In this document: positions 1 through 64,000 of the stretch, piece by piece
How positions within the stretch are numbered: the first letter of the stretch is position 1
How the letters are laid out: each line of letters starts with the position of its first letter
Source of the DNA: Patescibacteria group bacterium UBA3291
Lineage (GTDB): Bacteria; Patescibacteriota; Gracilibacteria; Absconditabacterales; Absconditicoccaceae
NCBI GenBank assembly: GCA_002361595.1
Contig: DETJ01000039.1
Coordinates: 960-64,959 of the forward strand
Reading direction: 5' to 3'
Length of the DNA stretch: 64,000 bases
Translations under genes and position numbers: made by a program
The notes under the pieces: model-generated
The model's database searches: none
What the model was told of the DNA's origin: nothing
What the model saw: only the letters and a program-made list of their open reading frames with translations

Positions 1-758
1 CAAGTACAGTATCCACGATAGAATCCGTTTGTTATGTTAGCATTATATGTCCATTTTTTGATAATCTTACTTGAACTAGATGATGTAGTTGTAGGAGTAG
101 TAGATCCACCACCTTGTGAACCTCATTGTGAAGGTTTAGTAGTAGTAGGTTTACTAGTCGTTGTAGTTGGCTTTGGTTTAGGTTTAACTACAGGAATACT
201 CAAATCTGGTTGAGCTTTATCAATAAATCCTGGAATATTATTAGCTTTTTCTTCTGAAAGATTGATGAAGATTTCCTGTCCTTCATAAAGAATTTCGCTA
301 TCATCAGTAATATAGTTCAATGTCATCAAATCTTTTAAATCCAATCCATACTTATTGGCAAAGACTTTGATATTTTGATTTTCCCTAACCTTATAAAGAA
401 TTCAGTCTTCTTCATTAGTTACGACAATTTTTTGTCAAGGTTTAATCTTTGAAATTCAGTTTATCTTCTTAAGATTTGAAACTGTCGTTCAGAATTCAGT
501 TGCGATAGATTCAAATGTATCTCATTCCTGAACTATATACTGCACAACGGCAACATCTTCAGATTCCATTGAGATACTCATCGCATCCAAATTAATGGCC
601 ACATCCTTGGATCAGTTTGACACAAAAGTAGGATTTACATACTGTAAATCTGTGCTAGTACAACATTTATCTGCTACTGCAACAAGGACACCAAATATTA
701 ATAAGCAGGCAATTGTAAGAAATATTCTAATCTTACTTACCTTACGAGTTCTAGTCAT
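1..758 (-). CDS. Secreted LysM-domain peptidoglycan hydrolase: N-terminal signal anchor, LysM repeats, Pro/Thr linker, then the start of a CHAP/NlpC-P60-like domain. The 3' end runs off the window.
   Basis: Code-25 translation gives MTRTRKVSKIRIFLTIACLLIFGVLVAVA..., then YIVQEGDTFESIATEFGTTVSNLKKINGISKIKPGQKIVV (classic LysM; four of its Gly are TGA). A second LysM-like block follows, then PKPKPTTTTSKPTTTKP and NGFYRGYCT at the edge. The ATG at 756..758 lies 19 nt downstream of the tRNA-Ser 3' end. Confidence 0.8.
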
Positions 759-776
759 ACAATCAAATAACATAAA

Positions 777-866
777 TGGCGGAGGGGGTGGGATTCGAAC
801 CCACGAACCGAATACTCGGTTAACAGTTTTCAAGACTGCCGCGTTCAACCGCTCTGCCACCCCTCC
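777..866 (-). tRNA. tRNA-Ser, anticodon UGA (reads UCN), long variable arm, CCA encoded
   Basis: The reverse complement reads GGAGGGGTGGCAGAGCGGTTGAACGCGGCAGTCTTGAAAACTGTTAACCGAGTATTCGGTTCGTGGGTTCGAATCCCACCCCCTCCGCCA. The acceptor stem is 7 bp. The anticodon loop is CTTGAAA. There is a long extra arm and a GGTTCGAATCC T-loop. Confidence 0.9.
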
Positions 867-1028
867 ACATGAGAATTCATTTCACACTTTAATAATGAAA
901 CAATAGGAATTCACTGCGGCTGAACTTTATTGCGTTTATAATTATATACATTTCAGATTGATTTTCAAGTCTGATATGATTATACTATTATTATAAAGAA
1001 TATTTAATATTTACATATTTCAAAAATA

Positions 1029-1565
1029 ATGTATAACACTATAGAACAAGTAAAAGCATTTTACCCACTTCAGACCTGACAAGACAATAAAATTTTGAGA
1101 AAAAAATCTGAGAATGTTGACATTTTTGATGATGAAATCAAAGAATTTGCTGAAATTTTATTAGATCTGATGTATGCATATGATTGAGTAGGTTTAGCAG
1201 CTCCTCAAGTAGGAAAAAATATTCGCGTAATAGCTACTACTCAATGGAAAGAAGTGAAAAAATGACGCAAAAATAATAGGGAAATAATTTGAGAAACAGC
1301 AATGATAAACCCAGAAATTCTGGATCATTCTGAAGAAAAGAAAAAATGAGAAGAAGCATGTCTTTCAGTTCCATGACTTTGCGGTGATGTGGAGAGATGG
1401 ACTCGAATTGTGGTAAAATATCAGGATAAGAAGTGAAAGCAACACGTACAGAAATACACATGATTTAGTGCTGTAGTAATCCAGCATGAAATGGACCATC
1501 TGGACTGAGTATTATTTACTGATAAAGTCGTATGAGAAATAAGAAAAATTAAAGATCAATACTAA
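1029..1565 (+). CDS. def: Peptide deformylase
   Basis: Motifs GLAAPQVG, EACLSVPG and QHEMDHLDG are present. The Gly in the last two is TGA. Confidence 0.9.
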
Positions 1566-1589
1566 TTTATATTTTTTATTTCAAATAAT

Positions 1590-4097
1590 ATGATAAAAAA
1601 GTATTGGAAAAAAGTCTGATTTTTTTCCTTTTTGGTCAGTATTATTTTTTGAAATTTAGCTTTTGCAAGCGAATTTGATGTAACTAATTATGATATAAAA
1701 GCGAATATTAGAATTGATGGAACTATAGATGTGAACGAAAAAATTGATGTAAATTTCCACAAATATATGCATGGAATAGAGAGATTTTTCGAGAAATTTT
1801 ATGATGTAGGAGATTTTAAATTTAAGACAATTTATGATAATATTGAGGTAATCGGAGATAATTATCAGAATTTTGATGAATATAATGAAGTATATACTAG
1901 AATCTGAGATGCAGACGAAACTATAATCTGACAGCACCAATATAATATAAATTATACTACATACTGATTGATTAGAAATTTCTCATGAATGTGATACTCA
2001 GAATTATATTGGAATGTAATATGATATGACTGGTGAAATAATATAAATAAAGTAAAAATTCAGATATCATTGCCAAAATCTTATACATGATTTACTATGG
2101 ATGATTTCCTAATTTCTGCTGGATATTCGTATGAAGAAAATGAAGAGTTTGGATGAGAAATCAGCTGGGATGAGAATAATATCTATATTTCATATGATAG
2201 AAATCTGCGTCCTTATGAATGAATTACTTTGGCTGTAAAGTTTCCAAATGATTATTTTGAGTATGATCATGAAAAACAGGCTAGTTTATTTGTGGGATAT
2301 ACTCGTGATTATAATATAGAAAAGTATAAAATTTCATGAACAATACAGAAAGATGGAAACGTCAAATTTCAGGATGAAATCGAATTAAATATACTGAATG
2401 AGAATCCTTTTATTAGATGACTTCTGCCATATAGATATCAAGTGGATGGAAATCCTTATTTAGTCAAACTGAAAGATATTATCATAAATTGAACAGAAAT
2501 ATCATGAGATGAATATGATACATCAAATAGTTATAAAATAGTTTATCCTGAAGTCTTTAGCTGAAAATCGAGTATTTCGGCAAATTACTCAGTCTATGGA
2601 TTGATTAGACCTTTCTCAGGAGATTTCAGCGACTGGACTTACAATTCTTTTGCGACTTCTGGAGATTTTGATGAATGGGGATACAGATTATATTTGAAAT
2701 TACCTATGTTAGATTTGAATGAAAAAATCAAAAATTTGGAAATAAATCTGGATATTCCAGGTGGTTGTAGTGCAATTTATTTGGAGGATATATATCTAAA
2801 CCTTTGAAAATGATTTATAAATGCGAATGAATTTACTGAAACTTATGGAAGTATCTGATGTAATGATGATAAATTGGTGCTAGTTTATACCTGAGAAATC
2901 GATAATTATAAAAATATACAATTAAACATAAATTTCGTGAAATGAACTTTTGATTTAGATGAAGACTTATTGGATGCTTTGGCTGCTCTTGGAAATTGAG
3001 ACTTCTATTATAAAGATAAAATGAATACTCCATCACGGATATTTTTAATTTGAATGTTGATTTTTGGATGATGATTTGGGGCATTAATGTCCAAAAGGTA
3101 CAAAAAAGATATTAAAAATAATAAATTTATCGTCCAGTATGATGCTCCAAAATGAGTAGAACCACCTGAAACTGGAATATTGATTGATGATAAATTAGAT
3201 CCAAAAGATATTACATCTTTGATTTATCGATGGGCAAGTAATAAGTACATTAAAATCTGTGCTGAGGATGAGAAGGATAAGAAGAATAAGAAATTTTATA
3301 TAAAAAAACTGAAAGATTTACCAGAATCTACGAAAGATTATCAGAAAAATCTATTCAAAAAAATATTTGCTAATAGTAATGAATTTTATCTTTCGAAGAA
3401 TAAAAGTAAATTTTCTGAATATCTAACTAGTGCTGAGAAAGACTTGAAAACTTATATAAACTGAGAAAAACGATATAAATGTGATTTCTGAAATGTGGCT
3501 ATAAATGCTTATTCATTCAAAAGTGATACAAAAAGTTTAATATTTTGGATTGCTGTAATTTGGTGTATTGCTTATTGTTTCAGTGTCACTTGGATAAATT
3601 CAACCCTGAATCCTGTGTGGTCGTGAATGATTTGGGTTTTCTGGATTTGATTAGCCTGAATTATATGTACATATAGAAATAAAGAAAAAGAGCAATGAAC
3701 TACGAAATGAATCGAATTCCGCCAACATTGTTTGTGATTTAAGGATTTTCTATATAAAGTAGATAAGAAAAAGATAGAAGAATTAACTAAGCAGGATCCT
3801 TTATTTGTAGAAAAATCTCTGCCTTTTGCTGTAGTATTTGGAATAGAAACTGAATTTATCAAAAAAATCACACCAGAAATGTTGAGCTGGTATGATGGAA
3901 GTTTGAATAGCTTATTGTCATCTGTAGATTATATTAAAAGCTTTGCATCAGTTCCAACTTATCATAGTTACAGTGGTAGAAGCTCAAGCAGTTATAGTTA
4001 CAGCTCATCTTCATGACACAGCTGAGGTTCATCATTTAGTAGTGGATGATTTTCAAGTGGATGATGAGGTGGATGAGGATGAGGAAGATGATGGTAA
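1590..4097 (+). CDS. DUF2207-family membrane protein
   Basis: It has a signal peptide (MIKKYWKKVGFFSFLVSIIFGNLAFA), a large extracytoplasmic part and TM helices near residue 630. The family-typical Ser/Gly tail reads SSGGFSSGGGGGGGGGRGW when TGA is read as Gly. Track ORFs 2601.. and 3180.. are in the same frame. Confidence 0.75.
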
Positions 4098-4832
4098 TTA
4101 TTTCTTACTCTTCTCGTAATAATTCTGAGCTGCTGATTCTTGGGCTTTCTTCTTGTTTACTCATGTTCATTCGGCAGCTTTTTCATTATTTATAAATAAT
4201 TCTGATTTGTACAATAAAACATTTCCTTTTTTATCAATTTCTGCTTCTGTTTCACGATATTCTGGAATTTGTTTAGTATCTTTTTGAACAATTTCTTGAA
4301 CTAGAGTTTTGTATGATTTGACTGGATGAGTGGAAATTGTAGCCATAAATGGATAGAGATATTTTTCTACGAAATTCAGCACTTCATCTGGACCAAAATC
4401 TATATAAAGATATCCAAGCAACGCTTCGAATGCATCTCAAAGGATTGTCTCCTTTTCACGTCAGTTATTATTTTCCTCTCATTTGGAGATGAATAGTTGT
4501 TGATTTAGTCAGATTTTTTTGGCTGCTTCCGCTAAAGTTTCTTCACGAACGAGAGCGATTTTGTAAAGTGTCATCGTAGATTCTGCCATCTCTGGATGGT
4601 TGATGAAAAGAAGTTTAGCTACACATGCTCACAGAATTGAATCTCCTAGAAATTCAAGTCTTTCATTATGTGAAGTGATAACTTTGAAATCAGCAGCGTA
4701 TGATTTATGCATAAAAGCAACTAGAAAAAGATCCACATTTTTGATTTGTGTTTCATCTATTCATAATCATTTTACATATTCACGTAAGGCTTTTTCCTGC
4801 TTGCGGACTTCTTCTGGTACCAATAAATCCAT
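4098..4832 (-). CDS. rnc: Ribonuclease III
   Basis: It contains NERLEFLGDSILG (the RNase III signature), FEALLGYLYIDFG and a C-terminal dsRBD-like segment. The gene is convergent with the DUF2207 gene and directly abuts its stop. Confidence 0.9.
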
Positions 4833-4903
4833 TTGAAATAATATTATATAAACCTATTTCAGAATAATTTTAGAAACCTAAATTTCAAGAGTATAAAGTC
4901 AGA

Positions 4904-5359
4904 TTACTTTTTGTCTTTATGTATACGTTCTTTGATTATTTTTTCTGCTTCTTCATATTTATCCATAAATTTGTATCTCGTAATTTCATCATTTCATGTC
5001 ATAAATTCCAAACTTCAAAGTCAAAAAACTGAATGAACATTTATGCTATTAATTTTATCATAAGGGATTTCTTTTTTATCTTTCACTATGATTCAGCTTT
5101 CAATTCTGATGCAATTTTTTCAGATTACTAGGACGTTTACATATTCCTCAAACGCAACTATTGCAATAATTAATTCTACCAAAAAGAAAAACTGCAGAAG
5201 TGAATTATTTCACATTGTCCCCAAATCCAATACAAATAGGCATATAAACATCATAAATAGCACAATAACAAACGCTATTCACAGCAAAATATATATAGCA
5301 TTACATTTTCTGCAAGTTATTTCTTTTTCTTCGTGTTGTTCTGCTTTGTGCTGTTGCAT
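4904..5359 (-). CDS. Small membrane protein with a bacterial PH (bPH_2-like) domain
   Basis: Two TM segments are followed by IRIESGIIVKDKKEIPYDKINSINVHSVFGLGSLEFMTGNDEITRYKF. There is no TAA or TAG in 151 codons. Confidence 0.6.
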
Positions 5360-5381
5360 CGATGAAATTAATAATTAAATT

Positions 5382-6983
5382 TTATTCTTGATTATCCTCC
5401 GGATCTTCTGATCTTTCTTCAGTTTTATTTTCTTCTTTTGATAAAGGAGGAATTGGTGCTATATCTAGTTTATAAGTAAATTTTTGATTAGCTATTCATG
5501 GAAAATTTTCATTTCATAATACGAAATCATCTCACAAAGTGACTGTCACATATGCTCTATTTGTCCAATATTCGATAAAATTTCATTCAGAATCATATTC
5601 AGCTTCTACACTTCATGTATCTACTCTGATGTCCTGAATAGGGAAAAAAGTCTGAATTGCTTCAACTGTTCCACTAAAATCTCATACCATATTGATGGTG
5701 ATATAACTATGATCTGTAGGGTCTCAATTAGTTACATTTGTTACATTCAGTCAGTATTTAACCATTTTTACTCAGAATCTAGTTGCTATTTGAGATTTTC
5801 ATAATCAATGAGAACTGAGAACTGATGGAGTAATAGCATTCACTACTTCTACACTAGCTTTTTCTGTAAGGAATTTACGATGAGTAAGTAAAAATGTAAC
5901 GAATGTTTTCATTTCATCGTAATAATTTACATTACCAGCACTTGCTCCATCTGGGAGTAATACTGACATTCAGTTAAACTGCGACATTGGAGGATTGTAC
6001 AAGAAACATCATGGAACCATCCTAGTCACATCTCTATCTCCACACGTGGATGTATAACCAAATGATGAGAATTCTTTTATTTCTGGTAAGAACTGAACTG
6101 TTCGGAGCATTTCTTGTGCTGAAATATTTGTCTGAATATATTTTTTATATTGATCATAAAGCTGCGTTGCAGTAGATATACTCAATCCTTGTTCTAGCAT
6201 TTTATCTTTGATAGCTATAATCAGTTTCTGCTGACGTTTAGCACGATCAAAATCTGAAGTAGAATGACGAGATCTAGCATATTTTAGTGCTGTATTTCAG
6301 TCTAAATGCTGCTCTCCTGCATCGATATGGAAAGTAGTATAATCTATCATATTGTCGGCAGGATATGATGTATCATGAATTGTTTTGTCTACATAAACAT
6401 CTACTCATCCAAGAGAATCTACGATTTCTTTGAATGTCTGGAAATCTATAGTCGCATAATATGGAATATCTAGTCCTAATATTTCTCCTACCTTTCATGC
6501 AAATCAAAGAGCTGATTCTTCTACAGATTGAGTTCTACTGTAATATTGCTGGAAAATAGCATTAATTCTTCCATATGAACCATTTACAGGACTCTTTACA
6601 TACAAGTCACGAGGAATAGAGAATAGTGTTACATTATTTTCATCAGGATTCCATGATGCCACCATTATTGAATCTGTAAGGAATCATCATTGGTGAGTAG
6701 CTCATCCATATCCAAGCAATAATACATTTACGCTATTATATTGATCTTTTTGCATAGGAGTTCATACAGTTCTAGAAACAGATGAAACTATATAACGTTT
6801 TACTGTATCAAAGACTCATTTGAATCATGATATCATTCATACAGATAGGAAAAAGATTACTCATATACATACAAGTATTAAAATAACTTTCAAAAATTTT
6901 TTTCATGCTTGTGTTTTTCTTCTATGTGGTATTGATTTTTTTTGAGAAGAAAGATTTGAAGATGTAAATGATTTATTAGACAT
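5382..6983 (-). CDS. LytR-CpsA-Psr (LCP) family cell-envelope phosphotransferase with a long C-terminal extension
   Basis: An N-terminal TM segment is followed by LLLGYGGATHQGGFLTDSIMVASWNP, FSIPRDLYV, YATIDFQTFKEIVDSLGGVDVYV and LDGNTALKYARSRHSTSDFDRAKRQQ. Confidence 0.85.
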
Positions 6984-7018
6984 TATGCACTAAATATAAA
7001 ATAATTAAAATTTTACGA

Positions 7019-8224
7019 TTATAATGAAGACAATATTTCACTAAACAAAACTATATCTCCTGTAAGGACTGGAAATTGGTTATTTCATTCTCATGATTTT
7101 TTGGTTACATTTCCATCCATTTTTCATGAGAATTTTTGTCCAGATATTAATTCGAGTGGTTCAATAAGGAAATCTGCAGAAAATTTAACAGTATCGCCGT
7201 ATTTTATTTCTCACTGTATATCTGCTACGGTTTGTCTATATTTTATAGCTTGAAAATTAACTGAGTATTCTGATTTTTTGTTTTCTTGTATAGAGAAGAA
7301 AAATTCTGACTCAGAATCTCTATACTGCTGAATATCTTCATCATATTCTCCTATATTGTATATATGAATCTCCAGTCATTTTTTGGATGCTGTAAAAGAT
7401 AGATTAAATGATGAATCTTTTCATTTAAAAGATCATATAAATTCTTTTTTGATATCTCCATCTGATGATTCAGAATATTCGATTTTTTGGCTAAGTAATG
7501 TAAGTTCCTTAGTTGAAATTCATAAATCAATATGAGGATTGATTGTATCAATCATATCTGCTACACTACTCAAGAAATTTGGACTAGATTGAATATTTTT
7601 GGTTTCCAAGACATTTTTTAATGTTCAAATTATGTAAGGAAGTTTTGTGTCTCACTGTTCATCTGCAGTAATAATTCATCCATTCTGAGTCTCCATATCT
7701 ACTCGTTTATCAATTATCATATCTCATAGTAATGTATACATTTTGGCTGTCATATTTCACTCTCCCATAAATACACCAAACCTATGTAAGTTAGCATACA
7801 TTTCATTTCATTTATACAAAAATGTAACATTTCATGATAAATTAAATGGTTCTGGATTATCTTCTTCTTCAGCATTTACATCAAATTCAATATCTGCAGC
7901 TTCTAAATCATGAGATTTTGATGTCTTTATTTGAGAAAATTCTATTCATCACTGAAGTGTAGATTTTTTATCAAATTTTGCACTAAAAGAAAAGTCAGAA
8001 TTATAAGGTTTATCTTCTGTAATTGAAAGTACATTATATGAAATAAAATCCTCGAAATCCTGGATATATTGTGTTTCATCTATTTGTGCATTGAATGTTT
8101 GTTCAACTAATGACAATTCCTCTGGTGTTGTATTTTCAGAATCAAATTTTACTTCTTTAGTATCACTACATCCTGCAATAATAATTGTAGCAATTGAAAG
8201 TAATATAAACAGATTTTTTTTCAT
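7019..8224 (-). CDS. Hypothetical lipoprotein
   Basis: It starts MKKNLFILLSIATIIIAGC (lipobox). I translated all 401 codons by hand and found only TGA interruptions. Track ORF 7351..7551 is in a different, spurious frame. Confidence 0.7.
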
Positions 8225-8301
8225 TTTTATTAAAAACTGTATAGATAAAATTCTCTTCTTTTACTTGTACTAAAATACATCCAAAAATCAAAGGGAAAAA
8301 G

Positions 8302-8328
8302 AAAAAAACCTGAATCTAGGTTCAGGCT
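8302..8328 (-). terminator. Rho-independent terminator downstream of tRNA-Cys
   Basis: On the minus strand the stem is CCTGAA/TTCAGG, followed by a run of T. Confidence 0.6.
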
Positions 8329-8391
8329 TTCTCGTACGGAATTGATTGTCCTAAATAGAACATTCTCTTGGTTCATGTGACAGAAACATCA

Positions 8392-8465
8392 AGGCACCTG
8401 TCGGATTCGAACCGACGAACCAAGGTTTTGCAGACCCGTACAATAGACCACTCTGTCAAGGTGCC
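8392..8465 (-). tRNA. tRNA-Cys, anticodon GCA, U73 discriminator, no encoded CCA
   Basis: The reverse complement reads GGCACCTTGACAGAGTGGTCTATTGTACGGGTCTGCAAAACCTTGGTTCGTCGGTTCGAATCCGACAGGTGCCT. The anticodon loop is CTGCAAA. The T-loop is GGTTCGAATCC. Confidence 0.85.
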
Positions 8466-8519
8466 ATTGCATATGGGCAAATGCATAATAGTGAATAGAT
8501 TATTAAAATCAAGAAATTT

Positions 8520-9731
8520 TTAATTCCTTGGACTTCCTCATCGTTCCACTACTGTGAATCCTGTTCTTTCAGGAGTAGATAGTTGCTGCTCTGGAATATC
8601 AATTGGTTCATCAATAGCTTTCCAATCCATCATTACTCTGATTACTGTATCAGGTGTTGGTGTAATATTTAGTGGCATATTTTCATCTTGCTCTGCTTTA
8701 GTTTCGAATCTAATTAAATTCCATTCATTACCTTCCATCTGAGGAAGCCAGTAAACTATAAATTCTTCTGCTTCTCTTTCATTTAGTCATAGAATTGCAA
8801 GTTTTTCTTCCAAAAATGGGATTGTATCTTCTCATTTTACCACAAATCATTCATCAAAATTATCTTCTGCATACGTTTTTCATTCTCGATATAAAGCATA
8901 GAGTTTTCTTCATGTATCTATATCTTCTAAATCTCCATTTGGTTGTGCTATCACATTTCGTCATCTTTCAGAGTTATATTTTGGATATGTATGTGATAGG
9001 TTTTGTGGACTTCAAAGTTCTACATGAATTTTAGTTTCTGTAGTTGGATAGAGATAAATTATAGGTTTATCTAACATCATTCCTCCAGGATTGGTTCAAC
9101 AAGCCTGCCTACACGATTCATACGCTTTTAATTCATCTTGATATCAATCAAACATTTCATCAATCCACTCATTATAATATGGATTACTTGCTAAACTACC
9201 ATCAGAGCCAAAACTAAAAGTATAACAATTAAATCAGTTGTATCTTTCTTTACACCAATGATCATAATCCTCTTCTGCATAATAAAATTTTAATTCCTCT
9301 CAAATATCTGGCATTTCACAGCTATTTAAACAATCTTTTCGTTTTGGTATTTTACATTTTGAAATGCATCAATTTCAACACATATATCAAAATGGTTCAT
9401 CCTCATGTTTTTCACATTCTTTATAACACTTATTTGAACAATTCGGATCTCTTCGATCATAGTTTCAAGAATCTGAAATTCAAAAATCTATATTTACAGA
9501 AGTTCATGGACACAAAAACTCAACATCAAAATAATTAGGAATAATTCATGCTTTCGTTAATCATGCTCGTACTCATCATATAGCCCATATAAAAGCAAAA
9601 AACATCAAAAAAACCCTCAAGAAATTTTTTCATTTACTAGGCTCCTTAATTAATATCTGTGGAGCACTTTCTACTGAAGCATTTTCTACTGGAGCACTTT
9701 CTGTTGGAATATTTTCTATAATTTCATCCAT
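8520..9731 (-). CDS. Membrane-anchored Cys-rich extracytoplasmic protein of unknown function
   Basis: MDEIIENIPTES... leads into a TM segment (FLRVFLMFFAFIWAIGGV). A Cys-rich region follows (CSNKCYKECEKH..CGNGCISKCKIP..C). Then comes a conserved-looking domain: KPIIYLYPTTETKIHVEL ... FIVYWLPQMEGNEWNLIRF ... TGFTVVE-CGA-GG. The start is 33 nt after the stop of the upstream ATPase gene. Confidence 0.65.
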
Positions 9732-9763
9732 TTTATCAAAAATTATTTAATAAAATTAGCTTT

Positions 9764-12700
9764 TTAAGATTCTTCTCATCATTCTGTTTGTGATTCTGCT
9801 GATGTAGAATTATCTGGTAAATCATTTTCTTCTATTGAAAGTCCAAGTCTTGCCCTAGTTTCAGCATCTACGAATTCTCTTCTTCTTCCATATTTCTTAG
9901 CTGAATATTCCTTCAGAATTGGCACAATTTTCTTATTCTGGTAATCTTTTGTATAAATTGAGTTCATACTAAATACACGTGTAGTAGCATTATCGATATT
10001 TAGTTTGATGTATGATTTATAGTTTGCTATTCATACAATATCCTGTCCAGACAAAACTGGAGAATATTCTTTTTCTAGGAATTCGGCATCTGGTGCACCG
10101 ACTTTGAATGACATCATCGTACCAACGTTACCAAATACGGCAGCTTTTACGTCAGATTTTCATCCTCATGAATCTCCAAGTCATTTAGCAGGATCAAGCT
10201 GTGCGATATACTGGTGTGCCATAATCAATCCAAGTCTATATTTTCTGGCCTCTGATAAGATATCAGCAAACGTTCATGATACGAAGTTCTGGAATTCATC
10301 GACGTAAAGATAGAAATCTTTTCTATCCTTCTCAGGAATTGAAGCTCTAGCCATCGCAGCATTGTAAACTTTAGATACAATAATCATACCTAGAAGCTGA
10401 GCATTCATTTCTCAGATTTTACCTTTTGAAAGATTAATAAGGAGAATCTTCTGATTATTCATAATATCATCAAATTTGAACGCTGATTTTGTTTGTCAGA
10501 TAATATTTCTGATAAGTCTGTTTGTATTAAATGATACGAATTTAGAAGAGAAATATGGAATAATCTCCTGTTTTTCTCTATCTCACATCGCATTATAAGT
10601 TTTTTCCCACCAGTTCTTTACGACTGCGTTGGTTACTTTCTTTAGTTTAAATTCACGATATCCATCATCTGTAAAGAGTCTAGTTACATCAAGTAATGTT
10701 GGTCTATCTTCAAAATCCTCAAGTAAAGTCAAACTTCCATATTTAAAATATTCCTGAATTCTTGGTCAGAATATTTCTGGTCCAAACATTTTCAAGAAAA
10801 TCTCTGTAGCATCGTTTACCGTTCTATCCGCCTGATCTAGATTGTCAATTTCATAAAGATTAAGTCACATTGGCCTCTCTTCATCTCATGCCTCGAAATA
10901 TACTACATCTTTCGCTCTTTCCTTTGGAATATAAGCAAGCATATCTTCTGCTAAATCTCCATGTGGATCGATAAGACAGATTCCATCACCATTCCAGATA
11001 TCCTGTCTAGCAATAGTTTGCAAAAATACTGATTTTCAGGTACCTGATTTTCATATACAATAATGATGTCTAGTTCTATCATCACGTTTGATATATACTG
11101 GAGAATAAACATTTCTATAAATATTTACTCATAGAAGAACTCATCATTTATAGATTTTATATCATTTAACTACTTTTTCTTTTGGTATATTCAAAGATAT
11201 TTTTCCATCTTCTCATACTACGATATTATTCTTTGCTAAATCTTTTTCTGAACACTCTGAAATTGGTTTCAAAATATTCTCTTTTTTTACAAATTTTATC
11301 GCTATATTTCCATCCTTTTCTACGATATTATTTTTTGATTTTTCTTCTTCTGAACATTCTATAATTGGTTTCAAATTTTCTCATTTTTCATCCATTTTCA
11401 TATATATAATTTCATCTTTCTCTATTATATTATGTTCTGATATTTCTTTTTCTGAACATTCTGAAAGAATTTTTATAGTTTCCTCCTCTTGTGTAACTTC
11501 AACAAAAATTGAACCACCTTTTTCTACGATATTATGATTCTTTTTATCTTTTGAACTACATTCTTCTAATGGTTTTAGATTTTCAGATTGTTCTATTCTT
11601 GTTCATACTGCCCAATGGTTTGGATATTCATCCAAAATCGCTGACAGATTTCATTTCTTGTATTTTTCTGCTAATATTCATGATATTACACGACCATTTC
11701 GTCCACTATCATCAAACATTGGTAAATTACTTGGAGGTGCTATAACTTTATATTGCATCCATTCAATAGCTGGTGAACGGTTATATAATCCATCTGGGAA
11801 ATGGTACAATGAACATAATTCATTAGTTGAAAAATATGAATATCTAGAGAAGAATCATGTTAAATACATTTGTACAGCGGCTCTCCATAATGGAATATAG
11901 AAGGCTCCAAAAATATCGTGTTTAAAATTTGATGATCAGAGAGCATTACTATATTCATCACTATAAACGTTATATGCACTTTCTAGATTATTTAATATTT
12001 CTTTTGCTCTTCATTTTACATTACTAGATGCAATTATTGAAATTGTAGAACGGAATGTTGGATTGGCTGCTTCTTCTCACATAGCATTTCTACTATCTTC
12101 CTTTGCTTTTACCATACGAACCATTGTTACATCTTTTTCTTCTTTTTTATTAGAAACCAATTGATTTCTTGGTCAGAAGATAGCATATTCAATCCATTTG
12201 AATGGATTAATCAGATTTTTGAAACTCCATCGTTGTGATTCATATAGATCAAGATTTTTGTATAATCTGTCTGCTGCAATTTCTCTACGAGAATTGAAAC
12301 TTGAATTTTCTGGTTTAGCTACTAAAACAATACTAACTGTATCTTCTGCGCTTACCTTACCCATTGAATCTATAATATTATTGATTGGATCGTCTGGAAT
12401 ATTTTTGTAAAGTTTGATAGTATATAATGGATCTTTTGTAGTTTCAAGGACCTGAATATCCGAATATTTTTTCTTGAAAAATTTTGGTCTAGCTACAGTT
12501 TCGATGGAAGCTGCAGAATACTGTGATGCTATCGCACTTTCTACCATATCCTGATATTCTGGATATGTTCACACCAAACAAGAAAGCTGTCCATCTTCGT
12601 ACTGGTATATGAAAACTAATTTATGCTTTCAAAAAACTTTTCACATAAACTTTTCATATGTACTTATTTCATTCATTTTGTGCAAATTTCATAGAACCTG

Positions 12701-13261
12701 TGACATTCTACCAATTTTTTCTTTCATATCTTTTGCAATTTCTTTTTCCTGTTCACGATCAGTTTTTCCATCTCATCTTGGTAAAAGTATTTTTAGAAAT
12801 ATAAGTCTTTGTGAATTACAAAATGCATATGCATATCTGAGAAATCTTTTTCAAACTCTAATAAATAAACTTACCAAAAATAATATAAACAAAAATACTA
12901 ATATTCATTTTCATATTAATCATAAGAGATTCAAAATTTGTTCTGGACTCTCAATATTATTAAAATCTACTGCTTCTACAGATGCCTGGAATCGATTTTT
13001 ACCAGATTCTTTTTGGTTTGTTTCAGGTTCTTTTGGTTGGATTTGTTCTTCTTCTTTTTCCATCCATATATTCAAAGTATCCTTTACTGCAACTACACTA
13101 CCATTATTAAAAAAAGATAAACATGCCGATTTATCATCTCATCGTGAGTCATTCATAAGTTTAGAAACATTATCTATTTGAGAAAAACCACCATGAATAA
13201 ACTGGTTGTGAAGTGCTGTTGTACAATTTTCTTGATTAATTTCCATTAATGGTTGGTCCAT
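9764..13261 (-). CDS. VirD4/TraG/TraD-like P-loop ATPase (type IV secretion coupling-protein type) with a large N-terminal membrane-anchored extension
   Basis: Walker A is HHYCIGKSGTGKS and Walker B is FYLYVDEFQNF. ARKYRLGLIMAHQYIAQL is typical of the TraD/TraG C-terminal ATPase domain. The N-terminal roughly 560 aa contain a TM helix (GILVFLFILFLVSLFI) and LKILLPRGDGKTD. I translated all 1165 codons and found only TGA interruptions. Confidence 0.7.
11180..11585 (-). repeat. Four tandem in-frame repeats of about 96-100 nt inside the ATPase gene
   Basis: The encoded units are ENLKPLEECSSKDKKNHNIVEKGGSIFVEV, ETIKILSECSEKEISEHNIIEKDEIIYMKM, ENLKPIIECSEEEKSKNNIVEKDGNIAIKFV and ENILKPISECSEKDLAKNNIVVGEDGKISLNI. 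Confidence 0.8.
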
Positions 13262-13349
13262 AGTTAATAAATTCCACTCTAATTATAATCCAAAATACAA
13301 AAAAAGTCAAAAAAAATCAGACTTTTTGATGGTAGAAAAATTTTATTAA

Positions 13350-13377
13350 TTGACTTTTTATGCTGTTTATATATAAT
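13350..13377 (+). promoter_or_regulatory. Sigma70-like promoter upstream of thyA
   Basis: TTGACT, a 16-nt spacer, then TATAAT, in AT-rich DNA immediately before the GC-rich CDS. Confidence 0.5.
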
Positions 13378-13431
13378 TCCTGCTAATTAAACAAAAACTG
13401 ATTGTCAAACAATAATAAAATTTTTAAATTT

Positions 13432-14226
13432 ATGAAACAGTATTTAGATTTATTACGAAGGATTATGTCCGAAGGTACGGACAAATCTGATCGTACTGGT
13501 ACAGGTACAAGGAGTATTTTTGGACACCAGATGAGATTTGATTTATCTGAAGGATTTCCTCTTCTGACCACAAAAAAGGTTCATCTGAAGTCTATTATCT
13601 ACGAGCTCTTGTGGTTTATTGCTGGCGACACAAATGTGAAATACTTGCAAGACCATGGTGTAACTATTTGGAACGAATGGGCTGATGAAGACGGAGATCT
13701 TGGTCCTGTATACGGCCATCAGTGGCGCAGTTGGCCAGCTCCAGATGGAAGATCTATTGATCAGCTATCCCAAGTTATCGAGACAATCAAGAAGAATCCT
13801 GACTCTCGACGTATGCTTGTAACCGCATGGAATCCTGGCGAAGTAGATGATATGGCTTTACCGCCGTGTCACTGTCTCTTCCAATTCTATGTAGCTAATG
13901 GAAGATTGTCCTGTCAGCTTTATCAACGCAGTGCTGATACATTCCTGGGCGTTCCGTTCAACATTGCATCTTACGCACTCCTAACGATGATGATTGCACA
14001 AGTATGTGGCTATGAACCTGGTGAATTTATTCACACGACAGGAGATACTCACATCTATCTCAACCACTTCGAGCAGGTTGCTACCCAGCTCTCTCGGGAA
14101 CCTCGTCCTCTTCCTCATATGAAGATCAATACAGATGTGAAGTCTATCTTCGACTTCAAGTATGAAGATTTCACTCTGGAGGGATATGATCCTTGGCCGG
14201 CAATCAAAGCACCTGTATCTGTGTAA
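13432..14226 (+). CDS. thyA: Thymidylate synthase (ThyA type)
   Basis: [12 protein letters not shown]...DRTGTGT...LWFIAGDTN...[13 protein letters not shown]...[12 protein letters not shown]...[11 protein letters not shown]...[21 protein letters not shown]. It is intact in the standard code. The track start (TTG at 13402) is replaced by the ATG at 13432. Confidence 0.95.
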
Positions 14227-14251
14227 CTTATCTTACTTTTTTTAGAAAAAA

Positions 14252-14283
14252 CCGTAGGAAGAATCTCTCCTACGGCTTTTTTA
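14252..14283 (+). terminator. Rho-independent terminator of thyA
   Basis: Perfect 8-bp stem CCGTAGGA/TCCTACGG followed by CTTTTTTA. Confidence 0.8.
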
Positions 14284-14295
14284 TTTCAAGAATTT

Positions 14296-14913
14296 TTATG
14301 CAACAGTTAGTCAGAATTTTATATTTCCATTTTCACTTTCAAATGTATCACAGCGTGTGTCTGAGTCTGTACTACCTTCTGAAATATCGATAATCAATGC
14401 TTCTTCTTTTAAAAATTCTGAGAATTCTTTTACGATATTTTTCATATCTTCACTATCTGACTGATAGTGCATATTTACTCTAGCATCTACTGAAAAATCA
14501 GCATCTTTTCTCATTTGATTGAGAAATCTGGAGATTTCACGAGCTGTTCATTCTCTTTTGAGGTCATCTGTGATTTCTAGATCTAATTTTACAATTGTAT
14601 TTCATTCAACTGTAGTATCAGTTCCATCCAATCATTCGTAAACTACTTCGTAGTCAGATTCTTCCAATTTCCATGTATGTCATGCGTTATCAAAAACTTC
14701 AATTCAACCATCCACTTCACGAACGTTTCACTGTTTTCAGTTTGCGATAATTTGTCATGTATCTTTTCCAAATTTAGCAGAAAGCTGACCTCATAGAGGT
14801 TTATATATTTTGGTAATTGGTTTATCTGACTGATAAATGTCTACTTCCTTCACATTGATTTCTTCCTTGATAATATCTCAATATTTGTCTAAAAGCTCTT
14901 TTTCGTTAAGCAT
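14296..14913 (-). CDS. Stand-alone protein resembling the C-terminal module of type-2 isoleucyl-tRNA synthetase (DUF5915-like)
   Basis: IKEEINVKEVDIY...KPITKIYKPLGGQLSAKFGKDTGQI ... VKLDLEITDDLKREGTAREISRFLNQMRKDADFSVDARV matches the IleRS tail pattern (LD..LT.EL..EGLARE..R.IQ..RK.AG..V.DRI). No synthetase body lies upstream. Confidence 0.6.
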
Positions 14914-15054
14914 GATTGGTTAATGAACTGATAAAATTCTGAGTTTTATTATATTAAAGTATCGAATAAATGCAAATGGAATAATCTTGTTTTTTATGAG
15001 CAAAACTTTAAAATTTACTTATTCAGATTTATATTTATTATTTGTGGTAATCAT

Positions 15055-16713
15055 ATGAAATCTATTCTCAAAAATCTGAAAGTCTATAAACTCTGACATG
15101 GATGAATCTGAATTTCATCACTTTCTGATGGAAAAAAAGTTTTGATAAAATGATGAGCTTTGCCTGGAAGTACTGTTGATGTAACTGTAGTAAAAAGGAG
15201 AAAAGATTATATCGAAGCACATATAGTTGAAACTAAGAAATACGATGAAAAAATGGCAGATGGAGAGATTTTTTGTCCTCATTTTTTCATTCCAAAATGA
15301 ATTAGTGAAGCTAATGCGTGAACTGAAAAAATAGGTTGTGGATGATGTAAATGGCAGATGATGAGCTACAATACGCAATTGTGAATTAAACAGCAACTCG
15401 TGGAAGATGCATTCAAAAAGCTGAATAAAAATTTGGAAGAAAAATGAAAAAAAATCCAGATTTTACCTATCATTCCATCTCCATTAGATAAATGATATAG
15501 AAATAAAATTGAGTTTAGCTTTGGAGTTTATAAACAGCAAAATCCTGAATTTCGTCAATGAATCAAAGAATGAAAATCTGAAGAAGAAATTTTGAAAGAG
15601 TGAATTCATAAATATGATATAGATGCTAATCAATGCTGCTGATTTCATAAACAATGAGAATTTGCAAAAATCGTAAATGTAGATAGTTGTGGATTGATAT
15701 CCGAAAAAATGAATCAGATTTATGAAACTATAAAAACTATGTGTTTCAATTCATGATTACCGGTTTTTGATCAGAAAACTCATCAATGATTTTTTCGTCA
15801 TTTAGTAATTCGTGAATGAATTCACACTCAGCAGTTGATGGTAAATCTTTCCATTTCATTTGGAAATTTGGATGCAGAACAGACTAAACTCTGGGAACAA
15901 TTGATGGAAGATTTTCAGAAAAATGAATTTTTGAAAAAAAATGTGACAACATTTGTCATTACGTATAATGAATGATTATCTGATACTGTGAAAAATGACC
16001 AATCTGAAACTAAAGTTTTTTGGTGAGATGGATATATTCATGAACAGCTAAATTTTGTACAAAATAAGAAAAATAAAGATGAAATAGTAGACGAAAATAA
16101 TGAAAATTCTGAACAAGAAGTAAGTAATGAAACTAAATTAACGTTCAGAATTTCTCCGTTTTCTTTCTTTCAAACCAACACTTTATGAGCAGAAAAACTA
16201 TTCTGAACTGCATTCAATATGCTTGGAAATATCGAATGAAATTTATTGGATTTATACTGTGGAGCCGGAAGTATTGGATTATCATTATTGAAGCAAAATA
16301 ACGGAAAAAATAAAGATTCAGAATTAATTTGAATTGAAATTGTGGAAGATGCTATCAGAGATGCAAATGTAAATGCAAGTATAAACTGACTGGAAAATCA
16401 GAGTTTTTTCGTAGCTTCTCCTTGTGAAAAAGTTTTGAATAAATATCCAGAATTGGAAGAAAAAATCAAAAATATCGGAGTGGTAGTTGTAGATCCTCCT
16501 CGTGAATGACTACATCCTAATGTGATTGAATGGATTGGAAAATTAAAGAAAGAATATAAATTCAAACTTCTCTACATTTCATGTAATCCTGTAACTATGG
16601 CGAGAGATATTGAAATGCTAGTAAATGAGCAATGATTTAGTGCAAAGGAAGTGCAACCTGTGGACATGTTTCCTCACACTCACCATATTGAGAATATTTG
16701 TGTTTTAGAATAA
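15055..16713 (+). CDS. RumA/TrmA-family RNA (uracil-5)-methyltransferase with TRAM domain and Fe-S cysteines
   Basis: Motifs: CPHF...CGGCKWQ, FFQTN, DLYCGAGSIG, VDPPREG, YISCNPVTMARD and DMFPHTHHIE. Confidence 0.85.
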
Positions 16714-16719
16714 AATATA

Positions 16720-17331
16720 CTATATAACGAAATTTTCCAATCAATTTGTTATGAATCAATTATTAAGAAAATGTGCAAATAATATAAATATTATTCATAA
16801 AGCATATATTAAAATTCATACATTACGAAGCATTTTGTTTCAGAAAGATAATCATATAAAACATCATGCTATAATAAAAATTCATAAAGAATATGTTGAC
16901 CACATTCAAAGTATCCAACTTTCCTGTGCGGGCAAAACTCCTCTAATAATATCTGTTTGTGTTTCATAATATTTTGAAAATAATCGAAACAAAAGTGAAA
17001 CCTGTGTCCAACAAGTTGATATTAAAATACCTCATATGATAGGATATTTTAAAATAATAAATATTCTTTTTTCTTTTGAAAAAACTTCCTTTAAATCCTG
17101 TTTTTGTAATAATTTATCATTGTTATTATTGTGTTCCTTTACTGTTTTAATAATTTTAAATATATACTTTACAATAAAACATATAATAACTCATAAAAAT
17201 ATCATAATAATTATAGATTTATAAGCGTCTATTAAACCATTTATTGTATATTTAAGTGCATTAGGATTTCATATACTCCTAATAAACATTGATTTGATAA
17301 CTCACAATACATCAATGGGAAATTCAGTCAT
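16720..17331 (-). CDS. Hypothetical multi-pass membrane protein
   Basis: 203 codons without TAA or TAG in very AT-rich DNA, with several hydrophobic segments. Confidence 0.5.
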
Positions 17332-17464
17332 TTTCTGATTATAAAAAATAAAATTACTCTCATAATTATACTAAATAAAACTTTTTTTGTCAAATATTTG
17401 AATACTTTTTCAATTTTGTTAAAATAATATGATATATGTAATATTTAAAAATTTTTTGAAATAA

Positions 17465-18100
17465 ATGAACGAACAATTAGATTTGAGTAAATATCAAGAT
17501 AAAAAACTGATAGCTTTTGATTTATACTGAACTTGTATAGACCACGATTTTGATAATATTAATATGTCTAAAAATTTAAAAGAAATTTTTATGAATAATC
17601 CAGTAACTTTAAAGGATATTCAAGAATGAAAAATAGAAAATGAATGAGTAAAAATCGAACTAACTGATGATTTTATTGAAAAAATAAGACAAGATATTCA
17701 GTCAACTTTTCTATTTCCAGAGACATTAGAAGCTCTAAAATATATCAAATCTAAATGATATCAAACTGCTGTCGTTTCTAATTTGTGAAAAGATTATGCT
17801 CAGCCTTTACATAAATTGATTCCTGAATGAAATTTTGATTATGAAGTTTTATCTTTCGATGTATGAGCAGTAAAACCTGATCCAAAAATCTATGAATACT
17901 TAAAATCACTTTCTTGAATAGATTTCAAAGATATAATTATGATTTGAGACAGTTTAAAAGCTGATGTAATCTGATCAAATAATGTGTGAATTACACCTAT
18001 TCATCTCAATAGAAGTGAAGAATGAATTAAAGAAGTACATAAAAAATGAATAGATTTTATTCAGATTTCTACTTTGACAGATTTGAAAGAAATTTTATAA
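17465..18100 (+). CDS. HAD-superfamily (subfamily IA-like) hydrolase
   Basis: Motifs: FDLYGT (motif I), VVSN (motif II) and IMIGDSLKADVIGSNNVG (motif IV). Confidence 0.75.
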
Positions 18101-18394
18101 ATCTGTATTTGTTAAACTTGAAAATTTTATTCATAATAATTTTCCATCTTCATTAAATTCACATTTGATTTCCTGTTTTGATTTTCATTCATGTTTGATT
18201 CAGCTTATCTCTGTTTTATTTCAAAATTTTTCACTTCATTTCCAGTCAAAACTAGCTTGATCTGATCAATGAGATGTAACCCATTTTTCACATCATACAA
18301 TTTGCTCATCATATGTGGTCAAATTATCGTAATTTTCACATCATAGTAGTAAAGTACTAACCACACAAATAGATAATAAAACTATCTTTTTCAT
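18095..18394 (-). CDS. Small lipoprotein
   Basis: It starts MKKIVLLSICVVSTLLLGC; the lipobox Gly is encoded by TGA. It overlaps the 3' end of the HAD gene by 6 nt (convergent). Confidence 0.55.
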
Positions 18395-18411
18395 TACAAT
18401 ATTAGATATTA

Positions 18412-19386
18412 TTAAATAATAATTTTCTTTTCAACCATCTTTTTACCGTATTTATATACTCCAAATATACGTAAAATTATAAATAATACAAATCAAATAA
18501 TACTAACTACCCAAAGTAAAATCTTAAAAACTCAGACTAACAATAAATATCCAATAACTATTCAAGCAATCTGAATTCATCCACTTTTCTGAGTTTTTTG
18601 TAAAATTGGTAGATAAGATTTACATGTGGATTTTGAGATTTCGTTGGTTATTCAAATAGTTTGGTCTTTTATAGTATTTCTGGTATTTTCAAAAAAATTT
18701 TCCACAGCATCAGCACTGGCTAAATCTTCTGATTTAGATAATGGATTTCATATTGCATAAAACTGTGGTATATTCAGATTTTCTTTTTCATCTTCTTTGA
18801 ATCGTCAAGTTATTTTATTTCGTGTATTTTTGAATGGATTTATAGTAGTTTCTGCTATTTTATTAGGAAACTGCTGAATATCATCACACGTGAATGGAAT
18901 CTGAGTATATTTTCATACCATCAAAACACAGAAAAATATTGTTAATAAACTAATAATAAGAAATCATCACTGTGTGAAATATGAAAATGGAGAAAAATCT
19001 GTATAATGATTTAATTGCCAATCCAAAAGAAATAATAAAGTTCATATTGCTAAGTTAAATAATATTAGTTCTGCTACTAAATACCGTGAAAATCCTAGTA
19101 ATATAATAAAAACTATAGTTTCGGTTAGAAATAGTCAAAATAGAGCTAATAATATATAACTAAATTTTATATTATAACAGTCTAAAGCTATAAAATAAAT
19201 GAGAATAAATAAAATTATAAAACTGATTGCTGGAATTATAAATCATTTTCAGAAAAATAATGATATTGTACAAACTAGATAACTAATCAATCATAATATC
19301 ATAAAAATACTAAGTCTAATTCTAGATTTTGCAGTAAATTCTTTATAATCTTTTGAATTTTCGGTTTGTTTGGTTTTATCTATCAT
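18412..19386 (-). CDS. Hypothetical multi-pass membrane protein
   Basis: 324 codons with only TGA interruptions. There are five or more TM segments. A CGG codon (19084..19086) lies inside a hydrophobic helix. Confidence 0.55.
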
Positions 19387-19394
19387 TTTTTATA

Positions 19395-20291
19395 TTAAAA
19401 ATAAAGTAGTCACATCGCAGAATTTCGTAGTATAATTTCTATAAAAAATCAGATTATCATTGATGGTAAAAATGGAATAGAATTTTTTAATTCGTATGGT
19501 TTTTTAGATTCCTTTATTTTAAAAATATATTTTATTAGATGTTCGATTCAGAAATATAATAATCAAACTCATGAACTCAAAATTATAAATAAACATACCA
19601 AATAACATCGCTCAAAAATTCAGTTAGGCTGTAAGAAAAATACTAACCAGGCTCATAAAATTGGAGCAATAATTACATCTCATAATCAGAATCATTCAGC
19701 ATTTTTTTTGTATTTTTCTTTCACATAAAGTTTGGAACCATAATAAATAAGACCAAAAACTAGAGTAAAAATTCAGATTCATAATAATATATCTAATCTA
19801 TTGGTTCAAAATGTTAATGTGAAAATCAAAGTAATTATTGCCAAAAATACAGTCGCTGTAATATGTAATTCATAAGTTTTTATGTCGTATAAGAATATTA
19901 TTCGAAGTAACCAAGCAGAAATTATGATGAAAATCGTGTAAATATAACCTTCATATAATCAAACATTATGACCCGGAATTCAACTGCTAGAAAATTTAAA
20001 AAATATTATCAAAAATATCAAAACTGTCGTGATTTCTAGGAATGGATAAAATCATGAAATTTTCTTTTTACAATATTCACATTTTCATCACTGAAAAAGC
20101 CACGAAAAAATCGGAATCAAATTTCTAGCAGCTAATTTATGATGACATTTTGGACATTCTGAACGTCAAACCAGAAATCATTTCCAAGTCTCTTTAGTTG
20201 GCCAATCTCATAAACGATAAAATATTACTGAACCAAATGATCCAAACACCAAACCAAAGAAAATTAATGAAATGATTATTAAGGTATACAT
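19395..20291 (-). CDS. pilD: Prepilin (type IV leader) peptidase, A24 family
   Basis: GSFGSVIFYRLGDWP, the zinc-ribbon cysteines RSECPKCHHKL...GGKCEYCKKKIS, LYDIKTYEL, GFGLGDVIIAPILG and IPFLPSMIIG. Confidence 0.85.
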
Positions 20292-20300
20292 AGTCTATTT

Positions 20301-21896
20301 TTAACTATCTAAATATTCCATAGCACATTTATGCAAATTATTACTTTGTATTTTATTGTAATATTTTCTTTCATTATCTGTAAGTTGTGAATTAATTTTT
20401 CCATCTTTTTGTAAAAGATCTTCAAATTTATATCTTCCTATACACTCATCTCGTCTACCTGCTCGAAAACTTGGTGGAGTAAATTTATTATTATCAATAT
20501 CTTCTTTAAATTTATTCATCCATCTTGTAAAATACTCATTTTTCTCGTTTCATACAATCAAGTTATACATATATTTATCTACTTCTTTTTTACAACTATC
20601 ATCTTCCATCATATCTTTTCACGCAACACAATCTAAAACTTTTGCAACTTCTTCAGTTGCAAAACCACCAAATAATCATTGATTAATATAGACTTTATTA
20701 TCAGGATATTCATCATTACCAAATGTTTCTTTATGATATGCATATCGTGTATGCCAAAAGAAAATTTCATCAGTAGTTGATATAACACTATCACATGGAT
20801 TATCTATAGATTTATATGTTAGATAATAACCCCATCATTCTCAATTTCATCCATAATCGTATCAGATATATCCATCTTTATACGGTAAAATATATGACTT
20901 ATTCGTAACATTCCAATCTTCACACTCAATGCCACAATTGATTGAATTATTGTGACAAATAGCCACAACATCATCCAAATTTTCAATGCTTGGAGTTCCC
21001 TCTGGCTTTTTAATGATTTCTGGATCAATTTTTCTGATATACTCATCGTAATAAAAATTTATTGGAAAATGTGTTTCAAAATCTCAATTGAAAACGATTC
21101 AATTAGCATATAATGCTGTAATCACGCTCGTGACATCATCTACTAAATTTTGCAAATTTTCTTGAGAACCATAGTTTCCACTAAAAGTTATCTCATCACA
21201 AACAGATGCTGAACAATACACCTTAATTCATTTTTCAGACAATAATTTGTTTACCAATTCAACGTAGTATTCTTTTTGATAAAAAGGAATCTGATTGTAT
21301 TTTTGTCGCCATATATCAAGTACTTGATTGTAATAATTATTACTATCTACTAAATCATCTTCTGTAAGTCAATTTTGAAATGCAATATCCCTAATTTTAG
21401 TCCTCATTCCTGCCGTCTCCTTATTTATATATTTTTCTTTAAATTCTTTATGTGAAACCAAAAGATCAAAAATAGATTCGGCATTTATTCGTTGCTCATC
21501 CCAATTTTCTTGGCTCAAATCGTTGTATAGAGACTGTAAATAAGATGAATCTATATTTTCACCGTTATCTTTTACATAATCTACTATATCTATAATAGAT
21601 TTATCTCATTCATACAAACACAAAAATGGGCGAGTTTTGTAGTTAAAATATACAGAACCAGTCACAATGGAGTAGTTAAAATAGACTCCAGAGTGATACT
21701 TTATATCTCATGAAAATTCATATTCAGTATTTCAAAATTCATTTTTGACCATATTCTTACAATCTGATATCATTTGCTCTGATGTATCTACATTATAATT
21801 TATATCTTCATTTCCTCTTTCTTCAATTTTTTCAAAACATCAAGTGAATAAAATTCAGCACATTAACAAACTAATCAAAAGCCAGATTTTTTTCAT
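20301..21896 (-). CDS. Hypothetical Cys-containing lipoprotein
   Basis: It starts MKKIWLLISLLMCGILFTGC. The frame runs 531 codons to a TAA stop. No recognisable domain. Confidence 0.6.
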
Positions 21897-21925
21897 AATT
21901 TATCGCATTATGATAATTAAATTAA

Positions 21926-22588
21926 TTATATCTTTAATATTTTTTTCAAAATTTCTATACTATTATTCATAGCAAATTCCAAATTACTATACAATCAACC
22001 ACAAGCGTCATTATTTGCTCAATCTGAAATAGATTTTATAATCACTGTATTATCCAAAATTCAAAATTCACGAGCTACACTAGCTACCGCATAAGCTTCC
22101 ATTTCAGCAATATCTGCTCAAGTATTATTTCTCAATTGATTACATCTATCAGCATCATCTATAAATTGATCTCATGTCACACATATTCCATTTTCATGAA
22201 ATCAAAAATTAAATTCACTTGGATTTATTCATGACTCAAAATTAATTTTTATCTTTCATTTTGCATATTCTAAATCTCATGGAAGTGGGAGATACATATC
22301 ATGCTGTATAATTTCTTTAATAAGAAAAACATCTCAAATTCTGACATTATTTCCATTTAGATTTCATGCAACTCAGATATTCACAAGACAATCAATTCAA
22401 TATTCTGTACAAAGTACAGAACTTCATATACTTGCTTGAATTTTTCACATTCACGTAGATGCCAATGTATATCAATCTTTTTCATAAATTTTAATATTTT
22501 TATAGGACTTGGATAGTTTTAATCACAAAAAATCTATTATAATCTGAGCTTCGGGTTCCATGGCGGTAACTATTCAGATTTTTTTCAT
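21926..22588 (-). CDS. mtnN: 5'-methylthioadenosine/S-adenosylhomocysteine nucleosidase
   Basis: MKKIGIVTAMEPEAQ, STGMGKIQASIGSSVL, VNIGVAGNL, and AEMEAYAVASVAREFGILDNTVIIKSISDGA. Confidence 0.85.
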
Positions 22589-22632
22589 TTATGTTTATGA
22601 ACTAATAAAATCAAATAAAGCAAATATAAAAT

Positions 22633-22953
22633 TTATGATATAGTAACAGCTGTTCATGATGCTGTAACCATTAACATACTACCTTTATTTCATAGTACCT
22701 CATAATCAATATCGATACCAACGACTGCATTAGCACCTTTTTCCATTGCACGTTTTGTTAATTCTTCTAGAGCTGTTTGACGAGCTTTTATTAATTCTTC
22801 CTCATAAGAACCAGAACGACCTCATATCATATCACGTATACTCGCAAAAAAATCTTTAAATAAATTAACACCACTAATCACTTCACCAAATACTATACCA
22901 TGGTATTTTGTAATTTTTTTTCATTCTACCATAGGTGTTGTCGTTAAAATCAT
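22633..22953 (-). CDS. YbjQ/UPF0145-family protein
   Basis: [54 protein letters not shown]...[15 protein letters not shown]...MLMVTASGTAV. Confidence 0.8.
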
Positions 22954-22980
22954 GATTATATAATTTTAAAATATAAAAAT

Positions 22981-24024
22981 CTATTTACTCATATAAATAG
23001 TCTGAGAAGGAAATGCAAATTCTATTCATTCTTTTTCAAAATTTTCTATCAATTCTAGATAAATCTTTTCATTTATTTTTAAACTTGCTTCATAGTCTGG
23101 ATTCAGAATATTATAACTCATCAGAAAGTTTATACTAAAATCTCACATTTTTTCTAAATAACATCGTTCATATTCTACATCTTTCTGTTTTGAAACTATA
23201 TCTTTGATAATTTCTGGAATAATTTTCAGCTTTTTTATTCATGTATCATAAGTTACTCAAATAGAAATTCTCTGTCTTCTACTTTTCATAGTTCTGTAAT
23301 TAATTACTTCAGTAGCAAGAATATTACTATTTGGAACTATAACTTGCTGTCACTGAACTGTCTGAATCGTAGTAGATTTGAGAGAAATCTGTTTTACTGT
23401 TCAGATTTTTTCGCTACTTCATTCTCAGATTTTGATATAATCACCAACTATAAATGGTTTGCTGAGAATTATAGAAAAAGAAGAAAATAAATCTGTCAGA
23501 ATATTCTGTAATGCAAATGCAACTGCGATTCAAGCAATTCCAAATCACGCTAAAACTGGAGTTAAATCTACTCAAATATTAGTCAAAAATACAAAAATTC
23601 ATAAAGCCCAAACTATAACAGTCACGATAGTTTCTACAGATTTTTTAGCCGTTTTGTCTTTACGAAAGAATTTTTCTAATGAAAAATCTACACATTTTAT
23701 AATCACTTTTATCGCAAATATCGTAACTATTCATAGGAACACAGATTTTAATATATATTTTATATTTTCAGGAAAAGTTAAGAAACTGATGGCTATATAT
23801 ATTTCCATTGCTACAAAAAGACATTTTGGAAATTTATTCATAATTTTACTCAAATATTGAATCCATTTTTTTTCAGATTCTTTTTCAGTAAGTGAATCTA
23901 ATTTTTTTAGAAATAAATCCACTACAAAATATAAAATTACAAATATCAATACTGATAAAACTATCATTCATATAGTATTTCAGTAAACAACTGTATTCAT
24001 GATATTAGATATAGAATCTGGCAT
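22981..24024 (-). CDS. MscS-family mechanosensitive channel
   Basis: TM helices are followed by LQNILTDLFSSFSIILSKPFIVGDYIKIGE...GTVKQISLKSTTIQTVQGQQVIVPNSNI. Confidence 0.85.
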
Positions 24025-24060
24025 TTTTTTATTTTAATATGGAATAAATTATTTATTTAT

Positions 24061-24190
24061 GTCATTCTGAATGAAACGGAGTGAAATAAAGAATCTTATG
24101 TGTTGTGTGTGATACGCCTAAGATCCTTCACATTCGTTCAGGATGACTATATGATGTAATATGGATTCTTCGCTGTCGCTCAGAATGACG
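24061..24190. repeat. Cluster of three REP-like units (GGATTCTTCG-N-CTCAGAATGAC family), one inverted relative to the other two
   Basis: Units: 24061..24095 gtcattctga...aaagaatc; 24121..24147 agatccttcacattcgttcaggatgac; 24163..24190 ggattcttcgctgtcgctcagaatgacg. The same unit recurs at 33997..34066 and inside the giant gene. Confidence 0.7.
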
Positions 24191-24196
24191 TGAAAA

Positions 24197-24796
24197 TTAC
24201 TCAGTCTTTTCTTCTTTTTGAACAAAAAATTTTTTTGGATTTTTCTCCTTATGAACTGTAGGACTATCAATCTTTTCTATGATAGCATCCAAAACTTTAT
24301 CTACATTCTGACCAGTTTTTCACGAAACACAAATAATTTCATCAGCTGGAATTCAGATTACATGTTCAATTTCTGCTGCTACTCTAGCAGGATTTGCAGC
24401 TGGAAGATCAATTTTATTCAAAACTGGAATAATTTCTAATCACTGATCAATTGCCTGATAAAGTGTTGATAAAGTCTGAGCCTGAATTCACTGACTTGCA
24501 TCTACTAGTAAAATTGCTCACTCTACTGCAGCAAGTGAACGAGAAACCTCATACTGAAAATCTACATGACCTGGAGTATCTATCAGATTTAATTCATATC
24601 ATTTCCACTGCATTCTAGCAGGAGTAAGTTTGATAGTAATTCATCTTTCCTGCTCAATGTCCATTCTGTCCAAAACCTGACTATGTTCTAGTTTTCTCAC
24701 TGTTCACGTAATTTCTAGCATTCTATCTGCTAGAGTAGATTTTCCATGATCAATATGTGCTATTATACAAAAATTACGAATATGTTCTGTAGACAT
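24197..24796 (-). CDS. lepA: LepA/EF-4 N-terminal GTPase domain only (truncated; possibly a remnant)
   Basis: [45 protein letters not shown] and LNKIDLP are present. Similarity ends after IDSP, and the ORF stops 20 codons later. Domains II-V are absent. Confidence 0.75.
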
Positions 24797-24825
24797 ATTT
24801 TATCTCAAAAATATATTTTAAATAA

Positions 24826-25113
24826 CTATTTTGCTTCTACTCCTAATCCTTTTATAACGAGGAATACTACCAATGCTACTACTATAAAATCAATAGCTCT
24901 AGCAAGTAATTTTCCATAAAGAACTCATTTCCATGAAAGATTTTCCAATTTATCAATCTTTAATTTCTTTAAAATTGGAGCAAAAATAAGTGGAGTAATA
25001 AAATCTTCAATGAAAGATTTAGTTAATTCTCCAACTTTAGTTGCAATTAAAAGTCAGATAGCAACTCAGATTACATTATAAGTTGCAATAAAATCCATAA
25101 ATTCTGCTCGCAT
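24826..25113 (-). CDS. mscL: Large-conductance mechanosensitive channel-like protein
   Basis: MRAEFMDFIATYNVIGVAIGLLIATKVGELTKSFIEDFITPLI... followed by a second TM segment; 95 aa. Confidence 0.65.
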
Positions 25114-25198
25114 ATTTATATTATATAAAAATATAAAAGGTACTTTTCTTATAGAAATATATTATTATTTTTCAATATTATTTAATTTTATTTAAATC

Positions 25199-25226
25199 TT
25201 GACTATATTATACTTTTCATTATATA
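25199..25226 (+). promoter_or_regulatory. Sigma70-like promoter
   Basis: TTGACT, a 16-nt spacer, then TATATA. Confidence 0.45.
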
Positions 25227-25232
25227 TATTAT

Positions 25233-25392
25233 GGCAAACGAATTTAGTGATATTAATATTTTTAAGTATTTGATGTAAATTTAGATTTATCGTGAGATAA
25301 TAGCTAAATTTGGATGTCGTGAGACATTTTTATGAATGATTAGATTTATATCTATCTATTTACTCGCATCGTATTCGGTGCGAGTTTTTTTT
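25233..25392 (+). ncRNA. Candidate small structured RNA, or a 15-codon micro-ORF plus structured tail, ending in a strong terminator
   Basis: Downstream of the promoter there are two hairpins with GUGA tetraloops (ttatc-gtga-gataa inside aaatttag/ctaaattt, and atgtc-gtga-gacat). A terminator follows: ACTCGCA/TGCGAGT plus T8 (25362..25392). ORF MANEFSDINIFKYLM lies at 25231..25278. Confidence 0.35.
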
Positions 25393-25626
25393 ACTTTTTT
25401 TTAACATTTTAACATCAGAAAATTTTCTGATTTTTTATTTTTCACAAAAATTTTAACATTTTTACATTATTTAACATTCTGATTTTTTATAAATTTTCTA
25501 TATTATAACTTTGTTTTTTTTTAATTTATCAATTATTTAACATTTTTACATTATTACTATCAATTATTTTTTTTAATTTATTTGTAATATAATAAGAAGA
25601 AATTTTTTCGAATAAAATGTTGAAAA

Positions 25627-26097
25627 ATGAAAAACAAATCATATAAGAAAATTGTAATATTTTTTTATATATTTACAATATTTTTTATGAAAGATAAAAT
25701 CAAAAGGAGTATAGTGATAACTATATTTGGATTATTTCTATTATATTTGATTTGGTTGATATCTCAATGAACTATGATAGTACAGAATCAATATGCAGGT
25801 CGAAATATTCCAATGTATATAATTTTGATAGCTATTTGTTTATATATGGTTTGTTTATATTGAATATATCCAATTCATGTAAAATTTTCTAGAGCTACAG
25901 CATTAGTAATTTGATTATTATTTATAGTTTTGTCTCAAGTAGTATTGGCTAATGATGGATATTCTCATATATATATTTGAGATATGTTTTCAGTTTTAGG
26001 TGTTTTAATATTGATATTATTTCCTACTAATATTTTGACTACAGATAAGGTAAAAAAACAAAAAGCCAAAAAAAATGAGGTTATTATTGAAGTTTAA
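25627..26097 (+). CDS. Hypothetical small membrane protein
   Basis: 156 codons, four hydrophobic segments, Lys-rich C-terminus. Confidence 0.5.
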
Positions 26098-26179
26098 TTT
26101 TGTTAATATAAAAAAATGTGAAGTGATGCTTAAATATTTCAATATAAATCAGACTTTTTAATTATTATTTTGTAAAAAA

Positions 26180-26509
26180 ATGGCAGAAGCTAATAATATT
26201 ATAGAAATTACATCAAAAGATCAATTTGAAGAAGCTGTAAAATCTGAAACTTTAACAATAGTAGATTTTTGGGCTGTATGGTGTGGACCATGTAGAGTTT
26301 TAAAACCATTATTACACAAAATAGCTGGTGAACATCCAGAAATTCAATTATTAACTGTAGATGTAGATGTTAATCAGGAATTGGCTGCTCAATATGATAT
26401 TAATTCAATTCCAGCTGTATTTATGTTTAAAAATGGTGAAATAGTTGATAATTTCGTTGGAGTTATGCCTGAAAATGAAATTTTAGAGAAAATTGAAGCT
26501 AATAAATAA
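26180..26509 (+). CDS. trxA: Thioredoxin
   Basis: DFWAVWCGPCRVLKPLL active site; 109 aa; intact in the standard code. Confidence 0.95.
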   Translation: MAEANNIIEITSKDQFEEAVKSETLTIVDFWAVWCGPCRVLKPLLHKIAGEHPEIQLLTVDVDVNQELAAQYDINSIPAVFMFKNGEIVDNFVGVMPENEILEKIEANK

Positions 26510-26535
26510 ATTTATTTAGATTTTAAGTAAAAAAT

Positions 26536-26566
26536 AAGACTAACTTTGAATAGTTAGTCTTTTTAT
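26536..26566 (+). terminator. Rho-independent terminator, possibly bidirectional with the convergent FemAB gene
   Basis: 10-bp stem AAGACTAACT/AGTTAGTCTT followed by TTTT. Confidence 0.75.
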
Positions 26567-26576
26567 TAGTTATAAA

Positions 26577-27632
26577 TTAATGTTTTTTATGTCTAGCAGA
26601 AGTATACATATCGAAGCATTTATATAACCATTTATTCAAAACTAAGTCATAACTACCCCATTGTTCAATTTTTTCTCATCAGAGTGATTCTTTGAAAGCA
26701 CTTACTCATGCGAGTGGATGATCTGGAAATCATGTTGGAGCTCATCACATCATATCACATCTAGCATATCCATTATCTCTAGCTCGGCAAAAGGCATTAT
26801 ATTTCAAAAATTGCTGTCATCAGTAGGCATTTTTTCATCTTTCAGAGAATCAGTACAAATATATCATAGTTTTTCAGTCAAATCAGCATACACTTCATGC
26901 AATAATTTCTCATTCATATTTAGTTACAAAAAGATCTCAGTTATTATTTTCCTTAAAATATCTCATCAAAGCTTCAAATTGTCTTCTAGTAATTGGAGTA
27001 AATCATTTGAGCTGAGAAACTTCACACCATTTATGATAAAAAACTGAATGTTCCTCAGGAGTAGCTACTGAAAATTGGACTCAATGAGATAGTCATTTTC
27101 TTACTTTTTGTCTAGCTCAGTCATTAAATCATGCTAAAATTTCTTCATTAGATTTATCCAATTCATAAACTATGTTACTTTCTGGCATATTTTCACGAAA
27201 AGCCACTTTCAGTCAAAATTCATCACATACTTTTTGGCGTAAATCTAATCTCATATTTTTTACTTCTTCTTCAAATCATTCAGTTTTTTTTATATTATTA
27301 AAAAATCTGATCATAGTATTATTTATTCACAGTTGGAAACAAATATTTCACATTTTATTTCCATATTTTTTCTTGATATAATCGAGTTCTTTATGAATAA
27401 GTTCAATATCATCAGGCAAAAAAACTCACATCACTTGTAGCCATTGAATAGAAAATGGTCAGATTTTTTTCTTTTTTATCAATCAAAAATAATCTTGTCC
27501 AAAAAGATGTACTTTGAAAGTAGGTTTTCTATATATTTTTGACTGAATATCCTGTCGCAATTGAGATTGATAAAGATTATAATCTGAAATTGGTTCAAGA
27601 GGATATGAATAGAATGATGATAGAGAAGTCAC
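26577..27632 (-). CDS. FemAB-family peptidoglycan bridge-forming aminoacyltransferase
   Basis: TMIYLYGFSERG, GYARCDMMGGAP, and GVSAFKESLGGEKIEQWGSYD. The start is uncertain: GTG at 27632 is the first start-capable codon after an in-frame TAA. Confidence 0.7.
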
Positions 27633-27781
27633 TATTCTCTGGAATGTATATAAAATTATTTAAGCTGAATTATAATATTGAATCAGTCTAAAGTTTCAAG
27701 TAAAGTGTAAATTTCTTGATAAAAAGTCTGATATTTTTACAATTAATTATTAAGTTTAAACTTGTTTGAGTATAATTCACA

Positions 27782-29209
27782 ATGACATTTAAAGATCGAT
27801 GGAGAAATTATAAAAGTATTGGAATATTTTGTGTGATTTTTTTAGTATTTTTAATAATTTTTATAATTTGGAATATTTTATGAAAAAATGAAAATAAAAT
27901 TCAGACTGAGGAACGAGTAAATATTTCAGATTTTCCTACTACTCTGGAGATAGATAAAGAATGAAAATTATTATCATATCCAGAAGTAATGGTTTTAGCT
28001 GAAACTGACTGAAAAATAATGAATATGAATGTGACACAGTGAGATATAGTTGAAGAGCGAGATATTTTAATGCAGATATGAGAAGAAGATTGAATAGATG
28101 AAAATACTGATATAGATACAAGAATTGGAAGAAAATTTGCTGAATATTATCAAATGAAAAATGAATATAAACAGTTTGAATCGGATTTTTGAGAAGAAAT
28201 CTCAGTTTTAGAAGATAAATTGAGAGATTATAATGTTGAATTTAGTATAGCTGTGGATATGTGAGATGAAAAAACTACGGAAATTATGTCTGAAAAAATT
28301 GAAGATGTAGAAAATGAATTAAATTTATTAAAAGATAGGAAAATTTATTTAAAATCTGAAGTTAATAGATTAGAAAATGAAATAATGTTAGAAAATTTGG
28401 ATAATATAGAATATTTGTATGAATTAGATAAAAAATCTCCTAGAGCTTCGATTCAGTGAATAGTTTCAGAGATTTATGTACAGCAGTGAGATGAAGTAAA
28501 AAATTGAAATAAATTATTAAAAATTATAGACAATACATATAGTCCAGAAATAGCAGTTTGATTAAGTTTTAATGAATATGTACTTACACAGGATTTGACA
28601 TGAGTTTTAATCGTAACTGAAAATGAAAATCGATGAGATTCATATTATGAATGAGAGATATATACTCGTAGTCCAAAAATTAATGAAGACTGAGAATATA
28701 CACTCACGGTTAGAATATTAGAAGAAGTTTCAGATTTGATTTTGAATGATAAGAATACAAAAATTACTGTAATTTTTACCAAAGATTATCCAACGATTTG
28801 GATTCCAAAAAATTGTTTCACAGAAATATGAAAAAATAGTTGAAAACTAACTTTACGTGATGGTGATATAATGAAAATAAAAGAAATCTGAATAAAAAAT
28901 AAATGGAATAATTGGATAAATGTCGATAATTTAGCATTATTTTGACTTGAAAATGAAGAAGAAAAAGATGGAATGAATTTATGTGTTGAAGATTGGAATA
29001 AAATCATAAAAAATTGGGATAATGATCCAACATTACATGAGGATGAATCTTTAATTGAATGGCGTAACCAATTTGATAATGTAGAAGATTTATGTAAAGA
29101 ATTCATAAAAGTAAATCCAATGTACAGGAGTGGTCATAGAAATGCATCTATAATATCGTTATTATGATGAAGTGGTGAAAAAATTGAAGTATTATGTAGA
29201 TTAGAATAA
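27782..29209 (+). CDS. HlyD/membrane-fusion-protein-like periplasmic adaptor
   Basis: An N-terminal TM segment is followed by a long coiled-coil segment. There is a lipoyl-like hairpin (GIVSEIYVQQGDEVKNGNKLLKI) and a beta-barrel-like C-terminus. Confidence 0.5.
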
Positions 29210-29229
29210 TTTATTATTTATCTAAAAAT

Positions 29230-29811
29230 ATGGAAAGAAAAGATTATTTAGTTCTAGTGAATAAACAAAATAAACTTCCAGATAATTGGGAAGAAATATC
29301 TGAGCTTGTAGAAGTGAAAAATAGTTTTGGAAAATTTCTAAAAATAGAGAAAGAAACATTGGAAAAATTTAATGAACTAAGAAGAGTTTTATTGGCTGAA
29401 TGAGTAGATATTGAGCTTGATAGTGCATATCGTTCTTTTTCTATTCAGAATGAATTTTTTGAAAAATTTAAAGAAGAATATGGAGAAGAATATGCAAGTA
29501 ATTATGCTGCACCTGCAGGTTATTCTGAACATCATACATGATTAGCAATTGATATATGTATCAAAAAAGAAAACTGAGAAATTATTTCAGAAAATCATGA
29601 AATGATAGTTGAGTTATGAGTTTTTGATAGAGTTCATAAAAAAATGGTAGATTATTGATTTATAGTTAGATATCCTGATGGAAAAGATAGTATTACATGA
29701 TATAGTTATGAACCTCGACATTTAAGATATATATGAGATGCTGATATAGCCAAAGAAATTATGGAAAATTGATTAACTTTAGAGGAATATTTGAATAAAA
29801 CTTGAAAATAA
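29230..29811 (+). CDS. VanY-type D-alanyl-D-alanine carboxypeptidase (peptidase M15B), cytoplasmic-looking copy
   Basis: LVLVNKQNKLPDNW, SAYRS, YSEHHTGLAIDI, GFIVRYPDGKDSITGYSYEP-CGA-HLRYIG. Confidence 0.85.
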
Positions 29812-29847
29812 ATATTTAAGTTAATGTTTTAAATTTTGTTATAGATT

Positions 29848-30585
29848 ATGAAAAAATCATTATTATTAAGTTTTGTTTTATTATCAGGAGTATTAATGGT
29901 TGCGTGTGAAAATAAAACTGATCAAAATTTAGAAGATACTCAGACTTGTTCTTTATGAGAATCAGTATGTGATCTTACGTGAACTAGTATTAATTCAAAT
30001 GAAAATCAGACTGGTATAGATTATTTAGTTTTGGTAAATAAAGAGAATAAATTACCAGATGACTGGGAATCTAAGCTAGAATTAGTAGAAGTACAAAATG
30101 CTTATGGTGAAACAATCAGAGTAGAAAAAGAAGCTTTGGAAAAATATAATGAACTAAAAGCTGATTTAGCGAAAGAATGAATAGAAATAGAACTGGATAG
30201 TGTATATCGTTCAGTAGAGAAACAACAGCAAGTGTGGGATGAATTTGAACAGGAATATGGACTCGAATATACTCAGAAATATGTAGCAGTTCCATGATAT
30301 TCAGAGCATCATACAGCTTTGGCTCTAGATATAGTTATTAGAAAAGATGGAGTGTTAATTTATGAGAATGATGATATGATAGCTGAGCCTGAGATATTTG
30401 CAAAGATTCATGCTAAATTAGCAGATTATGGATTTATACTTAGATATTTGGAATGAAAAGAAGATATTACATGATATGGATATGAACCTCGACATTTGAG
30501 ATATATATGAGATGCTGATATAGCCAAAGAAATAATGGAAAATTGATTAACTTTAGAAGAATATTTGAATAAAACTTGAAAATAA
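29848..30585 (+). CDS. VanY-type D-alanyl-D-alanine carboxypeptidase, lipoprotein paralog
   Basis: MKKSLLLSFVLLSGVLMVAC lipobox, then the same M15B motifs. The last 100 nt or so are nearly identical to the upstream copy. Confidence 0.85.
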
Positions 30586-30631
30586 TTATTAATTAAATTA
30601 TGTATTTTTATCTTTTTATAAAATATAAATT

Positions 30632-31255
30632 ATGAAAAAAACATTATTAGTAAGTTTGGTCCTATTATCAGGAATTATATTGACTGCATGTGGACAGGAT
30701 AATCAAACAGATGATACAACTAAAAATCTACCTTTGACAGATTGTCAGAAAGCTGTAAATAAATATTTGGAATGAGCTGATAAGAGTGGAAAATGAGATG
30801 AAGTAAAAAAATGAGATAATATAGTAGTAGATTATATATGACGTTTGGATGATGGAAGTGTATTTGATACAAGTATAAAATCAATAGCTGAAGAATGTGG
30901 AGTATATAATGAGAATAGAAATTATACTGAGTGATTATCTTTCCAAGCACAAGCTGGACAAATGGTAAAATGATTTGATGATGGAGTAATCTGAATGAAA
31001 GTTTGACAGACAAAGACAGTTCAGTTTTGACCAGAGGAATGATATGGACAATATGATAAAAGTTTGGTAGTTACGGCTCCAATATCAGACTTTGGAGATG
31101 TTAGTCAGTTCTCGGAATGAGATACTGTTTATTTATGAATGGGATATCCTGCTAAAATTATTAAAATTACAGATAAAGAAATAACATTAGATATGAATCA
31201 TGAATTAGCAGGTAAAGATTTGATATTTGATATAACTATTAAATCGATTAATTAA
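30632..31255 (+). CDS. FKBP-type peptidyl-prolyl isomerase, lipoprotein
   Basis: [10 protein letters not shown] lipobox; [17 protein letters not shown]; AGQMVKGFDDGVIGMKVGQTK; [17 protein letters not shown]. Confidence 0.85.
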
Positions 31256-31278
31256 TTTAGTTTGTATATTTGAAAAAT

Positions 31279-31797
31279 ATGGAAATTCAAAAATCTGTAC
31301 AAGAATATTTAGATTGAGCTGATAAAAATTGAGCTTGAGAGACTGTAAAAATCGGAGATAATATAACAGTTGACTATATTTGACGTTTAGAAGATGGGAC
31401 AGTATTTGATACAAGTGTAGAATCAGTAGCTAAAGCATGCTGAAAATATAATGAAGCTAGAGATTATACTGAGTGATTAACTTTTGGGGTGTGAGCTGGA
31501 CAGATGATTAAATGATTCGACGAATGAGTAGTAGGTATGAAAGTATGACAAACAAAGACAGTTCAATTTGGACCAGAAAAATGATATGGACAGCGTAGAG
31601 AAGATTATATCATGACTTATTCTGCTGAAGAAGTATGAGATTTGAGTAAATTTACTGAATGACAAAGAGTTTATCTATGAATATGAGCTGCAGCATTGAT
31701 TACGAAAGTGACAGATAAAGAATTGACTATAGATTTAAATCATGAATTAGCAGGTAAAGATTTGATATTTGATATAACTATTAAATCGATTAATTAA
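31279..31797 (+). CDS. FKBP-type peptidyl-prolyl isomerase, paralog without signal peptide
   Basis: [17 protein letters not shown]; GAGQMIKGFDEGVVGMKVGQTK. The last 60 nt are identical to the upstream paralog. Confidence 0.85.
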
Positions 31798-31823
31798 GTT
31801 TTTATTTTCTATATTTTCATACA

Positions 31824-32282
31824 ATGGAACTTAAAGTTTATGATTGAGAATATTTTGAAAGAAGTAAAACTCGATATATTATTTTTGCGTTTGTTATATT
31901 ATTAGTGGCTGTATTGTCTATAATGTATAACAATATAGGATGATGAGTAATAGTTTTATTTTTTACTGCTGGATATTTGTATTTTTCGCTAAAATCAAAT
32001 AAAACGGTAAAAATGATTATATGAAAAAAAGTATTAGAAATATGAAAAACTATATATCCATGGGAAACTTTGAGATGATTTGTACTAGAATATCATGTGA
32101 AAAAAAAGAAAATTCACAATATAGTTATACTAGATAATAAAGGTAGACCTAGTATCTATACAATTAATGATACTGCTAAAAATATAGAAAATTTTGTAAA
32201 TGAATTGAATGTATATATTCCTATGTTGGAAAGTTATCCACAAAGTAGTTTGGATAAATTTGTAAGAAGAATAAAATTATAA
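31824..32282 (+). CDS. Hypothetical small membrane protein
   Basis: 152 codons, two TM segments, then a soluble C-terminal half. Confidence 0.45.
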
Positions 32283-32329
32283 TTCAGATTAAAATTAATT
32301 GAATAGGATTTTTTAAGTAAAAGAAATAA

Positions 32330-33871
32330 ATGTCGTGACATAAATTGGTAATTAAGGATGCAGCGTGGCAATTATTTGGGAGAATTATTTCTGCTCTTTT
32401 TGGTTTTGTAATTACCAAGATTATTTCTTCATATTTAGGACCACTGAGATATGGGGACTATGGTACGATATTCAGATTTTTTGCTTGGTGGACTGCCCTA
32501 GTAGATTTTTGACTTTATGTAATCGCTGTAAAGCGTTTATGAGCGATTAAAGAAGAAAAATGAGATGATTCTCCAGAACTCAAAGAAAATTATCATAAAT
32601 TCGTCTGAACTAGAATGTTTATGATAATCGTGATTTATACAATTGCAATAGTTACAGCATATCTAATTCCTGCATATACAAGCAATCCATTCATAATTCG
32701 AGGATTACCACTTGCGATGCTATATTCTGCAAGTAATATGTTTGTAGGAATTCAGCAGCTTCCATTGCAGTTATTCTGGAAGATGAATAGACTTAGTCGA
32801 TCATTGATTGTGGCTAGATTATCACAATTAGCAGTATTACTACCGACTGTATATCTGATTTTTAGAAATATTAATTTTGAGTCCGAGCAAGTAAGTACAA
32901 CTGCAATTCTAGCATTTTGCTGTGTGATATTTTCAGTGGTAGCAAGTGCATTATGACAAAATGTAGACATGCATCTGAGGAGTAGAAATTTGCTTCTATT
33001 CAGAATAGATATAGACTTAAAATTTATAAAAAATATTTTCAAAGAAAATCGAAAATACTGATTTTCATATTTTTTCAGTTCATTTCATACTTTGATAGTA
33101 TTGATGTTTTTGGGTTGGTTTTTTCCAACTTCATCGTGATATGGATATGTGTGATATTGGGCATTAGCACTACAGTTATTAGAAATTTTATTAATTATTC
33201 CATCATCACTGTGAAATAGTTTACTTCACAAAATTCCTACATATTCCAATCTAGACAAAAGAAAATCGATGTGAAATCTGCTTTCATTAGTAGCGTGGAT
33301 TGGATGAATAATTGCGATAGATTTTCGGGTTTTTAATAGAGATATAATACTATTTGTATCGAGTAAAGAATTTCTATGAAGTCGAGATAGTTTAGCTACA
33401 TGGTGATCTAATCAGATTTTACCATTCCTTGGAATAGTATTATTCTTTAGTTTTATCAAACAGATTTTCAATTATCTATTTGTATCACTGGAGAAGCAGA
33501 ATGTACTTTTCAAAATAAATCTAACATGAGTAATAATCTGAGTTTTGGTAGCTTTATTTATAATCCCTAAATGGAATTTACTTGGATGAATTATAGTTCA
33601 AGTATTGATAGAAACAATATTTATGGTTGGTGCTATGATAGTAGCATGAAATATGAAAGTATTTCCAAAATTTCAGAAAAAAGCTTGATTTCAATTACTT
33701 GGAATTTTGGGAATTATGCTGGTAAGTGGATTATTTATCAATGGTTGGCTAGATAGTCATGAGATTAGTTGGCGAATGTTTTTGATAATTGCATGAATTT
33801 ACAATTTGATTATAGTTTGAATTTCTTTGAAGCCTATTAAGGCTGTGGCTAAAGGTTTGACGGTGGATTAG
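32330..33871 (+). CDS. Wzx/MOP-superfamily oligosaccharide flippase
   Basis: 513 codons and about 12 or more hydrophobic segments. The N-terminus VIKDAAWQLFGRIISALFGFVITKIISSYLGPLRYGDYG is typical of polysaccharide-biosynthesis flippases. Confidence 0.7.
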
Positions 33872-33882
33872 AATTTTTTTAT

Positions 33883-33979
33883 AGCCCCTCAATCCTTCGG
33901 ACAGCTCCCCTAGCAGGGAGCAAAACTTGAAAATTAAGATTTCTCCCCTGATAGGGGGAGTGGCGAAGCCGAGGGGGTT
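33883..33979. repeat. GC-rich inverted pair of ~38-nt palindromic elements (REP doublet-like)
   Basis: agcccctcaatccttcggacagCTCCCCTagcAGGGAG and the inverted ctcccctgatagggggagtggcgaagccgagggggtt. Each contains its own hairpin. The outer CCCCTC/GAGGGG and CTTCG/CGAAG segments can also pair. Confidence 0.7.
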
Positions 33980-33996
33980 AATGGTGAGATACTTAT

Positions 33997-34066
33997 GGAT
34001 TTTTCAATTGAAGTCTCAGAATGACAGTAAAAAACCTAAGATTCTTCGATTTCGTCTAGAATGACG
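33997..34066. repeat. Two intergenic REP-like units of the GGATTCTTCG-N-CTCAGAATGAC family
   Basis: ggatttttcaattgaagtctcagaatgac and aagattcttcgatttcgtctagaatgacg. Confidence 0.65.
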
Positions 34067-34291
34067 TGTGAAGAATTTTTTTAAAATGTAAAGATTGACA
34101 AAAATATTAATTTATAATTATATTATACACAAAGTGATAAAAAATGGTTATCAGATAAAAAATTGATATAAAACCTAGTTTAGAACAAGGAAATTTTACA
34201 CATATTTTTTGAAAATTTTTTAAGAAAAAACAGCTTATGAAAATTTTTTAAAAAAAGTCAACCCAAAATTAGCGTTATTTTTTTCAGATTT

Positions 34292-34320
34292 TTGCAAAAT
34301 TTTTCTTTCTGTGCTATAAT
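34292..34320 (+). promoter_or_regulatory. Sigma70-like promoter of the giant gene
   Basis: TTGCAA, a 17-nt spacer, then TATAAT. GGAAGGA (Shine-Dalgarno) lies 5 nt before the ATG at 34361. A second TTGACA box is at 34095. Confidence 0.55.
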
Positions 34321-34360
34321 TAGGTATGAAATATTTTTAGTCTATTTCATGGGAAGGAAA

Positions 34361-37300
34361 ATGAAAAAGTTAGTGAATGTAGTTACACTCGTTGTAATGG
34401 TGAGTGTGAACACGATGACGCCTTTTACTTATGCGTTTGCGCAGTATGATGAGCCTGTGTATTCACAGGAAGTCGTAGAAGTATCGGATGATACGGCAAA
34501 TTCCCAGATATCTGGGCAAGCTACGGCTGGCGACTCATCTAGTGAAACGTGATATGAAGAAAATATCCAGGGTGAATCACCTGTGGATTTTTCTCTAAAT
34601 ACGGAATCACAAACTAGCGCAGAAGTGGATTCTTTGGCTTCGTCTCAGAATGATGGAGAAGTACAAGATTCTTCGCTACGCTCAGAATGACAAGCGTGAT
34701 GAGAAGAAGATTCTTCGACTTTGGCTCAGGATGGCGAGACACCTATGGATTCCTCACATTCGTTCGAAATGACGGATGAGCAAGAAGAGGAGGAAGAATT
34801 GGATTTCACTTGAAAGACCGTAGCAGCTGTGACTAAAATGCTATGATGAAACTGGGAAACTGATTCTGATGGATATGCTGAGGCATTAGGAATCGAAAAT
34901 TATCAAGGTTATCCAGAACAAAATGAAATAATCAGAAATTATATGGTAACTAATAAAACCCTTCCTGAAAAATGACAAAACACACAAGATTTTCATCCAG
35001 CTCAGCTGGACAAGCTTCGTTCAGAATGACAGGTATGAAGTGAATGAGATACACAAATTTCAGATGATGAGGATGGAGAAGATGATGAAGATCCTTTGCC
35101 TGAAGAATGAGACACACAAGATTCTCAGCTAGCTGAGTGAACTTCGCTAGACGCTCAGAATGACATCGAACAGCCAGAATGAGAAGATGAAATGTGATTC
35201 TTCGATGAATTATGAGAAGGAATTCAGAATTTGTTTAATAAAATTAGATATTTCTTCACAGATGAAGAAAATGAATCATATATAATATATAGTGAAGATG
35301 ATAATGATATATGAACTATTACATTAAAAGATCCAGAAACTGCGGCTACTATCACTATTATGGATAGAAATCTATGAGCTGAAAAAGTAAATGACTATGG
35401 ATATTATTTTCAATGGTGAAATAATCACGGAGTAGAAGAAGTAAATTCTACAAACAAAACAACTATTAAAGCTATTTATGATGATAGTTATTATGCTAAA
35501 TGATATGATGGTAATGGTTTATTTATAGTATGAGCCAAAGATTACCGAGAAAATGGAAATCATTATAATAATTTATGGTGATGAGATTTGAAAGAACAAT
35601 ACAAGCAGGCAGCATGTCCTGCATGATACCATGTACCAACTGCCAAAGAATGGAATCAGTTGATGAGTATATGGTGAAAGATTCATACACAGGATGTATC
35701 TGTGGATGAAGAATGACAAAATGTTTCACAGACTAGATATACAGCAAATTCATCAGAAACTAAGATAGCTTCATTTAAAGATCAGGCACAGCAATGTGAA
35801 GAATCTGACACTCAATGTGTGGATGAAGACAATTTTAGTGATATAATCAATATTTTATCATCAGAACTCAGACTTCCTTTAGCTGGAGGTTATGATGAAG
35901 ATGGTAAATATTATGATGAATGATGAATTTATTGGACATCTACAGCCAGAGATGGAGAAAAAGCATTAATTTTCGATATTGATGCTTATTTTGGCATTAA
36001 TGGAGATGACAATTTGGGTTATAAAGCTCAAGGTCATAATATTAGATGTTTCCAGAATGTGACAGAGCGAGATGCTGGAGAAGATATTCAAGATTCTCAG
36101 CAAACTGAGCAAGCTCAGCAAGCTGAGTGAACTTCAGCTGATGCCTCTGAATGACAGGGTGATACAAACAACAACCCGGGTTCAGCCTCAATGACTGACC
36201 AGGATTGAAATGGTGAACAGGATGAGAATGAAGTAGAACCCGGGTTGAATGTGGAAAATTCTTCAGAATGACAAGCTGGAGATGATGAACAAGCTAAAAC
36301 AGATTCTAATATATCTGTTTTAGATTATCTTTTTCATGAGGGAGTCGGTGACTCGGCTTCCTCTCCTTTCCCAGGAGATGAAGGGGATAATTTAGAACAA
36401 AGTTTTACATGAGATGACACACAAGATTCTCAGCTAGCTGAGTGAACTTCTCTAGACGCTCAGAATGACGATGTGCAGGTAGAACTTGACAAAGCACGAG
36501 CAACACTCAATGTAGAACCAATTACAAAAGCTGAAAGGTACAACAGAGTAACGGTAAATGTAGAAGCTCCAGCTGGAACTTTCCCTCAAGGAACTTATGC
36601 AAACATCAGACCAATTGTATCTACAGTCAGACTAGATGAAATCAAAGGACAGATTTCAGAGGAAGATAACACAGTATCAGAAAACTCTGAAGTAGTAGCT
36701 TTTGATATTACATTCATGTACAAATTGAGTGATGGTACAGAGGTAGAAGTGCAGCCTAAAGAAAACACAGTAAAGGTGGAATTTAATTATGAGGATAATG
36801 ATAATCTTTCAAAAGCTGACGAAAATGACTCTCAGGAAGTAAAGATTTTCCACTTGGATAATAAAGATGAGAATGGTGAAAAAGTAGATAGATGAGAAGA
36901 AAAAGTAGTAGATGTGACAAATAAACAGGAAAGTGCAGAAGATGGTATTGTAGTAGCGGATGCTGAAAGTTTCTCAATCTATGTACTTACTTTAAGTGAT
37001 AATTCACATACTTTAACTCTTTATCCAAATTGAGGTACTTTTACAAATAATAATATAATTATAACATGACCATGTGATCAAGAAAATGATCCATCATGTT
37101 CTGGAACAATCACTGTTGATGGTAACTGAGTAGTAGAAGAACCTGTGGTTACAAAAACTAATTATAATTTTGCTGGATGGTATACAAGTACGGATGGTGG
37201 TACAACATTATCTGATACGGCTTTTGATTTTGATACTCCAATTACAGATGATATTACACTTTATGCTAAATGGACAGATTATGTGATTACCTTTGATACA

Positions 37301-40300
37301 GATGGTGGTAGTGATGTAGATCCTATATTTGTAAATGATGGGGATACAGCTACTAGACCAAAAGATCCTACTAAAACATGAAATTATATGTTCTTATGAT
37401 GGTTTGATGCTGCATCGTGAGGAAATAGATTTGAATTTGAAGATAATCTTATTACTTCAGATAAGATTCTTTATGCTCACTGGGCTGAATTTGAGAAGTT
37501 GAATTTCACATGAGTGGTAAAAATTTCAGGATATCCAGATGGAATGGCAACAGTTACGATTATGGATAGAAATTTATGAGCAACTGAAGCATGAATATGA
37601 ACAACAGCCTCAGCAGATTCATATGGATATCTTTATGAATACTGAAATAATCATGGATTTTCACTTGTAAATAAAAGAATTCCTAATGAATATATAAGAA
37701 CAGACCAAGTAGATGTAACGGATTATTCGTGGGAGAATCCATTCTATTCTAAATATTATATAAAAAGGAGTGATAACTGGATGACATCATCTTCTAATAA
37801 AAATTTGTGGTGATGAGCAAATGATATTTTGACAAACTATTATTGAGAAAATATAGATCCTTCTCGTAGACAATGACCATGTCCAGAATGATATCATATA
37901 CCATCTGTGAAAGAATGGTATGATGTAGTTGATATTTTATTTCAGAAGTATGATATTGATGAAAAAACGGATAAAAATTATAAATATCCTGAACAAGTTT
38001 GAAAAAATCCTAAAACTGTTAATGAAGTGAAATATATGTTATGAGATTATTATGATGATATAGAACAGGATTTGAATTTAGTATATTTCTGACGTATAAA
38101 AGAGAATGAAGTCGCAGTTGGTAGAGATGCAAGTTCTGATGATCCGAGAGCTCCATACTGGACATCAAGTGATCATAATAGTAAAGCATTTATTATAGAG
38201 TTTTGATTAAAAGCTAAAGCACTAAGTTTATGATGATTTGAAGAACCTAAACCAAGTGGTTATTGAGTTCGTTGTTTCAAGGATGTACCAGATTATTGAA
38301 TGGTAAAATTTGAATTAAATGGATGAAATTGGGATGTAGAGGATGAATATTTGGCATATAAAAGAGCTGAAGGAATTGAGTTACCATCTGAACAACCAGA
38401 AAAATATGCTTATAATTTTGATGGATGGTATACAGATGATTGAACTTTTGAGGATGAAGTAGTCGATGGAAGATCATTAGATTCAAATGTGACTTTATAT
38501 GCTAAATATGAACCTAAAGATAAATATCTGATAAATTTTGTGGTTGAATGAGCAGCTAGAAGTAAATTGTTAATGGAATGAGAAATCCCTTCTTATGATA
38601 CAAGTTGGCCAGAGCCAGCTAAACCAGATCAGGGTGAATATTCTTATAGATTTGATGGTTGGAATGATGGAACTACAAAATATGACTTAGGTGAAGAATT
38701 ACCTGCTGTTACAGGTCCTGCTACATATACAGCAGTTTTTGAGCAATATATGGTAGATAGGCATAGAGTATCCTATGATATAGATGGAGATGGTCATGAA
38801 GATAATGTAGAGTATGTAAGTAAAGTAGAGGGTGAAAATATTATTACTTTACCAGTAGCTCCAACTAAAGAAGGATATGATTTTGCATGATGGAAAGCTG
38901 ATAATGAAGAAAATGCTAGAGAAGCTGAAAGTTCATATACAGTTACAGGAGATGTAGATTTTACAGCTCTGTGGACACCACATGATTATAGTATAGCGTA
39001 TGACTATGATGGATGAACAGTATCTCAGACTAATCCTACACATTATAATCTTGGTAATAATTCGGTAGATATACATTCTCCATCTAAATCAGGTTATAAA
39101 TTTGTATGATGGAAAGAATATTCTTGTAATGAATCTGATGTGGCTAATTGTCAGAATTGGACATTTGTAAGAGATGTGCTTGTATATGGAGATCCAACTT
39201 CTATTGTAATATGAGGAATAGGACATAAAAAATATGTGGCTCAATGGGTAGAAAATGAGGTGACATATTCAGTGATTTGGCTTGATGATAATCACTCTTA
39301 TATGGGTATTTCGAATGTGCCATTAAATACTATAGCCTCTACAATTACAAATATACCAAATACGGCTAAAGAAGCAGATGCTGAATATACTTATACTTTC
39401 CTTAACTGGACAAAGAAGAGTGGTTCTGATTTTGTAGATGTCGATCTGAGTCAAGAAACTATAACAGATAATATGATATATTATGCGAAATATCAAAAGA
39501 CTAAAAATAAATATTCAGTGACATTTGTAGGTGAGGATGAAACTACAGTTTTACAGGAATCTACTCAGTATGACTATGGAACAACATCAGAAAATATAAC
39601 TATACCTACTGCTCCAGCTAAGCAGTGATATACATTTGATGGATGGTTAAAGAAAATAGGTGATGGTGAATATTCATCTGAAGTGGTAGATATGTCTACA
39701 GAAGAAGTGCAGGCGAATGTAACATATAAAGCTCATTATAGTCCAATTACAGCTGAATATACAATTACATTTGTACTATGAAATGGAGAAAGTGATGTCG
39801 TAATAACTGGACATGAATGAGATTCTGTTATGGCACCAGCTAATCCTACTAGAAATGGATATACATTTGCTGGTTGGAGTCCAACTGTTCCAGCTACAAT
39901 GCCTGCTCATAATGATACAATTACAGCTCAATGGACAGCTAATCAATACACAGTAACATTAAATATAAATTATTGAGAAACTCCTGCAACAAGTGAAATA
40001 ACAGTAACATATGATGATACTTATGGAAACTGATGATTATCAAATCCTACGAGTAGAGCAGGATATACATTTGATGGATGGTATGATGCTGAAACTGAAT
40101 GAAATAAGGTTAAAGCTGATACAGTAGTATCTACAGCAGCTGATCATATTTTGTATGCACATTGGACAGCAGATCAGCATTCAATTACATATAATAATAC
40201 TAAGTGAGCAGAAAATACAAATCCTGCAACGTTTACTACAGATACACAGACTATTAGTCTGAATAATTTGTCAGTAGCTGGATATACATTTAATGGATGG

Positions 40301-43300
40301 TATGATGCTGAAACTGAGTGAAATAAAATAACTCAAATTGTACAGTGAACAACAAATGATGTAGTATTGTATGCTCATTGGACAGCAATACCATATAGTA
40401 TAATTTATACACAAGTGCCAGAAGGTTATGTTGCAACAACTTATAGTTATACGATAGAAAATTCATTTACTATTCCAAATCCTGCAAGTGTAGTATGACA
40501 AACTTTCAAAGGATGGAGAGAATATGTAAAAATTGGTGAAAATGAATGAGAACCAATATGGGAAGAACCTAATCCATGACAGATATATTATAATGCTAAT
40601 GGTATTACAATACAATCGTGAAATATTTGAGATAGAAAATATGAAGCTCAATGGGAAGTAAAAACATATACAGTATTTTGGGTAGATGAAGATTTAGAAA
40701 TTTTGGAGACAGATAATGATGTAAATCATGGAAGCCATCCACAATTTGATGAAACTACTCCAACTAAAACAGATACAGCCGAATGGGATTATGAATTTGA
40801 GACATGGACAAAAAATGGAGTAGATGTTGATATAACTACAGAAACTGTTACATCAAATGTAATATATAAAGCTAAATATTCAGAGACAAAGAAAGAATAT
40901 ACAATTACTTTCGTAAATGATGACAATTCACAATTATCAACTCATGATTATGAATATGGAACAGCTGCAGCTACTATACAGCAGCCTACGGCAACAAAGG
41001 ATTCTACAGCTCAGTATAGATATGAATTTGCAGGTTGGAATCCAGCTCTTGCTCCAGTCACAGGACCTCAGACATATAAGGCTACTTATAATGAAATTTT
41101 GAGACAATATGCAGTAACATTTGTAAATGAAGATGGATCTGATTTACAGTCTGCTACAATGTTTGACTATGATTCACATCCTATTTATAATGGTCCGACT
41201 CCTAAAAAAGTAGTAGATGGTGGTTTTAGTTATTCATTTGATGGATGGTTGAAGAAGGTATGAGATGGAGATTTTGGTACTGATGTTATCAGTGATTTAA
41301 CATCGGAAGAAATTAAGGATACAACAATTTATAAAGCTCATTATACTCAGAGTCTATTTACATATAATGTAACATTAAATCCAAATGGACAATGAAGTGT
41401 AGATCCTTCAATTATTGTTGTAACATATGGTAGTACATATGGTAATTATGATGGACAATCTCATGAAAAATTACCAGAACCTACATGAGATGGTTATGAT
41501 TTTGTATCATGGAATACACAATCAGATGGACAATGAACTACAATAACAGCATCTACATCGGTATGACTAAGTGCTAGAGATCAGATTCTTTATGCTCAGT
41601 GGACACCAAGTGATTATGATCTTGAATTTGTAGATGATAATGAGAGTACTCCATTAGTTCCAAAGACGACTTATACAATTGAAGATACTATAACACTTTC
41701 AGTTCCTACTAAATGAGGATACACATTTATTGGATGGAAAGAGTATGTAGATGGAGTTTATACTAGAGCATATTTAGCTAATGATCTTCCTCTTACTCTT
41801 CCAGCAGGAAATATTTGAGACAGAAAATATGTAGCTCAATGGAATCTGAATGGACATGTAGTAATATGGTTAGATGATGATCAAAGAGTTTTGGATATTG
41901 ATACAAATATACCAGATGAAACTTTGGTTACAGAAATAGAGCCAGCTGAACCTACTAAAGCTCAGGATGATCAATATACATATACATTTGATAAATGGTT
42001 AAAAGAGGTAATAGGTGGAAATCCAGCTGTAGTTCCAGATTGGGATCATGAGAGAGTAACAGCTGATGTGAAATATCAAGCCAGTTATCAACCTCATATT
42101 AGACAATATTCAGTAACATTTGTAGGTGAGAATGGTGAAACTGTTTTACAGCCAGCTGCATTATATGATTATGGAACAACAGCTGCTAATATCACTAAAC
42201 CAGCAGAACCTACTAAAGCAGCCACAGCTGCACATACATATACATTTGTATGATGGAAAGCAAATGGACAGTGAGAACCTATTCCTACCGTTAGCCTTCC
42301 AAATGTAACATGAAATGTGACATATTGGGCATCATTTACTGAAACTACAAATCAGTATGAAGTAACATTTGTAGATGAGAATGGTACTACTGTTTTGAAA
42401 GCAGCAACTCAGTATGATTATAATACACCAGCAGCTTTGATTGAGCAGCCAGCTACACCTACTAAGGCAGAGACACTTTCACACACATATACATTTGCTG
42501 GTTGGAATCCAGCTTTAGCAGATGTAACAGCAGATGCTACTTATACAGCTACTTATACATCCACTCCAAAGCAATATACTATTACACTTAATCCAGATGG
42601 TGGAGTCATTGAATGAGCAGCTACAACCAAAGAAGTAACATTTGGTTCTACTTATTGAGAATTGCCAACTCCTACGAAACTTGGATACACTTTTGGTGGA
42701 TGGTTTGATGCTGATGATACACAGCAACAAAACGAAATAACATCAGCTACAGTAGTGACGACAGATGCTATAAATCAGACACTTAAGGCTAAATGGACAG
42801 TACAAAAATTTAATATTAGATATCTTGAAGATGATAGACAAACTCCAGTGACTGTGTCTGATCCTATGACAATATATACAGTAAAAGATTCTATAGTAAT
42901 TAAAAATCCTACAAAAGAATGACATACATTTATTGGATGGAAAGAGTGTGTAGGAAATGATTGTTCTACAGCATATTTGAAGGATGGAAGTAGTTCAATT
43001 AAAATTCCAGCATGAAAAACATGAGATAGAGATTATTTAGCTATATGGAATGTACACTGACATGTAGTAATTTGGGGAGACTATAATGGTGTAGTTTTGG
43101 AAATAGATCCAAATGTAGATTATGGAGATCCAGTTTCATATGATGTAGAGGATGAAGATCACAATCCAAAATATCCATCTAGAGAAGATACAGCTGAATT
43201 TGATTATGAATTTATAGGATGGACAGACTGAGACAAACATTTTTATCCTATAAATGGAACTCCTGCTATTCCAACAATGTGAGATGCTGATATAACCTAT

Positions 43301-46300
43301 ACAGCTACTTATTCTGAAACAACAAAAAAATATACTATTACATTTGTAGATGCAGATGATACGGAATTGTCAAGTAAAGATTATGAATATGGAACAGCTG
43401 CTAGTGTTATAGTTAAACCAGCATTTAATATACCATCTCCAACTTCACAGTGTGCAGAATATCAGGGGGCATGGGATAAAGAGATAGTAGAAGTGACATG
43501 AGATGAAACATATAAGGCAGAGTATACATGTAAAACTCCTGCTACATATACTATTACATGGAAAAACTATGATGGAAGAATTTTGGAGACAGATGAAAAT
43601 GTTCCATACTGAACATTGCCAGATTATGATGAAGATGCTCACTGAGTACCTACAAAAGATTTGCATGATGGAAAAACATATCTTTTTGAGACTTGGGATC
43701 CTGCTGTTGATGTAGTTACAAAAGATGAAATTTATACAGCAACTTTCACTGCCAATCCAAATGCGTATGGAGTAACATTCAATCCTAAGTGATGAATAGT
43801 AAATCCAAACTATAAGGTAGTAATAAATGGAGAAGCTTATGGAGATTTACCAACTCCTACAAAAGCTGGTTATACATTTGATGGATGGTATTCAGATGAT
43901 GGAACATTCGCAAATGAAGTAAAATCTACAGATACATATACTTTGACAACAAATCAGACTCTTTATGCTAAGTGGAATATAGTAAGTTATAATATTACAT
44001 ATCAAAATGTTGAAGCTAGTTATATAGAAACAGCTCCAGTTACATATACAGTTGAATCTGATGATATTGAAATTCCAAATCCAACTAGAGATGGATATAC
44101 ATTTAAGGCATGGAAAGAATATGTAAAAAATGGTAATTATGTACCATGAGGGGATGAACCAGAGTGGATATTCGAAAGAGACATACTTAGAGATGGAGAT
44201 AATGATATTACTTTACCTGTGTGAAATACATGAGATAGAGAATTTAGGGCTCAATGGGATATAAATCGTTATAAAGTAGTATTTAAGAATTATGATGATA
44301 CTATATTAGATGTGCAGATGTTGGATTATGGAACGCCAGTTACAGCTCCAGCTAATCCTAGCAAACCTAATTCATCTAATGGTCAATTTAGATATGAATT
44401 TGCAGGATGGAAAGCAAATTGAGAATGAGATTTAATTCCTAAAACATCCACTCTTCCAGTAGCGACAGAAGATGTAGATTATATAGCTCAGTTTAATGAG
44501 ATTACTAGAAAATATACAGTTACATTCCAAAATTATGATGAAACTGAATTACAGTCAAGCGATGTAAATTATGGAACAGCTCCAGTTTATGCAGGGGAGA
44601 CTCCAACTAAAGCGAGTACATCACAGTATTCATACACATTTAATGGATGGACAGATGGAACTAGTGAATATGCAAAGGATGCTACTCTTCCAGATGTATC
44701 GTGAGAAACTACTTATACAGCAGTATTTACTCAATCTCCAGTAAAATATACAGTAACATTTAAAGATTGGAATGATGAAATTATTAGTGCTAAAGAATAT
44801 GGTTATGGAACACATGTTGCAGATATAGTTAAACCAGCAGATCCTACTAGAGATGGATATACATTTGCAGGTTGGAGTGAAATCCCAGAAACAATGCCAG
44901 CTCAAGATGTAACAGTAACAGCTACTTATACTATTAATTCATATATAGTTACATTTGATTCTGATGGAGGAAGTGCGGTAGAAGCTGAGACACTAGAATA
45001 TAATACACCAGTTTCTAGACCTACAGATCCTACTAAGGAAGGATATACATTCTCTAAATGGCAAAAAGTAGATGGACAGACTCTTTCAGATTATGATTTT
45101 GCTACACCAGTAACAGCAGATATTACATTAAAGGCAATCTGGACAAAGAATACTTATACAGTAGTATATAAGGATGGAAATAATGATATAACAATTCCAG
45201 ATGCTACTACTAGTTATACAATTACAGATCAAATCACAATTCCAAATCCAGAAAAGGATGGATATACATTTATAGCATGGGAGGAATATGTATGTACAAA
45301 AACTATTAAATCTGAATGTACTTCATCTGATCGAAAGCATACTAGAGATATTCTAAAGTCAGGAGAATCAATTACAATTCCAGCATGAAATATCTGACAT
45401 AGAGAGTATAGAGCACAGTGGAATATAAATAATTATGAAGTAATATTCCAGAATTATGATAGAAGTATCTTGAAAGTACAGAATTTAAATTATGGAGCTT
45501 CTGTAACTGCTCCAGCTGATCCTACTAAACCTGCAGATGCTGAGAAAGTGTATATATTTGATGGTTGGCAAGTAGATGGAGCTGGAGATGTTATTGCGAC
45601 AGCAGATCTTCCAACTGTGTCATGAGATGTACATTATGTAGCACATTTTACAGAATCAGCAAATCAACATACAATTACGTTCAAGAATGATGATGGAACT
45701 GTTTTACAGTCTGGAAAAGTAACTTATAATGAGGCTCCAGTTTATGCATGACAAACTCCAACTAAAGCAAATACAGCACAGTATTCATATACATTCGCTG
45801 GATGGACTAATGGAACTACTGAATATTGAAAAGATGATACACTTCCAGCTGTAACATGAGAAGCTATTTATACAGCAATTTATACTTCAACTGTAAATGA
45901 ATATACAATTACATGGAAATCAGATGCTGATACAACTATTGATACTACGACAGTAGCTTATGGACAAATGCCAACTCATGCTATACCAACTAAAAATGGA
46001 TTTACATTTGATGGTTGGGATCCTGCAGTAGCATTTGTAACATGACCAGCTACTTATGTTGCTACATGGAGAGAATATGAATTGCATTCTTTCTACACAA
46101 AGTGAGGTGATCAGTTTGCTGTAGCATTATATAAAGATGATAAATCATTTGATATTTCGGCTACAGAGCAGGTAAATGGAGGTATAAATGATAGAGCATT
46201 AGCACAATTCTTATTATGAGCTGATGCCGTTGCAGATTTAACAGATGAAGAAGTTAGTGAATTATTAAATAACACACAATTTGAAATTAAAGATATTTCA

Positions 46301-49300
46301 GATTTATGATGAGAAGTATTATTCTTATGATTTACTAATTCAGAAGACAAACCACAGACTAAATGATACTGTTCAGATGCAGGATGTGATTATTTCTCAA
46401 GTTTAGATTCTGATTTGAAAGTGAATGATGCAGTTAGAACTAAATGAATGAATTTAACAAAGGTACAGAAACCATCATGGGTAGATGAACCAGTTAAAAA
46501 TAATAATAAATATAAAGAAGTAAGAGATGCTTCAAACAATTTGAAATGATTTGTAGTATTAGTAAATGATGGATATCTATATGTTCCAGTAATGAAATAT
46601 ACAGTTACATGGGAAAATGCAAATACAACATTGGAGACAGATCAGAATGTTCCATATTCAGCTACTCCAACTTATAATGGAGCTGAGCCAACTAAAGCAA
46701 GAGATGATCAATATACATATACATTTAAATGATGGAGTGATGGAACTGTTTCATATGCAAAGGATGCTACTCTTCCATGAGTATCTTGAAATGTAACATA
46801 TACAGCTGAATTCGATAATACAACAAATAAATATACAGTAAAATTTGTACAGGAAGATGGAATTACACCAATCAAAGTAGATGATAAAGATTCTAAAGAT
46901 TATGATTATGGTACATCTGCTGATGATATAATTGTGCCAGAAACTCCAGCTAAAACTGGATGGAGATTTACTGGATGGACTCCTGAAATTGAAGATGTAA
47001 CAGCAGATGCTACTTATAGAGCAACATATGCAATCAATCAATATACAATAACATTTGTATTAGGAAACGGAGATGAAAATGTTGAAATTACTCAGAATTA
47101 TGGAACAGAAATTACAGCACCAGCTGATTTTACAAGAGAAGGATATATATTTGATGGTTGGGATGTAGAAGTTCCTGAAACTATGCCGGCTGAGAATAAG
47201 ACTATTACAGCTAAGTGGACAGCTAATGAATATACAGTGACATTCAATTCTGGAGAATGAGCAACAGTAGATCCAGCAAGTAAAACAGTAACATTTGATT
47301 CTACTTACGGAGATTTACCTATTCCAACTAAAAAAGGATATACATTTAATGGATGGTATGATGATGAAACTGAATGAAATAAGGTTAAAGCTGATACAGT
47401 AGTATCTACAGCAGCTAATCATACATTATATGCTCAGTGGACAGCTAATGAGTACTCTGTAACATTTAATCCATGAGAATGAGCAACAGTAAATCCAACA
47501 AGTAAAACAGTAACATTTGATTCTGATTATGGAACTTTACCAACTCCAGTTAAAAATGGATATACATTTAATGGATGGTATACAGCTGCTACAGAATGAA
47601 CAAAGGTTGAATCTGATACAGTAGTATCTACAGCGAGTGATCATATATTATATGCTCAGTGGACTATCAATACATATACTATAACATATGATTATGCTGG
47701 ATGAACATTGTCAGACTGAGTTACTAATCCAAATGCATATAATGTGGAAGAATCAGTGAAAATATATGCTCCAAAGAAGACATGATATACATTCAAAGGA
47801 TGGAAAGAATATGTAAAATCTGGAGAAAATTCACGAACATTTGTTCAAGATATCTTTGAATCAGGAGAGTCTATAACAGTTTTAGCATGAGCTACATGAA
47901 ATAAGAAATATGAAGCTCAATGGATACAAAACACATATACTGTAACATTCTATCCTAATGGATGATCTAATATTGATTCTCAGAGTGTATTGTACAATGA
48001 TAAAATTGAAGTTACCACAGCATTACAAAATTTCGCAAATAGTAAAGAATGATATACTTTCAAGGGATGGTATACTACATCTAATTTCGCAGAATGAACT
48101 GAATTTGATTTTAATACTCCAGTGACAGACAGATTAAATCTTTATGCTAAATGGGATAAAGATCGATATACAATTACATATCAATTGAATGGTGGAGAAT
48201 TGACTAATCAATTAGCTCAATATAGTATAGATTTTGTCAGTTGGACAATTCTTAAACCAACTAAAGAATGATACACATTCAAGTGATGGTCTGATGTGGA
48301 AAGTGATATCGAATGAATGCCACAGACTATTTCATTGACTAATCAATGGTTTAGAGATCATGGATTCAAGAATAGAACATTTGTAGCTAATTGGGAGATT
48401 AATCATTATACAGTGAAGTATATGGATGGAGTAGATGAATTGGTAGATTTGAGAGATACAGTAGATCATGGAGATACTATTTCACCTTTACCAGTTCCAA
48501 CTAAAGAATGATATACATTCGTTAAATGGTATAAAGAACCAAAACTTATAAATGAATGGACAGCTACTGACACTGTTACAAGTGATACGACATTATATGC
48601 TAAATGGAGAAAGTATACAGTTTATGGACCATTCTATATGACAGATGGTACAAAATTTAATATAGCATTATTTGATGATGACGGAAGTATAGATATTGAA
48701 TGAACTAAAGCTAATAATGATCCATCAGTTATTACACCAGAGCGTGAACAAGGATTACGTTATTCACAGGCTGAAGTAGTTGAACTTCCAGAATTGTGAG
48801 ATGTATTATTTATCAAATCACCACGTCCTAGTGATCCAACAAAGTCAGATACTAAATGATTCTGTTCTACACAGGCATGTAATTATTTCGCATCAGAAGG
48901 TGCTGAAAGTGTAACACCAGAATTCAAATCTCAGGCAATGGACACAACTAATCCTGAATGACCATCATGGACAGATGGTGCTACTAATTATATGAAGTAT
49001 CATGAAGTCAGAGATGATAATGATAAATTAAAGTGATTCACAGTATTGGTAAGTAAGGGTAATGTGAATGGATATATTTATGTACCAGTTAAGCAATATG
49101 AAGTAATATTTGTGGATGAGAATGGAACTCCAGTTCTAAAACCTGTTACACAGTATGGTTATGGAACTCCAGCTGCTGATATTGTGAAACCAGCTGATCC
49201 TACTAAGGAGGCTACTCAGCAATATACATATACATTTGCCGGATGGAATCCATCAGTTGCAGAAGTAACAGAGGATGCTACTTATACTGCTACTTATACA

Positions 49301-52300
49301 TCAACTGTAAATCAGTATGAAGTAATATTTGTAGATGAAGATGGAACTGAGTTAAAAGAAGCTACAGCATATGATTATGAAACGGCTGCTGCAGATATAG
49401 TTAAACCAGCTGATCCAGAAAAGGAGGGATATACATTTGCAGGTTGGGATCCAGAAGTTGTAGAAGTAACAGATGATGCTATTTATACTGCTACATATAC
49501 AGCTAATTCATATTCAGTACATTTCGATAAGAATGATATAAAAGCTACATGAACTATGTCAGATCAGTCATTCACATATGATGAAGCAAGTAAAGCATTG
49601 ACAGCAAATACATTCTCTAAAGAAGGATATACATTTGCAGGTTGGGCTACTTCAAGTGATGGAGAGGTTGTTTATACAGATGGACAGTCAGTTCAGAATT
49701 TAACATCAGCAGAGGATGGTGTTGTAAATCTTTATGCTAAATGGACAGCTAATACTGATACACCATACATAGTAAAACACTGTAAACAGGATTTAGAAGA
49801 TGAAACTAAATTTGAAGATTGTGAATCTGAAGATAAAGAATGAACAACAGATACAGATACAGCAGCTGGAGCAAAGACATATGAATGATTTACAGCTCCA
49901 AGTGTGATTACACAGGAAAATATTGAATGAGATGGAAGTACAATTGTTGAAATAAGGTATACTAGAAATTCTTATACATTGAGTTATGAATATACAAATA
50001 CTCCAGAATCAACTATGCCAACTTTGCCAGCAGTTGAAACATATAAATTCTGAGCTTCTATTACATTGGCAGAAGTTCCATCAATGAATGGATATACATT
50101 TGAATGATGGCAGGATTTCCCTGAAGGAAATACAATGCCTGCTAATGATGTAACTGTAAAATGAACATGGACACCAGTAAAATATACAGTATCAGTTTTG
50201 ACTAAAACAGATGCTGAAGATTCAGCATTATGATGAGTTGTTTATGGTGCTGGAGACTATGATTATAAGAGTGAAGTTACATTGTTTGCTATACCAAATG
50301 AATGATATGACTTTATTGGATGGACATGGGAATGACAGGATGAATTAGTAAAACCACAAGTTAAGATTATTCAATCATTATTAGCTAATCAAACGCTTAC
50401 AGCACATTTCCAGACTAGTGAACATACTGTAGAATTTGATAGTGATTGATGAACAGCTAGACCTACACAGACTATTAAACATTGATTGAAGGTAATAGAA
50501 CCTGAAGATCCGACTAAAGAATGATATACATTCAATGGATGGTATAATGGAAATGATGAATATAATTTTGATACTCCAGTAACTTCAGATCTTCAATTAA
50601 AAGCACATTGGACAATCAATCAATATACAATCACGTTTGATACAGATGGTGGAACTGAAATAGCTCCAATTACTCAAGATTATAATACAGCTGTAACAGC
50701 ACCAGCAGATCCTACTAAAGATGGATACACATTTGATGGTTGGGATAAGGATATCCCAGCTATAATGCCAGCTGAAGATATGACAATTACTGCTCAATGG
50801 AGTATTGCTCATTATGGAGTAAATTTAGTAGATGATGATCACTCTACACTTAGTCTTATAAGTCATGAAAGTGGAGAAGATATTCAGTATGGAGAAACTG
50901 TTAAAGTTAGTGTTTCATTTGATGATCGTTATCAGTTAGATTCTATATCTTCAAATGAAGTAACTCTAACTAAAGAATCAGATTCTGTATATAGTTTTGT
51001 AATGCCTGCATGATGAGTTGTAGTTACATTAAAATCAAAACCAGTAGAATATAGAATAAAATATAACTGGATAGGATGAGCTTTGGATGATGGAGAAGAG
51101 AATCCAGATACATATAATATAGAAAATTATGATAATCTAGTATTATATAATCCAAGTAAACAGTGATCTATATTTAAATGATGGCAATTGTTTGGTGGAG
51201 AATTCTTTGATGGAGAATGATCACATACAACACAAGTAGAAATTGATTCAGATGAAATTTGAGAGCCTCAGACATTTAGTGCAGTATGGGATGAAGAGGT
51301 TTATCCTATTACATATCATCTATGAGATGAAATACTTGGTATATATTGGGTAAAATATGATAGTTATGCTAATTATATTTCTCAAACTAGAGAATGATAT
51401 GCATTTGATGCGTGGTATACTGATTCAGATTTTGAACTTGAACATAAATACAATTTCTGAAAAGTGACATGACCACTTCATTTATATGCAAGATGGATAG
51501 CATCAGAGCAGACATATCATGTATATCATAAATACTTAAAAGCTGATGGTTCGACAGAAAGAACTCAACATGTACAGTATGCTGTTCATACAGATGATTA
51601 TATTCCTGAAGTACCAAGAAATGAAGATGCAGTGAATGATGGATATTTATTGCCAGAAGTACAGCATATAAGAATTAAAGCATGATCAGATAATGAGGTT
51701 ATTTATATATACGAGAGAGCGCCATTTACTATTACTTATAAGGATGGTAATAAACAAATAGATAAAAAAACAATACTTTATGGAGCAGATATTCCGACTA
51801 TGGTAGCTCCAGTGAAAGAATGATATACATTTGATGATTGGTATTCTGATTCAGAATTGACTCAACCTTATGAGATTCCGGAAACAATGCCGGCTGACAA
51901 TATTGTAGTGTATGCTAAATATGATATAAATAAACATACAGTTAGATATATGGACGGTAATAGAGTACTTCAAAAATTTGATAATGTAGAATATGGATCA
52001 GATTTCCCTACTCTTTCAGAGAATCCTTCAAAGGATGGATATGATTTCGTAGGTTGGGAAACTATTCCAGCTACAATGCCAGATCGTGATGTAGATATTC
52101 AGTCGATATGGGATGCACAGATATTTACTGTTACATTTAAGCATGAAGATGGAACAACTCTTCAGTCAAGTAGTGTAGCATATGGACAGAATCCAAGTTA
52201 TAATGGAGTGACTCCAACTAAACCAGCAACATTAGAGCATATGTATACATTTGTATGATGGAATGATGAAACGACTACTTATGCTCCAGAACAGACTCTT

Positions 52301-55300
52301 CCAGCTGTTTCATGAGATACTGTGTATACAGCAGTATTTGATGAGGATACAAGTAAGTATACAGTAACATTTGTGGATGAGGATGGTGAAACTGTTTTGA
52401 AAGCGACAACTCGATATGATTATCAAACGTCTGTTGCAGATATAATTAAACCAACTAATCCAACTAAAGCGGCTACAGCTGAATATACATATACATTTGG
52501 TGGATGGGATCCAGCTCTTGCTCCAGTGACACAAAATGTAACATATATGGCTACTTATACTCAGACTCCAAATACATATACAATTACATTTAATACTGAT
52601 TGATGAACTCCGAGAAGTTCGATTACAGCAGCATATGGAACTGATATAACAGAGCAGTTGCCAGCAGATCCAGAAAAACAGTGACATCATTTTGATGGAT
52701 GGGATAAGGTTATTCCAGCTACAATGCCATCACATGATATGACTATCACAGCTCAATGGACAAAGTATTATTATAATTTAACATTTAATGCTGCATCTCA
52801 TTCTAAAGTAACTAAGAAAACAACTTCTCAGGATGGTACTTATGCATATAATGATGAAGTAGAAGTCTCTGTTTCAGTAGATGATGGGTATAGATTGAGT
52901 AATATTACAGCTGTAGCTACTACAGCACAGTGAGATCAGGAAGTTAGGCTATATGATCAGTGAAACGGAGTATACTCATTCTTTATGCCAGCTAATCCAG
53001 TGGTTATTTCAACAGAGGTAGAGGCTATTGATTATGGAATTGAATATGATTTGGCAGGTGGAAGTGTGGATGATGAATATCCAGATAGTTATGATATGGA
53101 TCATTTAACACTGACATTGAAGAATCCTATTAGAGAATGATATACATTCAAATGATGGAAAGATGAAAAATGAAGAAATATTAATGCAGGAAATACTACA
53201 ACTACTATTAATATAAATTCATCTGATAAATCAAGTAAGCTATATACAGCACAGTGGGATGTTATTGAATATAATGTGAAATATTATGTGGATGGAATTA
53301 TTAAATGAAATGAAAAAGTTTCGCATAATGAGCAGGCTGATATAACTACTTATAGACCAGAGGTACAAGAATGATATTATTTTGATGGATGGTATTTAGA
53401 TTCACAGAAAGAAAATAGATATACATTGGATGGTGTAGTTGCAGATATTGAATTATATGGATTTGTAATTGCATCAGATCAGTGATATCTAGTAAAGCAT
53501 AGATATGAAAAATTGGATGGATGATATGATGAGATGCAGATTCCTGTAACAGATGGTGTAGTGACTGATCAAATAGTTTCACCAGAATTTGAACCTAAAG
53601 ATTGATTTAAAAATCCTAGTGCTAGAAAGGTAATACAAATTAGGCCTGGATGACTATTGACAAATGAAGTAATCTATGAATATACTAGAGAGAGTTATCA
53701 GGTGACTTATAAAAATGATGGTGAAGATGATCAATATAGAATGGTTAAATTTGAAGATTATATTCCAGTCTTAACTGTTTCATCGAAAACTGGACAAACA
53801 TTCAAAGGATGGTATAAGGTTGAAAATGATGAAGTTACAGATGAAAAATTGACAAATCTGACTACTATGTCTACATCTCCTGTAGTATATAAAGCTGTAT
53901 GGGATGATGAAGAATATACTATTACATTTAATGTGGATGGAGGTAGTGTAATCAATCCAATTACTGGAAAATACTGAGATCCTATTTCAGTGGATGCACC
54001 TACTAAACCTGGATATACATTCGCATGATGGGATCCTGCACTTCCAGACAAGATGCCTGCTGAAAACATGATAGCTACAGCTCAGTGGACTATTAATCAG
54101 CATAAAGTTACATTGACAGATTCAGATCATGTAACATTGAATTATTTAACAGTTCCTGATGCTTGAAATAAATATGATTATGCATCTACAGTATCAGTGA
54201 TAGCACATGTAGATGATGGATATGATTATACTGTGGATAGTGAAGAAGTAGATTTGATTTACAAGTGAGATGGAGTATATCAATTCAAAATGCCAGATAC
54301 TCCAGTAACGATTAGAGCTACAGCTACGGCTAAAACTTATGATATTGATTATATATTAGATGGATGAAGTCTGCCACAGTGAGTATCTAATCCAGTACAT
54401 TATGGTCCTACAGCTCTTACATTAACATTGAATAATCCTGATAGAGATGGATATACATTCAAATGATGGAAAGATGAAACATGAAGATTATTCTATGATG
54501 AAGATTCAGATACTACACAGGTTACAATTAACAATTCTCCATTAGTAGATAAAACATATACAGCGCAATGGGAAGTTAATACCTATCTAGTTAGATTTGA
54601 GATGGATGGACATACTGTAAATCAGCAAGTAATTACTTATAGATGACATGCAAATTATGTAAATCAGTCTAAGGATGGTTATGAATTCCCAGGATGGTAT
54701 ACAGATCCAGATTTTGCACAGTGAACTGAATATAATTTCAATACACCAATCACATCAGATTTGGTATTATATGGAAAGTTTGTCGCTAGTGAGAGTGAAT
54801 ATATAGTTATCCATAAATATTTAAATGTAGATGGAATTACATATAAACCATATGTTGTACATCATACAGATGTTAAGACAGATGATTTTATAGCAGAAGT
54901 TCCTTTTGCACCGAGAGATTGATTTGTAAATCCATCTCCAAAGAGCATAAAGGTTATGGCTAATGCGGAGAATATTGTAGAATATGTTTATCAGAGAGAT
55001 TACTTCGATATTGTTTATGATGTAAATGGTTGAACTCCAGAAGTAGCTACTCAGACAATAATGTTTGGTACTAAGATTCCAGTTCCTGAAGCTCCAACTA
55101 AAGAATGATATACATTTAGATGATGGCAAAAACAGTGAACTACAGAAATTCTGAATGATAATACAATTCTCAATGATGCTCAGACAGTGACTTATGTAGC
55201 ACAGTGGTGAGAAAATGAATATACAATTACATTTGATACAGATGGATGAAGTGCAATAGATCCTATTACTCAGGATTATGGTACAGCTATTACAGTTCCA

Positions 55301-56668
55301 GCAGATCCAACTAAAGATGGATATACATTTGCAGGTTGGGTTCCAGCAATTCCAGCTACAATGCCATTGTGAGGATTGACTGTAAAAGCTCAATGGACAG
55401 CAAATAAGTATACAATTACATTTAATACAGATGGTGGAACTGAAATTGCTCCAATTACTCAGGATTATGATACAGAGATTACACCACCAGCTAATCCTAC
55501 TAAAGAATGATATACATTTGCTGGATGGAATCCTGCACTTCCAGCTAAGATGCCATTGAATGGATTGACTGTAAAAGCTCAATGGTCACTCGGTGGATTT
55601 ACGATTACATTTGATACAGATGGATGAAGTGCAATAGATCCTATTACTCAGGATTATGATACAGATGTAGTTGCACCAGCAGATCCGACTAAAGAATGAT
55701 ATACATTTGCATGATGGGATCCTGCACTTCCAGCTAAGATGCCTGCTGAAAATATGACTATTAAGGCTCAATGGACAGTTAATCAATATACAATTACATT
55801 TGATACAAATGGATGAAGTGCTATCGATCCAATTACTCAGGATTATGGTACACCTCTAATTGTCCCAAATCCTACTAAACCTGGATATACATTTAAGTGA
55901 TGGGATCCTGCACTCCCTGCTACGGTTCCTGCTGGAGATATCGTTGTAGTAGCTCAATGGGAAAAATCATGAGGAAGTAGCTCTGGAGGTGGAGGATGAG
56001 GTGGATGATCATCTAGAAGATCAGAAACTCCACAAGAGAAGGATGACAAAAAATCTGAAGAGAATATGCATGGTTCAGCAGATGATGAAGTAATCCAGAA
56101 TGAAGAAGTAGATAATTGAGATGCTGCTGAAGAATTAGTTATTGAGCCAGAAGCTTTATCTGCATATGAATGGGCTAGGAAATATGATATTACGACTATG
56201 AGTCCAGTTGAAAATGCAGATCCTGATGGATATGTACTTAGATGACATTTGGCAAAGATGGTTGTAAATTATATGGTGAATGTACTTTGAAGAGAAGTGC
56301 CATATGATGTACCGTATGAATGTGTAGCATGGAATGATGATCCATCAATTTGGGAGTCTGATGAGATTAGAGATTATGCAACAAAGTCTTGTGCATTATG
56401 AGTGATGTGAATACAAATGTGGAATAATGAATTTAAGCCAAATGATATAGTAACTAGAGCTGAATTTGGAACAGTGGTATCTAGAATACTATGGTGAGAT
56501 AAATATAATTCTTCGAATACTAAATCAAGATATCGATATACATTACATTTACGTGCTTTGAAGAAAGAGTGAATCATGACTCAAATAACTAGACCAATGA
56601 AATGGTTGGAAATTAGAAAATGGGTATGGGTAGTTATGATGAGGACACAAGAATTCTTGAATAAATAA
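34361..56668 (+). CDS. Giant secreted surface protein (about 7435 aa): signal peptide, acidic linkers, two Fibrobacter-succinogenes-type paralogous (FISUMP) domains, dozens of Listeria-Bacteroides repeats (Flg_new type), MucBP-like modules and an SLH-like C-terminus
   Basis: All 18 track ORFs checked between 36473 and 53977 on the + strand are in frame with 34361. Hand translation of about 5 kb (34361..39300) and of the C-terminus shows only TGA interruptions. The signal peptide is [27 protein letters not shown]. The recurring unit is P.KEGYTF.GW......FDF.TP.T.D.TLYAKW. The stop is TAA at 56666. Confidence 0.85.
34627..34774 (+). repeat. Four tandem REP-like nucleotide units embedded in the coding sequence of the giant gene
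   Basis: Units at 34627..34653, 34666..34691, 34708..34734 and 34747..34774 match the intergenic units at 24163 and 34038. They are translated as [27 protein letters not shown] and DSSHSFEMT. Confidence 0.7.
35320..36060 (+). other. FISUMP-type domain 1 of the giant protein
   Basis: [47 protein letters not shown] and GHNIRCFQN. Confidence 0.7.
37540..38285 (+). other. FISUMP-type domain 2 of the giant protein
   Basis: [47 protein letters not shown] and GYGVRCFKD. Confidence 0.7.
46078..46596 (+). other. Unassigned insert module, copy A, within the repeat array
   Basis: [13 protein letters not shown] ... GEVLFLGF ... [15 protein letters not shown] ... PSWVDE ... [28 protein letters not shown]. 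Confidence 0.6.
48614..49093 (+). other. Unassigned insert module, copy B
   Basis: [14 protein letters not shown] ... GDVLFIKS ... [15 protein letters not shown] ... PSWTDG ... [32 protein letters not shown]. Confidence 0.6.
56150..56665 (+). other. SLH-like cell-wall-binding C-terminal region of the giant protein
   Basis: After a GGGGGGGG/Ser spacer: [12 protein letters not shown]...[18 protein letters not shown] ... [15 protein letters not shown]...[20 protein letters not shown]. This follows the SLH-type pattern W...GI..G....F.P...ITRAE. Confidence 0.5.
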
Positions 56669-56678
56669 TCTCATAGAA

Positions 56679-56716
56679 AAAGAATCTGAACTTTATTGTT
56701 TGGATTCTTTTTTTTG
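56679..56716 (+). terminator. Probable terminator of the giant gene
   Basis: Stem AAAGAATC/GATTCTTT with a 16-nt loop, followed by a T-run. Confidence 0.5.
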
Positions 56717-56788
56717 TCTGAAACTTGAAAAATTTATAGATAAATTTATACAGATTGTGTATGTTTTTGATTTTATTATTGATTTTGA

Positions 56789-57781
56789 ATGCTGCAGGGT
56801 AGACAATGATATGAATCTGTATTTAATGTAAAGGGAGATAAGGTTTTGCTCGTGTGATTTTGGTGATTCAAAAATATGTGAGATGAATTAATCTTACTAT
56901 GAAATATAAAATTATTGCAGAAACAGTGAAAAAAAATATTTATAGTTTCTCAAGATAATAAGTGGTTAAAAATATTTCTATCAAAAGAAGTTGATTGTTC
57001 AGATATTACATTTTTAGATGAACTTCCAAGGGGATTTAGGAGTACATTTAAATATCTTAAGAAGAATGGATTTAGTCAGATTAAAGATTCTTGGAATATT
57101 GATACAGTGATTCTTGGATGAGGTGAAATATTGACTGAAGAATCTCCACATTCGTATTATTATCGATTCTGGTCTATCTGGCCAAGTTTGCTATTAAGGA
57201 GAAATCTGTATATTATGTGAGGTGTACAAATTCCTAAAAAAACAATCAATAAACTATTATTCAATTTGATACTTAGAAATACCAATAAAATTTACTGTAG
57301 GGATTTTGAATGAGTATCAGAATTGAAAAAATATTGATTTGAAAATGCTGAATTTTTTATGGATACGAGTTATTATGTGAGAAATGATTGGAAAAAATAT
57401 TTACATAAAAATGCAAAGAAATACATTGTTGTGAATATAAACAAGAATGGTAAACAGTTTATGGATGATCTCAAAAAGGAAGTAAAAATATATTTGGATA
57501 AATGATATGAATGTTATTTTGTGCCAGTATGTGATGGATGGACAGATGATGACAATAGATTCTTCTCTGAAATACAAAAAGATTTTCCGTCAATAAAATT
57601 GAAAAAATGGGATGATGATTTTGAAAAATTTTTGCAGTTTTTATGATGAGCTGAAATCGTAATAAGTGCTAGATTGCATTTATATTTAATTAGTGAATAT
57701 ATTTGACTAAATACGAAAGTTTTTCCATATCAGAAAAAAATCAACAAAATGCAAAAGGTTATATCAGAGATTGAATTGTAG
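56789..57781 (+). CDS. csaB: Polysaccharide pyruvyl transferase (CsaB family)
   Basis: KVLLVGFWGFKNMGDELILLGNIKLL (family pattern G.YG..N.GDE.IL), VILGGGEIL, YCRDFEGVSELKKYG and GGAEIVISARLHLYLIS. Confidence 0.75.
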
Positions 57782-57806
57782 TTTTTAGATTATTATTATG
57801 TAATTC

Positions 57807-58736
57807 ATGAAATTTTCTGTAATAGTACCAGTATATAATGAAAAAAACTCAATCTGAAAACTTTTGGATTCATTATATTCTCAGACTAGAAAACCAGATG
57901 AAATTATAATAGTGGATTGATGATCTAAAGATTGAACATATGAAATTTTACAGGAAGAAGAGAAGAAATGAAAAATTAAACTTTTGAGAAATCCTGTTCG
58001 TCAATGAAATATAGCTAGATCTAGGAACTTGGCTATAAAAAATAGTTCATATGATTTGATATTGTGTACAGATGCAGGTAATCAGTTGAATAAAGATTGG
58101 TGTGAATCTTACCTGAAAGTATATGAAATAACTGATGAAAAAGTAGTTTGATGAAAATCTGAATTTATAGCTACGACTAAATTTCAGAAAAATTGTATTC
58201 CTCGTTTGACATCTAAAGTGCCAAATTTCCCATCTAGAAATGTATCTTTTTATAAGCAAGCTCGAAAAGATGCATGATGATATCCAGAATTTTTAACTCT
58301 TTGGGCAGAGGATACTTATTTTAATAATAGGCTCAAAGATGCAGGATATCATTTTTATTACTGTAAAGATGCAGTAGTAAAGTGGGAACTTAGAAAAAAT
58401 TATTATGAAATATACAAAATGTATAGAAATTATACTCAGTGAGATGCTGAGGTTCTCATTGCTAAATGAAAAAACCAGAGCATTTCAATTAAGCAATCGA
58501 TTATATTTGTATGTTTCTTTTTGTGTCTATTTCTTTCAATATTTGTACTGAAATGGTGGTTTATTCCAGTTGTGATTTTATGATTAATTGGAATCTGATT
58601 GTACAAAAGGACTCCAGGATGATTCCGATTTGATTTGCATTTTAGTTGTGCAAAAATTGTATGAATGACGGTCTGATTCATTAAGTGAATTTTTTCTTGA
58701 TTGCGTATTCGTATGAGGGAAAAGAAGAAAAAATAG
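57807..58736 (+). CDS. Family 2 glycosyltransferase with C-terminal TM segments
   Basis: MKFSVIVPVYNEKNSIGKLLDSL, IIIVDGGSKDGT, LCTDAGN, and PSRNVSFYKQA-CGA-KDAGGYPE. Confidence 0.8.
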
Positions 58737-60041
58737 TTATTTATTTTCAGATTTTTCTAATTTTCTGAGTCATTTTATGTGATATTTGGCAGATAACCAG
58801 TATCATATCATTATACAGCATTCAGCTATCACAAGAGCATAAGCTGCTCAGTTTATTCCATACCTTGGAATAAAGTATAATGCACAGCTTACATTTATAA
58901 TTGCAATAAATACTTGAACATAGAGTCTGGTGTACTCTTTGGACATCGCAGTTAATGCGTTACCAAATACATAACTTAATGATTTGAATATCAGGATTAC
59001 GGATAATATTTTCATTATATTTATAGTAGTTGCATCTGTAAATTCTGTTCCGTATAGTAGATTTAGAATAAATTTTGCTAATAATACAAATCAAGCACAA
59101 CATATGATTGATAGTAATAGGTGATAGAGAGCAAATTTTCTGATTAGATGCTGGAAACGGTCCATGGAAATTTTTGTGGAAGCTACCAATTTGGTAAACA
59201 TAGCCATGGAGAAAACATTAAATAGTATGTATACATAGCTTAATAATTTATAAGGAGCAGAGAAAAGTCATACATCGCTTTCTCATCTAAATTTTTCTAT
59301 CAAAACTATAATTACATCTGAATAGAAATAAGCGAAAACTCCTCATAAGAAGAAAGGTATACTCATTCTTAGAATGTTTTTCATAAATTGTAAGTCGAGG
59401 CGACTTTTTTCAAAGTGAAAATATTTTTTGATATACAATAATGATGTTATTAAATTTATAATACTTGAGGCTAAATATCAGTAAAAAATTGATTTAACAC
59501 TCTGGTCGAAGTAAAGGAATATGATGGTACATACAAATAATATCAGATTATTCCATATTTTTAGACTGGCTTCATGTTCCATTTTTTCTTCACTACGGAA
59601 GAAAATCCTGAAAAATTCGAGAAAACTAGCGACGATAGAGTATAATAAGTATAGTATTATTAATGTGCTGTAAGTACTTACATTGTCATTATAACGGCTT
59701 AGTACTAATATTATTATCAGTGTGATTACAGATAATATTCATTTGATGAAAGAAACATTAGTTAGGTATTTGCTAGCGTTTTTGGGATTTTTACTAAGCT
59801 CTCTAAAAGATAGGTTAGTAAGTCAAAAATCAATAATTAAGACGAAAAAAGTAATAAATGTTATTACATAATTATATATTCAGAATTCTGATTTTCATAG
59901 TTTACGAGCAATCCAAAGACCAATCAAAAAAGTAAACAGTCTAGCAACAAATTCTGAAACCAACAATCGGAAGCTATTTTTTGCTACTGTTTGTTTGAAT
60001 GATGTATTTTGAAATAGAAAGTTTTTTATTCTTTTTGGCAT
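58737..60041 (-). CDS. Wzx/MOP-superfamily polysaccharide flippase
   Basis: 434 codons and about 12 hydrophobic segments. The N-terminus is MPKRIKNFLFQNTSFKQTVAKNSF..LVSEFVARLFTFLIGLWIARKLG. The stop abuts the GT2 stop (convergent). Confidence 0.7.
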
Positions 60042-60562
60042 ATTTATGATTCGAATTATATCTTTGATTTTATACAAAGTTTAACTATTTTCAATAAATA
60101 GATAATAATACATTGATTTAGATAAATAATTCTGTATGTTACGGATGTCATAAAAAAAGAAAAAAGATTCGGGAATCATATCGGACATATTTGGGGTAGC
60201 TATCAATGGTGCATCGATTGGATAGTATACCGAGTTAGAGCGGGGTAGGTCGAAGAATTCATTTCTACTTTATGACAAAACAGGGGTAAAACAAAAAATT
60301 AAACAAAATTACGTGAAGATACAGAAAAACTATGAACGGTGTACTTCACAAGATGGTCAATTGGGTTAATTCTAGATTAACCAAATAATTAATAATAGAT
60401 TAGTACGAGATGAATTGGGTTAGTAGGTTCTTAAAAACTTGTGAATAGATATTTATATATTCACTAACTCCTATATAACGGACATATCCAGGTGCGATCA
60501 TTATTGATTATCACTAAAGAACTAAAAAAGGAAGAATTGGATTGAGATATAATTTTTTAACG

Positions 60563-63526
60563 ATGGAAAGATTCATCGATGTTTTTGGATTGAAAAAAAG
60601 TAAAAAGTTGCCTGATGATGAATTATATGTAATGCTAATGCTTCAGAGAGCAAGCGAAGGAAGCGAGCCAGCAAAGGCAGACTGTGAAGATCCAATGATC
60701 AAAGCAGCATGTCTATTAGACTCAGACAAATGTCCAGCTGAATGTAAAGGTTCAGATGAAAAAGAAGACAACACAGTTGTTAAATCTGGAGACTTAGCTG
60801 TAACAGCTAAAGCTGCTGAAGGTAGAAAAGCTCTAATCGGATGAGTATCTGACTTAGACACTATCACTTTCAAGACATCTGAAGATGTAACTATATCTAG
60901 CATTACTCTTGAGAGATATGGATACTCTACAATTGATGATGTTGAAACAGTTCAATTAGAAGATGAAGATGGAAACATCATAGCTGATGCTAAAGAACCT
61001 AATTCTAAAGGTCAAGTTAAATTGACTCTTAAGAAAGATTACAAGACAGTTGATGGAACTTTCAAAGCAACTGTTGTTGTAAAAGTTAGAGAATTAGGAA
61101 AAGATATATCAGCAGAAACTGGAAATCCAGATGCTTATGCAGATGATGTTAATCCTAATGGTGCAAATACATATGCTGGATTAAAGAATGGATCAACATT
61201 AGGATTCAAAGTTATAGCTGCTGAATCTACAGCTAAAAACTTAAATCTTGATGATTACTCTCCATACACTTACGATTTAGTTAACTATGCTGGATCTAAA
61301 GTTCAATTCTCTACTAGAAACTCTGCAGAAAAAACTTATAATTTTGAAGCAGGAAAACTTTACGAAGTAGTTAAATTTAGAGTAAAAGCTCCTAGTGATG
61401 CTGCTATCTTGATTAAAGGATTTACTTTAACTGAAGATGACAACAACCTTGAAGCTGATAAATACGCTAAAGAAGTAACAGTTACAGTTAATGGAAAAGA
61501 AGTTAAAGGATTAAAATGGAATATTAACAAAGATGATGAATTAGTTGTTTCTTTCGATGAAATAGAAGTTGCTGGAAAAGAAACTGCTACAATAGCTGTT
61601 AATATGTCATTCAACGAAGAATTCGATAATTTCGGAAAAGCTTCTACATATTACATCAGCAAGCTTTCTAATTTTAATGCAATTGACAAAAAAACTGAAT
61701 CAAGAGTTTCTCAAGCTGATGGTTATACTATTGAAGGTATTCAAAAGCACGCAGCAAACTGATGGACTACATATATCTTCAATGGAGGAAAAATTAAAAT
61801 TGCTGGAACTAAATTAGGAACTGTTAATGCTGCTGCTGGTGCTTCTAATGTAAAAGTAGCTGAAGGTAATATTACAATTACAGAACCTCTTAGAGGATCT
61901 GCTCGAGTTAAAGTTAAGAGTAACGCAGCTGCTATAGATGAAATCAGATTAGTAATCGATGGTGAAGAATATGATGGATCTAAAGGAGCAGATGGTGTAT
62001 ATACTTTCAAATGACTTGAAATCGAAAAGTCAGGAAAAGTTGAATTAAGAGTTGATGTTAAATCTGAAGTTGATGGAGAACCTGCTGAATGAACAATAGA
62101 ATTCGCAGCTTCATTAAATAGTAACTCATTCTTCCCTGCAAATGCAACTGAAGCACAACTTGCTGATCGTGATAACAGTTTATTAAAATATGACGAATCA
62201 GGTAAGAAAGTTGCATATGATGAAGTATCTGGATCTCTTAGTATATCTAGCATAAAGATCCAAGCTGCTAGAGCTTCTCTTGATAACAAGAACACTAAAG
62301 AAGTTGAACTTGTTAAAGATGAAAACAACAGAAAAATTATTTTCGAAGGTACTTATACTGCAAAGAAAGGTGCTGTAACTCTTAAAAACTTTGTTATTAC
62401 AAAGGCTAGCGGTACAGCTGTTGATGGAAAACCTACATTCTATGTAACTATTGATAAAGAAGAATACGATGCTAACTGGAGTGTAAATGATGCTGAAGCA
62501 AAATGAGATATCGATGATATCGAAGTTGCTGATGGAAAATCAGTAAGTGTAGTAGTTGAAATTGAAGCTACTCCAACTGAAGGTAGTGCTGTATATAATA
62601 TCGAATTGTCATGAGAAGATGAAGACAACAATCCAGCTGGAAAAGCAGATGAAGATACAGCAAAAGTTAAAGTTGTAGAGCAAGGAACTCTTGAAATAAC
62701 AGATGCATCTGCTAAAAAGACAGTTCTTCTTAAATCTGACAGAACAGTTGCTAAATTCAGAATTAAACCATCTAAATCTGGAGGTGATGATATAATTCTT
62801 AAGAGTATGTGATTCACTTTAACAGATGAAGAAGGTGGTGATGGAACATGGGGAGATCTTTATAATAATTTGAAAGTTGATATAGATGGTGATACTTACA
62901 CAAAAGGTGGTCAACTAGAGATTGAAGAATCTAATCTAACTAACGGAGAAGCTATGATTAAACCAGATGTAAAAGTTCCTTCTGCATGATTAGTAGTAAC
63001 AGTTACTCTTAAATCTGAATTAGAAGTAACTAATGAAACTCCAGATGAAACATTCAAGAGATATTTCACTCTTGAAGAAGTTAACACAAATACTAATGTT
63101 GCAACAACATTCAGTAAATATTGGGTACCTGCTATTATAAAGAATCTTAAACAAGAAAAGAGTGGAGATACTACTAGATACACATTTGATATGGAAAATG
63201 ATGGATCTGATTCAGTATCTAACATGAAGTTCTATACTAATATTGAAAATGATGCTGATAAATGTGTTCCTACTGAAACTTTAGCAGAATCAAATACAAT
63301 AGAAGGAGCAGATGCTACTACACATTGTAACATAGTTTCACATAAAGACTCTGTATCATCTACTGATAACAAGATGTCTGCTATAAATGGAAATAAAGCT
63401 ACAAGTGTTGTTGCTATCTCTTATGAAGTTGGAGATCAAACAGTTATTATTAAGAAATCTGAATTCGAAGACTTCTTCGATTTAGGAAAAGATGACTTAA
63501 TGGTTTACTCTAATAGTAACAACTAG
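60563..63526 (+). CDS. Putative S-layer or other abundant surface protein
   Basis: 987 codons in one frame (track ORFs 60542, 61022 and 63191 agree). It shows strong codon bias, a beta-rich K/E/T/V/A/N composition, few TGA codons, a long upstream leader and a strong terminator. No classical signal peptide is visible. An alternative TTG start lies at 60542. Confidence 0.5.
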
Positions 63527-63546
63527 TCTATCTCTTAGACATAAAA

Positions 63547-63579
63547 AGGTCCTATCCCTCGTGGATAGGCCTTTTTTTA
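63547..63579 (+). terminator. Rho-independent terminator of the S-layer-like gene
   Basis: Stem AGGTCCTATCC/GGATAGGCCT followed by T7. Confidence 0.8.
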
Positions 63580-63626
63580 ATTTATACCCCAGGGTCTTAT
63601 CGTCTGATTGTCTGTCAATTTTTTAT

Positions 63627-63654
63627 TTGACAATCAGAAATAGATTCGTATATT
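63627..63654 (+). promoter_or_regulatory. Sigma70-like promoter of the transposase gene, embedded in a hairpin
   Basis: TTGACA, a 16-nt spacer, then TATATT. The -35 box is part of the inverted repeat TCTGATTGTC...GACAATCAGA (63603..63639). Confidence 0.5.
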
Positions 63655-63688
63655 ATAGTTGTTTTTATTTATGACCCCGGGGTCCATT

Positions 63689-64000
63689 ATGCCAAGAAGA
63701 GAAGAATTCGAAGAAAATCAGTACTATCATGTATATAATAGATGATTGAATAAACAGAAATTATTTTTTTGTCGAAAAGATTTTGAAAGATTTTTACGAT
63801 ATATCACCCAGCAACAAGAAATATATAAAGACAAGGTATCTATAATATCATATTCAGTTTTACCTAACCATTTTCACTTTGTTATTTTGAATAAAGAAAC
63901 AGGTTTTGCTTTATCTGAATTTATATGAAAAATAACATCCAGTTATGGTAAATATATTTGAGCTAAATATTGAATGCAATGAAACTGAAAACTCTTTGAA
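63689..64000 (+). mobile_element. REP-associated tyrosine transposase (RAYT; IS200/IS605 TnpA-like Y1 family); 3' end off window
   Basis: MPRREEFEENQYYHVYNRGLNKQKLFF...DFERFLRYI...ISYSVLPNHFHFVIL...SEFIGKITSSYGKYI. The HUH motif is HFH. It is preceded by the perfect palindrome GACCCCGGGGTC (63673..63684) and a related ACCCCAGGGT at 63586..63595. Confidence 0.75.

Follow-up and report, generated by a model that had tools for sequence, protein, structure and literature searches.

Altered genetic codes are thought to bar gene transfer. Where foreign genes do arrive, a homologue may replace the resident gene at the same locus, a process described for mosaic operons and known as xenologous gene displacement in situ. 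The code of the Absconditabacteria combines UGA as Gly (translation table 25) with a predicted reading of CGA and CGG as Trp (Shulgina and Eddy 2021, PMC8629427); the combination is known from this group only, and the authors of the reassignment stated that ambiguity is not excludable without experiment (PMC8629427). Acquisition of thyA has been noted in related bacteria: the gene is listed among those that CPR bacteria obtained from other community members (PMC12455944), but that was a single groundwater case which involved no code conflict, conserved slot or repeated replacement. Here we describe a thyA locus at which the coding sequence appears to have been replaced repeatedly across a genetic-code boundary.

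Within the 64,000-nucleotide stretch analysed (the window), thyA is located at 13432..14226 on the plus strand and comprises 264 codons followed by TAA. It codes for an E. coli-type thymidylate synthase of Bacteroidales ancestry. The product matches the E. coli TS chains in the PDB from residues 1-264 to 1-264 without a gap (E about 1e-128), so that the E. coli numbering is valid for the window ThyA, and family PF00303 (EC 2.1.1.45) is on record for an identical protein. The original prediction had singled out thyA as more GC-rich than its surroundings. This was borne out for both overall GC (0.436, compared with a mean of 0.287 in the 30 other window genes; sd 0.032, range 0.218-0.338, z=4.7) and GC3 (0.392 against 0.180, range 0.093-0.261, z=5.3), and the composition steps sharply at both borders of the gene. 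The gene is also alone in being intact in the standard code, as had been claimed: six ORFs of at least 170 aa are found in the window under table 11, among which thyA is the longest and the sole complete gene, and with TGA as a sense codon ORFs extend up to 7494 codons. The reported lack of TGA at Gly positions was likewise found, the 18 Gly codons being GGA (7), GGT (6) and GGC (5); as TGA makes up 739 of the 1403 Gly codons in the other window genes, the probability of observing none is 1.4e-6.

CGA and CGG are indeed placed at Arg positions of thyA. In addition to the two codons originally pointed out, there is a CGA at codon 9 (13456..13458, plus strand), Arg in the standard and Trp in the host reading, which lies at a variable position occupied by AGA in locus L095 and AAC in L104. 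Codon 126 (CGA, 13807..13809, plus strand) specifies the first Arg of the DSRR pair, which binds the dUMP phosphate belonging to the partner subunit; across 74 standard-code genomes this position is always Arg. Codon 222 (CGG, 14095..14097, plus strand) specifies an invariant Arg in LSREPRP and reads CGC, CGA and CGT in sister lineages, which under the standard code amounts to four-fold synonymous drift. In the standard reading the dUMP-phosphate arginines R21, R126', R127' and R166 and the catalytic Cys146 are all present. C146 (TGT), R21 (CGT), R127 (CGT) and R166 (CGC) are encoded by unambiguous codons, and the host reading places Trp at residues 9, 126 and 222. Comparison of orthologous loci for signs of adaptation gave a divided result: relatives carrying the same thyA have AGA at codon 9 and CGC or CGT at codon 222, but at codon 126 each of the four lineages with the window-type allele has CGA or CGG.

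The host code was determined from codon-level alignments of host genes from about 40 related loci; these replaced a homologue search with the protein encoded at 8520-9746, for which the collection searched translates TGA as W. TGA accounts for 739 of 19312 codons in the host genes of the window and falls into alignment columns together with GGA, GGT and GGG. CGA and CGG are scarce (61 of 19312 codons). They have columns in common with TGG in 30 of 42 cases (CGA) and 7 of 10 cases (CGG), whereas columns shared with CGT, CGC or AGG are rare at most, none of these being among the 12 commonest partners. In two VanY paralogues the invariant W of the EPWH motif is encoded by CGA. A tRNA-UCG lies at 16114-16186 of L119, and the tRNA-UCG of two close relatives shows G1.U72 and G73 and is without A20; by the rule of PMC8629427 these features mark a Trp-type identity. 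On these grounds the host is assigned a code that reads TGA as Gly and CGA and CGG as Trp, which upholds the premise under which the thyA codons had appeared anomalous. From the code we infer that the recipient is an Absconditabacteria-type, rumen- or gut-type lineage. The genes flanking thyA in the window obey the Absconditabacteria code exactly and the tRNA-UCG bears the predicted Trp-type features; the departure of one gene family, thyA, is a difference, and PMC8629427 makes no mention of such exceptions.

Left of thyA lies a divergently oriented VirD4/TraG/HerA-like ATPase gene (9764..13261, minus strand, 1165 aa) with 39 in-frame TGA and with CGA at Trp columns. On the right a DUF5915 gene (14296..14913, minus strand, 205 aa) is convergent with thyA and uses TGA for 11 of 17 Gly codons; it served as the anchor for gathering related loci. 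Host sequence reaches the ATG on one side and to about 25 bases from the stop codon on the other, and the window allele is without flanking foreign DNA. A sigma-70-type promoter-like site, TTGACT-16-TATAAT (11 of 12 matches), is found at 13350..13377 on the plus strand, in agreement with the AT-rich consensus promoter described before. In related loci it is kept upstream of thyA alleles of three unrelated families (GATTGACTTTTT...TATATAAT), which we term types A, B and C. The same holds for the AT-rich leader that leads to the ATG (AAACAAAAACTGATTGTCAAACAATAATAAAATTTTTAAATTT; 13378..13431, plus strand), recipient sequence that stands ahead of unrelated thyA families. A bidirectional intrinsic terminator (CCGTAGGA-loop-TCCTACGG) is located at 14252..14283, with an A run before and a T run after the hairpin (14252-14275). 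The GC-rich terminator first ascribed to thyA is real as a structure but is not the gene's own: it is recipient sequence that also serves the convergent DUF5915 gene and is retained whether the allele in front of it is of type A, B or C. All three regulatory elements are a property of the recipient locus, each being kept with thyA genes of three unrelated families. An Rfam search of the leader and the terminator returned only a sub-threshold match of the trpB motif over the terminator (30.6 bits, gathering score 59), which was treated as chance. The interval first flagged, 13350-14283, takes in promoter and terminator besides the thyA CDS.

The window ThyA is 86-89% identical in amino acids to Bacteroidales ThyA among the matches listed, the best named relatives listed there being Alistipes sp. 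CAG:514, rumen Bacteroidia MAGs and Cryptobacteroides with 86-87%. With the Bacteroidales proteins (Alistipes sp. CAG:514, Cryptobacteroides, RUG/RGIG MAGs) it shares the length of 264 aa and an ungapped alignment, and when read in the standard code also Cys146 (in PPCH), R21, R166, DSRR and the C-terminal ...KAPV(S/A)V. It differs in residing in a recoded genome behind a recipient promoter, in its GC3 of 0.39 and in three Arg that the host would read as Trp. A further difference concerns folA, which is adjacent to thyA in the only Bacteroidales-type context inspected (L001) and absent from the 64-kb window. The top protein match (P0001, 335 aa) comes from a Bacteroidales-like thyA-DHFR contig and contains an internal duplication; it was set aside as an artefact of assembly. 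At the DNA level the nearest sampled donor is about 72% identical, and GC3 is 0.34-0.41 in window-type alleles as compared with 0.51-0.92 in donors. The phylogeny by which the donor was to be found points to a Bacteroidales-type source: in a neighbor-joining tree, which is distance-based only and carries no support values, the window allele group nests inside Bacteroidales-type sequences. The window (WIN), L095, L098 and L104 form one clade with a single further member, the uncharacterised metagenome protein P0096. These four alleles all sit in the same slot, with dS of about 0.4-1.6 and dN/dS of 0.05-0.11. Taken together, identity and tree indicate that the window thyA is a foreign gene of Bacteroidales ancestry. 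L116 and L122 are placed elsewhere among the Bacteroidales-type sequences, which argues for at least three independent Bacteroidales-type imports.

We distinguished the slot alleles by their PDB matches as Bacteroidales-like (type A), L. casei-like or CPR-type with 331-344 aa (type B) and B. subtilis ThyA-like with about 301 aa (type C). Their distribution is patchy among close relatives, the slot containing type A, B, C or nothing; it is empty in L109. In L122 and L123, an older thyA persists as a stretch of about 48 codons directly after the host leader, followed by a GC-rich allele (GC3 0.74) with 95.8% amino acid identity to Bacteroidales-type metagenome proteins and a foreign terminator of its own. 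The L116 allele (GC3 0.66) is also accompanied by foreign flanking DNA. Type B alleles are saturated in dS and reach dN values of 0.25, as against only 0.02-0.09 for the flanking RumA. The search for standard-code genomes brought up no type B allele closer than about 60%, and the type B loci inspected at 64% identity or more were all from genomes using TGA as sense. A phage or plasmid vector for thyA was not found in GenBank phages or IMG/VR: GenBank phage DNA gave at most 68% identity, and in IMG/VR scans the amino acid identity did not exceed 80% (type A), 38% (type B) or 49% (type C). These comparisons locate the anomaly in the locus and in every thyA allele of the clade and not in the window gene alone. 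The locus resembles xenologous displacement in that position, orientation, promoter, leader and terminator are constant while the coding sequences of sister lineages come from unrelated subfamilies, and in the remnant of a displaced copy in L122/L123. It differs in how often replacement took place, which is unusual: about 40 closely related loci account for two type C groups, many deep type B alleles and no fewer than three imports of Bacteroidales type. It differs also in the crossing of a genetic-code boundary without codon adaptation.

We consider it probable, at roughly 0.6, that the window contains a real, intact thyA of Bacteroidales ancestry in a slot that is a hotspot of replacement, where alleles are young and donor-spelled and either the host-read enzyme is weak or decoding is leaky. 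The resident thyA would provide the homology for incoming foreign thyA DNA, and recombination would swap the coding sequence only; alleles could then spread among lineages via the conserved flanks. Because of such in-place swaps and spread, alleles would be young relative to the genome and would retain the codon spelling of the donor. The window-type allele may have entered once, before the split of the four sampled lineages, and would since have been under strong purifying selection while losing part of its GC excess. Its transcription would start from the recipient promoter and leader and end at the recipient terminator. Most likely, we infer, the host-read enzyme with Trp at 9, 126 and 222 is weakened but usable, or leaky decoding of CGA/CGG gives some Arg. 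In E. coli TS, R127 is highly substitutable, and R126, R21 and R166 take few substitutions (PMC4304848). Among TS mutants R127A is intermediate and R166Q nearly dead, and at low DHFR weak TS alleles spare reduced folate (PMC11026382).

Recurrent replacement would account for most of the pattern, short of the failure to adapt during evolution within the slot. The 35 alleles examined contain no TGA among 686 Gly codons, CGA and CGG occur only at Arg positions, and TGA is often the stop codon. None of the 276 Trp codons of thyA alleles is CGA or CGG. At the positions where standard-code ThyA has an invariant Arg, the resident alleles show 24 CGA or CGG, 132 other Arg codons and no other amino acid; selection therefore seems to see CGA and CGG as Arg. 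In 12 of 32 slot alleles TGA follows directly on the normal C-terminus, and in 7 of these 12 the host reading continues for 28-57 codons, through the terminator. For type B alleles the predicted extensions range over 5-57 aa. Three groups of alleles with a common host leader and terminator (L097/L103/L108, L101/L111/L130 and WIN/L095/L098/L104) have diverged to dS of 0.4-1.2 without gaining a single TGA Gly codon; host genes at equal divergence have P(TGA|GGA) of 0.2-0.5, which gives an expectation of about 2-9 TGA gains per thyA pair. Young age alone is at odds with this evolution inside the slot, which counts against the replacement account.

Adaptation of thyA to the host code is possible, as the thyA-folA operon of L292 and L298 is adapted. 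The type B thyA of these loci has a GC3 of 0.23-0.24, uses TGA for 12-13 of 23 Gly codons, ends with TAA, carries CGA/CGG at Trp positions and encodes Arg solely by CGY or AGA. The 12-13 TGA Gly codons rule out that thyA can never hold TGA. High expression as the cause of TGA avoidance was also rejected: an S-layer-like gene avoids TGA too, yet has a GC3 of 0.155, and expression would leave CGA/CGG at Arg positions unaccounted for.

The donor-like Arg codons could also be explained by CGA and CGG being decoded ambiguously, as both Trp and Arg; a CGA or CGG at an essential Arg would then merely cut the yield of active ThyA, and those at Trp sites of host genes would be tolerated likewise. Ambiguous decoding of a sense codon is known for CUG in some yeasts. 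The likeness is that it would account for a codon being tolerated at sites that need two different amino acids; here it would be hypothetical, the sole tRNA seen looking Trp-specific. CGA/CGG fills 15% of the invariant Arg cells (24/156) and is never joined there by another amino acid, third positions of CGN drift freely, as at codon 222 with all four bases in four sister lineages, and a few host CGA fall into Lys/Gln/Arg-like columns (TraG columns 9 and 103). The rarity of CGA/CGG in host genes and the ambiguity allowed by the reassignment authors (PMC8629427) would agree with this as well. Against it stand the Trp-type tRNA-UCG without A20 in two close relatives, host CGA at strictly conserved Trp as in VanY EPWH, and the thyA of L292/L298, which keeps CGA/CGG off every conserved Arg and puts them at Trp. 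Ambiguity of these codons is further silent on the absent TGA Gly codons and the TGA stops. We regard it as an unlikely explanation, yet it is among the small number of ideas that would account for CGA/CGG acting as Arg codons in thyA.

More broadly, slot thyA may be held to the standard code by selection, either through ambiguous or context-dependent decoding of CGA/CGG, together with the terminal TGA, or through a function exercised in a standard-code cell. This is a tentative and rather doubtful proposition; a standard-code constraint inside the slot, if true, would call for a novel mechanism.

A very recent transfer with too little time to adapt, as first proposed, stands only as far as foreignness is concerned. 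Composition, the lack of TGA and the donor-like Arg codons all agree with it, and fresh imports do exist in the slot (L122/L123 and L116). These, however, come with foreign flanking DNA, which is gone at the window allele; the window allele is common to four lineages that have diverged by dS of 0.43-1.6, its nearest sampled donor shares only about 72% of the DNA sequence, and its GC3 has already fallen to 0.39, below that of donors. For the window allele we consider so late an arrival improbable.

Still less probable is that thyA is selected in a standard-code setting, being delivered to and expressed in a standard-code host or prey bacterium or shuttling constantly through standard-code genomes. 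Genes written for another cell are familiar from the T-DNA of Agrobacterium, which is expressed by the plant, and thyA would likewise be written for another, standard-code cell if its selected function lies there. It is the sole single idea that would cover the absence of in-frame TGA, the TGA stops, the CGA/CGG kept at Arg and their absence at Trp, four signals that span three unrelated thyA families and persist during divergence within the slot. The divergent neighbour is a VirD4/TraG-like coupling ATPase, and related sequence amounting to about 600 kb contains hardly any TGA-free genes with at least 10 Gly codons other than thyA and, at three loci, a dTMP-kinase-like gene next to it; the exception is one lipoprotein-like ORF of 372 aa in L119. 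The sequence is nevertheless without any sign of transfer, promoter and leader are AT-rich recipient DNA, the vector searches found no viral or plasmid shuttle, and we know of no mechanism in bacteria by which a gene is selected outside its carrier cell. CGA/CGG is moreover absent from R21 and R166 in the slot sample (0/56), compared with 16-23% in 74 standard-code genomes, which points to selection in the host reading. As proof of such selection this depletion is weakened by alleles outside the slot with CGA at R21 (L296) and R166 (L255). The relatedness of the slot alleles weakens it as well.

That thyA is a non-functional relic had been listed as an option and is highly unlikely. Read by the host, thyA has Trp in place of a substrate-binding Arg and many sister alleles are extended past the terminator; folA is not nearby, and in some relatives the slot is empty (L109). 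Against this, dN/dS is only 0.03-0.11 (0.05-0.11 in the window group), the frame is intact in 35 of 35 alleles although stop codons would arise fast in the AT-biased background, and Cys146, R21 and R166 are retained as unambiguous codons. A chimera of assembly or binning, in which Bacteroidales reads were joined to an AT-rich contig, would explain the sharp composition step at both borders but can practically be dismissed: four assemblies, independent of one another and of different source, contain the identical gene with the same gene order and junctions, homologous junctions with diverged copies occur in the slot of dozens of metagenome contigs, and the closest Bacteroidales DNA is just 72% identical.

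The locus represents a natural counter-example, in many replicates, to the idea of the code as a barrier. A lineage with two codon reassignments has several times received the gene of an essential enzyme from bacteria that use the standard code, and the imported thyA retains codons which its host is expected to misread, yet purifying selection persists. The locus offers a direct test of the Trp-only reading of CGA/CGG in Absconditabacteria, so far a sequence-based prediction, and bears on how far mistranslation of an essential enzyme is tolerated and how fast an imported gene adapts to a new code. The adapted thyA-folA operon of the neighbouring lineage provides a built-in control.

A conserved inverted repeat (AAAAAGTC-N11-GACTTTTT) lies at 13301..13327, in the intergenic region between the divergent genes, and overlaps the -35 element of a minus-strand promoter-like site for the VirD4/TraG-like gene. 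The repeat is present even at L109, where the slot is empty.

At about 30% GC the window is AT-rich, and it clearly uses TGA as a sense codon. Only six ORFs of at least 170 aa are found in the 64 kb if TGA is taken as a stop; if it is read as sense, long genes fill the window, one of them of 7494 codons, and TGA makes up 739 of the 1403 Gly codons outside thyA. The 7494-codon ORF (34184-56668, + strand) contains 230 in-frame TGA and encodes a giant protein. A surface-layer-like gene (60518-63526, +, 1002 aa), presumably highly expressed, seems to avoid TGA: only 8 of its 74 Gly codons are TGA, while its GC3 stays very low (0.155).

The original prediction took as its premise that the host reads CGA and CGG as Trp, and this holds on three independent lines. 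In both VanY paralogues of the window, the EPWH motif has CGA at its invariant W. Using the neighbouring DUF5915 gene as anchor, we also collected 80 related loci and aligned their host genes (TraG-like, RumA, DUF5915, PilD and others) codon by codon. TGG shares the column with CGA in 30 of 42 columns and with CGG in 7 of 10, and CGT, CGC and AGG are absent from the commonest partners of CGA/CGG. The column partners of AGA are AAA, AGG and AAG, those of TGA are GGA, GGT and GGG. Finally, a tRNA with the anticodon UCG in two close relatives (L119:16114-16186 and L124:8934-9006, both -) shows G1.U72, G73 as discriminator and, at position 20, U instead of A; under Shulgina and Eddy's rule (PMC8629427) these are Trp-type features. 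Its anticodon stem has just four Watson-Crick pairs and a U-C mismatch. Since this evidence matches the code predicted for Absconditabacteria, with CGA/CGG as Trp (PMC8629427), the window lineage is of that code type.

The VanY-type carboxypeptidase paralogues lie in tandem (29200-29811 and 29845-30585, +) and have identical C-terminal tails; a tandem pair of FKBP-type isomerase genes (30629-31255 and 31261-31797, +), also with identical tails, adjoins them. A tRNA-Ser gene (UGA anticodon, 777-866, -) lies within the stop-to-stop frame 1-926, so the true gene on that strand must begin downstream of the tRNA. The CGA/CGG triplets counted at 797-851 are tRNA-Ser sequence and non-coding.

The thyA gene (13432-14226, +) comprises 264 codons and a TAA stop. 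Residues 1-264 align without gaps with E. coli thymidylate synthase (TS) structures, so E. coli numbering can be applied to what appears to be an ordinary E. coli-type ThyA. The gene is confirmed as the outlier in composition and code that had been noticed from the sequence: its GC content is 0.436 compared with 0.287 ± 0.032 in the other window genes (z = 4.7), its GC3 is 0.392 compared with 0.180 ± 0.040 (z = 5.3), and none of its 18 Gly codons is TGA (P = 1.4e-6). Codons 9 and 126 are CGA and codon 222 is CGG; read by the host, the protein would have W9, W126 and W222. The near-consensus promoter-like site noticed before lies upstream (13350-13377), and a hairpin terminator follows the gene (14252-14275).

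The exact ThyA protein and the same gene order occur in four independent assemblies (ENA, two from JGI, Logan), with thyA DNA 100% identical in three of them and 99.9% identical in the remaining one, which rules out an assembly or binning chimera. Copies about 87% identical in DNA are found at the equivalent position in other contigs of rumen type. Among the matches listed, the nearest named relatives belong to the Bacteroidales (Alistipes sp. CAG:514, rumen MAGs, Cryptobacteroides), which are 86–87% identical in amino acids but only some 72% identical in DNA. In a neighbor-joining tree the window allele and three sister alleles (L095, L098, L104) form one clade, whose sole other member is an uncharacterised metagenome protein (P0096). 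Among these four lineages thyA dS is 0.43–1.6, with 0.37–0.67 for the neighbouring DUF5915 gene, and thyA dN/dS is 0.05–0.11. The gene thus entered once, before they split, and has been maintained as a protein-coding gene since then. GC3 is 0.51–0.92 in the Bacteroidales relatives and 0.34–0.41 in the four resident lineages, and part of the GC excess has been lost since entry. The original interpretation is thus partly supported: the gene is foreign, of Bacteroidales type and under purifying selection, has been resident for too long to be a very recent transfer, and is not a non-functional relic.

The special thing is the locus rather than the individual gene. We refer to the thyA site between the divergent VirD4/TraG-like gene (9764-13261, -) and the convergent DUF5915 gene as the slot. 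The latter (14296-14913, -) is stand-alone and its 205 aa consist of DUF5915 alone, a domain that resembles the C-terminal part of isoleucyl-tRNA synthetase. Among close relatives, in all of which the DUF5915 protein is 89–97% conserved (about 57–65% in more distant TGA-as-sense lineages), the slot contents differ greatly. Type A is Bacteroidales-like and includes two further independent imports, L116 (GC3 0.66) and L122/L123 (GC3 0.74, 95.8% amino acid identity to Bacteroidales-type metagenome proteins). Type B (331–344 aa) has L. casei TS as best solved relative and a Minisyncoccia MAG as nearest named relative (60%). Type C (about 301 aa) is closest to B. subtilis ThyA among solved structures. 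In L109 no gene lies between DUF5915 and the TraG-like gene. Three slot loci carry a TGA-free dTMP-kinase-like gene of about 200 aa (GC3 0.39–0.54) directly upstream of thyA (L113:11700-12386, L116:1524-2141, L125:3722-4321, - in locus orientation), and both seem to have been imported together as a two-gene thymidylate module.

Genes of all three types are flanked by the same recipient DNA: a promoter, an AT-rich leader that reaches the ATG, and a terminator a short way past the stop. The terminator had been taken to be thyA's own; the window gene instead sits among recipient promoter-like, leader and terminator sequences, in a slot whose coding sequence is replaced repeatedly. How this happens is shown by L122/L123, where about 48 codons of an older thyA lie directly behind the host leader, followed by a complete fresh allele and a foreign terminator. 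The resident thyA probably acts as recombination anchor for the incoming allele, and the universal thyA 5' end ATGAAACAGTAT, common to alleles of types A and B and to the donors, offers microhomology. Type B alleles are saturated in dS and reach a dN of 0.25 (flanking RumA 0.02–0.09), and their relationships are discordant with those of the flanks, indicating that alleles turn over and move between lineages.

We compared 35 thyA alleles from TGA-as-sense genomes, including type B copies at other chromosomal sites in more distant lineages (L255, L257; compare L295 and L296). The code anomaly is general to them: TGA occurs at none of 686 Gly codons and CGA/CGG at none of 276 Trp codons, and all 79 CGA/CGG codons fall in Arg or Lys columns. 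At invariant Arg positions, defined from standard-code sequences only, resident alleles have 24 CGA/CGG, 132 other Arg and no non-Arg codons; in donors CGA/CGG make up 20% at these positions. Across the window allele's four sister lineages, codon 222 is CGG, CGC, CGA and CGT. In 12 of 32 slot alleles a TGA directly follows the normal C-terminus; host-code reading would extend five of them by 5–7 residues and seven by 28–57, through the terminator.

Fully adapted type B genes serve as a control and show that the host code is compatible with thyA. They lie in thyA-folA operons of L292 and of L298/L299 (L298:8001-9561, L299:8001-9561), the latter a different rumen lineage whose sample series also yielded several slot loci. 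Their GC3 is 0.23–0.24, TGA stands at 12–13 of 23 Gly codons, conserved Trp positions include CGA and CGG, Arg is only CGY or AGA, and the stop is TAA. A dCMP deaminase gene lies near the operon, 3 kb downstream in L298. The same TGA-as-sense contig carries a Por_Secre_tail gene (L298:134-1447, +; GC 0.47, TGA at 0 of 32 Gly codons) that looks like a second import from Bacteroidetes.

Repeated replacement would keep the alleles young, and donor spelling would thus be retained. Published work on E. coli TS bears on the misread codons: R127 is highly substitutable, R126, R21 and R166 accept only few substitutions (PMC4304848), R127A is intermediate and R166Q nearly dead, and weak alleles save reduced folate under limiting DHFR (PMC11026382). 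No folA lies within the 64-kb window, and a ThyA of reduced activity could therefore be tolerable or perhaps of benefit. R21 and R166 together are CGA/CGG in 0 of 56 cases in the slot sample and in 16–23% in 74 standard-code genomes. We treat this fit to filtering under host reading only as a hint, since two alleles outside the slot do carry CGA/CGG there and alleles are non-independent.

Replacement leaves a residue. Three allele groups (L097/L103/L108, L101/L111/L130 and the window group) each share host leader and terminator, so their divergence, dS 0.4–1.2, took place inside the slot. Host genes at equal divergence exchange GGA with TGA at 20–50% of conserved Gly sites and TGG with CGA/CGG at 7–22% of Trp sites; neither exchange is seen in these thyA groups, for which host-gene rates predict about 2–9 TGA gains per pair. 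CGY-to-CGR changes at invariant Arg sites do occur within them. Selection therefore appears to see thyA in the standard code. Selection in a standard-code cell would cover all code signals, but lacks a known mechanism and misfits the R21/R166 hint. Ambiguous decoding of CGA/CGG would explain the Arg pattern but leave the TGA pattern unaccounted for. Continual import would need standard-code type B donors, and none were found: all type B loci inspected at 64% identity or above are TGA-as-sense genomes. Because of this residue, the decoding of CGA/CGG in these bacteria can be tested directly.

The replacement of thyA in the slot is xenologous displacement in situ, and one earlier case of thyA transfer into CPR bacteria is on record (PMC12455944). 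In the literature we found no description of an essential gene repeatedly crossing a double code boundary into a single slot, of misread codons retained under purifying selection, or of a neighbouring lineage with an adapted allele as control. Elsewhere in the window, a gene (24197-24799, -) encodes 199 aa with only the GTP-binding domain of a LepA-like translation factor; its size is unchanged in an independent assembly (L010), and it may represent a LepA that was truncated but retained as a gene. It is adjoined by about 1.8 kb (24800-26570) whose GC content is close to 0.20 and which contain no long ORF under any reading.

Follow-up and report, generated by a model that had tools for sequence, protein, structure and literature searches.

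Probable reassignment of two arginine codons, CGA and CGG, to tryptophan in an Absconditabacterales contig

The Absconditabacterales correspond to candidate division SR1. UGA is read as Gly in the SR1/Gracilibacteria (Campbell 2013 and Rinke 2013, as cited in PMC8629427), and a further change, of CGA and CGG to Trp, was predicted for the Absconditabacteria using Codetta (Shulgina and Eddy 2021, eLife; PMC8629427), with a published Absconditabacterales range of <37 CGA and <7 CGG per 10,000 codons. The same study describes reassignment of CGG to Trp in Anaerococcus and the RFN20 Bacilli clade, and of CGG to Gln in Peptacetobacter (PMC8629427), and a 2026 survey found tRNA(CCG) of Absconditabacterales only with 5-bp stems (PMC13092985). 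Bacterial sense-codon reassignments are very rare, and the CGA/CGG to Trp code rests on computation only; experimental evidence for it was not found in the literature searched.

Here we analysed a 64,000-nucleotide stretch (the window) with a GC content of 30%, containing 31 CGA, 2 CGG, 138 TGG and 161 AGA per 10,000 codons, GC and CGA/CGG values which lie within those published for the Absconditabacterales (PMC8629427). We conclude, with a probability of roughly 0.87, that it comes from an uncultured member of this order using code 25 plus a move of CGA and CGG from Arg to Trp, read by a tRNA(UCG). The named relatives at ~35% PilD identity are MAGs of Absconditabacterales, Gracilibacteria and 'Peribacteria', and to judge by sample names alone the lineage seems to be associated with the rumen or gut, its relatives coming mostly from apparent metagenomes of these habitats.

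The open reading frames of the window are sensible only with TAA and TAG as stops, TGA making up 767 of 20,054 codons. In orthologues, the TGA codons of the window pair with TGA (3594), GGA (375) and GGT (88), and since TGA alternates with GGA and GGT it is Gly (code 25), being the majority Gly codon (52%). The window resembles code 25 in both respects, but table 25 as usually applied leaves CGA and CGG as Arg. In the public protein sets for the contig, TGA has been translated as Trp and CGA as Arg; public protein P0121 is 95% identical to the translation made here, a shortfall which probably reflects its 43 TGA codons. Such database entries are wrong for about 1 in 6 tryptophans (66 CGA/CGG codons vs 276 TGG in the window) and for half of the glycines.

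Codon exchange among orthologues

We compared the codons of the window with those of ~80 related contigs (L008, L009, L017-L087) at ≥55% identity. This comparison is decisive: native CGA and CGG are interchangeable in evolution with TGG, and with nothing of the Arg family. A TGG partner was found at 23 of the 39 native CGA/CGG sites and another Arg codon at one of the 39, while in the reverse direction 27 of 83 window TGG sites had a CGA or CGG partner, and none of the 223 AGA, AGG, CGT or CGC sites was matched by CGA, CGG or TGG. Counted as pairs, window CGA (251 pairs) is matched by CGA 167, TGG 63, CGG 7 and AGA 1, and window TGG (666 pairs) by TGG 543, CGA 77 and CGG 10, whereas the 2,872 pairs of window AGA, AGG, CGT and CGC include no CGA, CGG or TGG. 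CGA/CGG-to-TGG versus CGA/CGG-to-other-Arg gives a Fisher p of ~1e-126 on pairs, which are not independent, the corresponding site counts being the above 23/39 vs 1/39.

The original prediction that native CGA and CGG encode Trp is thus upheld, as the ~80 related contigs show exchange with TGG and not with Arg codons. This extends to CGG, of which the window has three native copies with CGA and TGG as partners. The codon-to-column check suggested at the time was run and found native CGA/CGG to be synonymous with TGG, never with AGA, AGG, CGT or CGC; native CGA does not lie mostly in Arg columns, and the sole gene with CGA at Arg positions is thyA. The conserved Arg positions put forward as controls were also correct, with CGT in DPPREG (16501) and RSECP (20163) and AGA in TMARD (16603).

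If CGA were still Arg, as in the standard code, the matches to Trp columns would be true Trp-to-Arg changes in a fast-evolving lineage. While thyA is sensible with CGA as Arg, and a few CGA sites are in polar columns, this reading is hard to reconcile with 64 CGA/CGG-to-TGG pairs against one to another Arg codon, with the absence of CGA/CGG from the 2,872 pairs of the other Arg codons, and with the free CGA-AGA exchange expected at 30% GC, with AGA five times as frequent as CGA; the tRNA(UCG) described below also lacks A20, and we consider the standard code highly improbable. We give similarly little credence to CGA and CGG being unassigned, encoding another residue (e.g. another aromatic) or being an artefact of assembly or contamination. 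In distant relatives the partners of CGA include codons for Tyr, Phe and Leu, but where close orthologues differ from CGA/CGG they have TGG in 64 of 85 cases and never TAT or TTT, and an unassigned codon does not agree with ~31 CGA per 10,000 codons within intact conserved genes. The same sequence recurs in four assemblies made independently (ENA, JGI, Logan and NCBI) and is therefore not an assembly artefact; the ~80 related contigs likewise argue against this explanation.

CGA and CGG sites in individual genes

The two VanY paralogues (Table 1) match Pfam VanY with E-values of 5e-30 and 2e-31, and both CGA codons are within 'gaa cct CGA cat tt(a/g) aga tat', i.e. E-P-CGA-H-L-R-Y. The motif column is W in all five aligned PDB LdcB/VanXY chains and in 133 of 146 VanY domains in 120 homologues from other phyla, outside the clade, and hence native CGA occupies a near-invariant Trp column. 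The paralogues have only 5 differences across their last ~120 nt (~96% identical), which indicates duplication or gene conversion, and so the two sites are not independent. The coordinates, codons and Trp column originally given for both stand. A chimeric VanY, FemAB and PilD query of the protein database returned VanY matches only, and nothing for FemAB or PilD.

Table 1. Genes and codon sites of the window, with codons or residues at the equivalent position in orthologues or homologues.
Feature	Position	Strand	Details
Peptide deformylase, CGA	1404..1406	+	VERWT-[CGA]-IVVKY; orthologues CGA 19, TGG 18, CGG 5
DUF2207 protein, CGA (discordant site)	3228..3230	+	CGA in 16/16 DNA orthologues
DUF2207 protein, CGA	3471..3473	+	orthologues CGA 10, TGG 5, CGG 1
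8520-9731 protein, CGA	8541..8543	-	TVVE-[CGA]-GG; orthologues TGG 5, CGA 1
8520-9731 protein, CGA	8958	-	orthologues CGA 4, TGG 1
8520-9731 protein, further CGA	8886, 9339, 9453, 9567	-	
1165-aa ATPase-like protein, CGA	11699..11701	-	orthologues CGA 9, TGG 7
1165-aa ATPase-like protein, CGA	12230	-	orthologues CGA 11, TGG 4
1165-aa ATPase-like protein, CGA	13142	-	orthologues CGA 12, TGG 3
CGA, variable polar position	12992..12994	-	orthologues AAA 6, CGA 4, AAT 3, AGA 1, CAA 1, TTA 1
thyA	13432-14226	+	compositionally foreign; no TGA; CGA/CGG at Arg positions
thyA, CGA/CGG	13456-13458	+	variable position (PDB alignment)
thyA, CGA/CGG	13807-13809	+	catalytic R126 (PDB alignment)
thyA, CGA/CGG	14095-14097	+	R222 (PDB alignment)
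18412-19386 membrane protein, CGG	19084..19086	-	hydrophobic helix; both close orthologues have CGA, the distant ones I or H
PilD prepilin peptidase	19395-20291	-	Pfam A24_N_bact and Peptidase_A24
PilD, CGA	19425	-	TGG in orthologue
PilD, CGA	19608	-	TGG in both close orthologues
PilD, CGA	19902..19904	-	transmembrane helix; CGA in close relatives, I or V in distant ones
FemAB-family gene	26577-27632	-	GTG start
FemAB, CGA	26784..26786	-	AFC-[CGA]-ARDNGY; CGA in 6/6 orthologues
FemAB N-terminal region, CGA	27555..27557	-	NLYQSQL-[CGA]-QDIQ; CGA or CGG in 6 orthologues (46-96% identity)
HlyD-like protein	27782-29209	+	
HlyD-like protein, CGA	27914..27916	+	TGG partner
HlyD-like protein, further CGA	27797, 28058, 28631	+	28058 pairs with TGG, 27797 with CGG
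VanY paralogue 1	29230-29811	+	Pfam VanY PF02557
VanY paralogue 1, CGA	29716..29718	+	Y-E-P-[CGA]-H-L-R-Y; TGG in the one available orthologue
VanY paralogue 2	29848-30585	+	Pfam VanY PF02557
VanY paralogue 2, TGA read as Gly	30293..30295	+	V-P-[TGA]-Y-S-E-H-H; aligns to G of conserved 'PGxSEHQTG' in PDB homologues
VanY paralogue 2, CGA	30490..30492	+	same Y-E-P-[CGA]-H-L-R-Y motif; TGG in orthologue
Polysaccharide flippase	32330-33871	+	
Flippase, CGA	32798..32800	+	TGG partner
Flippase, further sites	32699, 33050, 33326 (CGG), 33383, 33773	+	TGG partners at 33050, 33326, 33773

The six FemAB orthologues (42-96% identity) have CGA or CGG, never AGA or CGT, where the window has CGA. Both FemAB sites proved to have the predicted coordinates and contexts, but the 'W.K.NG' family pattern with which they had been compared is not seen in the solved homologues, which show Y or R in that column, making the 26784 column uninformative outside the clade. 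The PDB alignments for the CGA columns of FemAB (Y/R), the deformylase (I/R/S) and the GT2 glycosyltransferase (L) are variable and do not discriminate, the deformylase 1404 column having R in two of five chains. Also confirmed were the codons described earlier in the transmembrane helix of PilD (19902), in the hydrophobic helix at 19084 (CGG, with CGA in both close orthologues) and at 8541, 8886 and 8958 in the 8520-9731 protein. In the flippase the exchange is also seen in reverse, with window TGG at 32486, 32489 and 32777 pairing with CGA or CGG.

The two DUF2207 sites differ at the protein level. At 3471 the close relatives have R (translated from CGA) 21 times and W 22 times, and at 3228 the distant homologues have mostly K (61 of 76, with E 8 and Q 4), the close relatives R (CGA) 24, Q 13 and W 1. 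The only native CGA/CGG site with an Arg-codon partner is 12992..12994. In the giant protein (7,440 aa), the CGA codons at 48164 and 52412 are in repeat linker columns holding Q, T, E, D or K, and an internal-repeat alignment for its eight CGA codons was uninformative, the covered sites being variable and mostly polar. The few native CGA codons in polar columns (3228, 12992, 48164, 52412 and the deformylase) count against the Trp reading.

The thyA gene

The thyA gene of the window has a GC3 of 0.39 vs 0.17 for native genes and TGA in none of its 18 Gly codons, and the absence of TGA together with twice the native GC3 points to a foreign origin rather than different decoding. In eight relatives the same slot holds another type of thyA, and in sister lineages two unrelated types (264 aa and 340 aa) fill one promoter-to-terminator slot. 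An assembly chimera was considered and rejected, as the same junctions are present in independent assemblies and in contig L017. Ten thyA alleles were examined, in which TGA accounts for 3 of ~190 Gly codons (vs 52% in native genes), GC3 is ~0.4 (vs 0.17), and CGA/CGG swap with CGT, CGC, AGA and AGG at conserved Arg sites; the alleles are under purifying selection. For the 264-aa type, the closest genes lie on large IMG/VR contigs of standard code, but at 80% identity these are too distant for a donor to be named, and nothing close to the 340-aa type was found in phage records, IMG/VR or PDB.

Repeated import from standard-code donors fits these data best, and the route may be a continual inflow of coding sequences for thyA, with recombination at the conserved gene ends. 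Only tentatively do we suggest that thyA keeps evolving under the standard code within a recoded genome, which we think is somewhat doubtful. If this inflow is real, genes would repeatedly cross the code barrier, and their products would have Trp in place of Arg at some sites.

Alternatively, thyA may reflect partial Arg decoding, with CGA and CGG mostly Trp yet appreciably Arg too, either because tRNA(UCG) may be charged by both synthetases or because there may be a second decoder. Such ambiguous decoding would account for CGA/CGG at conserved Arg columns in ten alleles under purifying selection and for the handful of native CGA codons in Lys/Arg-like columns, and tRNA(UCG) still has C35 and G36, the determinants of ArgRS in the anticodon. 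It leaves unexplained, however, the features of thyA which point to a foreign origin, i.e. its lack of TGA and doubled GC3, and it predicts drift of Arg to CGA/CGG at tolerant sites, which is seen at 0 of 223 native sites; CGA in the near-invariant VanY Trp column and the single type of tRNA(UCG) in ~1 Mb of related sequence further speak against it, and overall we regard it as unlikely. With either import or partial Arg decoding, thyA would be a natural reporter of CGA decoding, and it bears on two questions, whether a changed code impedes horizontal gene transfer and whether decoding is clean or ambiguous.

The probable decoding tRNA and relation to described codes

A near-invariant tRNA(UCG) was found in 20 related contigs, 19 of the copies being identical and the other differing by a compensated pair in the acceptor stem. 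According to the Rfam tRNA model it has 71 nt, a 7-bp acceptor stem with G1:U72, discriminator G73, a D-loop AGUGGUA with U20 in place of A20, and a mismatch of U27 with C43. To class a tRNA as Trp-type, the published work requires G73 and no A20, with an A/G1:U72 pair as support (PMC8629427), and by sequence the tRNA(UCG) of the relatives fits these (PMC8629427). In the proposed mechanism this dedicated tRNA would read both CGA and CGG, while Arg would be written by AGA/AGG and CGU/CGC only; without the main ArgRS determinant A20 and with the TrpRS determinants G73 and G1:U72, it is proposed to be charged with Trp, presumably by TrpRS. No inosine-type tRNA(ICG) would compete for CGA in the Absconditabacterales group. 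Only one type of tRNA(UCG) was present in ~1 Mb of related sequence, and neither tRNA-Arg(ACG/ICG) nor tRNA(GCG) was found among the related loci examined; there is probably no Arg-accepting decoder of CGA and CGG.

The Trp-type tRNA(UCG) to be looked for according to the original prediction is present in the 20 related contigs; in the organism's own contig it was not found, the window and 8.4 kb to its left containing only tRNA-Ser and tRNA-Cys. Tracing the FtsW neighbour of tRNA(UCG) gave nothing but sister populations that co-occur with this one and differ in gene order. The carriers include contigs from the window's own samples (L096, L098, L101, L105), and from the relatives it is likely that this genome also has the tRNA. 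No tRNA sequences were found in the supplements of the two key papers on the code. Together, the codon-substitution matrix and the decoding tRNA from the window and its relatives give independent support for the code, and as the lineage is abundant in public metagenomes, metaproteomic confirmation is realistic.

The code was already predicted in 2021, and the window adds another member to the known Absconditabacteria code, as the original prediction had supposed: the same two codons go to Trp on a UGA = Gly background, as predicted by Shulgina and Eddy (PMC8629427). The window also shares with those Absconditabacteria the low GC, CGA at ~30 per 10,000 codons with CGG very rare, and Arg written by AGA and CGU, and its relatives share the tRNA(UCG) with G73 and without A20; there is nothing different in kind (PMC8629427). 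What differs is the support, which here comes from a codon-substitution matrix over ~80 metagenomic contigs and in that study from Pfam-column voting (PMC8629427). The tRNA(UCG) described here has a 4-bp anticodon stem resulting from the U27-C43 mismatch, in contrast to the 5-bp stems of tRNA(CCG) (PMC13092985). As in Anaerococcus, the RFN20 clade and Peptacetobacter, a rare Arg codon of the CGN box is reassigned in low-GC bacteria with a dedicated tRNA; however, those lineages keep CGA as Arg via tRNA(ICG) and change only CGG via tRNA(CCG), whereas in the window CGA and CGG would both be changed, through a tRNA with U34.

Genetic code and codon exchange at CGA and CGG

The window has a GC content of 30%, and its background is genetic code 25: if TGA is taken as a stop, no ORF exceeds 306 aa, and with TAA and TAG as sole stops there are approximately 40 tightly packed genes, one spanning 7,440 codons; the conserved Gly column of the VanY 'PGxSEH' motif is written TGA in the alignment, and GGA or GGT stand in for window TGA in orthologues. 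TGA makes up 767 of 20,054 codons (52% of all Gly codons), while the window gene set contains 62 CGA, 4 CGG, 75 CGT, 11 CGC, 322 AGA, 41 AGG and 276 TGG codons. Identical DNA is present in assemblies from ENA, JGI, Logan and NCBI that are independent of one another, so the window is no assembly artefact; sample names alone suggest an origin in a sheep-rumen data set. The public database protein P0121 is 95% identical to our translation and the deficit matches 43 TGA codons, suggesting that the contig was publicly translated with TGA as Trp (table 4) and CGA as Arg, and hence that the proteins deposited for this lineage carry systematic translation errors. An IS200/Y1-transposase-like gene beginning at the right window edge contains 2 CGA and 6 TGA codons, a mobile-element gene thus written in host code.

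Features of the window and of the tRNA(UCG) locus
Feature	Position	Strand	Remarks
CGA, VanY paralogues	29716-29718, 30490-30492		Y-E-P-CGA-H-L-R-Y; both genes match Pfam VanY
CGA, FemABX-family gene	27555, 26784		
CGA, 8520-9731 gene	8541, 8886, 8958		
CGA, PilD	19902		
CGG	19084		
VanY tandem paralogue ends	29683-29811, 30457-30585		
TGA (Gly), PilD	20052-20054	-	CKKKIS-G-FYPFLE
GTP_EFTU gene	24197-24796	-	199 aa
Giant gene	34349-56668	+	7,440 codons
Thioredoxin	26180-26509	+	
Ala/Lys/Val-rich protein	60563-63526	+	987 aa
IS200/Y1-transposase-like gene	63671-64000	+	
P0121 counterpart	1590-4097		
thyA	13432-14226		264-aa thymidylate synthase
thyA slot	13262-14295		also occupied in L008, L017, L018, L022, L038, L043, L056, L060 and L064
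tRNA(UCG) gene	L060 (related contig), 13869-13939	-	identical copies in 18 other loci, e.g. L049, L054, L092, L096, L100-L112

The original prediction held that CGA, and with it CGG, probably encodes Trp in this lineage. All its coordinates were correct on re-reading, and its Arg control motifs DPPREG, RSECP and TMARD use CGT, CGT and AGA as quoted. Orthologues were collected by scanning genomes with PilD and metagenomes with RNase III, which yielded two syntenic genomes (L008 and L009), six distant genomes and 71 related metagenomic contigs, and window genes were aligned codon by codon to orthologues with at least 55% identity.

Codon partners of window codons in aligned orthologues
Window codon	Pairs	Orthologue codons
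CGA	251	CGA 167, TGG 63, CGG 7, AAA 6, AAT 3, AGA 1, others 4
TGG	666	TGG 543, CGA 77, CGG 10
AGA	1,710	AGA, AGG, AAA, AAG; CGA, CGG and TGG 0
CGT	786	CGT, CGC, CAT; CGA, CGG and TGG 0

In the codon-to-column comparison that had been proposed with the prediction, native CGA and CGG codons swap with TGG at 23 of 39 sites, both VanY sites among those with a TGG partner, and with AGA, AGG, CGT or CGC at a single site. Conversely, 27 of 83 window TGG sites have a CGA or CGG partner and none has one of these four Arg codons, while the 223 sites with AGA, AGG, CGT or CGC have neither TGG nor CGA/CGG as partner. This is the pattern predicted if CGA is synonymous with TGG, the two being linked synonymously by two transitions via CGG, and the complete separation of CGA from the Arg codons, with AGA the dominant Arg codon, decisively contradicts a reading of CGA as Arg. 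Among the non-synonymous partners of CGA, TGA is the most frequent (11/284). At one PilD position the window has TGA where CGA or CGG stands in seven relatives, among them distant Gracilibacteria-type genomes; TGA and CGA differ by one C/T transition, which in this code exchanges Gly and Trp.

Beyond the clade, Trp fills the column of the VanY CGA in each of the five solved LdcB/VanXY structures aligned (EPWH[LIF]RY or EEWHLRY), and in 133 of the 146 VanY domains that came from 120 homologues of other phyla. Other columns yielded little: Y or R in solved FemAB homologues, I, R or S in deformylase, L in GT2, and for DUF2207 one hydrophobic column, one W/K mix and a third (3228) that is mostly Lys in distant homologues. 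The final ~120 nt of the VanY paralogues differ at just five positions (in ~121 nt), the remainder being far more diverged, which indicates recent gene conversion between the two ends; the two VanY CGA codons thus count as a single event. The giant gene, with Flg_new-type repeats, has 154 TGG and 8 CGA codons, of which those at 48164 and 52412 lie within polar linker columns of the repeats. Separately, a 199-aa gene comprises the GTP-binding domain of EF4/LepA alone and is 95-99% conserved in relatives; as full-length LepA has ~600 aa, the G-domain here is either stand-alone or split.

The candidate decoder tRNA(UCG)

The Trp-type UCG tRNA anticipated by the prediction was detected with ARAGORN in 20 related contigs (19 identical copies, one with a compensated acceptor pair), and was absent from the organism's own contig as far as this was searched, that is the window and 8.4 kb to its left. 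The gene always lies directly downstream of a 280-283-aa gene, itself preceded by a U32 peptidase gene and ftsW; gene order in the organism's own contig differs from these FtsW-linked loci, and the copies recovered represent co-occurring sister populations. Relatives that carry the tRNA have an RNase III of 82-94% identity, from which we infer that this genome carries the tRNA as well. The gene is 71 nt long, with ends placed by the Rfam tRNA model, and does not encode CCA. Its acceptor stem has 7 bp and includes G1:U72, the discriminator is G73, the D-loop AGUGGUA gives U20 rather than A20, and position 37 is G; a U27-C43 mismatch leaves four base pairs in the anticodon stem. This stem (CGGU/ACCG) presumably resembles that of E. 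coli tRNA-Trp, which hints at derivation from tRNA-Trp. Arg would most likely be written by AGR and CGY only, and CGA and CGG most likely decoded by tRNA(UCG) charged with Trp; TrpRS would perform the charging, with no Arg decoder competing for these codons. G73 without A20, with G1:U72 as support, is the published rule for Trp-type tRNAs of this kind (Shulgina and Eddy, PMC8629427), and tRNA(ACG/ICG) is reported missing from Candidate Phyla Radiation bacteria, Absconditabacteria included (PMC8629427), leaving no other claimant for CGA.

Two thyA types at one slot

The thyA gene of the window encodes a close match to proteobacterial enzymes (Brucella ThyA, E = 2e-136). It has two CGA codons and one CGG, which in the alignment include catalytic R126 and conserved R222 (residue roles: PMC6005164), uses TGA for 0 of 18 Gly codons (p = 2e-6), and has a GC3 of 0.39 versus 0.17 in the remaining window. 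A chimera was rejected, as the related locus L017 carries the same gene with colinear homologous flanks, and both slots have a promoter-like TTGACT..TATATAA element and a terminator hairpin that shows compensatory changes. Between the two copies, 96 codons have changed synonymously and 23 non-synonymously, a sign of purifying selection. Two other window genes are poor in TGA with a normally low GC3, the 987-aa protein (8 of 72 Gly codons) and thioredoxin (0 of 4); highly expressed genes may shun TGA, a pattern unlike that of thyA.

Eight other relatives have an L. casei-type thyA of ~340 aa, 35-38% identical to the window gene, at exactly the same slot. Both types, unrelated to one another and found in sister lineages at one promoter-to-terminator slot, share conserved intergenic regions and the initial 17 nt of coding sequence, so the replacement was confined to the coding sequence. 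The 340-aa type has a GC3 of 0.36-0.43 and TGA in 3 of 170 Gly codons, and its CGA and CGG alternate with CGT, CGC, AGA and AGG at conserved Arg columns: other Arg codons occur in 8/10 such columns versus 1/39 in native genes (Fisher 9e-7), and TGG in 0/10 versus 23/39 (8e-4). Among four pairs compared, the synonymous to non-synonymous ratio was ~2.3:1 in two and ~1:1 in the most divergent.

With CGA/CGG at Arg columns, TGA avoidance and raised GC3 in both types, thyA evolves in this lineage as if under the standard code. Ambiguous decoding or tolerated Arg-to-Trp changes would explain the CGA/CGG pattern, but cover neither of the other two features. A repeated supply from standard-code donors, by import or by gene conversion via the conserved thyA ends, would fit all three and agrees with the single documented replacement, albeit that thyA identity roughly follows flank identity, which speaks for a certain residence time. 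No donor was identifiable in IMG/VR or, for the 340-aa type, also in phage records and the PDB. This anomaly is the portion that a specialist might wish to pursue.

Relation to the known reassignment

The equivalence of CGA/CGG to TGG in the evolution of native genes, and the identity elements in the tRNA gene, are shown here; the exchange matrix, the VanY column and the relatives' tRNA(UCG) together support the reading as Trp. The reassignment itself is already described, and the window is another case: it was predicted for Absconditabacteria by Codetta in 2021 (PMC8629427), a later survey treats it as given (PMC13092985), and no experimental confirmation was found in the literature searched. 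The GC content and codon frequencies of the window match the Codetta prediction. Our additions are small, namely support of an independent type and the anticodon stem of tRNA(UCG), which has four pairs here, whereas 5-bp stems are reported for tRNA(CCG) of the same order (2026 survey, PMC13092985).

Follow-up and report, generated by a model that had tools for sequence, protein, structure and literature searches.

Evidence that CGA and CGG are read as tryptophan in an Absconditabacteria genome fragment encoding a giant repeat protein

A giant repeat-protein gene read with two stop codons

The window, as the whole 64,000-nucleotide stretch of DNA analysed here is called, has a coding density of 11% when three stop codons are assumed and is fully coding with two. 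It contains a giant gene (Table 1), which holds 229 TGA, 154 TGG and eight CGA codons. The encoded protein combines two Fib_succ_major (FISUMP) domains and dozens of Listeria-Bacteroides (Flg_new) repeats with an N-terminus resembling a signal peptide and a C-terminus that is weakly SLH-like, and is predicted to be a secreted surface protein built of repeats. The FISUMP label given in the preliminary description was right: Pfam returns PF09603 (Fib_succ_major) in two stretches with 63.8 bits, above the gathering threshold of 33.9, together with PF09479 (Flg_new; up to 421 bits, threshold 27), PF18998 and, weakly, PF00395. The SLH score of 17.5 bits falls under the cut-off of 20.8.

Table 1. 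Genes and codons of the window that bear on the reading of CGA and CGG
Feature	Coordinates	Strand	Remarks
Conserved gene of unknown function (g07)	8520..9731	-	six CGA codons
thyA, Bacteroidales type, foreign gene	13432..14226	+	GC 43.6%; TGA at 0/18 Gly codons
First M15 D-Ala-D-Ala carboxypeptidase gene	29230..29811	+	EP-CGA-HLRYIG, CGA at 29716..29718
Second M15 peptidase gene	29848..30585	+	CGA 30490..30492 at W of conserved EPWH.RY.G
Giant gene	34349..56668	+	7439 codons from first ATG (34349); ORF scan with TAA/TAG as sole stops, open 34184..56668
CGA, FISUMP domain 1, putative Trp	35546..35548	+	paralogous domain 2 has TGG 37778
CGA after FISUMP domain 1 (NVTE-CGA-DAGED)	36068..36070	+	no paralog; ortholog L125 keeps CGA
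CGA, ELDKA-CGA-ATLNV	36497..36499	+	no paralog; ortholog L126 keeps CGA
TGG, FISUMP domain 2	37778..37780	+	paralogous column of 35546
TGG of W-TFV-RDVL, extended repeat unit (WKEY...W...RD.L)	39158..39160	+	
TGG of W-IFE-RDIL	44165..44167	+	
CGA of CGA-KHT-RDIL, putative Trp	45332..45334	+	best paralogs TGG (39158, 44165) or CGA (47834)
CGA of CGA-TFV-QDIF, putative Trp	47834..47836	+	best paralogs TGG or CGA at column
CGA, variable Flg_new linker column (AKWDKD-CGA-YTITY)	48164..48166	+	15 paralog cells T/Q/E/D/S/G/K, no W, no R
CGA, variable repeat column (KATT-CGA-YDYQT)	52412..52414	+	32 paralog cells D/N/Q/A/T and others, no W, no R
CGA, SLH-like C-terminal region (SRY-CGA-YTLHL)	56534..56536	+	homologs TAT (L111), TTT (L124); no internal paralog

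By codon alignment, TGA is evidently a sense codon for glycine. It makes up 4.2% of codons; in relatives, GGA of the window has TGA opposite it 227 times and GGA 210 times, and TGA in the window stands opposite TGA, GGA or GGT but not TGG. At the TGA sites of the RumA gene, glycine is the commonest residue among 72 standard-code RumA sequences, and tryptophan is outside the five commonest.

Internal paralogs and orthologs of the giant gene

The preliminary description had argued from the repeats of the giant gene alone that CGA stands for tryptophan, citing three of the eight CGA codons (35546, 45332 and 47834) and three TGG codons (37778, 39158 and 44165). All six lie at those positions, in one open reading frame and in the same frame, and the sequence contexts quoted for them agree with the DNA. 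The LWGG motif next to the first of them is written tta tgg tga tga, a reading that requires TGA to be glycine.

The argument was examined by a masked paralog search, in which the 35 residues on each side of every codon were compared by blastp with the giant protein, the focal residue being masked. The occurrence of CGA in TGG columns was borne out. Tryptophan is the residue of the best internal paralog at three of the five CGA codons that have any paralog, with TGG found opposite three CGA codons, as against 0 of 94 for the arginine codons AGA, AGG, CGT and CGC (Fisher's test, p = 6.4e-5). The CGA rate is indistinguishable from that of TGG codons themselves (109 of 140; p = 0.32). Masked blastp returned no paralog within the giant protein for CGA 36068, 36497 and 56534. 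The codons at 48164 and 52412, which on the alignments lie in variable columns, are uninformative and say nothing for or against tryptophan; the column of 52412 has GCA in the relative L106. An aromatic residue would be expected at 56534.

Orthologs on other contigs conserve CGA at 35546, 36068 and 36497, and AGA is never found there. At the 35546 column, CGA is kept in L125 (62% amino acid identity), L126 and L127, and TGG takes its place in another two of L126's FISUMP domains and in L124. The exchange also runs the other way, since TGG codons of the window at 35576, 37808, 56330 and 56492 have CGA opposite in relatives. A homology search with FISUMP domain 1 found five proteins only; an exhaustive search with one of these gave 1,733 matches, in which W and "R" alternate at the LW column. 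Most of these matches appear, from forms such as NLWWW and NLRWW, to come from recoded organisms translated with code 4. Therefore, W in them may be either TGG or TGA, and they offer no clean standard-code anchor.

CGA and CGG in the other native genes

Codon-by-codon comparison of the native genes of the window with related metagenome contigs extends the result beyond the giant gene. TGG occurs in 10 of 29 CGA/CGG columns and AGA, AGG, CGT or CGC in none; conversely, CGA or CGG occurs in 20 of 57 TGG columns, and 186 true arginine columns contain neither TGG nor CGA/CGG (Fisher on per-column counts, p = 4e-10 and 9e-20). The whole-window codon matrix has the same form. CGA aligns with CGA (118), TGG (66) and CGG (6) and never with AGA or CGT; TGG aligns with TGG (190), CGA (26) and CGG (18); and AGA aligns with AGA (533), AAA (57), AGG (42) and CGT (30). 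Since many of the relatives have common ancestors, these cell counts cannot be taken as independent, and it is safer to rely on the per-column counts. The native genes hold only three CGG codons, but CGG of relatives stands opposite TGG of the window in 18 cells, opposite CGA in six, and never opposite AGA, AGG, CGT or CGC. By these comparisons, CGA/CGG and TGG form one synonymous class in native genes, wholly apart from AGA (199 codons), CGT (57), AGG (27) and CGC (8). In the giant gene, the eight CGA codons would therefore be minority tryptophan codons; CGA accounts for 5% of the tryptophan codons there and 31% in the other native genes.

Individual genes support the same reading. Both M15 genes have CGA at the invariant W of the EPWH.RY.G motif, which aligns with W in 4/4 solved structures listed (4ox3, 4jid, 4mph and 4mur), and the codon at 30490 is the best anchor to standard-code proteins. 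In g07, CGA codons at 8958, 8886 and 8541 fall inside a domain with some 80% identity among many relatives. Homologous proteins have only W or "R" at these three columns, and 47-50 metagenome copies have only CGA, CGG or TGG there; the seven AGA/AGG columns of the gene have AGA, AGG, CGT or AAR, and no CGA, CGG or TGG. The CGA columns of Def (peptide deformylase), a FemAB-type transferase, LCP and a GT2 glycosyltransferase are variable in solved homologs and speak neither for nor against tryptophan. The pattern that would speak against tryptophan, CGA scattered over arginine and lysine columns, is absent from the native genes and is seen only in a foreign gene, thyA.

The clade and its published code

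The window very probably (a probability of about 0.9) comes from the genome of a member of Absconditabacteria (candidate division SR1) that uses a derived code, in which UGA encodes glycine and both CGA and CGG have passed from arginine to tryptophan. Among 185,579 species genomes, the best RumA match is "Candidatus Absconditabacteria bacterium STCSWMC_146" at 62% identity, on this one marker, followed by an Absconditabacterales MAG at 42% and Gracilibacteria at up to 33%. Gene order around RumA in these relatives has nothing in common with that of the window, and the RumA gene of the window lacks CGA; beyond naming the clade, the scan served only as a control on other lineages. In one Absconditabacterales RumA, CGR lies at a column where 71 of 72 standard-code sequences have W, whereas in one Gracilibacteria RumA it lies at columns where all 72 have R. 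Therefore, the method tells the two codes apart.

Reassignment of CGA and CGG to tryptophan, together with UGA to glycine, was predicted for Absconditabacteria by Shulgina and Eddy (eLife 2021; PMC8629427), and the code has been restated (PMC13092985; bioRxiv 10.64898/2026.04.02.715157). CGA as tryptophan has thus already been predicted for the clade, a published status that the preliminary description did not mention, and the present finding is an independent rediscovery rather than a new result. In the literature searched, no experimental confirmation of CGA/CGG as tryptophan was found.

The window and the published code do not differ in kind. They share a GC content of about 30% (0.25-0.35 along the window), TGA as glycine, arginine encoded mainly by AGA, rare CGA and rarer CGG, with both CGA and CGG on conserved tryptophan columns. 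CGA is slightly more frequent here (39.6 per 10,000 codons of whole native genes, with CGG at 2.6) than the fewer than 37 per 10,000 reported for aligned Pfam domains, two measures that differ. The evidence is of another sort: codon-level comparison of orthologs and paralogs here, Pfam consensus columns and tRNA evidence in PMC8629427. NCBI translation table 25 (Candidate Division SR1 and Gracilibacteria code) likewise has UGA as glycine and TAA/TAG as stops, but it keeps CGA and CGG as arginine, which fits a Gracilibacteria RumA of the comparison set and does not fit the native genes of the window. In Anaerococcus and the RFN20/Onthovivens Bacilli, a rare CGN arginine codon was likewise captured by tryptophan in a low-GC lineage. 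There CGG alone changed, CGA remaining arginine and being read by tRNA-Arg(ICG) with tRNA(UCG) absent (PMC8629427), whereas in the window CGA is the main reassigned codon.

CPR bacteria are without tRNA-Arg(ACG/ICG), and CGU and CGC are read by tRNA-Arg(GCG) (PMC8629427). A route suggested by the literature is that low GC content would first have made CGA and CGG rare (codon capture), that tRNA(UCG) and tRNA(CCG) would have been left to read them, and that these tRNAs may have acquired tryptophan identity elements in the clade (PMC8629427). That CGA should be the main reassigned codon is expected where a tRNA(UCG) reads both CGA and CGG (PMC8629427). The expected signs on tRNA(UCG) and tRNA(CCG) are the tryptophan identity elements G73 and no A20 (PMC8629427). 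A tRNA with either anticodon was found neither in the window, where the tRNA scan gives only tRNA-Ser(UGA) and tRNA-Cys(GCA), in agreement with Rfam, nor in 47 related loci, where tRNA-Cys was the sole find apart from Tyr and Thr in one Peribacteria locus.

The thyA exception and alternative readings

One gene contradicts the rule that CGA and CGG are tryptophan. In thyA, CGA 13456, CGA 13807 and CGG 14095 correspond to Arg9, Arg126 and Arg222; of 120 homologs, 103 have R at the first of these positions and all 120 at each of the other two. The gene lacks TGA in three lineages, in all of which the catalytic Arg126 keeps a CGR codon (CGA, CGG and CGA). Four-fold third-position differences among the three are 0.31-0.37 for thyA and 0.16-0.42 for flanking genes, and the gene, which was acquired from Bacteroidales, has been in the genome for long enough that its divergence keeps pace with that of the neighbouring genes. 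An assembly chimera was rejected as the source of the anomaly, because the same junctions are present in ENA, JGI and Logan records and in diverged relatives.

It is improbable, but thyA keeps the matter alive, that CGA/CGG are not uniformly read in the lineage or that the genome keeps a gene readable by the standard code. The CGR codons of thyA could mean partial decoding as arginine, or could mean that ThyA works with tryptophan at its phosphate-binding site; more speculatively, thyA could be read by a standard-code translation system, such as that of a cell hosting this bacterium, which is presumably an epibiont. Ambiguous or context-dependent decoding, mainly as tryptophan with a useful fraction as arginine, would let thyA keep CGA and CGG at essential arginine positions. 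Such decoding is unlikely, although several features of thyA are in line with it: CGR persists at Arg126 in lineages as diverged as their flanking genes; among relatives that share its gene order, position 9 alternates between CGR and AGA, and position 222 between CGR and CGC; and dN/dS is 0.07-0.11, indicating strong purifying selection. According to published reports, Arg126 is invariant and tolerates few substitutions (PMC6005164, PMC4304848), and Shulgina and Eddy, who call the reassignment a prediction, grant that ambiguous translation is not excludable without experiment (PMC8629427). Against this, CGR occurs in none of the 186 arginine columns of native genes in any relative and is therefore strongly avoided where arginine is needed, and CGA is used at invariant tryptophan sites such as that of EPWH. 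Moreover, thyA itself has CGR in 5/6 cells at columns 126 and 222 and in 0/15 at its other five CGN arginine columns, and donor-type CGG at positions 35, 107, 127, 166 and 225 has everywhere given way to AGA, CGT or CGC, which looks like a purge of CGR from sites that need arginine. With three CGR codons, a minor arginine reading would also yield very little all-arginine enzyme.

That CGA is simply still arginine, the matches between W and CGA being genuine replacements or chance, is scarcely credible. The thyA codons and the R assigned to CGA by public gene calls are in its favour, but AGA predominates among arginine codons and neither it nor AGG, CGT or CGC is found in any of the 29 CGR columns, 10 of which have TGG. 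In addition, real arginine codons of the giant gene never have W in the best paralog, and it is implausible that both M15 peptidases should have arginine where EPWH.RY.G has its invariant W. Just as remote is the idea that CGA is converted or otherwise read, by C-to-U editing to UGA (glycine) or as another aromatic residue. Two observations could be taken that way, the TAT and TTT opposite CGA 56534 and the alternation of TAC/TAT with TGG in one column. Exchange of tyrosine and tryptophan is ordinary at some columns, however, and the partner codon of CGA is specifically TGG; the partners in CGA columns are CGA, TGG and CGG, then scattered singles. C-to-U editing was rejected because no GGN or TGA is found in CGA columns. 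The reading of CGA as tryptophan is thus supported by the codon alignments both inside the giant gene, as had been claimed, and in the window's remaining native genes.

Implications

No standard table yields correct gene calls for this organism. Under table 11 every gene is broken up, and tables 4 and 25 give arginine where the cell very probably inserts tryptophan, which affects about one third of the tryptophan codons outside the giant gene. The public translations consulted carry both errors, with W at glycine positions and R at tryptophan positions. The work provides independent confirmation of one of the few known bacterial sense-codon reassignments, in a lineage absent from the original paper and by codon-level comparison, in which the codon classes are very cleanly separated. 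The exceptional thyA is a natural test case for deciding between complete and ambiguous reassignment.

The CGA codons of the giant repeat gene

The preliminary description proposed, from internal paralogs, that CGA encodes tryptophan in the giant repeat gene, and the six codons that it compared (CGA at 35546, 45332 and 47834, TGG at 37778, 39158 and 44165) are indeed present, in frame and in the contexts described. Its naming of the domains was also sound, as Pfam recovers two Fib_succ_major (FISUMP) domains in the giant protein, along with numerous Listeria-Bacteroides repeats and, as a weak match, an SLH-like end. The gene has eight CGA codons in total. For each codon, the residue itself was masked and the 35 aa on either side were compared with the remaining protein. 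Tryptophan stands in the best paralog for three of the five CGA codons with any paralog, for 109 of 140 TGG codons and for none of 94 AGA, AGG, CGT or CGC codons (3/5 against 0/94, p = 6.4e-5 by Fisher's test). The CGA codons at 48164 and 52412 fall in variable columns with neither W nor R among the paralogs, and those at 36068, 36497 and 56534 have no paralog within the giant protein. The paralog correspondence is real and not due to chance, yet only three codons carry it when it is taken alone.

Three related contigs (L125, L126 and L127) carry orthologs of the N-terminal part of the protein, at 57-62% amino acid identity. The CGA codons at 35546, 36068 and 36497 are kept in these orthologs, and AGA, the usual arginine codon, is absent from these columns in all three contigs. 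The column of 35546 is TGG in two further FISUMP domains of L126 and in the domain of another related locus, L124, where the tryptophan of the invariant LWGG (TGG at 35576 and 37808 in the window) is encoded by CGA. The window codons TGG 56330 and TGG 56492 are likewise CGA in the related locus L111, and CGA 56534 lies opposite TAT and TTT in homologs.

CGA and CGG columns in the other native genes

Coordinates of the features discussed, as window positions
Feature	Position	Strand	Observations
Gene with six CGA codons	8520..9731	-	C-terminal 185 aa: domain ~80% identical over thousands of metagenome proteins, 4,828 database homologs, without Pfam family, apparently >1 copy on some contigs
Walker-A gene	9764..13261	-	1,165-aa protein, divergent from adjoining thyA in all relatives; by eye, C-terminal half resembles a type IV secretion coupling ATPase; no precomputed Pfam match
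thyA	13432..14226	+	Bacteroidales-type import
LepA/EF4-like gene	24197..24796	-	Ends after ~199 aa, GTPase domain only; MscS channel gene follows directly
Low-GC stretch	24800..26576		~1.8 kb, roughly 25% GC; neither code gives a convincing ORF; Rfam match and tRNA absent
M15 peptidase	29230..29811		In tandem with the next; C-terminal 30 aa identical
M15 peptidase	29848..30585
FKBP-type isomerase	30632..31255		In tandem with the next
FKBP-type isomerase	31279..31797
Giant gene	34349..56668	+	Longest ORF with TAA/TAG stops: 34184..56668, 7,494 codons, first ATG 34349
S-layer-like gene	60563..63526		CGA at 61904; TGA in only 8 of 74 Gly codons

In the second gene for an M15 D-Ala-D-Ala carboxypeptidase, CGA encodes the W of the motif EPWH.RY.G, which is W in 4/4 solved homologs shown, and the first M15 gene likewise uses CGA in the same motif. 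The M15 and FKBP tandem pairs look like recent local duplications.

In the gene at 8520..9731, the conserved-domain columns that are CGA or TGG hold solely W or 'R' in 120 homologous proteins. Codons were surveyed in 47-50 copies from 39 metagenome loci: three CGA columns contain CGA, CGG or TGG exclusively, and the TGG columns contain TGG, CGA or CGG, plus TAY at one column. Seven AGA/AGG columns hold AGA, AGG, CGT, AAR and a few AAT and CAA codons, with no CGA, CGG or TGG.

The per-column comparison was extended to all native genes (those of the window other than the foreign thyA) with relatives at 40-99.5% identity. The CGA/CGG and arginine columns differ both in their exchange with TGG (p = 4e-10, Fisher's test) and in their exchange with arginine codons (p = 9e-20), and CGA, CGG and TGG form a single synonymous class, disjoint from the arginine class. 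The reading of CGA as tryptophan is therefore supported by the paralogs and orthologs of the giant gene, by the M15 motif and by the codon columns of the window as a whole.

Codons found in relatives at the codon columns of native window genes (number of columns)
Window codon	n	TGG	CGA/CGG	AGA/AGG/CGT/CGC
CGA/CGG	29	10	24	0
AGA/AGG/CGT/CGC	186	0	0	156
TGG	57	49	20	0

TGA as a glycine codon and the lineage control

The window has ~30% GC. With TAA, TAG and TGA all taken as stops, just 11% of its length lies in ORFs of 150 aa or more, and coding is dense when only TAA and TAG are stops. TGA accounts for 4.2% of codons, a share much too high for tryptophan, and GGN and TGA together would give ~7% glycine. 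When codons were aligned with those of related contigs, GGA in the window lies opposite TGA 227 times and opposite GGA 210 times, and TGA in the window pairs with GGA, GGT or TGA itself rather than with TGG. The commonest residue opposite the TGA codons of RumA is G in 72 standard-code RumA sequences. This codon share, the exchange of GGA and TGA and the glycine in RumA together show that TGA is a glycine codon here. The short form of the LepA/EF4-like gene is also present in the related locus L098, at 94.5% identity, and is therefore not a sequencing error.

Contigs identical to the window DNA are held as ENA ERZ28612952 (SAMN02144231), JGI 3300002641 and Logan SRR1206671. A RumA search of one genome per GTDB species gave a Candidatus Absconditabacteria MAG as best match (62% identity), followed by an Absconditabacterales MAG (42%) and Gracilibacteria (up to 33%). 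As a control of the method, RumA of both groups was aligned with the 72 standard-code sequences. Absconditabacterales RumA has CGR (CGA or CGG) at a column that is W in 71/72 of these, and RumA of a gracilibacterium (L009, MAG GFS_3055) has CGA/CGG at two columns that are R in 72/72. By this alignment, CGR still encodes arginine in the TGA-recoded sister lineage of L009.

The imported thyA

The gene thyA is the exception to the pattern of the native genes. Its GC content is 43.6% and its GC3 39%, versus 9-26% in other genes, and TGA is absent from its 18 Gly codons. Other ThyA proteins share 87-92% identity with its product, those that are named come from Bacteroidales MAGs, and the Bacteroidales homologs adjoin DHFR on contigs of ~60% GC. 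The codons CGA, CGA and CGG at positions 9, 126 and 222 align with R in 103/120, 120/120 and 120/120 homologs, respectively. Arg126 is one of four dUMP-phosphate ligands and is reported to be invariant and to tolerate few substitutions (PMC6005164, PMC4304848).

Two other lineages (loci L128-L132 and L133) have this thyA with conserved gene order, and the four-fold third-position difference between lineages is 0.31-0.37 for thyA and 0.16-0.42 for the flanking genes. This shared gene order, and a divergence about as large as that of the flanks, rule out both an assembly artefact and a very recent acquisition. With a dN/dS of 0.07-0.11, thyA is under purifying selection in three diverged SR1 (Absconditabacteria) lineages. 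Across these lineages, position 126 is CGA, CGG and CGA, position 222 is CGG, CGC and CGA, and position 9 is CGA, AGA and AAC; TGA is absent from all three copies. At positions 126 and 222 the Bacteroidales homologs use CGG and CGC, and at position 9 either AGA or AAG. CGG also accounts for most of their other arginine codons, and each of these CGG codons has been replaced by AGA, CGT or CGC in the SR1 copies.

This thyA evolves as though read in the standard code. The more likely explanation is that the code is strict, that CGR was purged where arginine is essential and that ThyA tolerates tryptophan at positions 9, 126 and 222, given that CGR occupies 5/6 cells (column by lineage) at columns 126 and 222 and 0/15 at the other CGN arginine columns. 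The invariance of Arg126 and the exchange of CGR with AGA and CGC point instead to CGR that still yields some arginine, which is the less likely of the two.

The related loci L098 and L114 have a different thyA type at the same spot, with 35-38% identity and also of foreign composition, and the site seems prone to gene replacement. In L098 (~3644-4699 in plus-strand coordinates, gene on the opposite strand), TGA directly follows the usual C-terminus '...GAVSI', and the frame continues for five more codons (G-MRII) up to TAA. This TGA looks like the stop codon of the donor, now translated as glycine.

Relation to the published code

Shulgina and Eddy predicted that Absconditabacteria reassign CGA and CGG to tryptophan on top of UGA to glycine (eLife 2021, PMC8629427). 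They argue that CPR bacteria lack tRNA-Arg(ACG) and read CGU and CGC with tRNA-Arg(GCG), and that CGA and CGG are left to tRNA(UCG) and tRNA(CCG), both with Trp-type identity elements; by their account, experiment alone can establish how the codons are read in vivo and if that reading is ambiguous (PMC8629427). The window has only tRNA-Ser(UGA) and tRNA-Cys(GCA) genes, and a UCG or CCG tRNA was found neither there nor in the related loci scanned. Two 2026 papers take the reassignment as established (PMC13092985; bioRxiv 10.64898/2026.04.02.715157), and a search of the available literature found no proteomic confirmation of CGA/CGG as tryptophan. The window shows exactly the code predicted for Absconditabacteria (PMC8629427), and, judged from sequence, the preliminary description independently and correctly arrived at something already known rather than new.

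Public gene calls for this clade use table 4, with W at every TGA, or place Arg at CGA/CGG (protein records P0121-P0125 and P0001-P0120). Database sequences of the clade therefore contain systematic errors, with tryptophan written in place of glycine and arginine in place of tryptophan.

Use of the reassigned codons

Usage was counted in genes trimmed to the first ATG. Native genes outside the giant gene have 39.6 CGA, 2.6 CGG and 94 TGG per 10,000 codons, such that CGR makes up 31% of Trp codons, and TGA makes up 61% of Gly codons. The corresponding values for the giant gene are 10.8, 0 and 207, with CGR at 5% of Trp codons and TGA at 41% of Gly codons. The preliminary description therefore met the signal where it is most dilute, and the signal was visible there because of the internal repeats. 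High abundance is likely for both the giant protein and the S-layer-like protein, whose gene is likewise sparing with TGA. This usage suggests that the reassigned codons are selected against in surface proteins that are abundant or rich in repeats.

Follow-up and report, generated by a model that had tools for sequence, protein, structure and literature searches.

The analyzed stretch of DNA (64 kb, hereafter the window) yields 39 sensible ORFs when TGA is read as a sense codon. One giant gene takes up 34.9% of it, as an earlier note on this DNA had estimated (one third). Coordinates of the gene, of the parts of its product and of the neighboring ORFs are given in Table 1. The gene has a length of 22,308 nt, a multiple of 3, and starts with an ATG preceded by the RBS-like sequence GGAAGGA. 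A second in-frame ATG is located at 34349, and a promoter-like sequence (TTGCAA-17-TATAAT, 34292–34320) was no better than chance. The predicted product has a mass of 828 kDa and a pI of 4.3. Since the frame contains 229 TGA, no TAG and one TAA, which is terminal, the single gene of ~7400 aa described in the note is present with exact coordinates as a single frame that stays open for 7,435 codons. Using translation table 11, the same region gives pieces only, with ORFs of 227 aa or less. The code 25 reading also yields long antisense ORFs.

Table 1. Features of the giant gene and its surroundings in the window (aa, residues of the giant protein).
Feature	Position	Strand	Comment
ORF33, Polysacc_synt-type flippase	32330..33871	+	directly upstream of the giant gene
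Giant CDS	34361..56668	+	7,435 codons + TAA; code 25 (UGA = Gly)
Signal-peptide-like N-terminus	34361..34444	+	MKK, hydrophobic core, AFA/Q; by inspection
Acidic low-complexity segment, aa 29–300	34445..35260	+	26% D+E, pI 4.05
FISUMP/Fib_succ_major domain 1, aa 327–563	35339..36049	+	PF09603, TIGR02145
Second acidic low-complexity segment, aa 575–702	36083..36466	+	
Conserved domain, no recognized family, aa 703–883	36467..37009	+	earlier "Ig-like segment"
Two Flg_new units between the FISUMP domains, aa 904–1040	37070..37480	+	
FISUMP/Fib_succ_major domain 2, aa 1060–1307	37538..38281	+	PF09603, TIGR02145
Stalk, aa 1314–7199	38300..55957	+	~67 of ~69 Flg_new-type units, Flg_new_2, four M modules, two inserts
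Orphan insert domain 1, aa 3903–4079	46067..46597	+	conserved CxxxxC loop
Orphan insert domain 2, aa 4749–4912	48605..49096	+	
M module 1 ("Y.V.H.Y", 77 aa), aa 5128–5204	49742..49972	+	
M module 2, aa 5712–5788	51494..51724	+	
M module 3, aa 6368–6445	53462..53695	+	
M module 4, aa 6807–6881	54779..55003	+	P0027 = orthologous fragment
Gly/Ser-rich, then acidic, flexible linker, aa 7200–7255	55958..56125	+	
Divergent triple-SLH wall-binding module (predicted), aa 7256–7435	56126..56665	+	
ORF35, CsaB-like polysaccharide pyruvyl transferase	56789..57781	+	PF04230, 62 bits; directly downstream
ORF36, family-2 glycosyltransferase (wall-polymer cluster)	57807..58736	+	
ORF37, Wzx/Polysacc_synt-type flippase	58737..60041	-	

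At the conserved sites of the repeat motifs, TGA holds Gly positions 25 times and Trp positions in 0 of 27 cases. In the alignment with the orthologue on contig L052, TGA codons of the window correspond to TGA (103), GGA (28), GGT (4), TGG (0) and other codons (15). Because of these two results TGA is read as Gly (code 25), in agreement with the table-25 translation chosen in the note; reading as Trp (code 4) was rejected on the same two grounds. Related loci in genomes labelled SR1 or Absconditabacteria number 45, and in-frame TGA occurs in 15 of the 15 examined. Judging by these relatives, the organism is a member of the Absconditabacteria (SR1), a code 25 lineage, which bears out the CPR origin supposed earlier. 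The sample comes from sheep rumen. To our knowledge, none of the animal-derived Absconditabacteria has been cultured or linked to a host.

The source data are a short-read metagenome, on which the full length of the array rests. Together with the high repetitiveness of the protein and the long antisense ORFs under code 25, this could suggest a chimeric or collapsed assembly, or a pseudogene that is open by a chance lack of TAA and TAG; such an explanation is close to refuted. The longest internal exact repeats of the gene are 55, 52 and 35 nt, and the DNA identity among the copies of the stalk repeat is only 60–83%. An independent contig (L051) is collinear with the window at 97.8% and has an open frame. 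In addition, an orthologue was found on contigs L052 and L053, which come from two further metagenomes and are 100% identical in their overlap. Its frame is uninterrupted over at least 7,358 codons and keeps the order of the modules, including the two inserts, the four M modules and the SLH tail, and is followed by a CsaB-like gene; L052 has additional repeat units compared with the window. As the exact repeats are short and contigs from other metagenomes reproduce the gene, it is real and not an artefact of assembly. A pseudogene is also at odds with 7,435 codons free of internal TAA or TAG at an A+T content of 66% and with coherent domain matches in every segment. Third-position changes between the window and the orthologue are in excess, and the crude dN/dS (0.3–0.4 overall, 0.17–0.28 in the inserts) indicates that the gene is under purifying selection. 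Within the limits of short-read data, none of the in-frame TAA or TAG codons, frameshifts or collapsed repeats that the note had named as fatal to its reading was found.

The signal peptide and the acidic N-terminus claimed earlier were both recognized, the former by eye; the N-terminus of homologue L005 is of the same type. The acidic segment of aa 29–300 has no Pfam match, and a 35-nt exact repeat is common to it and the second acidic segment. The two FISUMP domains reported in the note are well founded: PF09603 scores 62 bits in two stretches against the Pfam cutoff of 33.9, and the single domains score 39.7 (domain 1) and 37.1 (domain 2) with TIGR02145 of NCBIfam, slightly below the cutoff of 41.65. 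We know of no ligand of FISUMP. No template-like repeat of either domain was found in the window, and a scan of its ORFs for the RT-like YxDD motif (motif scan alone, with no RT profile) gave only a chance occurrence in ORF38; within these 64 kb, the FISUMP domains do not appear to be targets of a diversity-generating retroelement. The segment of aa 703–883, formerly called Ig-like, lost this designation, since the Pfam, NCBIfam and PDB-sequence searches gave zero matches and no Big or Ig-like profile. Its identity with the same position of the SR1 homologue L008 is 46%. A head composed of FISUMP and a domain of the aa 703–883 type is also kept in the smaller SR1 homologues L008 and L009. FISUMP has been classed with the DUF1566/DUF823 C-type-lectin-type ligand-binding regions (PMC5758913).

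The stalk accounts for 85% of the protein. In total, ~76 small tandem domains were counted, namely ~69 Flg_new, 3–4 Flg_new_2 and four 77-aa M modules. The Listeria-Bacteroides-type repeats noted earlier were readily detected: Flg_new (PF09479, TIGR02543) scores 360–660 bits per protein third against a cutoff of 27, with Pfam E-values of 1e-110 to 1e-204. Individually significant units number 46–48 in Pfam (11+17+20 by protein thirds), and 64–69 are found by a self-trained profile; Flg_new_2 is above the Pfam cutoff. The Flg_new-type units come in three flavours, and the C-terminal third is made up of a super-repeat of ~440 aa in 3 copies (Flg_new, Flg_new_2, long Flg_new, Flg_new, M, Flg_new). 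The third, long flavour ("GWKEYV...GDRxYxAQW"), the Flg_new_2 units and the two paralogous orphan inserts had been overlooked previously.

The protein is best conserved in these inserts, which are 34% identical to each other (E = 1e-28). Insert 1 shares 87% aa identity with the orthologue (dN/dS about 0.17), and searches of Pfam, NCBIfam, PDB and protein databases found no homologues of it. As for the four "Y.V.H.Y" modules, their positions were correct in the note (they begin at nt 49742, 51494, 53462 and 54779), but the likeness to MucBP was not recovered in any sequence search. None of the four matches anything in Pfam at E ≤ 10, MucBP (PF06458) included; M module 2, the one module scanned, has zero matches in NCBIfam; and a four-module profile found no MucBP structure among PDB sequences. 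Comparison of the M profile with the protein's own Flg_new profile in hhalign gave a probability of 0.9%. The model of P0027 has a low pLDDT (62.9) and a beta-beta-alpha-beta-beta topology. Foldseek with this low-confidence model gave nothing at E ≤ 0.001 and weak matches (TM 0.31–0.47) to protein L, BofC, ubiquitin-like domains and Listeria lmo0835 mucin-binding domains. Inserts, M modules and the aa 703–883 domain, which have no family assignment, amount to about 8% of the protein.

The C-terminal tail had been described as SLH-like, which its predicted fold supports and its sequence score does not. Pfam SLH (PF00395) reaches 16.8–17.5 bits against a gathering score of 20.8, with 15 residues aligned. 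In Pfam, 18 of the 23 members of the tail family have SLH matches at E ≤ 1 (best 2.8e-4), and the sole match of the family profile among PDB sequences was Sap-SLH (E about 0.9). The fold was tested on the homologue P0020, which is 48% identical to the tail of the window. Its AF2 model (pLDDT 88.3) has three helix-loop-bridge-helix repeats, and the top 15 Foldseek matches were SpaA/Sap SLH trimers over the full length (probability 1.00, TM 0.65–0.73), the next match having a TM below 0.25. The modeled fold confirms the tail as a predicted triple-SLH module, a spindle with three prongs around a core of three parallel helices; owing to this model and its Foldseek matches, the SLH call stands despite the sub-threshold score.

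The same three-pronged fold occurs in the Firmicutes SLH proteins with CsaB-dependent pyruvylated SCWP (Paenibacillus alvei SpaA/SlhA, Bacillus anthracis Sap, BSL), and the TM range above includes 6CWN, 6CWC and 3PYW. In SLH domains, the TRAE Arg at the N-terminus of the core helix is the pyruvate-binding residue (PMC6081394). The Arg residues at this position in the window tail are R7294 (LRGH), R7366 (TRAE) and R7419 (IRKW); the columns are invariant or nearly so in 22–23 homologues, and each long core helix of the P0020 model begins at this Arg, as in Firmicutes. The same anchor forms the N-terminus of S-layer-like proteins (about 1,000–1,100 aa) in SR1 genomes. Firmicutes likewise have SLH domains at the N-terminus of some surface proteins and at the C-terminus of others. 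Unlike Firmicutes modules, the SR1 tail is just 11–14% identical to them and below the Pfam SLH threshold, its GIIxG motif is changed (DITTM/GVMG/GIMTQ), and TRAE is canonical in repeat 2 only. It also differs in belonging to a CPR bacterium with code 25, in its 7,200-aa passenger and in a very distant CsaB homologue.

This homologue, ORF35, is above the cutoff of PF04230. Its sole NCBIfam match, over the full length, is TIGR03609 CsaB, with 79 bits against an equivalog cutoff of 213, and pyruvylation by ORF35 is therefore a prediction only; the protein presumably makes the SLH ligand. Synteny of the giant gene with a CsaB-like gene is conserved, as such a gene also directly follows the orthologue in L053; a pyruvyl-transferase gene adjoins in Firmicutes too. 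In six SR1 loci, CsaB-like genes lie near SLH-bearing S-layer-like genes, mostly 3–4 kb upstream. ORF33 has 66–67% identity with genes in L031 and L050, loci that also hold a gene with the SLH module.

A fibrillar adhesin is, in operational terms, a secreted protein with an anchor at one end, a repeated stalk and a binding domain at the other end. The giant protein has this layout in the right polarity: signal peptide (by inspection), distal domain of ligand-binding type, stalk repeats and wall anchor. We consider it probable (about 0.7) that it is a fibrillar adhesin which a rumen Absconditabacterium (SR1) exports by the Sec route and anchors non-covalently to its wall. We infer its export, its binding to the wall, the length of its stalk, its role in adhesion and its target as follows. 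The wall polymer would be supplied by the neighboring genes for the CsaB-like pyruvyl transferase, the GT2 enzyme and the two Wzx-type flippases. The Gly/Ser linker, together with the ~76 domains of the stalk (6,300 residues), would hold the N-terminus far from the wall; at 3–4 nm per domain the stalk may be roughly 0.25–0.3 µm long, about one cell diameter. The distal end (two FISUMP domains, the aa 703–883 domain and the acidic segments) would bind the target, most probably a glycan on the surface of the bacterium on which the epibiotic CPR cell lives. The two mid-stalk inserts probably add a binding or mechanical function. Large surface proteins have been proposed as host-attachment factors of Absconditabacteria (PMC8080830, PMC13059738).

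The same protein, anchored in the same way, might instead act as a substrate or community adhesin, with plant fibre, the rumen biofilm matrix, protozoa or epithelium as its target. The rumen origin of the sample agrees with this, FISUMP takes its name from Fibrobacter succinogenes, a rumen bacterium that adheres to fibre and has such proteins in its cell envelope (PMC4619616), and giant Listeria-Bacteroides-repeat proteins are typical of non-epibiont gut Clostridia (bioRxiv 10.1101/2023.11.21.568195). However, the Absconditabacteria known from studies to date live on other bacteria as obligate epibionts or predators (PMC8080830, PMC13059738), and no carbohydrate-binding module or dockerin was found in the protein using Pfam, so that a non-host target seems unlikely. 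Considerably less probable is a structural coat with no specific adhesin, that is, an SLH-anchored fibrous layer for spacing, protection from phages or proteases, or cell-cell stacking. The stalk's share of the protein, an anchor common to the giant protein and the S-layer-like family, and the fibrous surface of Vampirococcus, which was ascribed to giant proteins (PMC8080830), would suit such a coat; the two distal domains of ligand-binding type, retained in smaller homologues, and the head-stalk-anchor polarity are instead of the fibrillar-adhesin type.

Giant Flg_new proteins of 10,000–30,000 aa are known from gut Clostridia (West-Roberts et al. preprint, 10.1101/2023.11.21.568195). The SR1 protein resembles them and the InlB B-repeat domain class in having tens of Flg_new units, a mammalian gut origin and presumed surface binding; it differs from the clostridial giants in phylum, genetic code, FISUMP heads, SLH-type anchor, lineage-specific M modules and orphan inserts. 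In its own lineage, Vampirococcus lugosii has giant surface proteins of up to 4,163 aa (PMC8080830), and 'S. methylophilicida' MAGs (Smet_RSA, Smet_MG) encode 31 proteins above 1,500 aa and 8–10 SLH proteins (PMC13059738). These are also secreted, with host recognition proposed and SLH-domain proteins reported in the family, but bear WD40, PKD, DUF11, integrin, FN3 and similar domains. As such giants had already been reported, the unusual size stressed in the note was overstated for the lineage, although the present protein is larger: the 7,435-aa Flg_new/FISUMP layout is absent from both descriptions and nearly twice their largest size. The closest likeness is within SR1: L052+L053, L008 (2,815 aa) and L009 (1,907 aa), the last two from MAGs, share the head, the Flg_new stalk and the SLH-type tail. 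In L052/L053, both inserts, the four M modules and the downstream csaB are present as well, whereas L008 and L009 have just 12 and 5 Flg_new units and, according to BLAST, no inserts or M modules.

The giant protein is a large, well-built member of an already known kind of protein; known building blocks serve a known purpose, and the advance is therefore incremental. As a predicted surface protein conserved between species, with defined heads and an anchor, it offers a concrete handle on uncultured Absconditabacteria. The heads could serve as probes when rumen samples are searched for the host or the ligand, and with the tail one could test for an SLH/pyruvylated-polymer system in CPR cells. 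A survey-based view holds that CPR have lost SLH and CsaB (bioRxiv 10.1101/2021.05.31.446380). We tentatively suggest, as a possibility that is still rather doubtful, that Absconditabacteria keep a cryptic, diverged SLH-CsaB anchoring, missed by profile thresholds, for the S-layer-like protein and the giant adhesin, and that in rumen SR1 the orphan inserts are new binding modules that help to set the host range; if true, such anchoring would contradict the loss view. The SLH-type tail family of the SR1 lineage is large (6,656 clusters at 50% identity) yet escapes HMM searches at curated thresholds, and in code 4 gene calls Trp stands at every UGA-encoded Gly; both are relevant to surveys of envelope systems across bacteria.

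Translation with the standard bacterial code yielded only ORFs of up to 227 aa in the region of the giant gene (34361-56668, + strand). With TGA read as a sense codon, a single frame opens with the ATG at 34361 and closes with the TAA at 56666-56668 (22,308 nt, 7,435 codons); it contains 229 in-frame TGA codons, no TAG and no internal TAA; the entire 64-kb window is then resolved into 39 ordinary ORFs. The frame occupies 34.9% of the window, which bears out the single gene covering a third of it proposed in the earlier note. The start codon is preceded by an RBS-like sequence GGAAGGA, and another in-frame ATG is located four codons upstream, at 34349. A promoter-like site 5' of the gene scored no better than chance. 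Directly after the stop codon, at 56669-56720, there is a terminator-like AAGAATC...GATTCTT hairpin followed by T8; the terminator scan did not accept it because of the long loop and the few G-C pairs in the stem. Open frames on the minus strand inside or beside the gene (50719-54237, 42102-43700, 54255-55481 and 55741-56982, with TAA and TAG as the only stops; the longest of 1,172 codons) were taken to be shadow ORFs arising from the repeat-rich sense frame.

The meaning of TGA was assessed using the repeat motifs and a codon alignment. TGA occurs 25 times at conserved glycine positions (PTK-x-G-YTF, F-x-G-W, D-x-DG-G) and in none of 27 cases at the conserved tryptophan position. In the alignment with the orthologous gene in the metagenome contig L052, TGA codons of the window stand opposite TGA (103), GGA (28), GGT (4) or other codons (15), and never opposite TGG. 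The genetic code is therefore assigned here as code 25 (UGA = Gly), the code that the earlier note had named for the translation; code 4, in which UGA would encode Trp, is ruled out by both the motif positions and the codon alignment. TGA accounts for 41% of glycine codons in the giant gene and for 65% in 36 other ORFs (Fisher p ~1e-19). Since the GC3 of the gene is native (0.15), this lower usage suggests selection against UGA, as in the S-layer-like ORF38 of the same window, rather than foreign origin. Public protein sets for SR1 contigs (P0001-P0019 and others) use UGA = Trp, so that conserved glycines appear as artefactual W (for example, CALWVMW in the database for the true CALGVMG). Such translation lowers profile scores and may be a partial reason for SLH domains being missed in this lineage.

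In reference genomes, 45 loci were found to carry the C-terminal module of the protein. Those with a name belong to Absconditabacteria (candidate division SR1), including the human oral taxon HOT-345, and the others to MAGs, some of them auto-labelled "Peribacteria". In-frame TGA was present in all 15 loci examined. In addition, SRR1206671, a data set from the sheep-rumen work of Shi et al. 2014 (PMC4158751), carries the same sequence. Taken together, the SR1-labelled relatives, the in-frame TGA and the sheep-rumen source identify the organism as a rumen SR1 bacterium. The scan revealed no close reference genome, the best tail identity being 54%.

A gene of this size and repetitiveness could be a product of misassembly or a pseudogene. 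Its repeat copies are 60-83% identical at the DNA level, with one 51-nt stretch at 94%, and the longest exact repeats (55, 52 and 35 nt) are below sequencing-read length, so that nothing would have led a short-read assembler to collapse the array. A sequence identical to the window is found in ENA scaffold SHIW14-1_SAMN02144231 scaffold_396 (72.5 kb), and identical Logan and JGI contigs were found for the flanking region. Window positions 44098-46682 are matched collinearly, at 97.8% identity and with the frame open, by L051, a 2.6-kb JGI contig of a different sample. The 38.5-kb contig L052 (Ga0265299) contains 6,843 uninterrupted codons, both ends of the fetched locus being open; L053 (Ga0310696) is 100% identical to it over an 8,568-nt overlap and extends to the stop codon. 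Jointly they encode an orthologue that is at least 7,358 codons long and 72-83% identical to the window in DNA, with two inserts, four M modules, more than 71 Flg_new units and the same tail; the same pyruvyl-transferase gene lies immediately 3' of it in L053. Crude dN/dS over the 2,747 codons of the two blocks that aligned best was 0.31-0.42, with third-position differences predominating. The short exact repeats, the collinear open contigs and dN/dS below 1 make both an artefact and a pseudogene very unlikely, as far as short reads allow. Within the same limits, none of the faults considered in the earlier note (in-frame TAA or TAG codons, frameshifts, a collapsed array) was found, the exact repeat number being provisional. 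The giant protein is absent from the protein database searched, where the best tail match is 84% identical.

The predicted protein has a mass of 828 kDa and a pI of 4.3. Its multi-domain structure includes both FISUMP domains recognized previously.

Domain map of the giant protein
Feature	Residues (aa)	Remark
Signal-peptide-like	1-28	judged by eye
Acidic low complexity	29-300	26% D+E
FISUMP 1	327-563	
Second acidic segment	575-702	
Conserved domain	703-883	no family match; "Ig-like" in the earlier note
Two Flg_new units	904-1040	
FISUMP 2	1060-1307	
Stalk	1314-7199	
Orphan inserts	3903-4079, 4749-4912	within stalk; paralogous, 164-177 aa
Flg_new_2 units	5291-5352, 5480-5563, 6133-6224, 6584-6659	within stalk
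Gly/Ser and acidic linker	7200-7255	
Anchor	7256-7435	

Individually significant Pfam matches were obtained for 46-48 Flg_new units, and a self-trained profile detected 64 (strict) or 69 (relaxed), all in the stalk except the two that precede FISUMP 2. The two repeat flavours described from the sequence are present, together with a third, longer one of the GDRKYxAQW type, so that at least three exist. The last third of the stalk is built of three copies of a ~440-aa super-repeat.

The C-terminal sequence had been described as SLH-like. It scored 16.8-17.5 bits against Pfam SLH, below the cutoff of 20.8, with 15 residues aligned; weak SLH matches were obtained for 18 of 23 tail homologues, and comparison of the tail-family profile with the whole PDB returned the Sap SLH domain alone (E ~0.9). 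The fold was modelled on the database homologue P0020, which is 48% identical to the tail and has genuine glycine codons, using an alignment of 21 relatives. The model, which is of high confidence (pLDDT 88.3, pTM 0.86), shows three helix-loop-bridge-helix repeats. According to the Foldseek analysis against PDB, the top 15 matches are all SLH trimers (P. alvei SpaA-SLH, B. anthracis Sap-SLH), many with a pyruvylated ligand, with probability 1.00, TM 0.65-0.73, full-length coverage and 11-14% identity; no match ranking below them exceeded TM 0.25. Each long helix of the model is opened by an arginine whose column is invariant or nearly so across the family, the equivalents in the window protein being R7294 (LRGH), R7366 (TRAE) and R7419 (IRKW). 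The TRAE arginine with which the core helix begins in solved SLH trimers binds the pyruvate of the ligand (PMC6081394). Thus, the description holds for the fold, as modelled on the homologue, and for the key residues, and fails at the sequence-family threshold.

The gene immediately downstream, ORF35, matches PF04230 at 62 bits and encodes a polysaccharide pyruvyl transferase. In NCBIfam it was matched, over its full length, by CsaB alone (E=3e-22; 79 bits, far under the equivalog cutoff of 213). A GT2 gene (ORF36) and two Wzx-type flippase genes (ORF33, ORF37) also flank the giant gene. Six other SR1 loci also have a CsaB-like gene in the vicinity of an SLH-bearing one, in most cases 3-4 kb upstream of it. 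In reference genomes, the SLH-type module is mostly N-terminal, in S-layer-like proteins of ~1,000-1,100 aa homologous to ORF38, and is C-terminal in nine ORFs (proteins of 417-2,815 aa). In an exhaustive profile search for the module, 6,656 clusters passed E<=1e-3, of which 870 also passed E<=1e-30; within the best 150, the carrier proteins reach ~2,500 aa. Two smaller SR1 homologues, L008 (2,815 aa) and L009 (1,907 aa), have FISUMP domains and Flg_new units in common with the window protein, and identity to it is 46% and 45% in the aa 703-883 type head domain and 52% and 54% in the tail, respectively. These common elements place the window protein and its L052/L053 orthologue, by sequence, as much enlarged members of a family of putative SR1 adhesins. 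In ENA XIEF21 samples (loci L004 and L005), a related organism has a 1,144-aa protein in which a signal peptide and an acidic N-terminus are combined with the same SLH-type tail; its gene, which has an N-run in L004, adjoins a ribosomal-protein/secY cluster and not csaB.

As for the other domains, the four 77-aa M modules of the stalk (motif Y.V.H.Y), previously called MucBP-like, had no Pfam match even at E<=10, M2, the single module scanned against NCBIfam, had none there, and their profile matched nothing relevant among PDB sequences and did not match the Flg_new profile of the protein itself. Their homologues are three fragments only, all from close relatives. The weak model of one orthologous fragment, P0027 (pLDDT 62.9), has a beta-beta-alpha-beta-beta topology, and Foldseek found for it only non-significant small beta-grasp domains, including mucin-binding domains of Listeria lmo0835 (TM 0.36-0.40); as a label, "MucBP-like" is thus no more than a guess at the topology. 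The Ig-like (Big) assignment of aa 703-883 was likewise left without a match in Pfam, NCBIfam and PDB sequences. The two inserts are 34% identical to each other (E=1e-28). No homologues of them were detected in a search of 5.8 billion proteins or in PDB, Pfam and NCBIfam gave no match, and metagenome contigs gave the orthologue only. Between the two species, no other part of the protein is as well conserved (83-87% aa identity, dN/dS 0.17-0.28). No template repeat or RT-like ORF of a diversity-generating retroelement (DGR) for the FISUMP domains was found within the 64-kb window.

The best reading of the giant protein is an SLH-anchored fibrillar adhesin. It would be exported through Sec and its tail held non-covalently by a pyruvylated wall polymer, the putative product of the neighbouring genes, while a long semi-rigid stalk would present the distal FISUMP heads for binding to the target. 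FISUMP motifs are classed with DUF1566 and DUF823 as C-type-lectin-type ligand-binding regions and as domains of surface lipoproteins (PMC5758913). If ~76 stalk domains span 3-4 nm each, the reach of the fibre is estimated at ~0.25-0.3 um. The known lifestyle of the lineage (PMC8080830, PMC13059738) suggests a host bacterium as the ligand; plant fibre or biofilm matrix in the rumen is a live alternative.

Firmicutes offer a well-established case of SLH anchoring with CsaB (PMC6081394, PMC6030368), and gut Clostridia are known to have giant Listeria-Bacteroides-repeat proteins (bioRxiv 10.1101/2023.11.21.568195). For Absconditabacteria, giant surface proteins of up to 4,163 aa and SLH-domain proteins were reported (PMC8080830, PMC13059738); one survey described SLH and CsaB as lost in CPR (bioRxiv 10.1101/2021.05.31.446380). 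The novelty lies in the particular architecture, in the size (7,435 aa), in the two orphan modules and in an explicit connection between SLH and a CsaB-like gene in a CPR lineage.

Several other ORFs of the window were also analyzed. The S-layer-like ORF38 (60563-63526, +; 987 aa) has SR1 homologues of ~1,030-1,100 aa with 32-36% identity, which begin with a signal peptide and the same SLH-type module. Its alignment starts only at homologue residue ~190-200, and ORF38 retains no more than the last helix and the Cys-rich linker (CEDPMIKAACLLDSDKCPAEC). In the 520 nt 5' of it (60042-60560), no frame is open and no Rfam match was found, on which grounds a missing 5' exon and a structured RNA were both rejected; ORF38 could be a copy truncated at its 5' end, a silent cassette or a disrupted gene. 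TGA makes up 11% of its glycine codons, compared with 65% in other ORFs, and the full-length SR1 homologues likewise avoid TGA.

ORF10 (13432-14226, +), named thymidylate-synthase-like by eye, has TGA in 0 of 18 glycine codons, GC of 0.44 and GC3 of 0.39 (window ORF means, 0.29 and 0.19), and seems to have been acquired recently from an organism with the standard code. ORF28 (29230-29811, +) and ORF29 (29848-30585, +) are tandem VanY-type D-Ala-D-Ala carboxypeptidase paralogues with identical last 30 residues: ORF28 has no leader and matches Pfam VanY, and ORF29, with a lipoprotein-like leader, was assigned through similarity to ORF28. Finally, the N-terminal YHVYNRG of ORF39 (63671-64000, +), which is cut by the window end, resembles by eye that of IS200/RAYT-type transposases.

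Follow-up and report, generated by a model that had tools for sequence, protein, structure and literature searches.

What conserves a short repeat that lies both between genes and inside the reading frame of a single giant gene, the nucleic acid or the peptide that it encodes, and how would such a repeat have come to be there? The question is raised by a stretch of 64,000 nucleotides (the window) from a contig of UBA3291, a rumen bacterium of the Patescibacteria. An initial, sequence-only reading had described the repeat as a REP-like unit of ~27 nt, GGATTCTTCG-N-CTCAGAATGAC with a spacer of 7-9 nt, with three copies at 24061-24190 (one of them inverted), others just upstream of the giant gene and at least nine within it. 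All of these sites exist; what they contain, and what they are related to, is set out below.

Repeat units and their host gene

The UBA3291 contig uses genetic code 25 (TGA = Gly): TGA codons occupy invariant glycines of LepA, which establishes the code of the host. Open reading frames, which in-frame TGA interrupts under table 11, were translated with code 25, and the giant gene (34361..56668, + strand, 7,435 codons) is open only with TGA as a sense codon. Its product has a signal peptide, acidic linkers rich in D, E, S and Q, Fib_succ_major domains and many Listeria-Bacteroides repeats. Giant surface proteins are believed to attach these episymbiotic bacteria to their hosts.

The core 10-mer of the repeat, TCAGAATGAC, is present in 8 copies against 0.30 expected (0 of 100 shuffles reach 8), located solely in two intergenic clusters (24061-24189 and 33998-34065) and at the start of the giant gene, whose first 2.1 kb contain all of the genic units. 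Cluster A sits 10 kb from the giant gene, between lepA and mscS. Its canonical unit, A3 (24164..24189, + strand; covariance-model score 35.9 bits), is the one exact match to the originally proposed consensus, of which the other copies are variants, and starts directly past the stop codon of lepA; this lepA is truncated, and a search for its missing C-terminus did not find it. A1 (24061..24095; 27.9 bits) is inverted relative to the other copies, with GATTCT..GAATGAC on the - strand, and has perfect arms. A2 (24122..24147, + strand) has co-varied arms (ATCCT/AGGAT) and a two-tier hairpin fold, and its score of 15.5 bits is that of the noise floor. A1, A3 and A2 pair in a composite single-stranded DNA (ssDNA) fold with z -2.9. 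In cluster B, upstream of the giant gene, B1 (33998..34025, +; 16.4 bits) is degenerate with an exact TCAGAATGAC, and B2 (34040..34065, +; 16.7 bits) has perfect arms.

The genic units all lie on the + strand. G1 (34628..34654) is read DSLASSQND. G2 (34667..34691), the canonical 25-nt unit, is read DSSLRSEGQ with an in-frame TGA and scores 50.2 bits; its spacer, CTACG, is found 8 times elsewhere. G3 (34709..34735), read DSSTLAQDG with a score of only 7.3 bits, and G4 (34749..34774), read DSSHSFEMT, are degenerate, and the spacer of G4 is the same as that of the intergenic A2. The long units are G5 (34988..35030; 16-residue reading), G6 (35120..35164; 15-residue reading), which combines a short unit with a nested palindromic module of 18 nt, G8 (36092..36155), the longest at 64 nt and with two in-frame TGA, and G10 (36425..36469), 88% identical to G6 over 69 nt. 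G9 (36257..36272; AATTCT followed by TCAGAATGAC) is a collapsed unit from which the inner stem is deleted. The spacer and length proposed at the outset therefore describe the short form, at 25-28 nt, whereas the whole range is 16 nt (G9) to 64 nt, the long units measuring 43-64 nt.

Perfect 5-bp arms are retained in only seven copies (A1, A2, A3, B2, G2, G6 and G10), the others being degenerate. A covariance-model scan places only G2, A3 and A1 clearly above its ~16-bit noise floor, with several genic units at or below it, and the weaker unit calls are based on clustering and shared exact words instead of on this score. Some further matches were rejected: a covariance-model match at 31633-31669 is due to chance, lying in a conserved FKBP-domain segment with the same peptide in an orthologue; GATTCTTCG at 35196 is read GFFDE in a segment that is conserved in the orthologue L125; loose-scan matches at 42887 and 48230 are at chance level.

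Hairpin structure and reading phases

The functional strand has the form (T/C)GTCATTCT-GA-G(stem-loop)C-GA-AGAATC(Y): an outer stem of 5 bp, then a tandem G.A step, then an inner stem that is short and usually closed by a GNA triloop. An alignment of 83 copies yields the consensus TGTCATTCTGAGCGAAGCGAAGAATCT, with an extra flanking T at 90% or more, and in the window the (C/T)GTCAT 5' flank and the 3' GAATC(Y) are exact in A1, A3, B2, G2, G6 and G10. In the alignment used to assess covariation, which was fitted to the model and drew most of its sequences from searches with fixed arms, 99.3% of cells pair and double changes occur in 5 of 7 pairs; double-change cells number 36 against 2.8 in shuffles (0 of 500 shuffles match), and slid registers collapse. 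The inner stems of the metagenome copies vary compensatorily in length as well as in sequence. Predicted folding energies of single units as ssDNA are weak (z about -1), indistinguishable from those of shuffles, and are not counted as evidence.

All nine genic units begin in phase 0 (GAT TCT), exactly as first described. The 3' half had been assigned two frames, QND and SEGQ, and both are seen, but there is a third: the 3' half is read as QND/QDG in G1, G3, G6 and G10, as SEGQ in G2, G5, G8 and G9, and as EMT in G4. The phase varies because each extra base pair of the inner stem adds 2 nt, and the frame is restored downstream. A fixed 5' phase combined with three 3' phases implies that the conserved entity is the DNA and not the peptide. 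In-frame TGA, which the standard code would read as a stop, is present in 6 of the 9 genic units; in the standard-code case the same frame terminates at the ends of the ssnA-like ORFs in L072 and L089.

These observations refute the notion of an ordinary acidic peptide repeat, similar at the DNA level through recent tandem duplication alone. The composition of the linkers and the resemblance of G6 to G10 would suit such a repeat; the three phases of the 3' half, the identity of G2 at 25 of 25 nt with copies in unrelated metagenome contigs, the existence of intergenic and inverted copies and the co-variation of the stems do not, and it must be counted highly improbable. The contention that what is conserved is a hairpin of nucleic acid is thus borne out by co-varying stems, by phase and by recurrence of the same sequence at unrelated sites: copies are neither restricted to the giant gene and its flanks nor read in a single frame.

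Whether the hairpin matters as RNA is a separate issue. Arm complementarity holds for both strands, and the copies are gathered within the first 2 kb of a 22-kb mRNA, in which hairpins might pause ribosomes while the giant protein is secreted or might stabilise the transcript. However, the favourable tandem G.A step and the GNA triloops belong to the template strand of the giant gene, not to the mRNA strand; pairing is lost in many genic copies; even closely related strains differ by gain and loss of units; and the published nuclease that acts on related hairpins is inactive on RNA (PMC11893778). A function at the RNA level is accordingly very unlikely.

Relation to Ssn-related motifs and other palindromic repeats

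The element is a previously undescribed variant, in a previously undescribed setting, of a family reported in 2025, the Ssn-related motifs (SRM), which include the NTS/dRS3 of Neisseria with its GIY-YIG ssDNA nuclease SsnA (Chenal et al. 2025, PMC11893778). Ssn is a single-domain GIY-YIG nuclease of ~95-110 amino acids; SRM hairpins flank its gene and are cut as ssDNA, and binding and cutting of one ssDNA strand only have been demonstrated for the Neisseria and Wolbachia pairs (PMC11893778). The variant shares with SRM its oriented hairpin, (C/T)GTCAT 5' flank, GAATC(Y) 3' end and size of 25-50 nt; it likewise has many copies, most of them between genes and grouped in both orientations, with clusters beside surface-protein genes, and in metagenome loci it flanks small single-domain GIY-YIG genes. 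It differs in sequence (TCTGAG..CGAAGA in place of TCCCGCG..GCGGGA), in that many copies are genic and translated (2% of NTS are genic in N. meningitidis), and in the code 25 of its host. The published SRM pattern, HGTCWYN(0-2)YYVSBRHN(0-5)WNVSBRGN(0-2)RNCYNB, has 0 matches in the window; it does match canonical NTS, the positive control, but not the consensus of this variant, because the tandem G.A step replaces the stem below the outer arm.

The element is not lineage-specific. Exact copies are found in >120 unrelated metagenome contigs of 28-70% GC, the variant being common in soil, sediment and gut. A single-domain GIY-YIG gene (PF01541) lies 26-46 nt from a copy in 7 of 120 metagenome loci, with a hairpin-gene-hairpin layout at L097 and L045. 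The neighbour proteins match PF01541 only and share 43-48% identity with a protein encoded by a gene that has canonical NTS on its flanks; NCBIfam assigned them no specific family, and a PDB search for a solved Ssn relative returned only spurious WD40 matches. Rfam provided no family for either intergenic cluster at gathering or relaxed thresholds, the sole related signal being a sub-threshold match of RF02901 to the hairpin pair in L045. Neither the window nor L125-L152 (~240 kb of code-25 DNA) yielded an Ssn-type gene. The GIY-YIG gene of L129 was rejected as a candidate, being of a different subtype and free of flanking hairpins, and L097 was rejected as a code-25 example of ssnA, its real ORFs being devoid of TGA. 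A partner nuclease in this lineage is thus hypothetical, as is any role for an Ssn nuclease in UBA3291.

Two other kinds of palindromic repeat invite comparison. Rickettsia palindromic elements (RPE; PMC10969869) also form a palindromic family that is read through as protein with function kept, but they are ~100-150 bp long, have one conserved peptide and frame and occupy many unrelated genes, whereas the units described here are 16-64 nt long, are read in three phases and occupy the linkers of only one gene family. REP/BIME elements are short extragenic palindromes in mosaic clusters of alternating orientation that flank the gene of a single-strand-specific enzyme; that enzyme is the RAYT (IS200/IS605-type) Y1 HUH transposase rather than a GIY-YIG nuclease, and REPs are species-specific, whereas the present sequence is conserved across phyla. 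The label "REP-like" is therefore apt for a palindromic repeat and misleading as to kinship, which is with the NTS/dRS3-type SRM and not with the RAYT-associated REPs (PMC11893778).

Unit turnover and the origin of the genic copies

Comparison of orthologues, which the sequence-only reading had suggested, reveals presence and absence of whole units. The folded domains of L125 are collinear with those of the UBA3291 protein, and the linkers differ by entire units: G1 is without an aligned counterpart, G10 is missing, canonical short units take the place of the G8 region, G9 aligns with a full 28-nt unit, and the G5 site has no full unit, the same long type being present in the upstream spacer of L125. 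One unit type is genic in one of these genomes and intergenic in the other. Rumen strains of ~98% identity vary by the 18-nt module of G6 (missing from them), by a 15-nt insertion at G1 in one variant and by two replaced units, the G5 region in strain variants and G10 in one; all of these differences are at hairpin units. Turnover of units thus makes the linkers variable between strains, and the proposal that a small palindrome entered, or multiplied within, a disordered region able to tolerate it is upheld by these whole-unit differences among collinear domains.

High-copy community repeats can generate chimeric joins, and units might have been placed in the gene by the assembler: G1/G2 depth in rumen runs is 3,500-9,300x, and many loose ends enter foreign sequence. 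That such an artefact accounts for the genic units is highly improbable, since the frame of 7,435 codons is open through all of them and independent assemblies from other samples (L125; contigs from runs X2, X3, X4 and X10) also have units in this gene, there at background depth.

A further alternative reverses the direction of movement. In that reading the linker repeat is native coding sequence, and the intergenic copies, cluster B in particular, are decayed cassettes from recombination between paralogous surface genes. Similarity between the 5' flank of B1 and that of G4 extends past the unit (family D4, 81% over 26 nt), the longer flank GACACACAA is common to the genic units, and joints between units in the assembly graph indicate that units can recombine or be mistaken for one another. 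Yet the same element occurs 10 kb away in cluster A; in other code-25 metagenome-assembled genomes all 7 of 7 confident copies are intergenic, near unrelated genes and with extended flanks that the genic copies share; the unrelated contigs that bear exact copies include those of high-GC organisms without the giant gene; and the acidic linkers of distant orthologues are without units. Such an origin is unlikely.

Very probably, then, the repeats of the window are copies of a widespread, oriented hairpin of the SRM kind, an element that is normally intergenic in this code-25 bacterium and that also entered the disordered, acidic N-terminal linkers of the giant surface protein, where it duplicated and partly decayed. 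Three properties probably account for its tolerance there: the linkers lack a fold that it could disrupt, the unit contains neither TAA nor TAG, and its TGA encodes glycine in this host. As to how the copies may have spread, the shared flank GACACACAA fits duplication within the gene, or gene conversion, no worse than it fits a series of independent insertions; neither target-site duplications nor other signatures of transposition were identified. The hairpins probably drive this fast turnover, in which units are gained, lost, collapsed or replaced, with hairpin-promoted deletion presumably playing a part.

A more elaborate, and doubtful, proposal is that the reassignment of TGA to glycine opened the two frames of the hairpin that are otherwise closed (one per strand, both with hydrophilic peptides) and so made nuclease-target DNA a building block of linkers. 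Hairpins on the template strand of this giant, adhesin-like gene would then be programmed sites of ssDNA breakage or recombination, either diversifying the exposed N-terminus among strains or restricting its replacement by incoming DNA, as proposed for NTS around Neisseria surface genes.

The Ssn/SRM system is extended by these findings to a variant in sequence missed by the published search pattern and to code-25 Patescibacteria, and acquires a clear case of translated SRM hairpins. They suggest that the range of selfish DNA open to absorption by a proteome shifts when the genetic code changes, and point to a DNA-level source of strain variation in giant surface proteins. For annotation, the units explain recurrent spurious peptides (DSSLRSE*, FAQND, LRMT). 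Such units also inflate depth and break assemblies.

Host gene and genetic code

Under the standard bacterial code, long open reading frames are nearly missing from the window; with TGA read as sense, frames of at least 150 codons increase from 11 to 57 and a ~7,490-codon frame (34184..56668) is exposed. In most of the window's genes TGA is commoner than all GGN codons together. Its presence on universally conserved glycines of the LepA GTPase domain (ERGITI, VEGA, QGIQAQT, SGKTG), with tryptophan still encoded by TGG, establishes that this organism uses code 25 (TGA=Gly), like the Gracilibacteria/Absconditabacteria group. The product of the giant gene (34361..56668; 7,435 codons) combines a signal peptide with acidic linkers, Fib_succ_major domains and numerous Listeria-Bacteroides repeats, the make-up of a typical giant surface protein. 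A near-identical contig is present in ENA and JGI metagenome assemblies, and the runs containing this region are gut metagenomes of sheep, goat and bovine origin. TGA being the main glycine codon of this genome, thyA (13432-14226; zero TGA codons) and a 987-codon gene (60518-63526; 8 TGA vs 64 GGN) look, on codon usage, recently acquired from standard-code donors.

Hairpin units and their reading frames

The core 10-mer TCAGAATGAC occurs 8 times in the window against 0.30 expected (0 of 100 shuffles attain 8), with all copies at 24061-24189 (intergenic cluster A), at 34016-34025 (in intergenic cluster B, 33998-34065) or within 34682-36469, in the N-terminal linkers of the giant gene. A strict structural scan (GTCAT, a perfect 5-bp arm, then C) gives 14 matches against 4.5 expected. 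Half of the matches are known copies; the remaining seven, with AT-rich arms, are in line with chance. Every site at which the sequence-only reading had placed its REP-like unit is present. The literal consensus matches exactly only once; several units are degenerate, and unit lengths span 16 to 64 nt.

The nine genic units (G1-G6 and G8-G10; 34628-36469) all begin in phase 0, and in all nine the GTCAT strand is the template strand. The 5' half, which had been taken to be always GAT TCT, is also GAT TCC, GAT TTT or AAT TCT. The 3' half is frame-variable as described, but in three phases rather than two: CAG AAT GAC (QND/QDG) in G1, G3, G6 and G10; TCA GAA TGA C (SEGQ) in G2, G5, G8 and G9; and GAA ATG AC (EMT) in G4. 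These phase differences arise because inner-stem length varies in 2-nt steps, and the reading frame is recovered downstream of phase-shifted units.

The canonical 25-nt unit has TAA or TAG in none of its frames. Under the standard code TGA stops one frame per strand (DSSLRSE*; SF*AKRRI); code 25 leaves none of the six frames closed. In-frame TGA occurs in six of the nine genic units (seven codons altogether), and the inverted genic copies of L125, the contig carrying the giant-gene orthologue, and of L129, carrying a distant homologue, use the other strand's TGA-containing frame. Among 46 copies in low-GC standard-code contigs, no more than 4 fall within an open frame of 200 codons or longer. 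Occupation of the linkers is enabled in part by TGA=Gly. The frames used in genic units give hydrophilic peptides and the remaining same-strand frames hydrophobic ones (ILRFAQND, FFASLRM), a bias that suggests selection for linker-compatible frames. Palindromic elements read in frame are already known from Rickettsia (PMC10969869), and an inverted unit pair read through in a PDZ-like protein (VILRAEPEES...GSFTDVQDD) on a standard-code, 39% GC contig (L024 2304-2332 and neighbourhood) is a probable real in-frame insertion outside the code-25 lineage. A tandem unit array whose long open frame encodes peptide of the (HPERSEGSF)n type (L014 1-651) is a likely source of spurious gene calls.

The inverted copies of cluster A can fold as one composite (z -2.9). 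Directly at this cluster, lepA (24197-24799, minus strand) ends after 199 codons with its GTPase domain only, and its C-terminus was not found elsewhere in the window, which hints at rearrangement at the repeats.

A probable variant of the Ssn-related motif

When public metagenome contigs were scanned for GATTCTTCG-N(5-12)-CTCAGAATGAC, at least 120 contained matches, against about ten hits expected by chance (our estimate). The element is not lineage-specific, since the matching contigs listed cover 28-70% GC and many unrelated samples. At the unit's centre, its variable part, lies a small stem-loop in which changes on one side are matched on the other (GCTTCGC, GCTGCGC, GCCTTCGGC, GGGCTTCGCCC, GGACTAAAGTCC). 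The opposite strand, with the consensus TGTCATTCT-GA-GCGAAGC-GA-AGAATCT, consists of an outer stem of 5 bp, a symmetric GA/GA step and an inner stem, the latter usually capped by a GNA triloop. Triloops of the d(GCGAAGC) type give DNA mini-hairpins of unusual stability, and stacking is favourable in tandem G.A steps; the predicted architecture thus suggests that this strand works as single-stranded DNA.

A covariance model built from 83 fixed-length copies and run across 736 kb gave 148 matches, in whose alignment 99.3% of cells are paired and 5 of 7 pairs have compensatory double changes (36 such cells vs 2.8 in shuffles), figures to be read with the caveat that the alignment is model-fitted and most sequences were originally found with fixed arms. 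In slid registers pairing collapses. Predicted folding energies of single units are weak and are for that reason left out of the evidence. The co-varying stem, the three phases, the intergenic copies elsewhere and the whole-unit differences between orthologues bear out the proposal that the conserved unit is DNA and not a peptide. No Rfam family covers the element; RF02901 (Aggregatibacter sRNA 41) partly matches an inverted unit pair at L045 10510-10670 (44.5 bits; gathering score 97) and may itself have been built on NTS-like hairpins. Differently co-varied arms (ATCGC/GCGAT, ATTGC/GCAAT, ATTCC/GGAAT) stand side by side at L150 2100-2450, a code-25-like contig labelled Peribacteria, so that several subfamilies coexist in one genome.

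At 7 of the 120 loci listed, an ORF of ~95-110 aa lies 26-46 nt from a copy, and these ORFs encode single-domain GIY-YIG proteins (PF01541 only). The gene on L097 (28% GC) is preceded by GTCATTCTGAGCGTAGCGAAGAATC and followed by an inverted copy whose arms have co-varied (ATCCT/AGGAT), that on L045 is surrounded by five copies in both orientations, and that on L042 is flanked by GTCATTCCCGCGAAAGCGGGAATC, which is the Neisseria NTS. NTS (CGTCATTCCCGCGMAVGCGGGAATCYRG), and more generally Ssn-related motifs (SRMs), flank ssnA genes (Chenal et al. 2025, PMC11893778). The nuclease SsnA (GIY-YIG, family cd10448; 94 aa) binds this hairpin and cleaves on its upstream side, on single-stranded DNA only and on one strand only; the NTS-ssnA-NTS arrangement resembles an insertion sequence; NTS copies cluster close to surface-protein genes; and just 2% of NTS are intragenic in N. 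meningitidis (PMC11893778). The GIY-YIG proteins adjoining the variant are 43-48% identical to the L042 protein, with the same catalytic pattern.

The published degenerate SRM pattern matches canonical NTS and none of the variant's copies, because a tandem G.A step replaces further C-G pairs of NTS. The element is accordingly filed, on sequence and gene neighbourhood, as a putative variant subfamily of SRM that departs from this one formal definition. The family itself is already known; what is new is the sequence variant, common yet overlooked by the published pattern, its occurrence in Patescibacteria that use code 25, and its dense, three-phase and, by prediction, translated occupation of a giant surface-protein gene's linkers. 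On two standard-code contigs (L072 and L089) the nuclease ORF enters a hairpin unit and ends '...DSSLRSE*', its stop codon being the element's TGA. Searches of the window and of ~240 kb of related code-25 DNA found no Ssn gene.

Turnover of units in the linkers

L125 is syntenic with the window (FKBP genes, Polysacc_synt, then the giant gene), and its protein shares 62% overall identity with the window's over the latter's first 880 residues. Aligned by codon, the two genes keep their folded domains collinear and strongly conserved, and the linkers differ by whole units, as individual insertions or expansions in a tolerant disordered region, the interpretation first offered, would have it. L125 has nothing that fully corresponds to G1, G5 or G10; its unit at the G6 site is short with the SEGQ reading, against a long one with the QND reading in the window; around G8/G9 L125 has three canonical 28-nt units, one of which aligns with the window's collapsed G9. 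The upstream spacer of L125 carries a G5-type long unit, in place of which the window has B1, B2 and a GC-rich hairpin element. A single in-frame TAA in the L125 gene (7420-7422; GAA in the window), past which homology continues in frame, may mark a nonsense allele or a pseudogene, or be a sequencing error.

Unit occupation also varies visibly between strains. In other ruminant samples, contigs that match the window at ~98% identity have the G5 region replaced (34972->35076), an 18-nt deletion at 35124 that turns long G6 into a 27-nt short unit, a 15-nt insertion at the start of G1, and the G10 region replaced (36416->36503). Read depth is 3,500-9,300x on G1/G2 vs about 10-20x elsewhere, and loose ends there lead into foreign, often GC-rich sequence; the canonical unit is thus common to many other organisms in these communities.

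Among GTDB representative genomes, a scan for the FISUMP motif with TGA-encoded glycine gave 23 loci, mostly in Absconditabacterales-type MAGs. The confident copies at these loci are all intergenic (7/7, including one inverted pair between convergent genes), with the extended flanks of the genic copies (ACACAA|GATTCT and CCTATG|GATTCT); these flanks are thus part of the DNA element. In orthologues at greater distance the acidic linkers hold unit traces at most, and the N-terminal linker of L129 contains units of the long form in both orientations, so the linkers predate the units and colonisation is lineage-specific.

Most likely, an SRM-type hairpin has spread as DNA into the disordered linker region, where its units would turn over by duplication (G6 and G10 are 88% identical across 69 nt), by nested gain or loss of an 18-nt palindromic module, by inner-stem collapse between TC..TC direct repeats (G9) and by decay. 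The shared flank GACACACAA fits intragenic duplication or gene conversion no less well than insertion, and no target-site duplications were seen at the units. The 18-nt module (CAGCTAGCTGAGTGAACT and relatives) is nested in long units at 35125-35142 and 36430-36447, in G8 and at L129 4939-5004; since its presence varies among 98%-identical strains, it may be a second small element. The pair of GC-rich hairpins upstream of the giant gene (33880-33980; CTCCCCTAGCAGGGAG, TCTCCCCTGATAGGGGGAG), which matches no Rfam family, is missing from L125's orthologous spacer and is covered more deeply (40-200x) in rumen runs, probably represents a further multicopy element.
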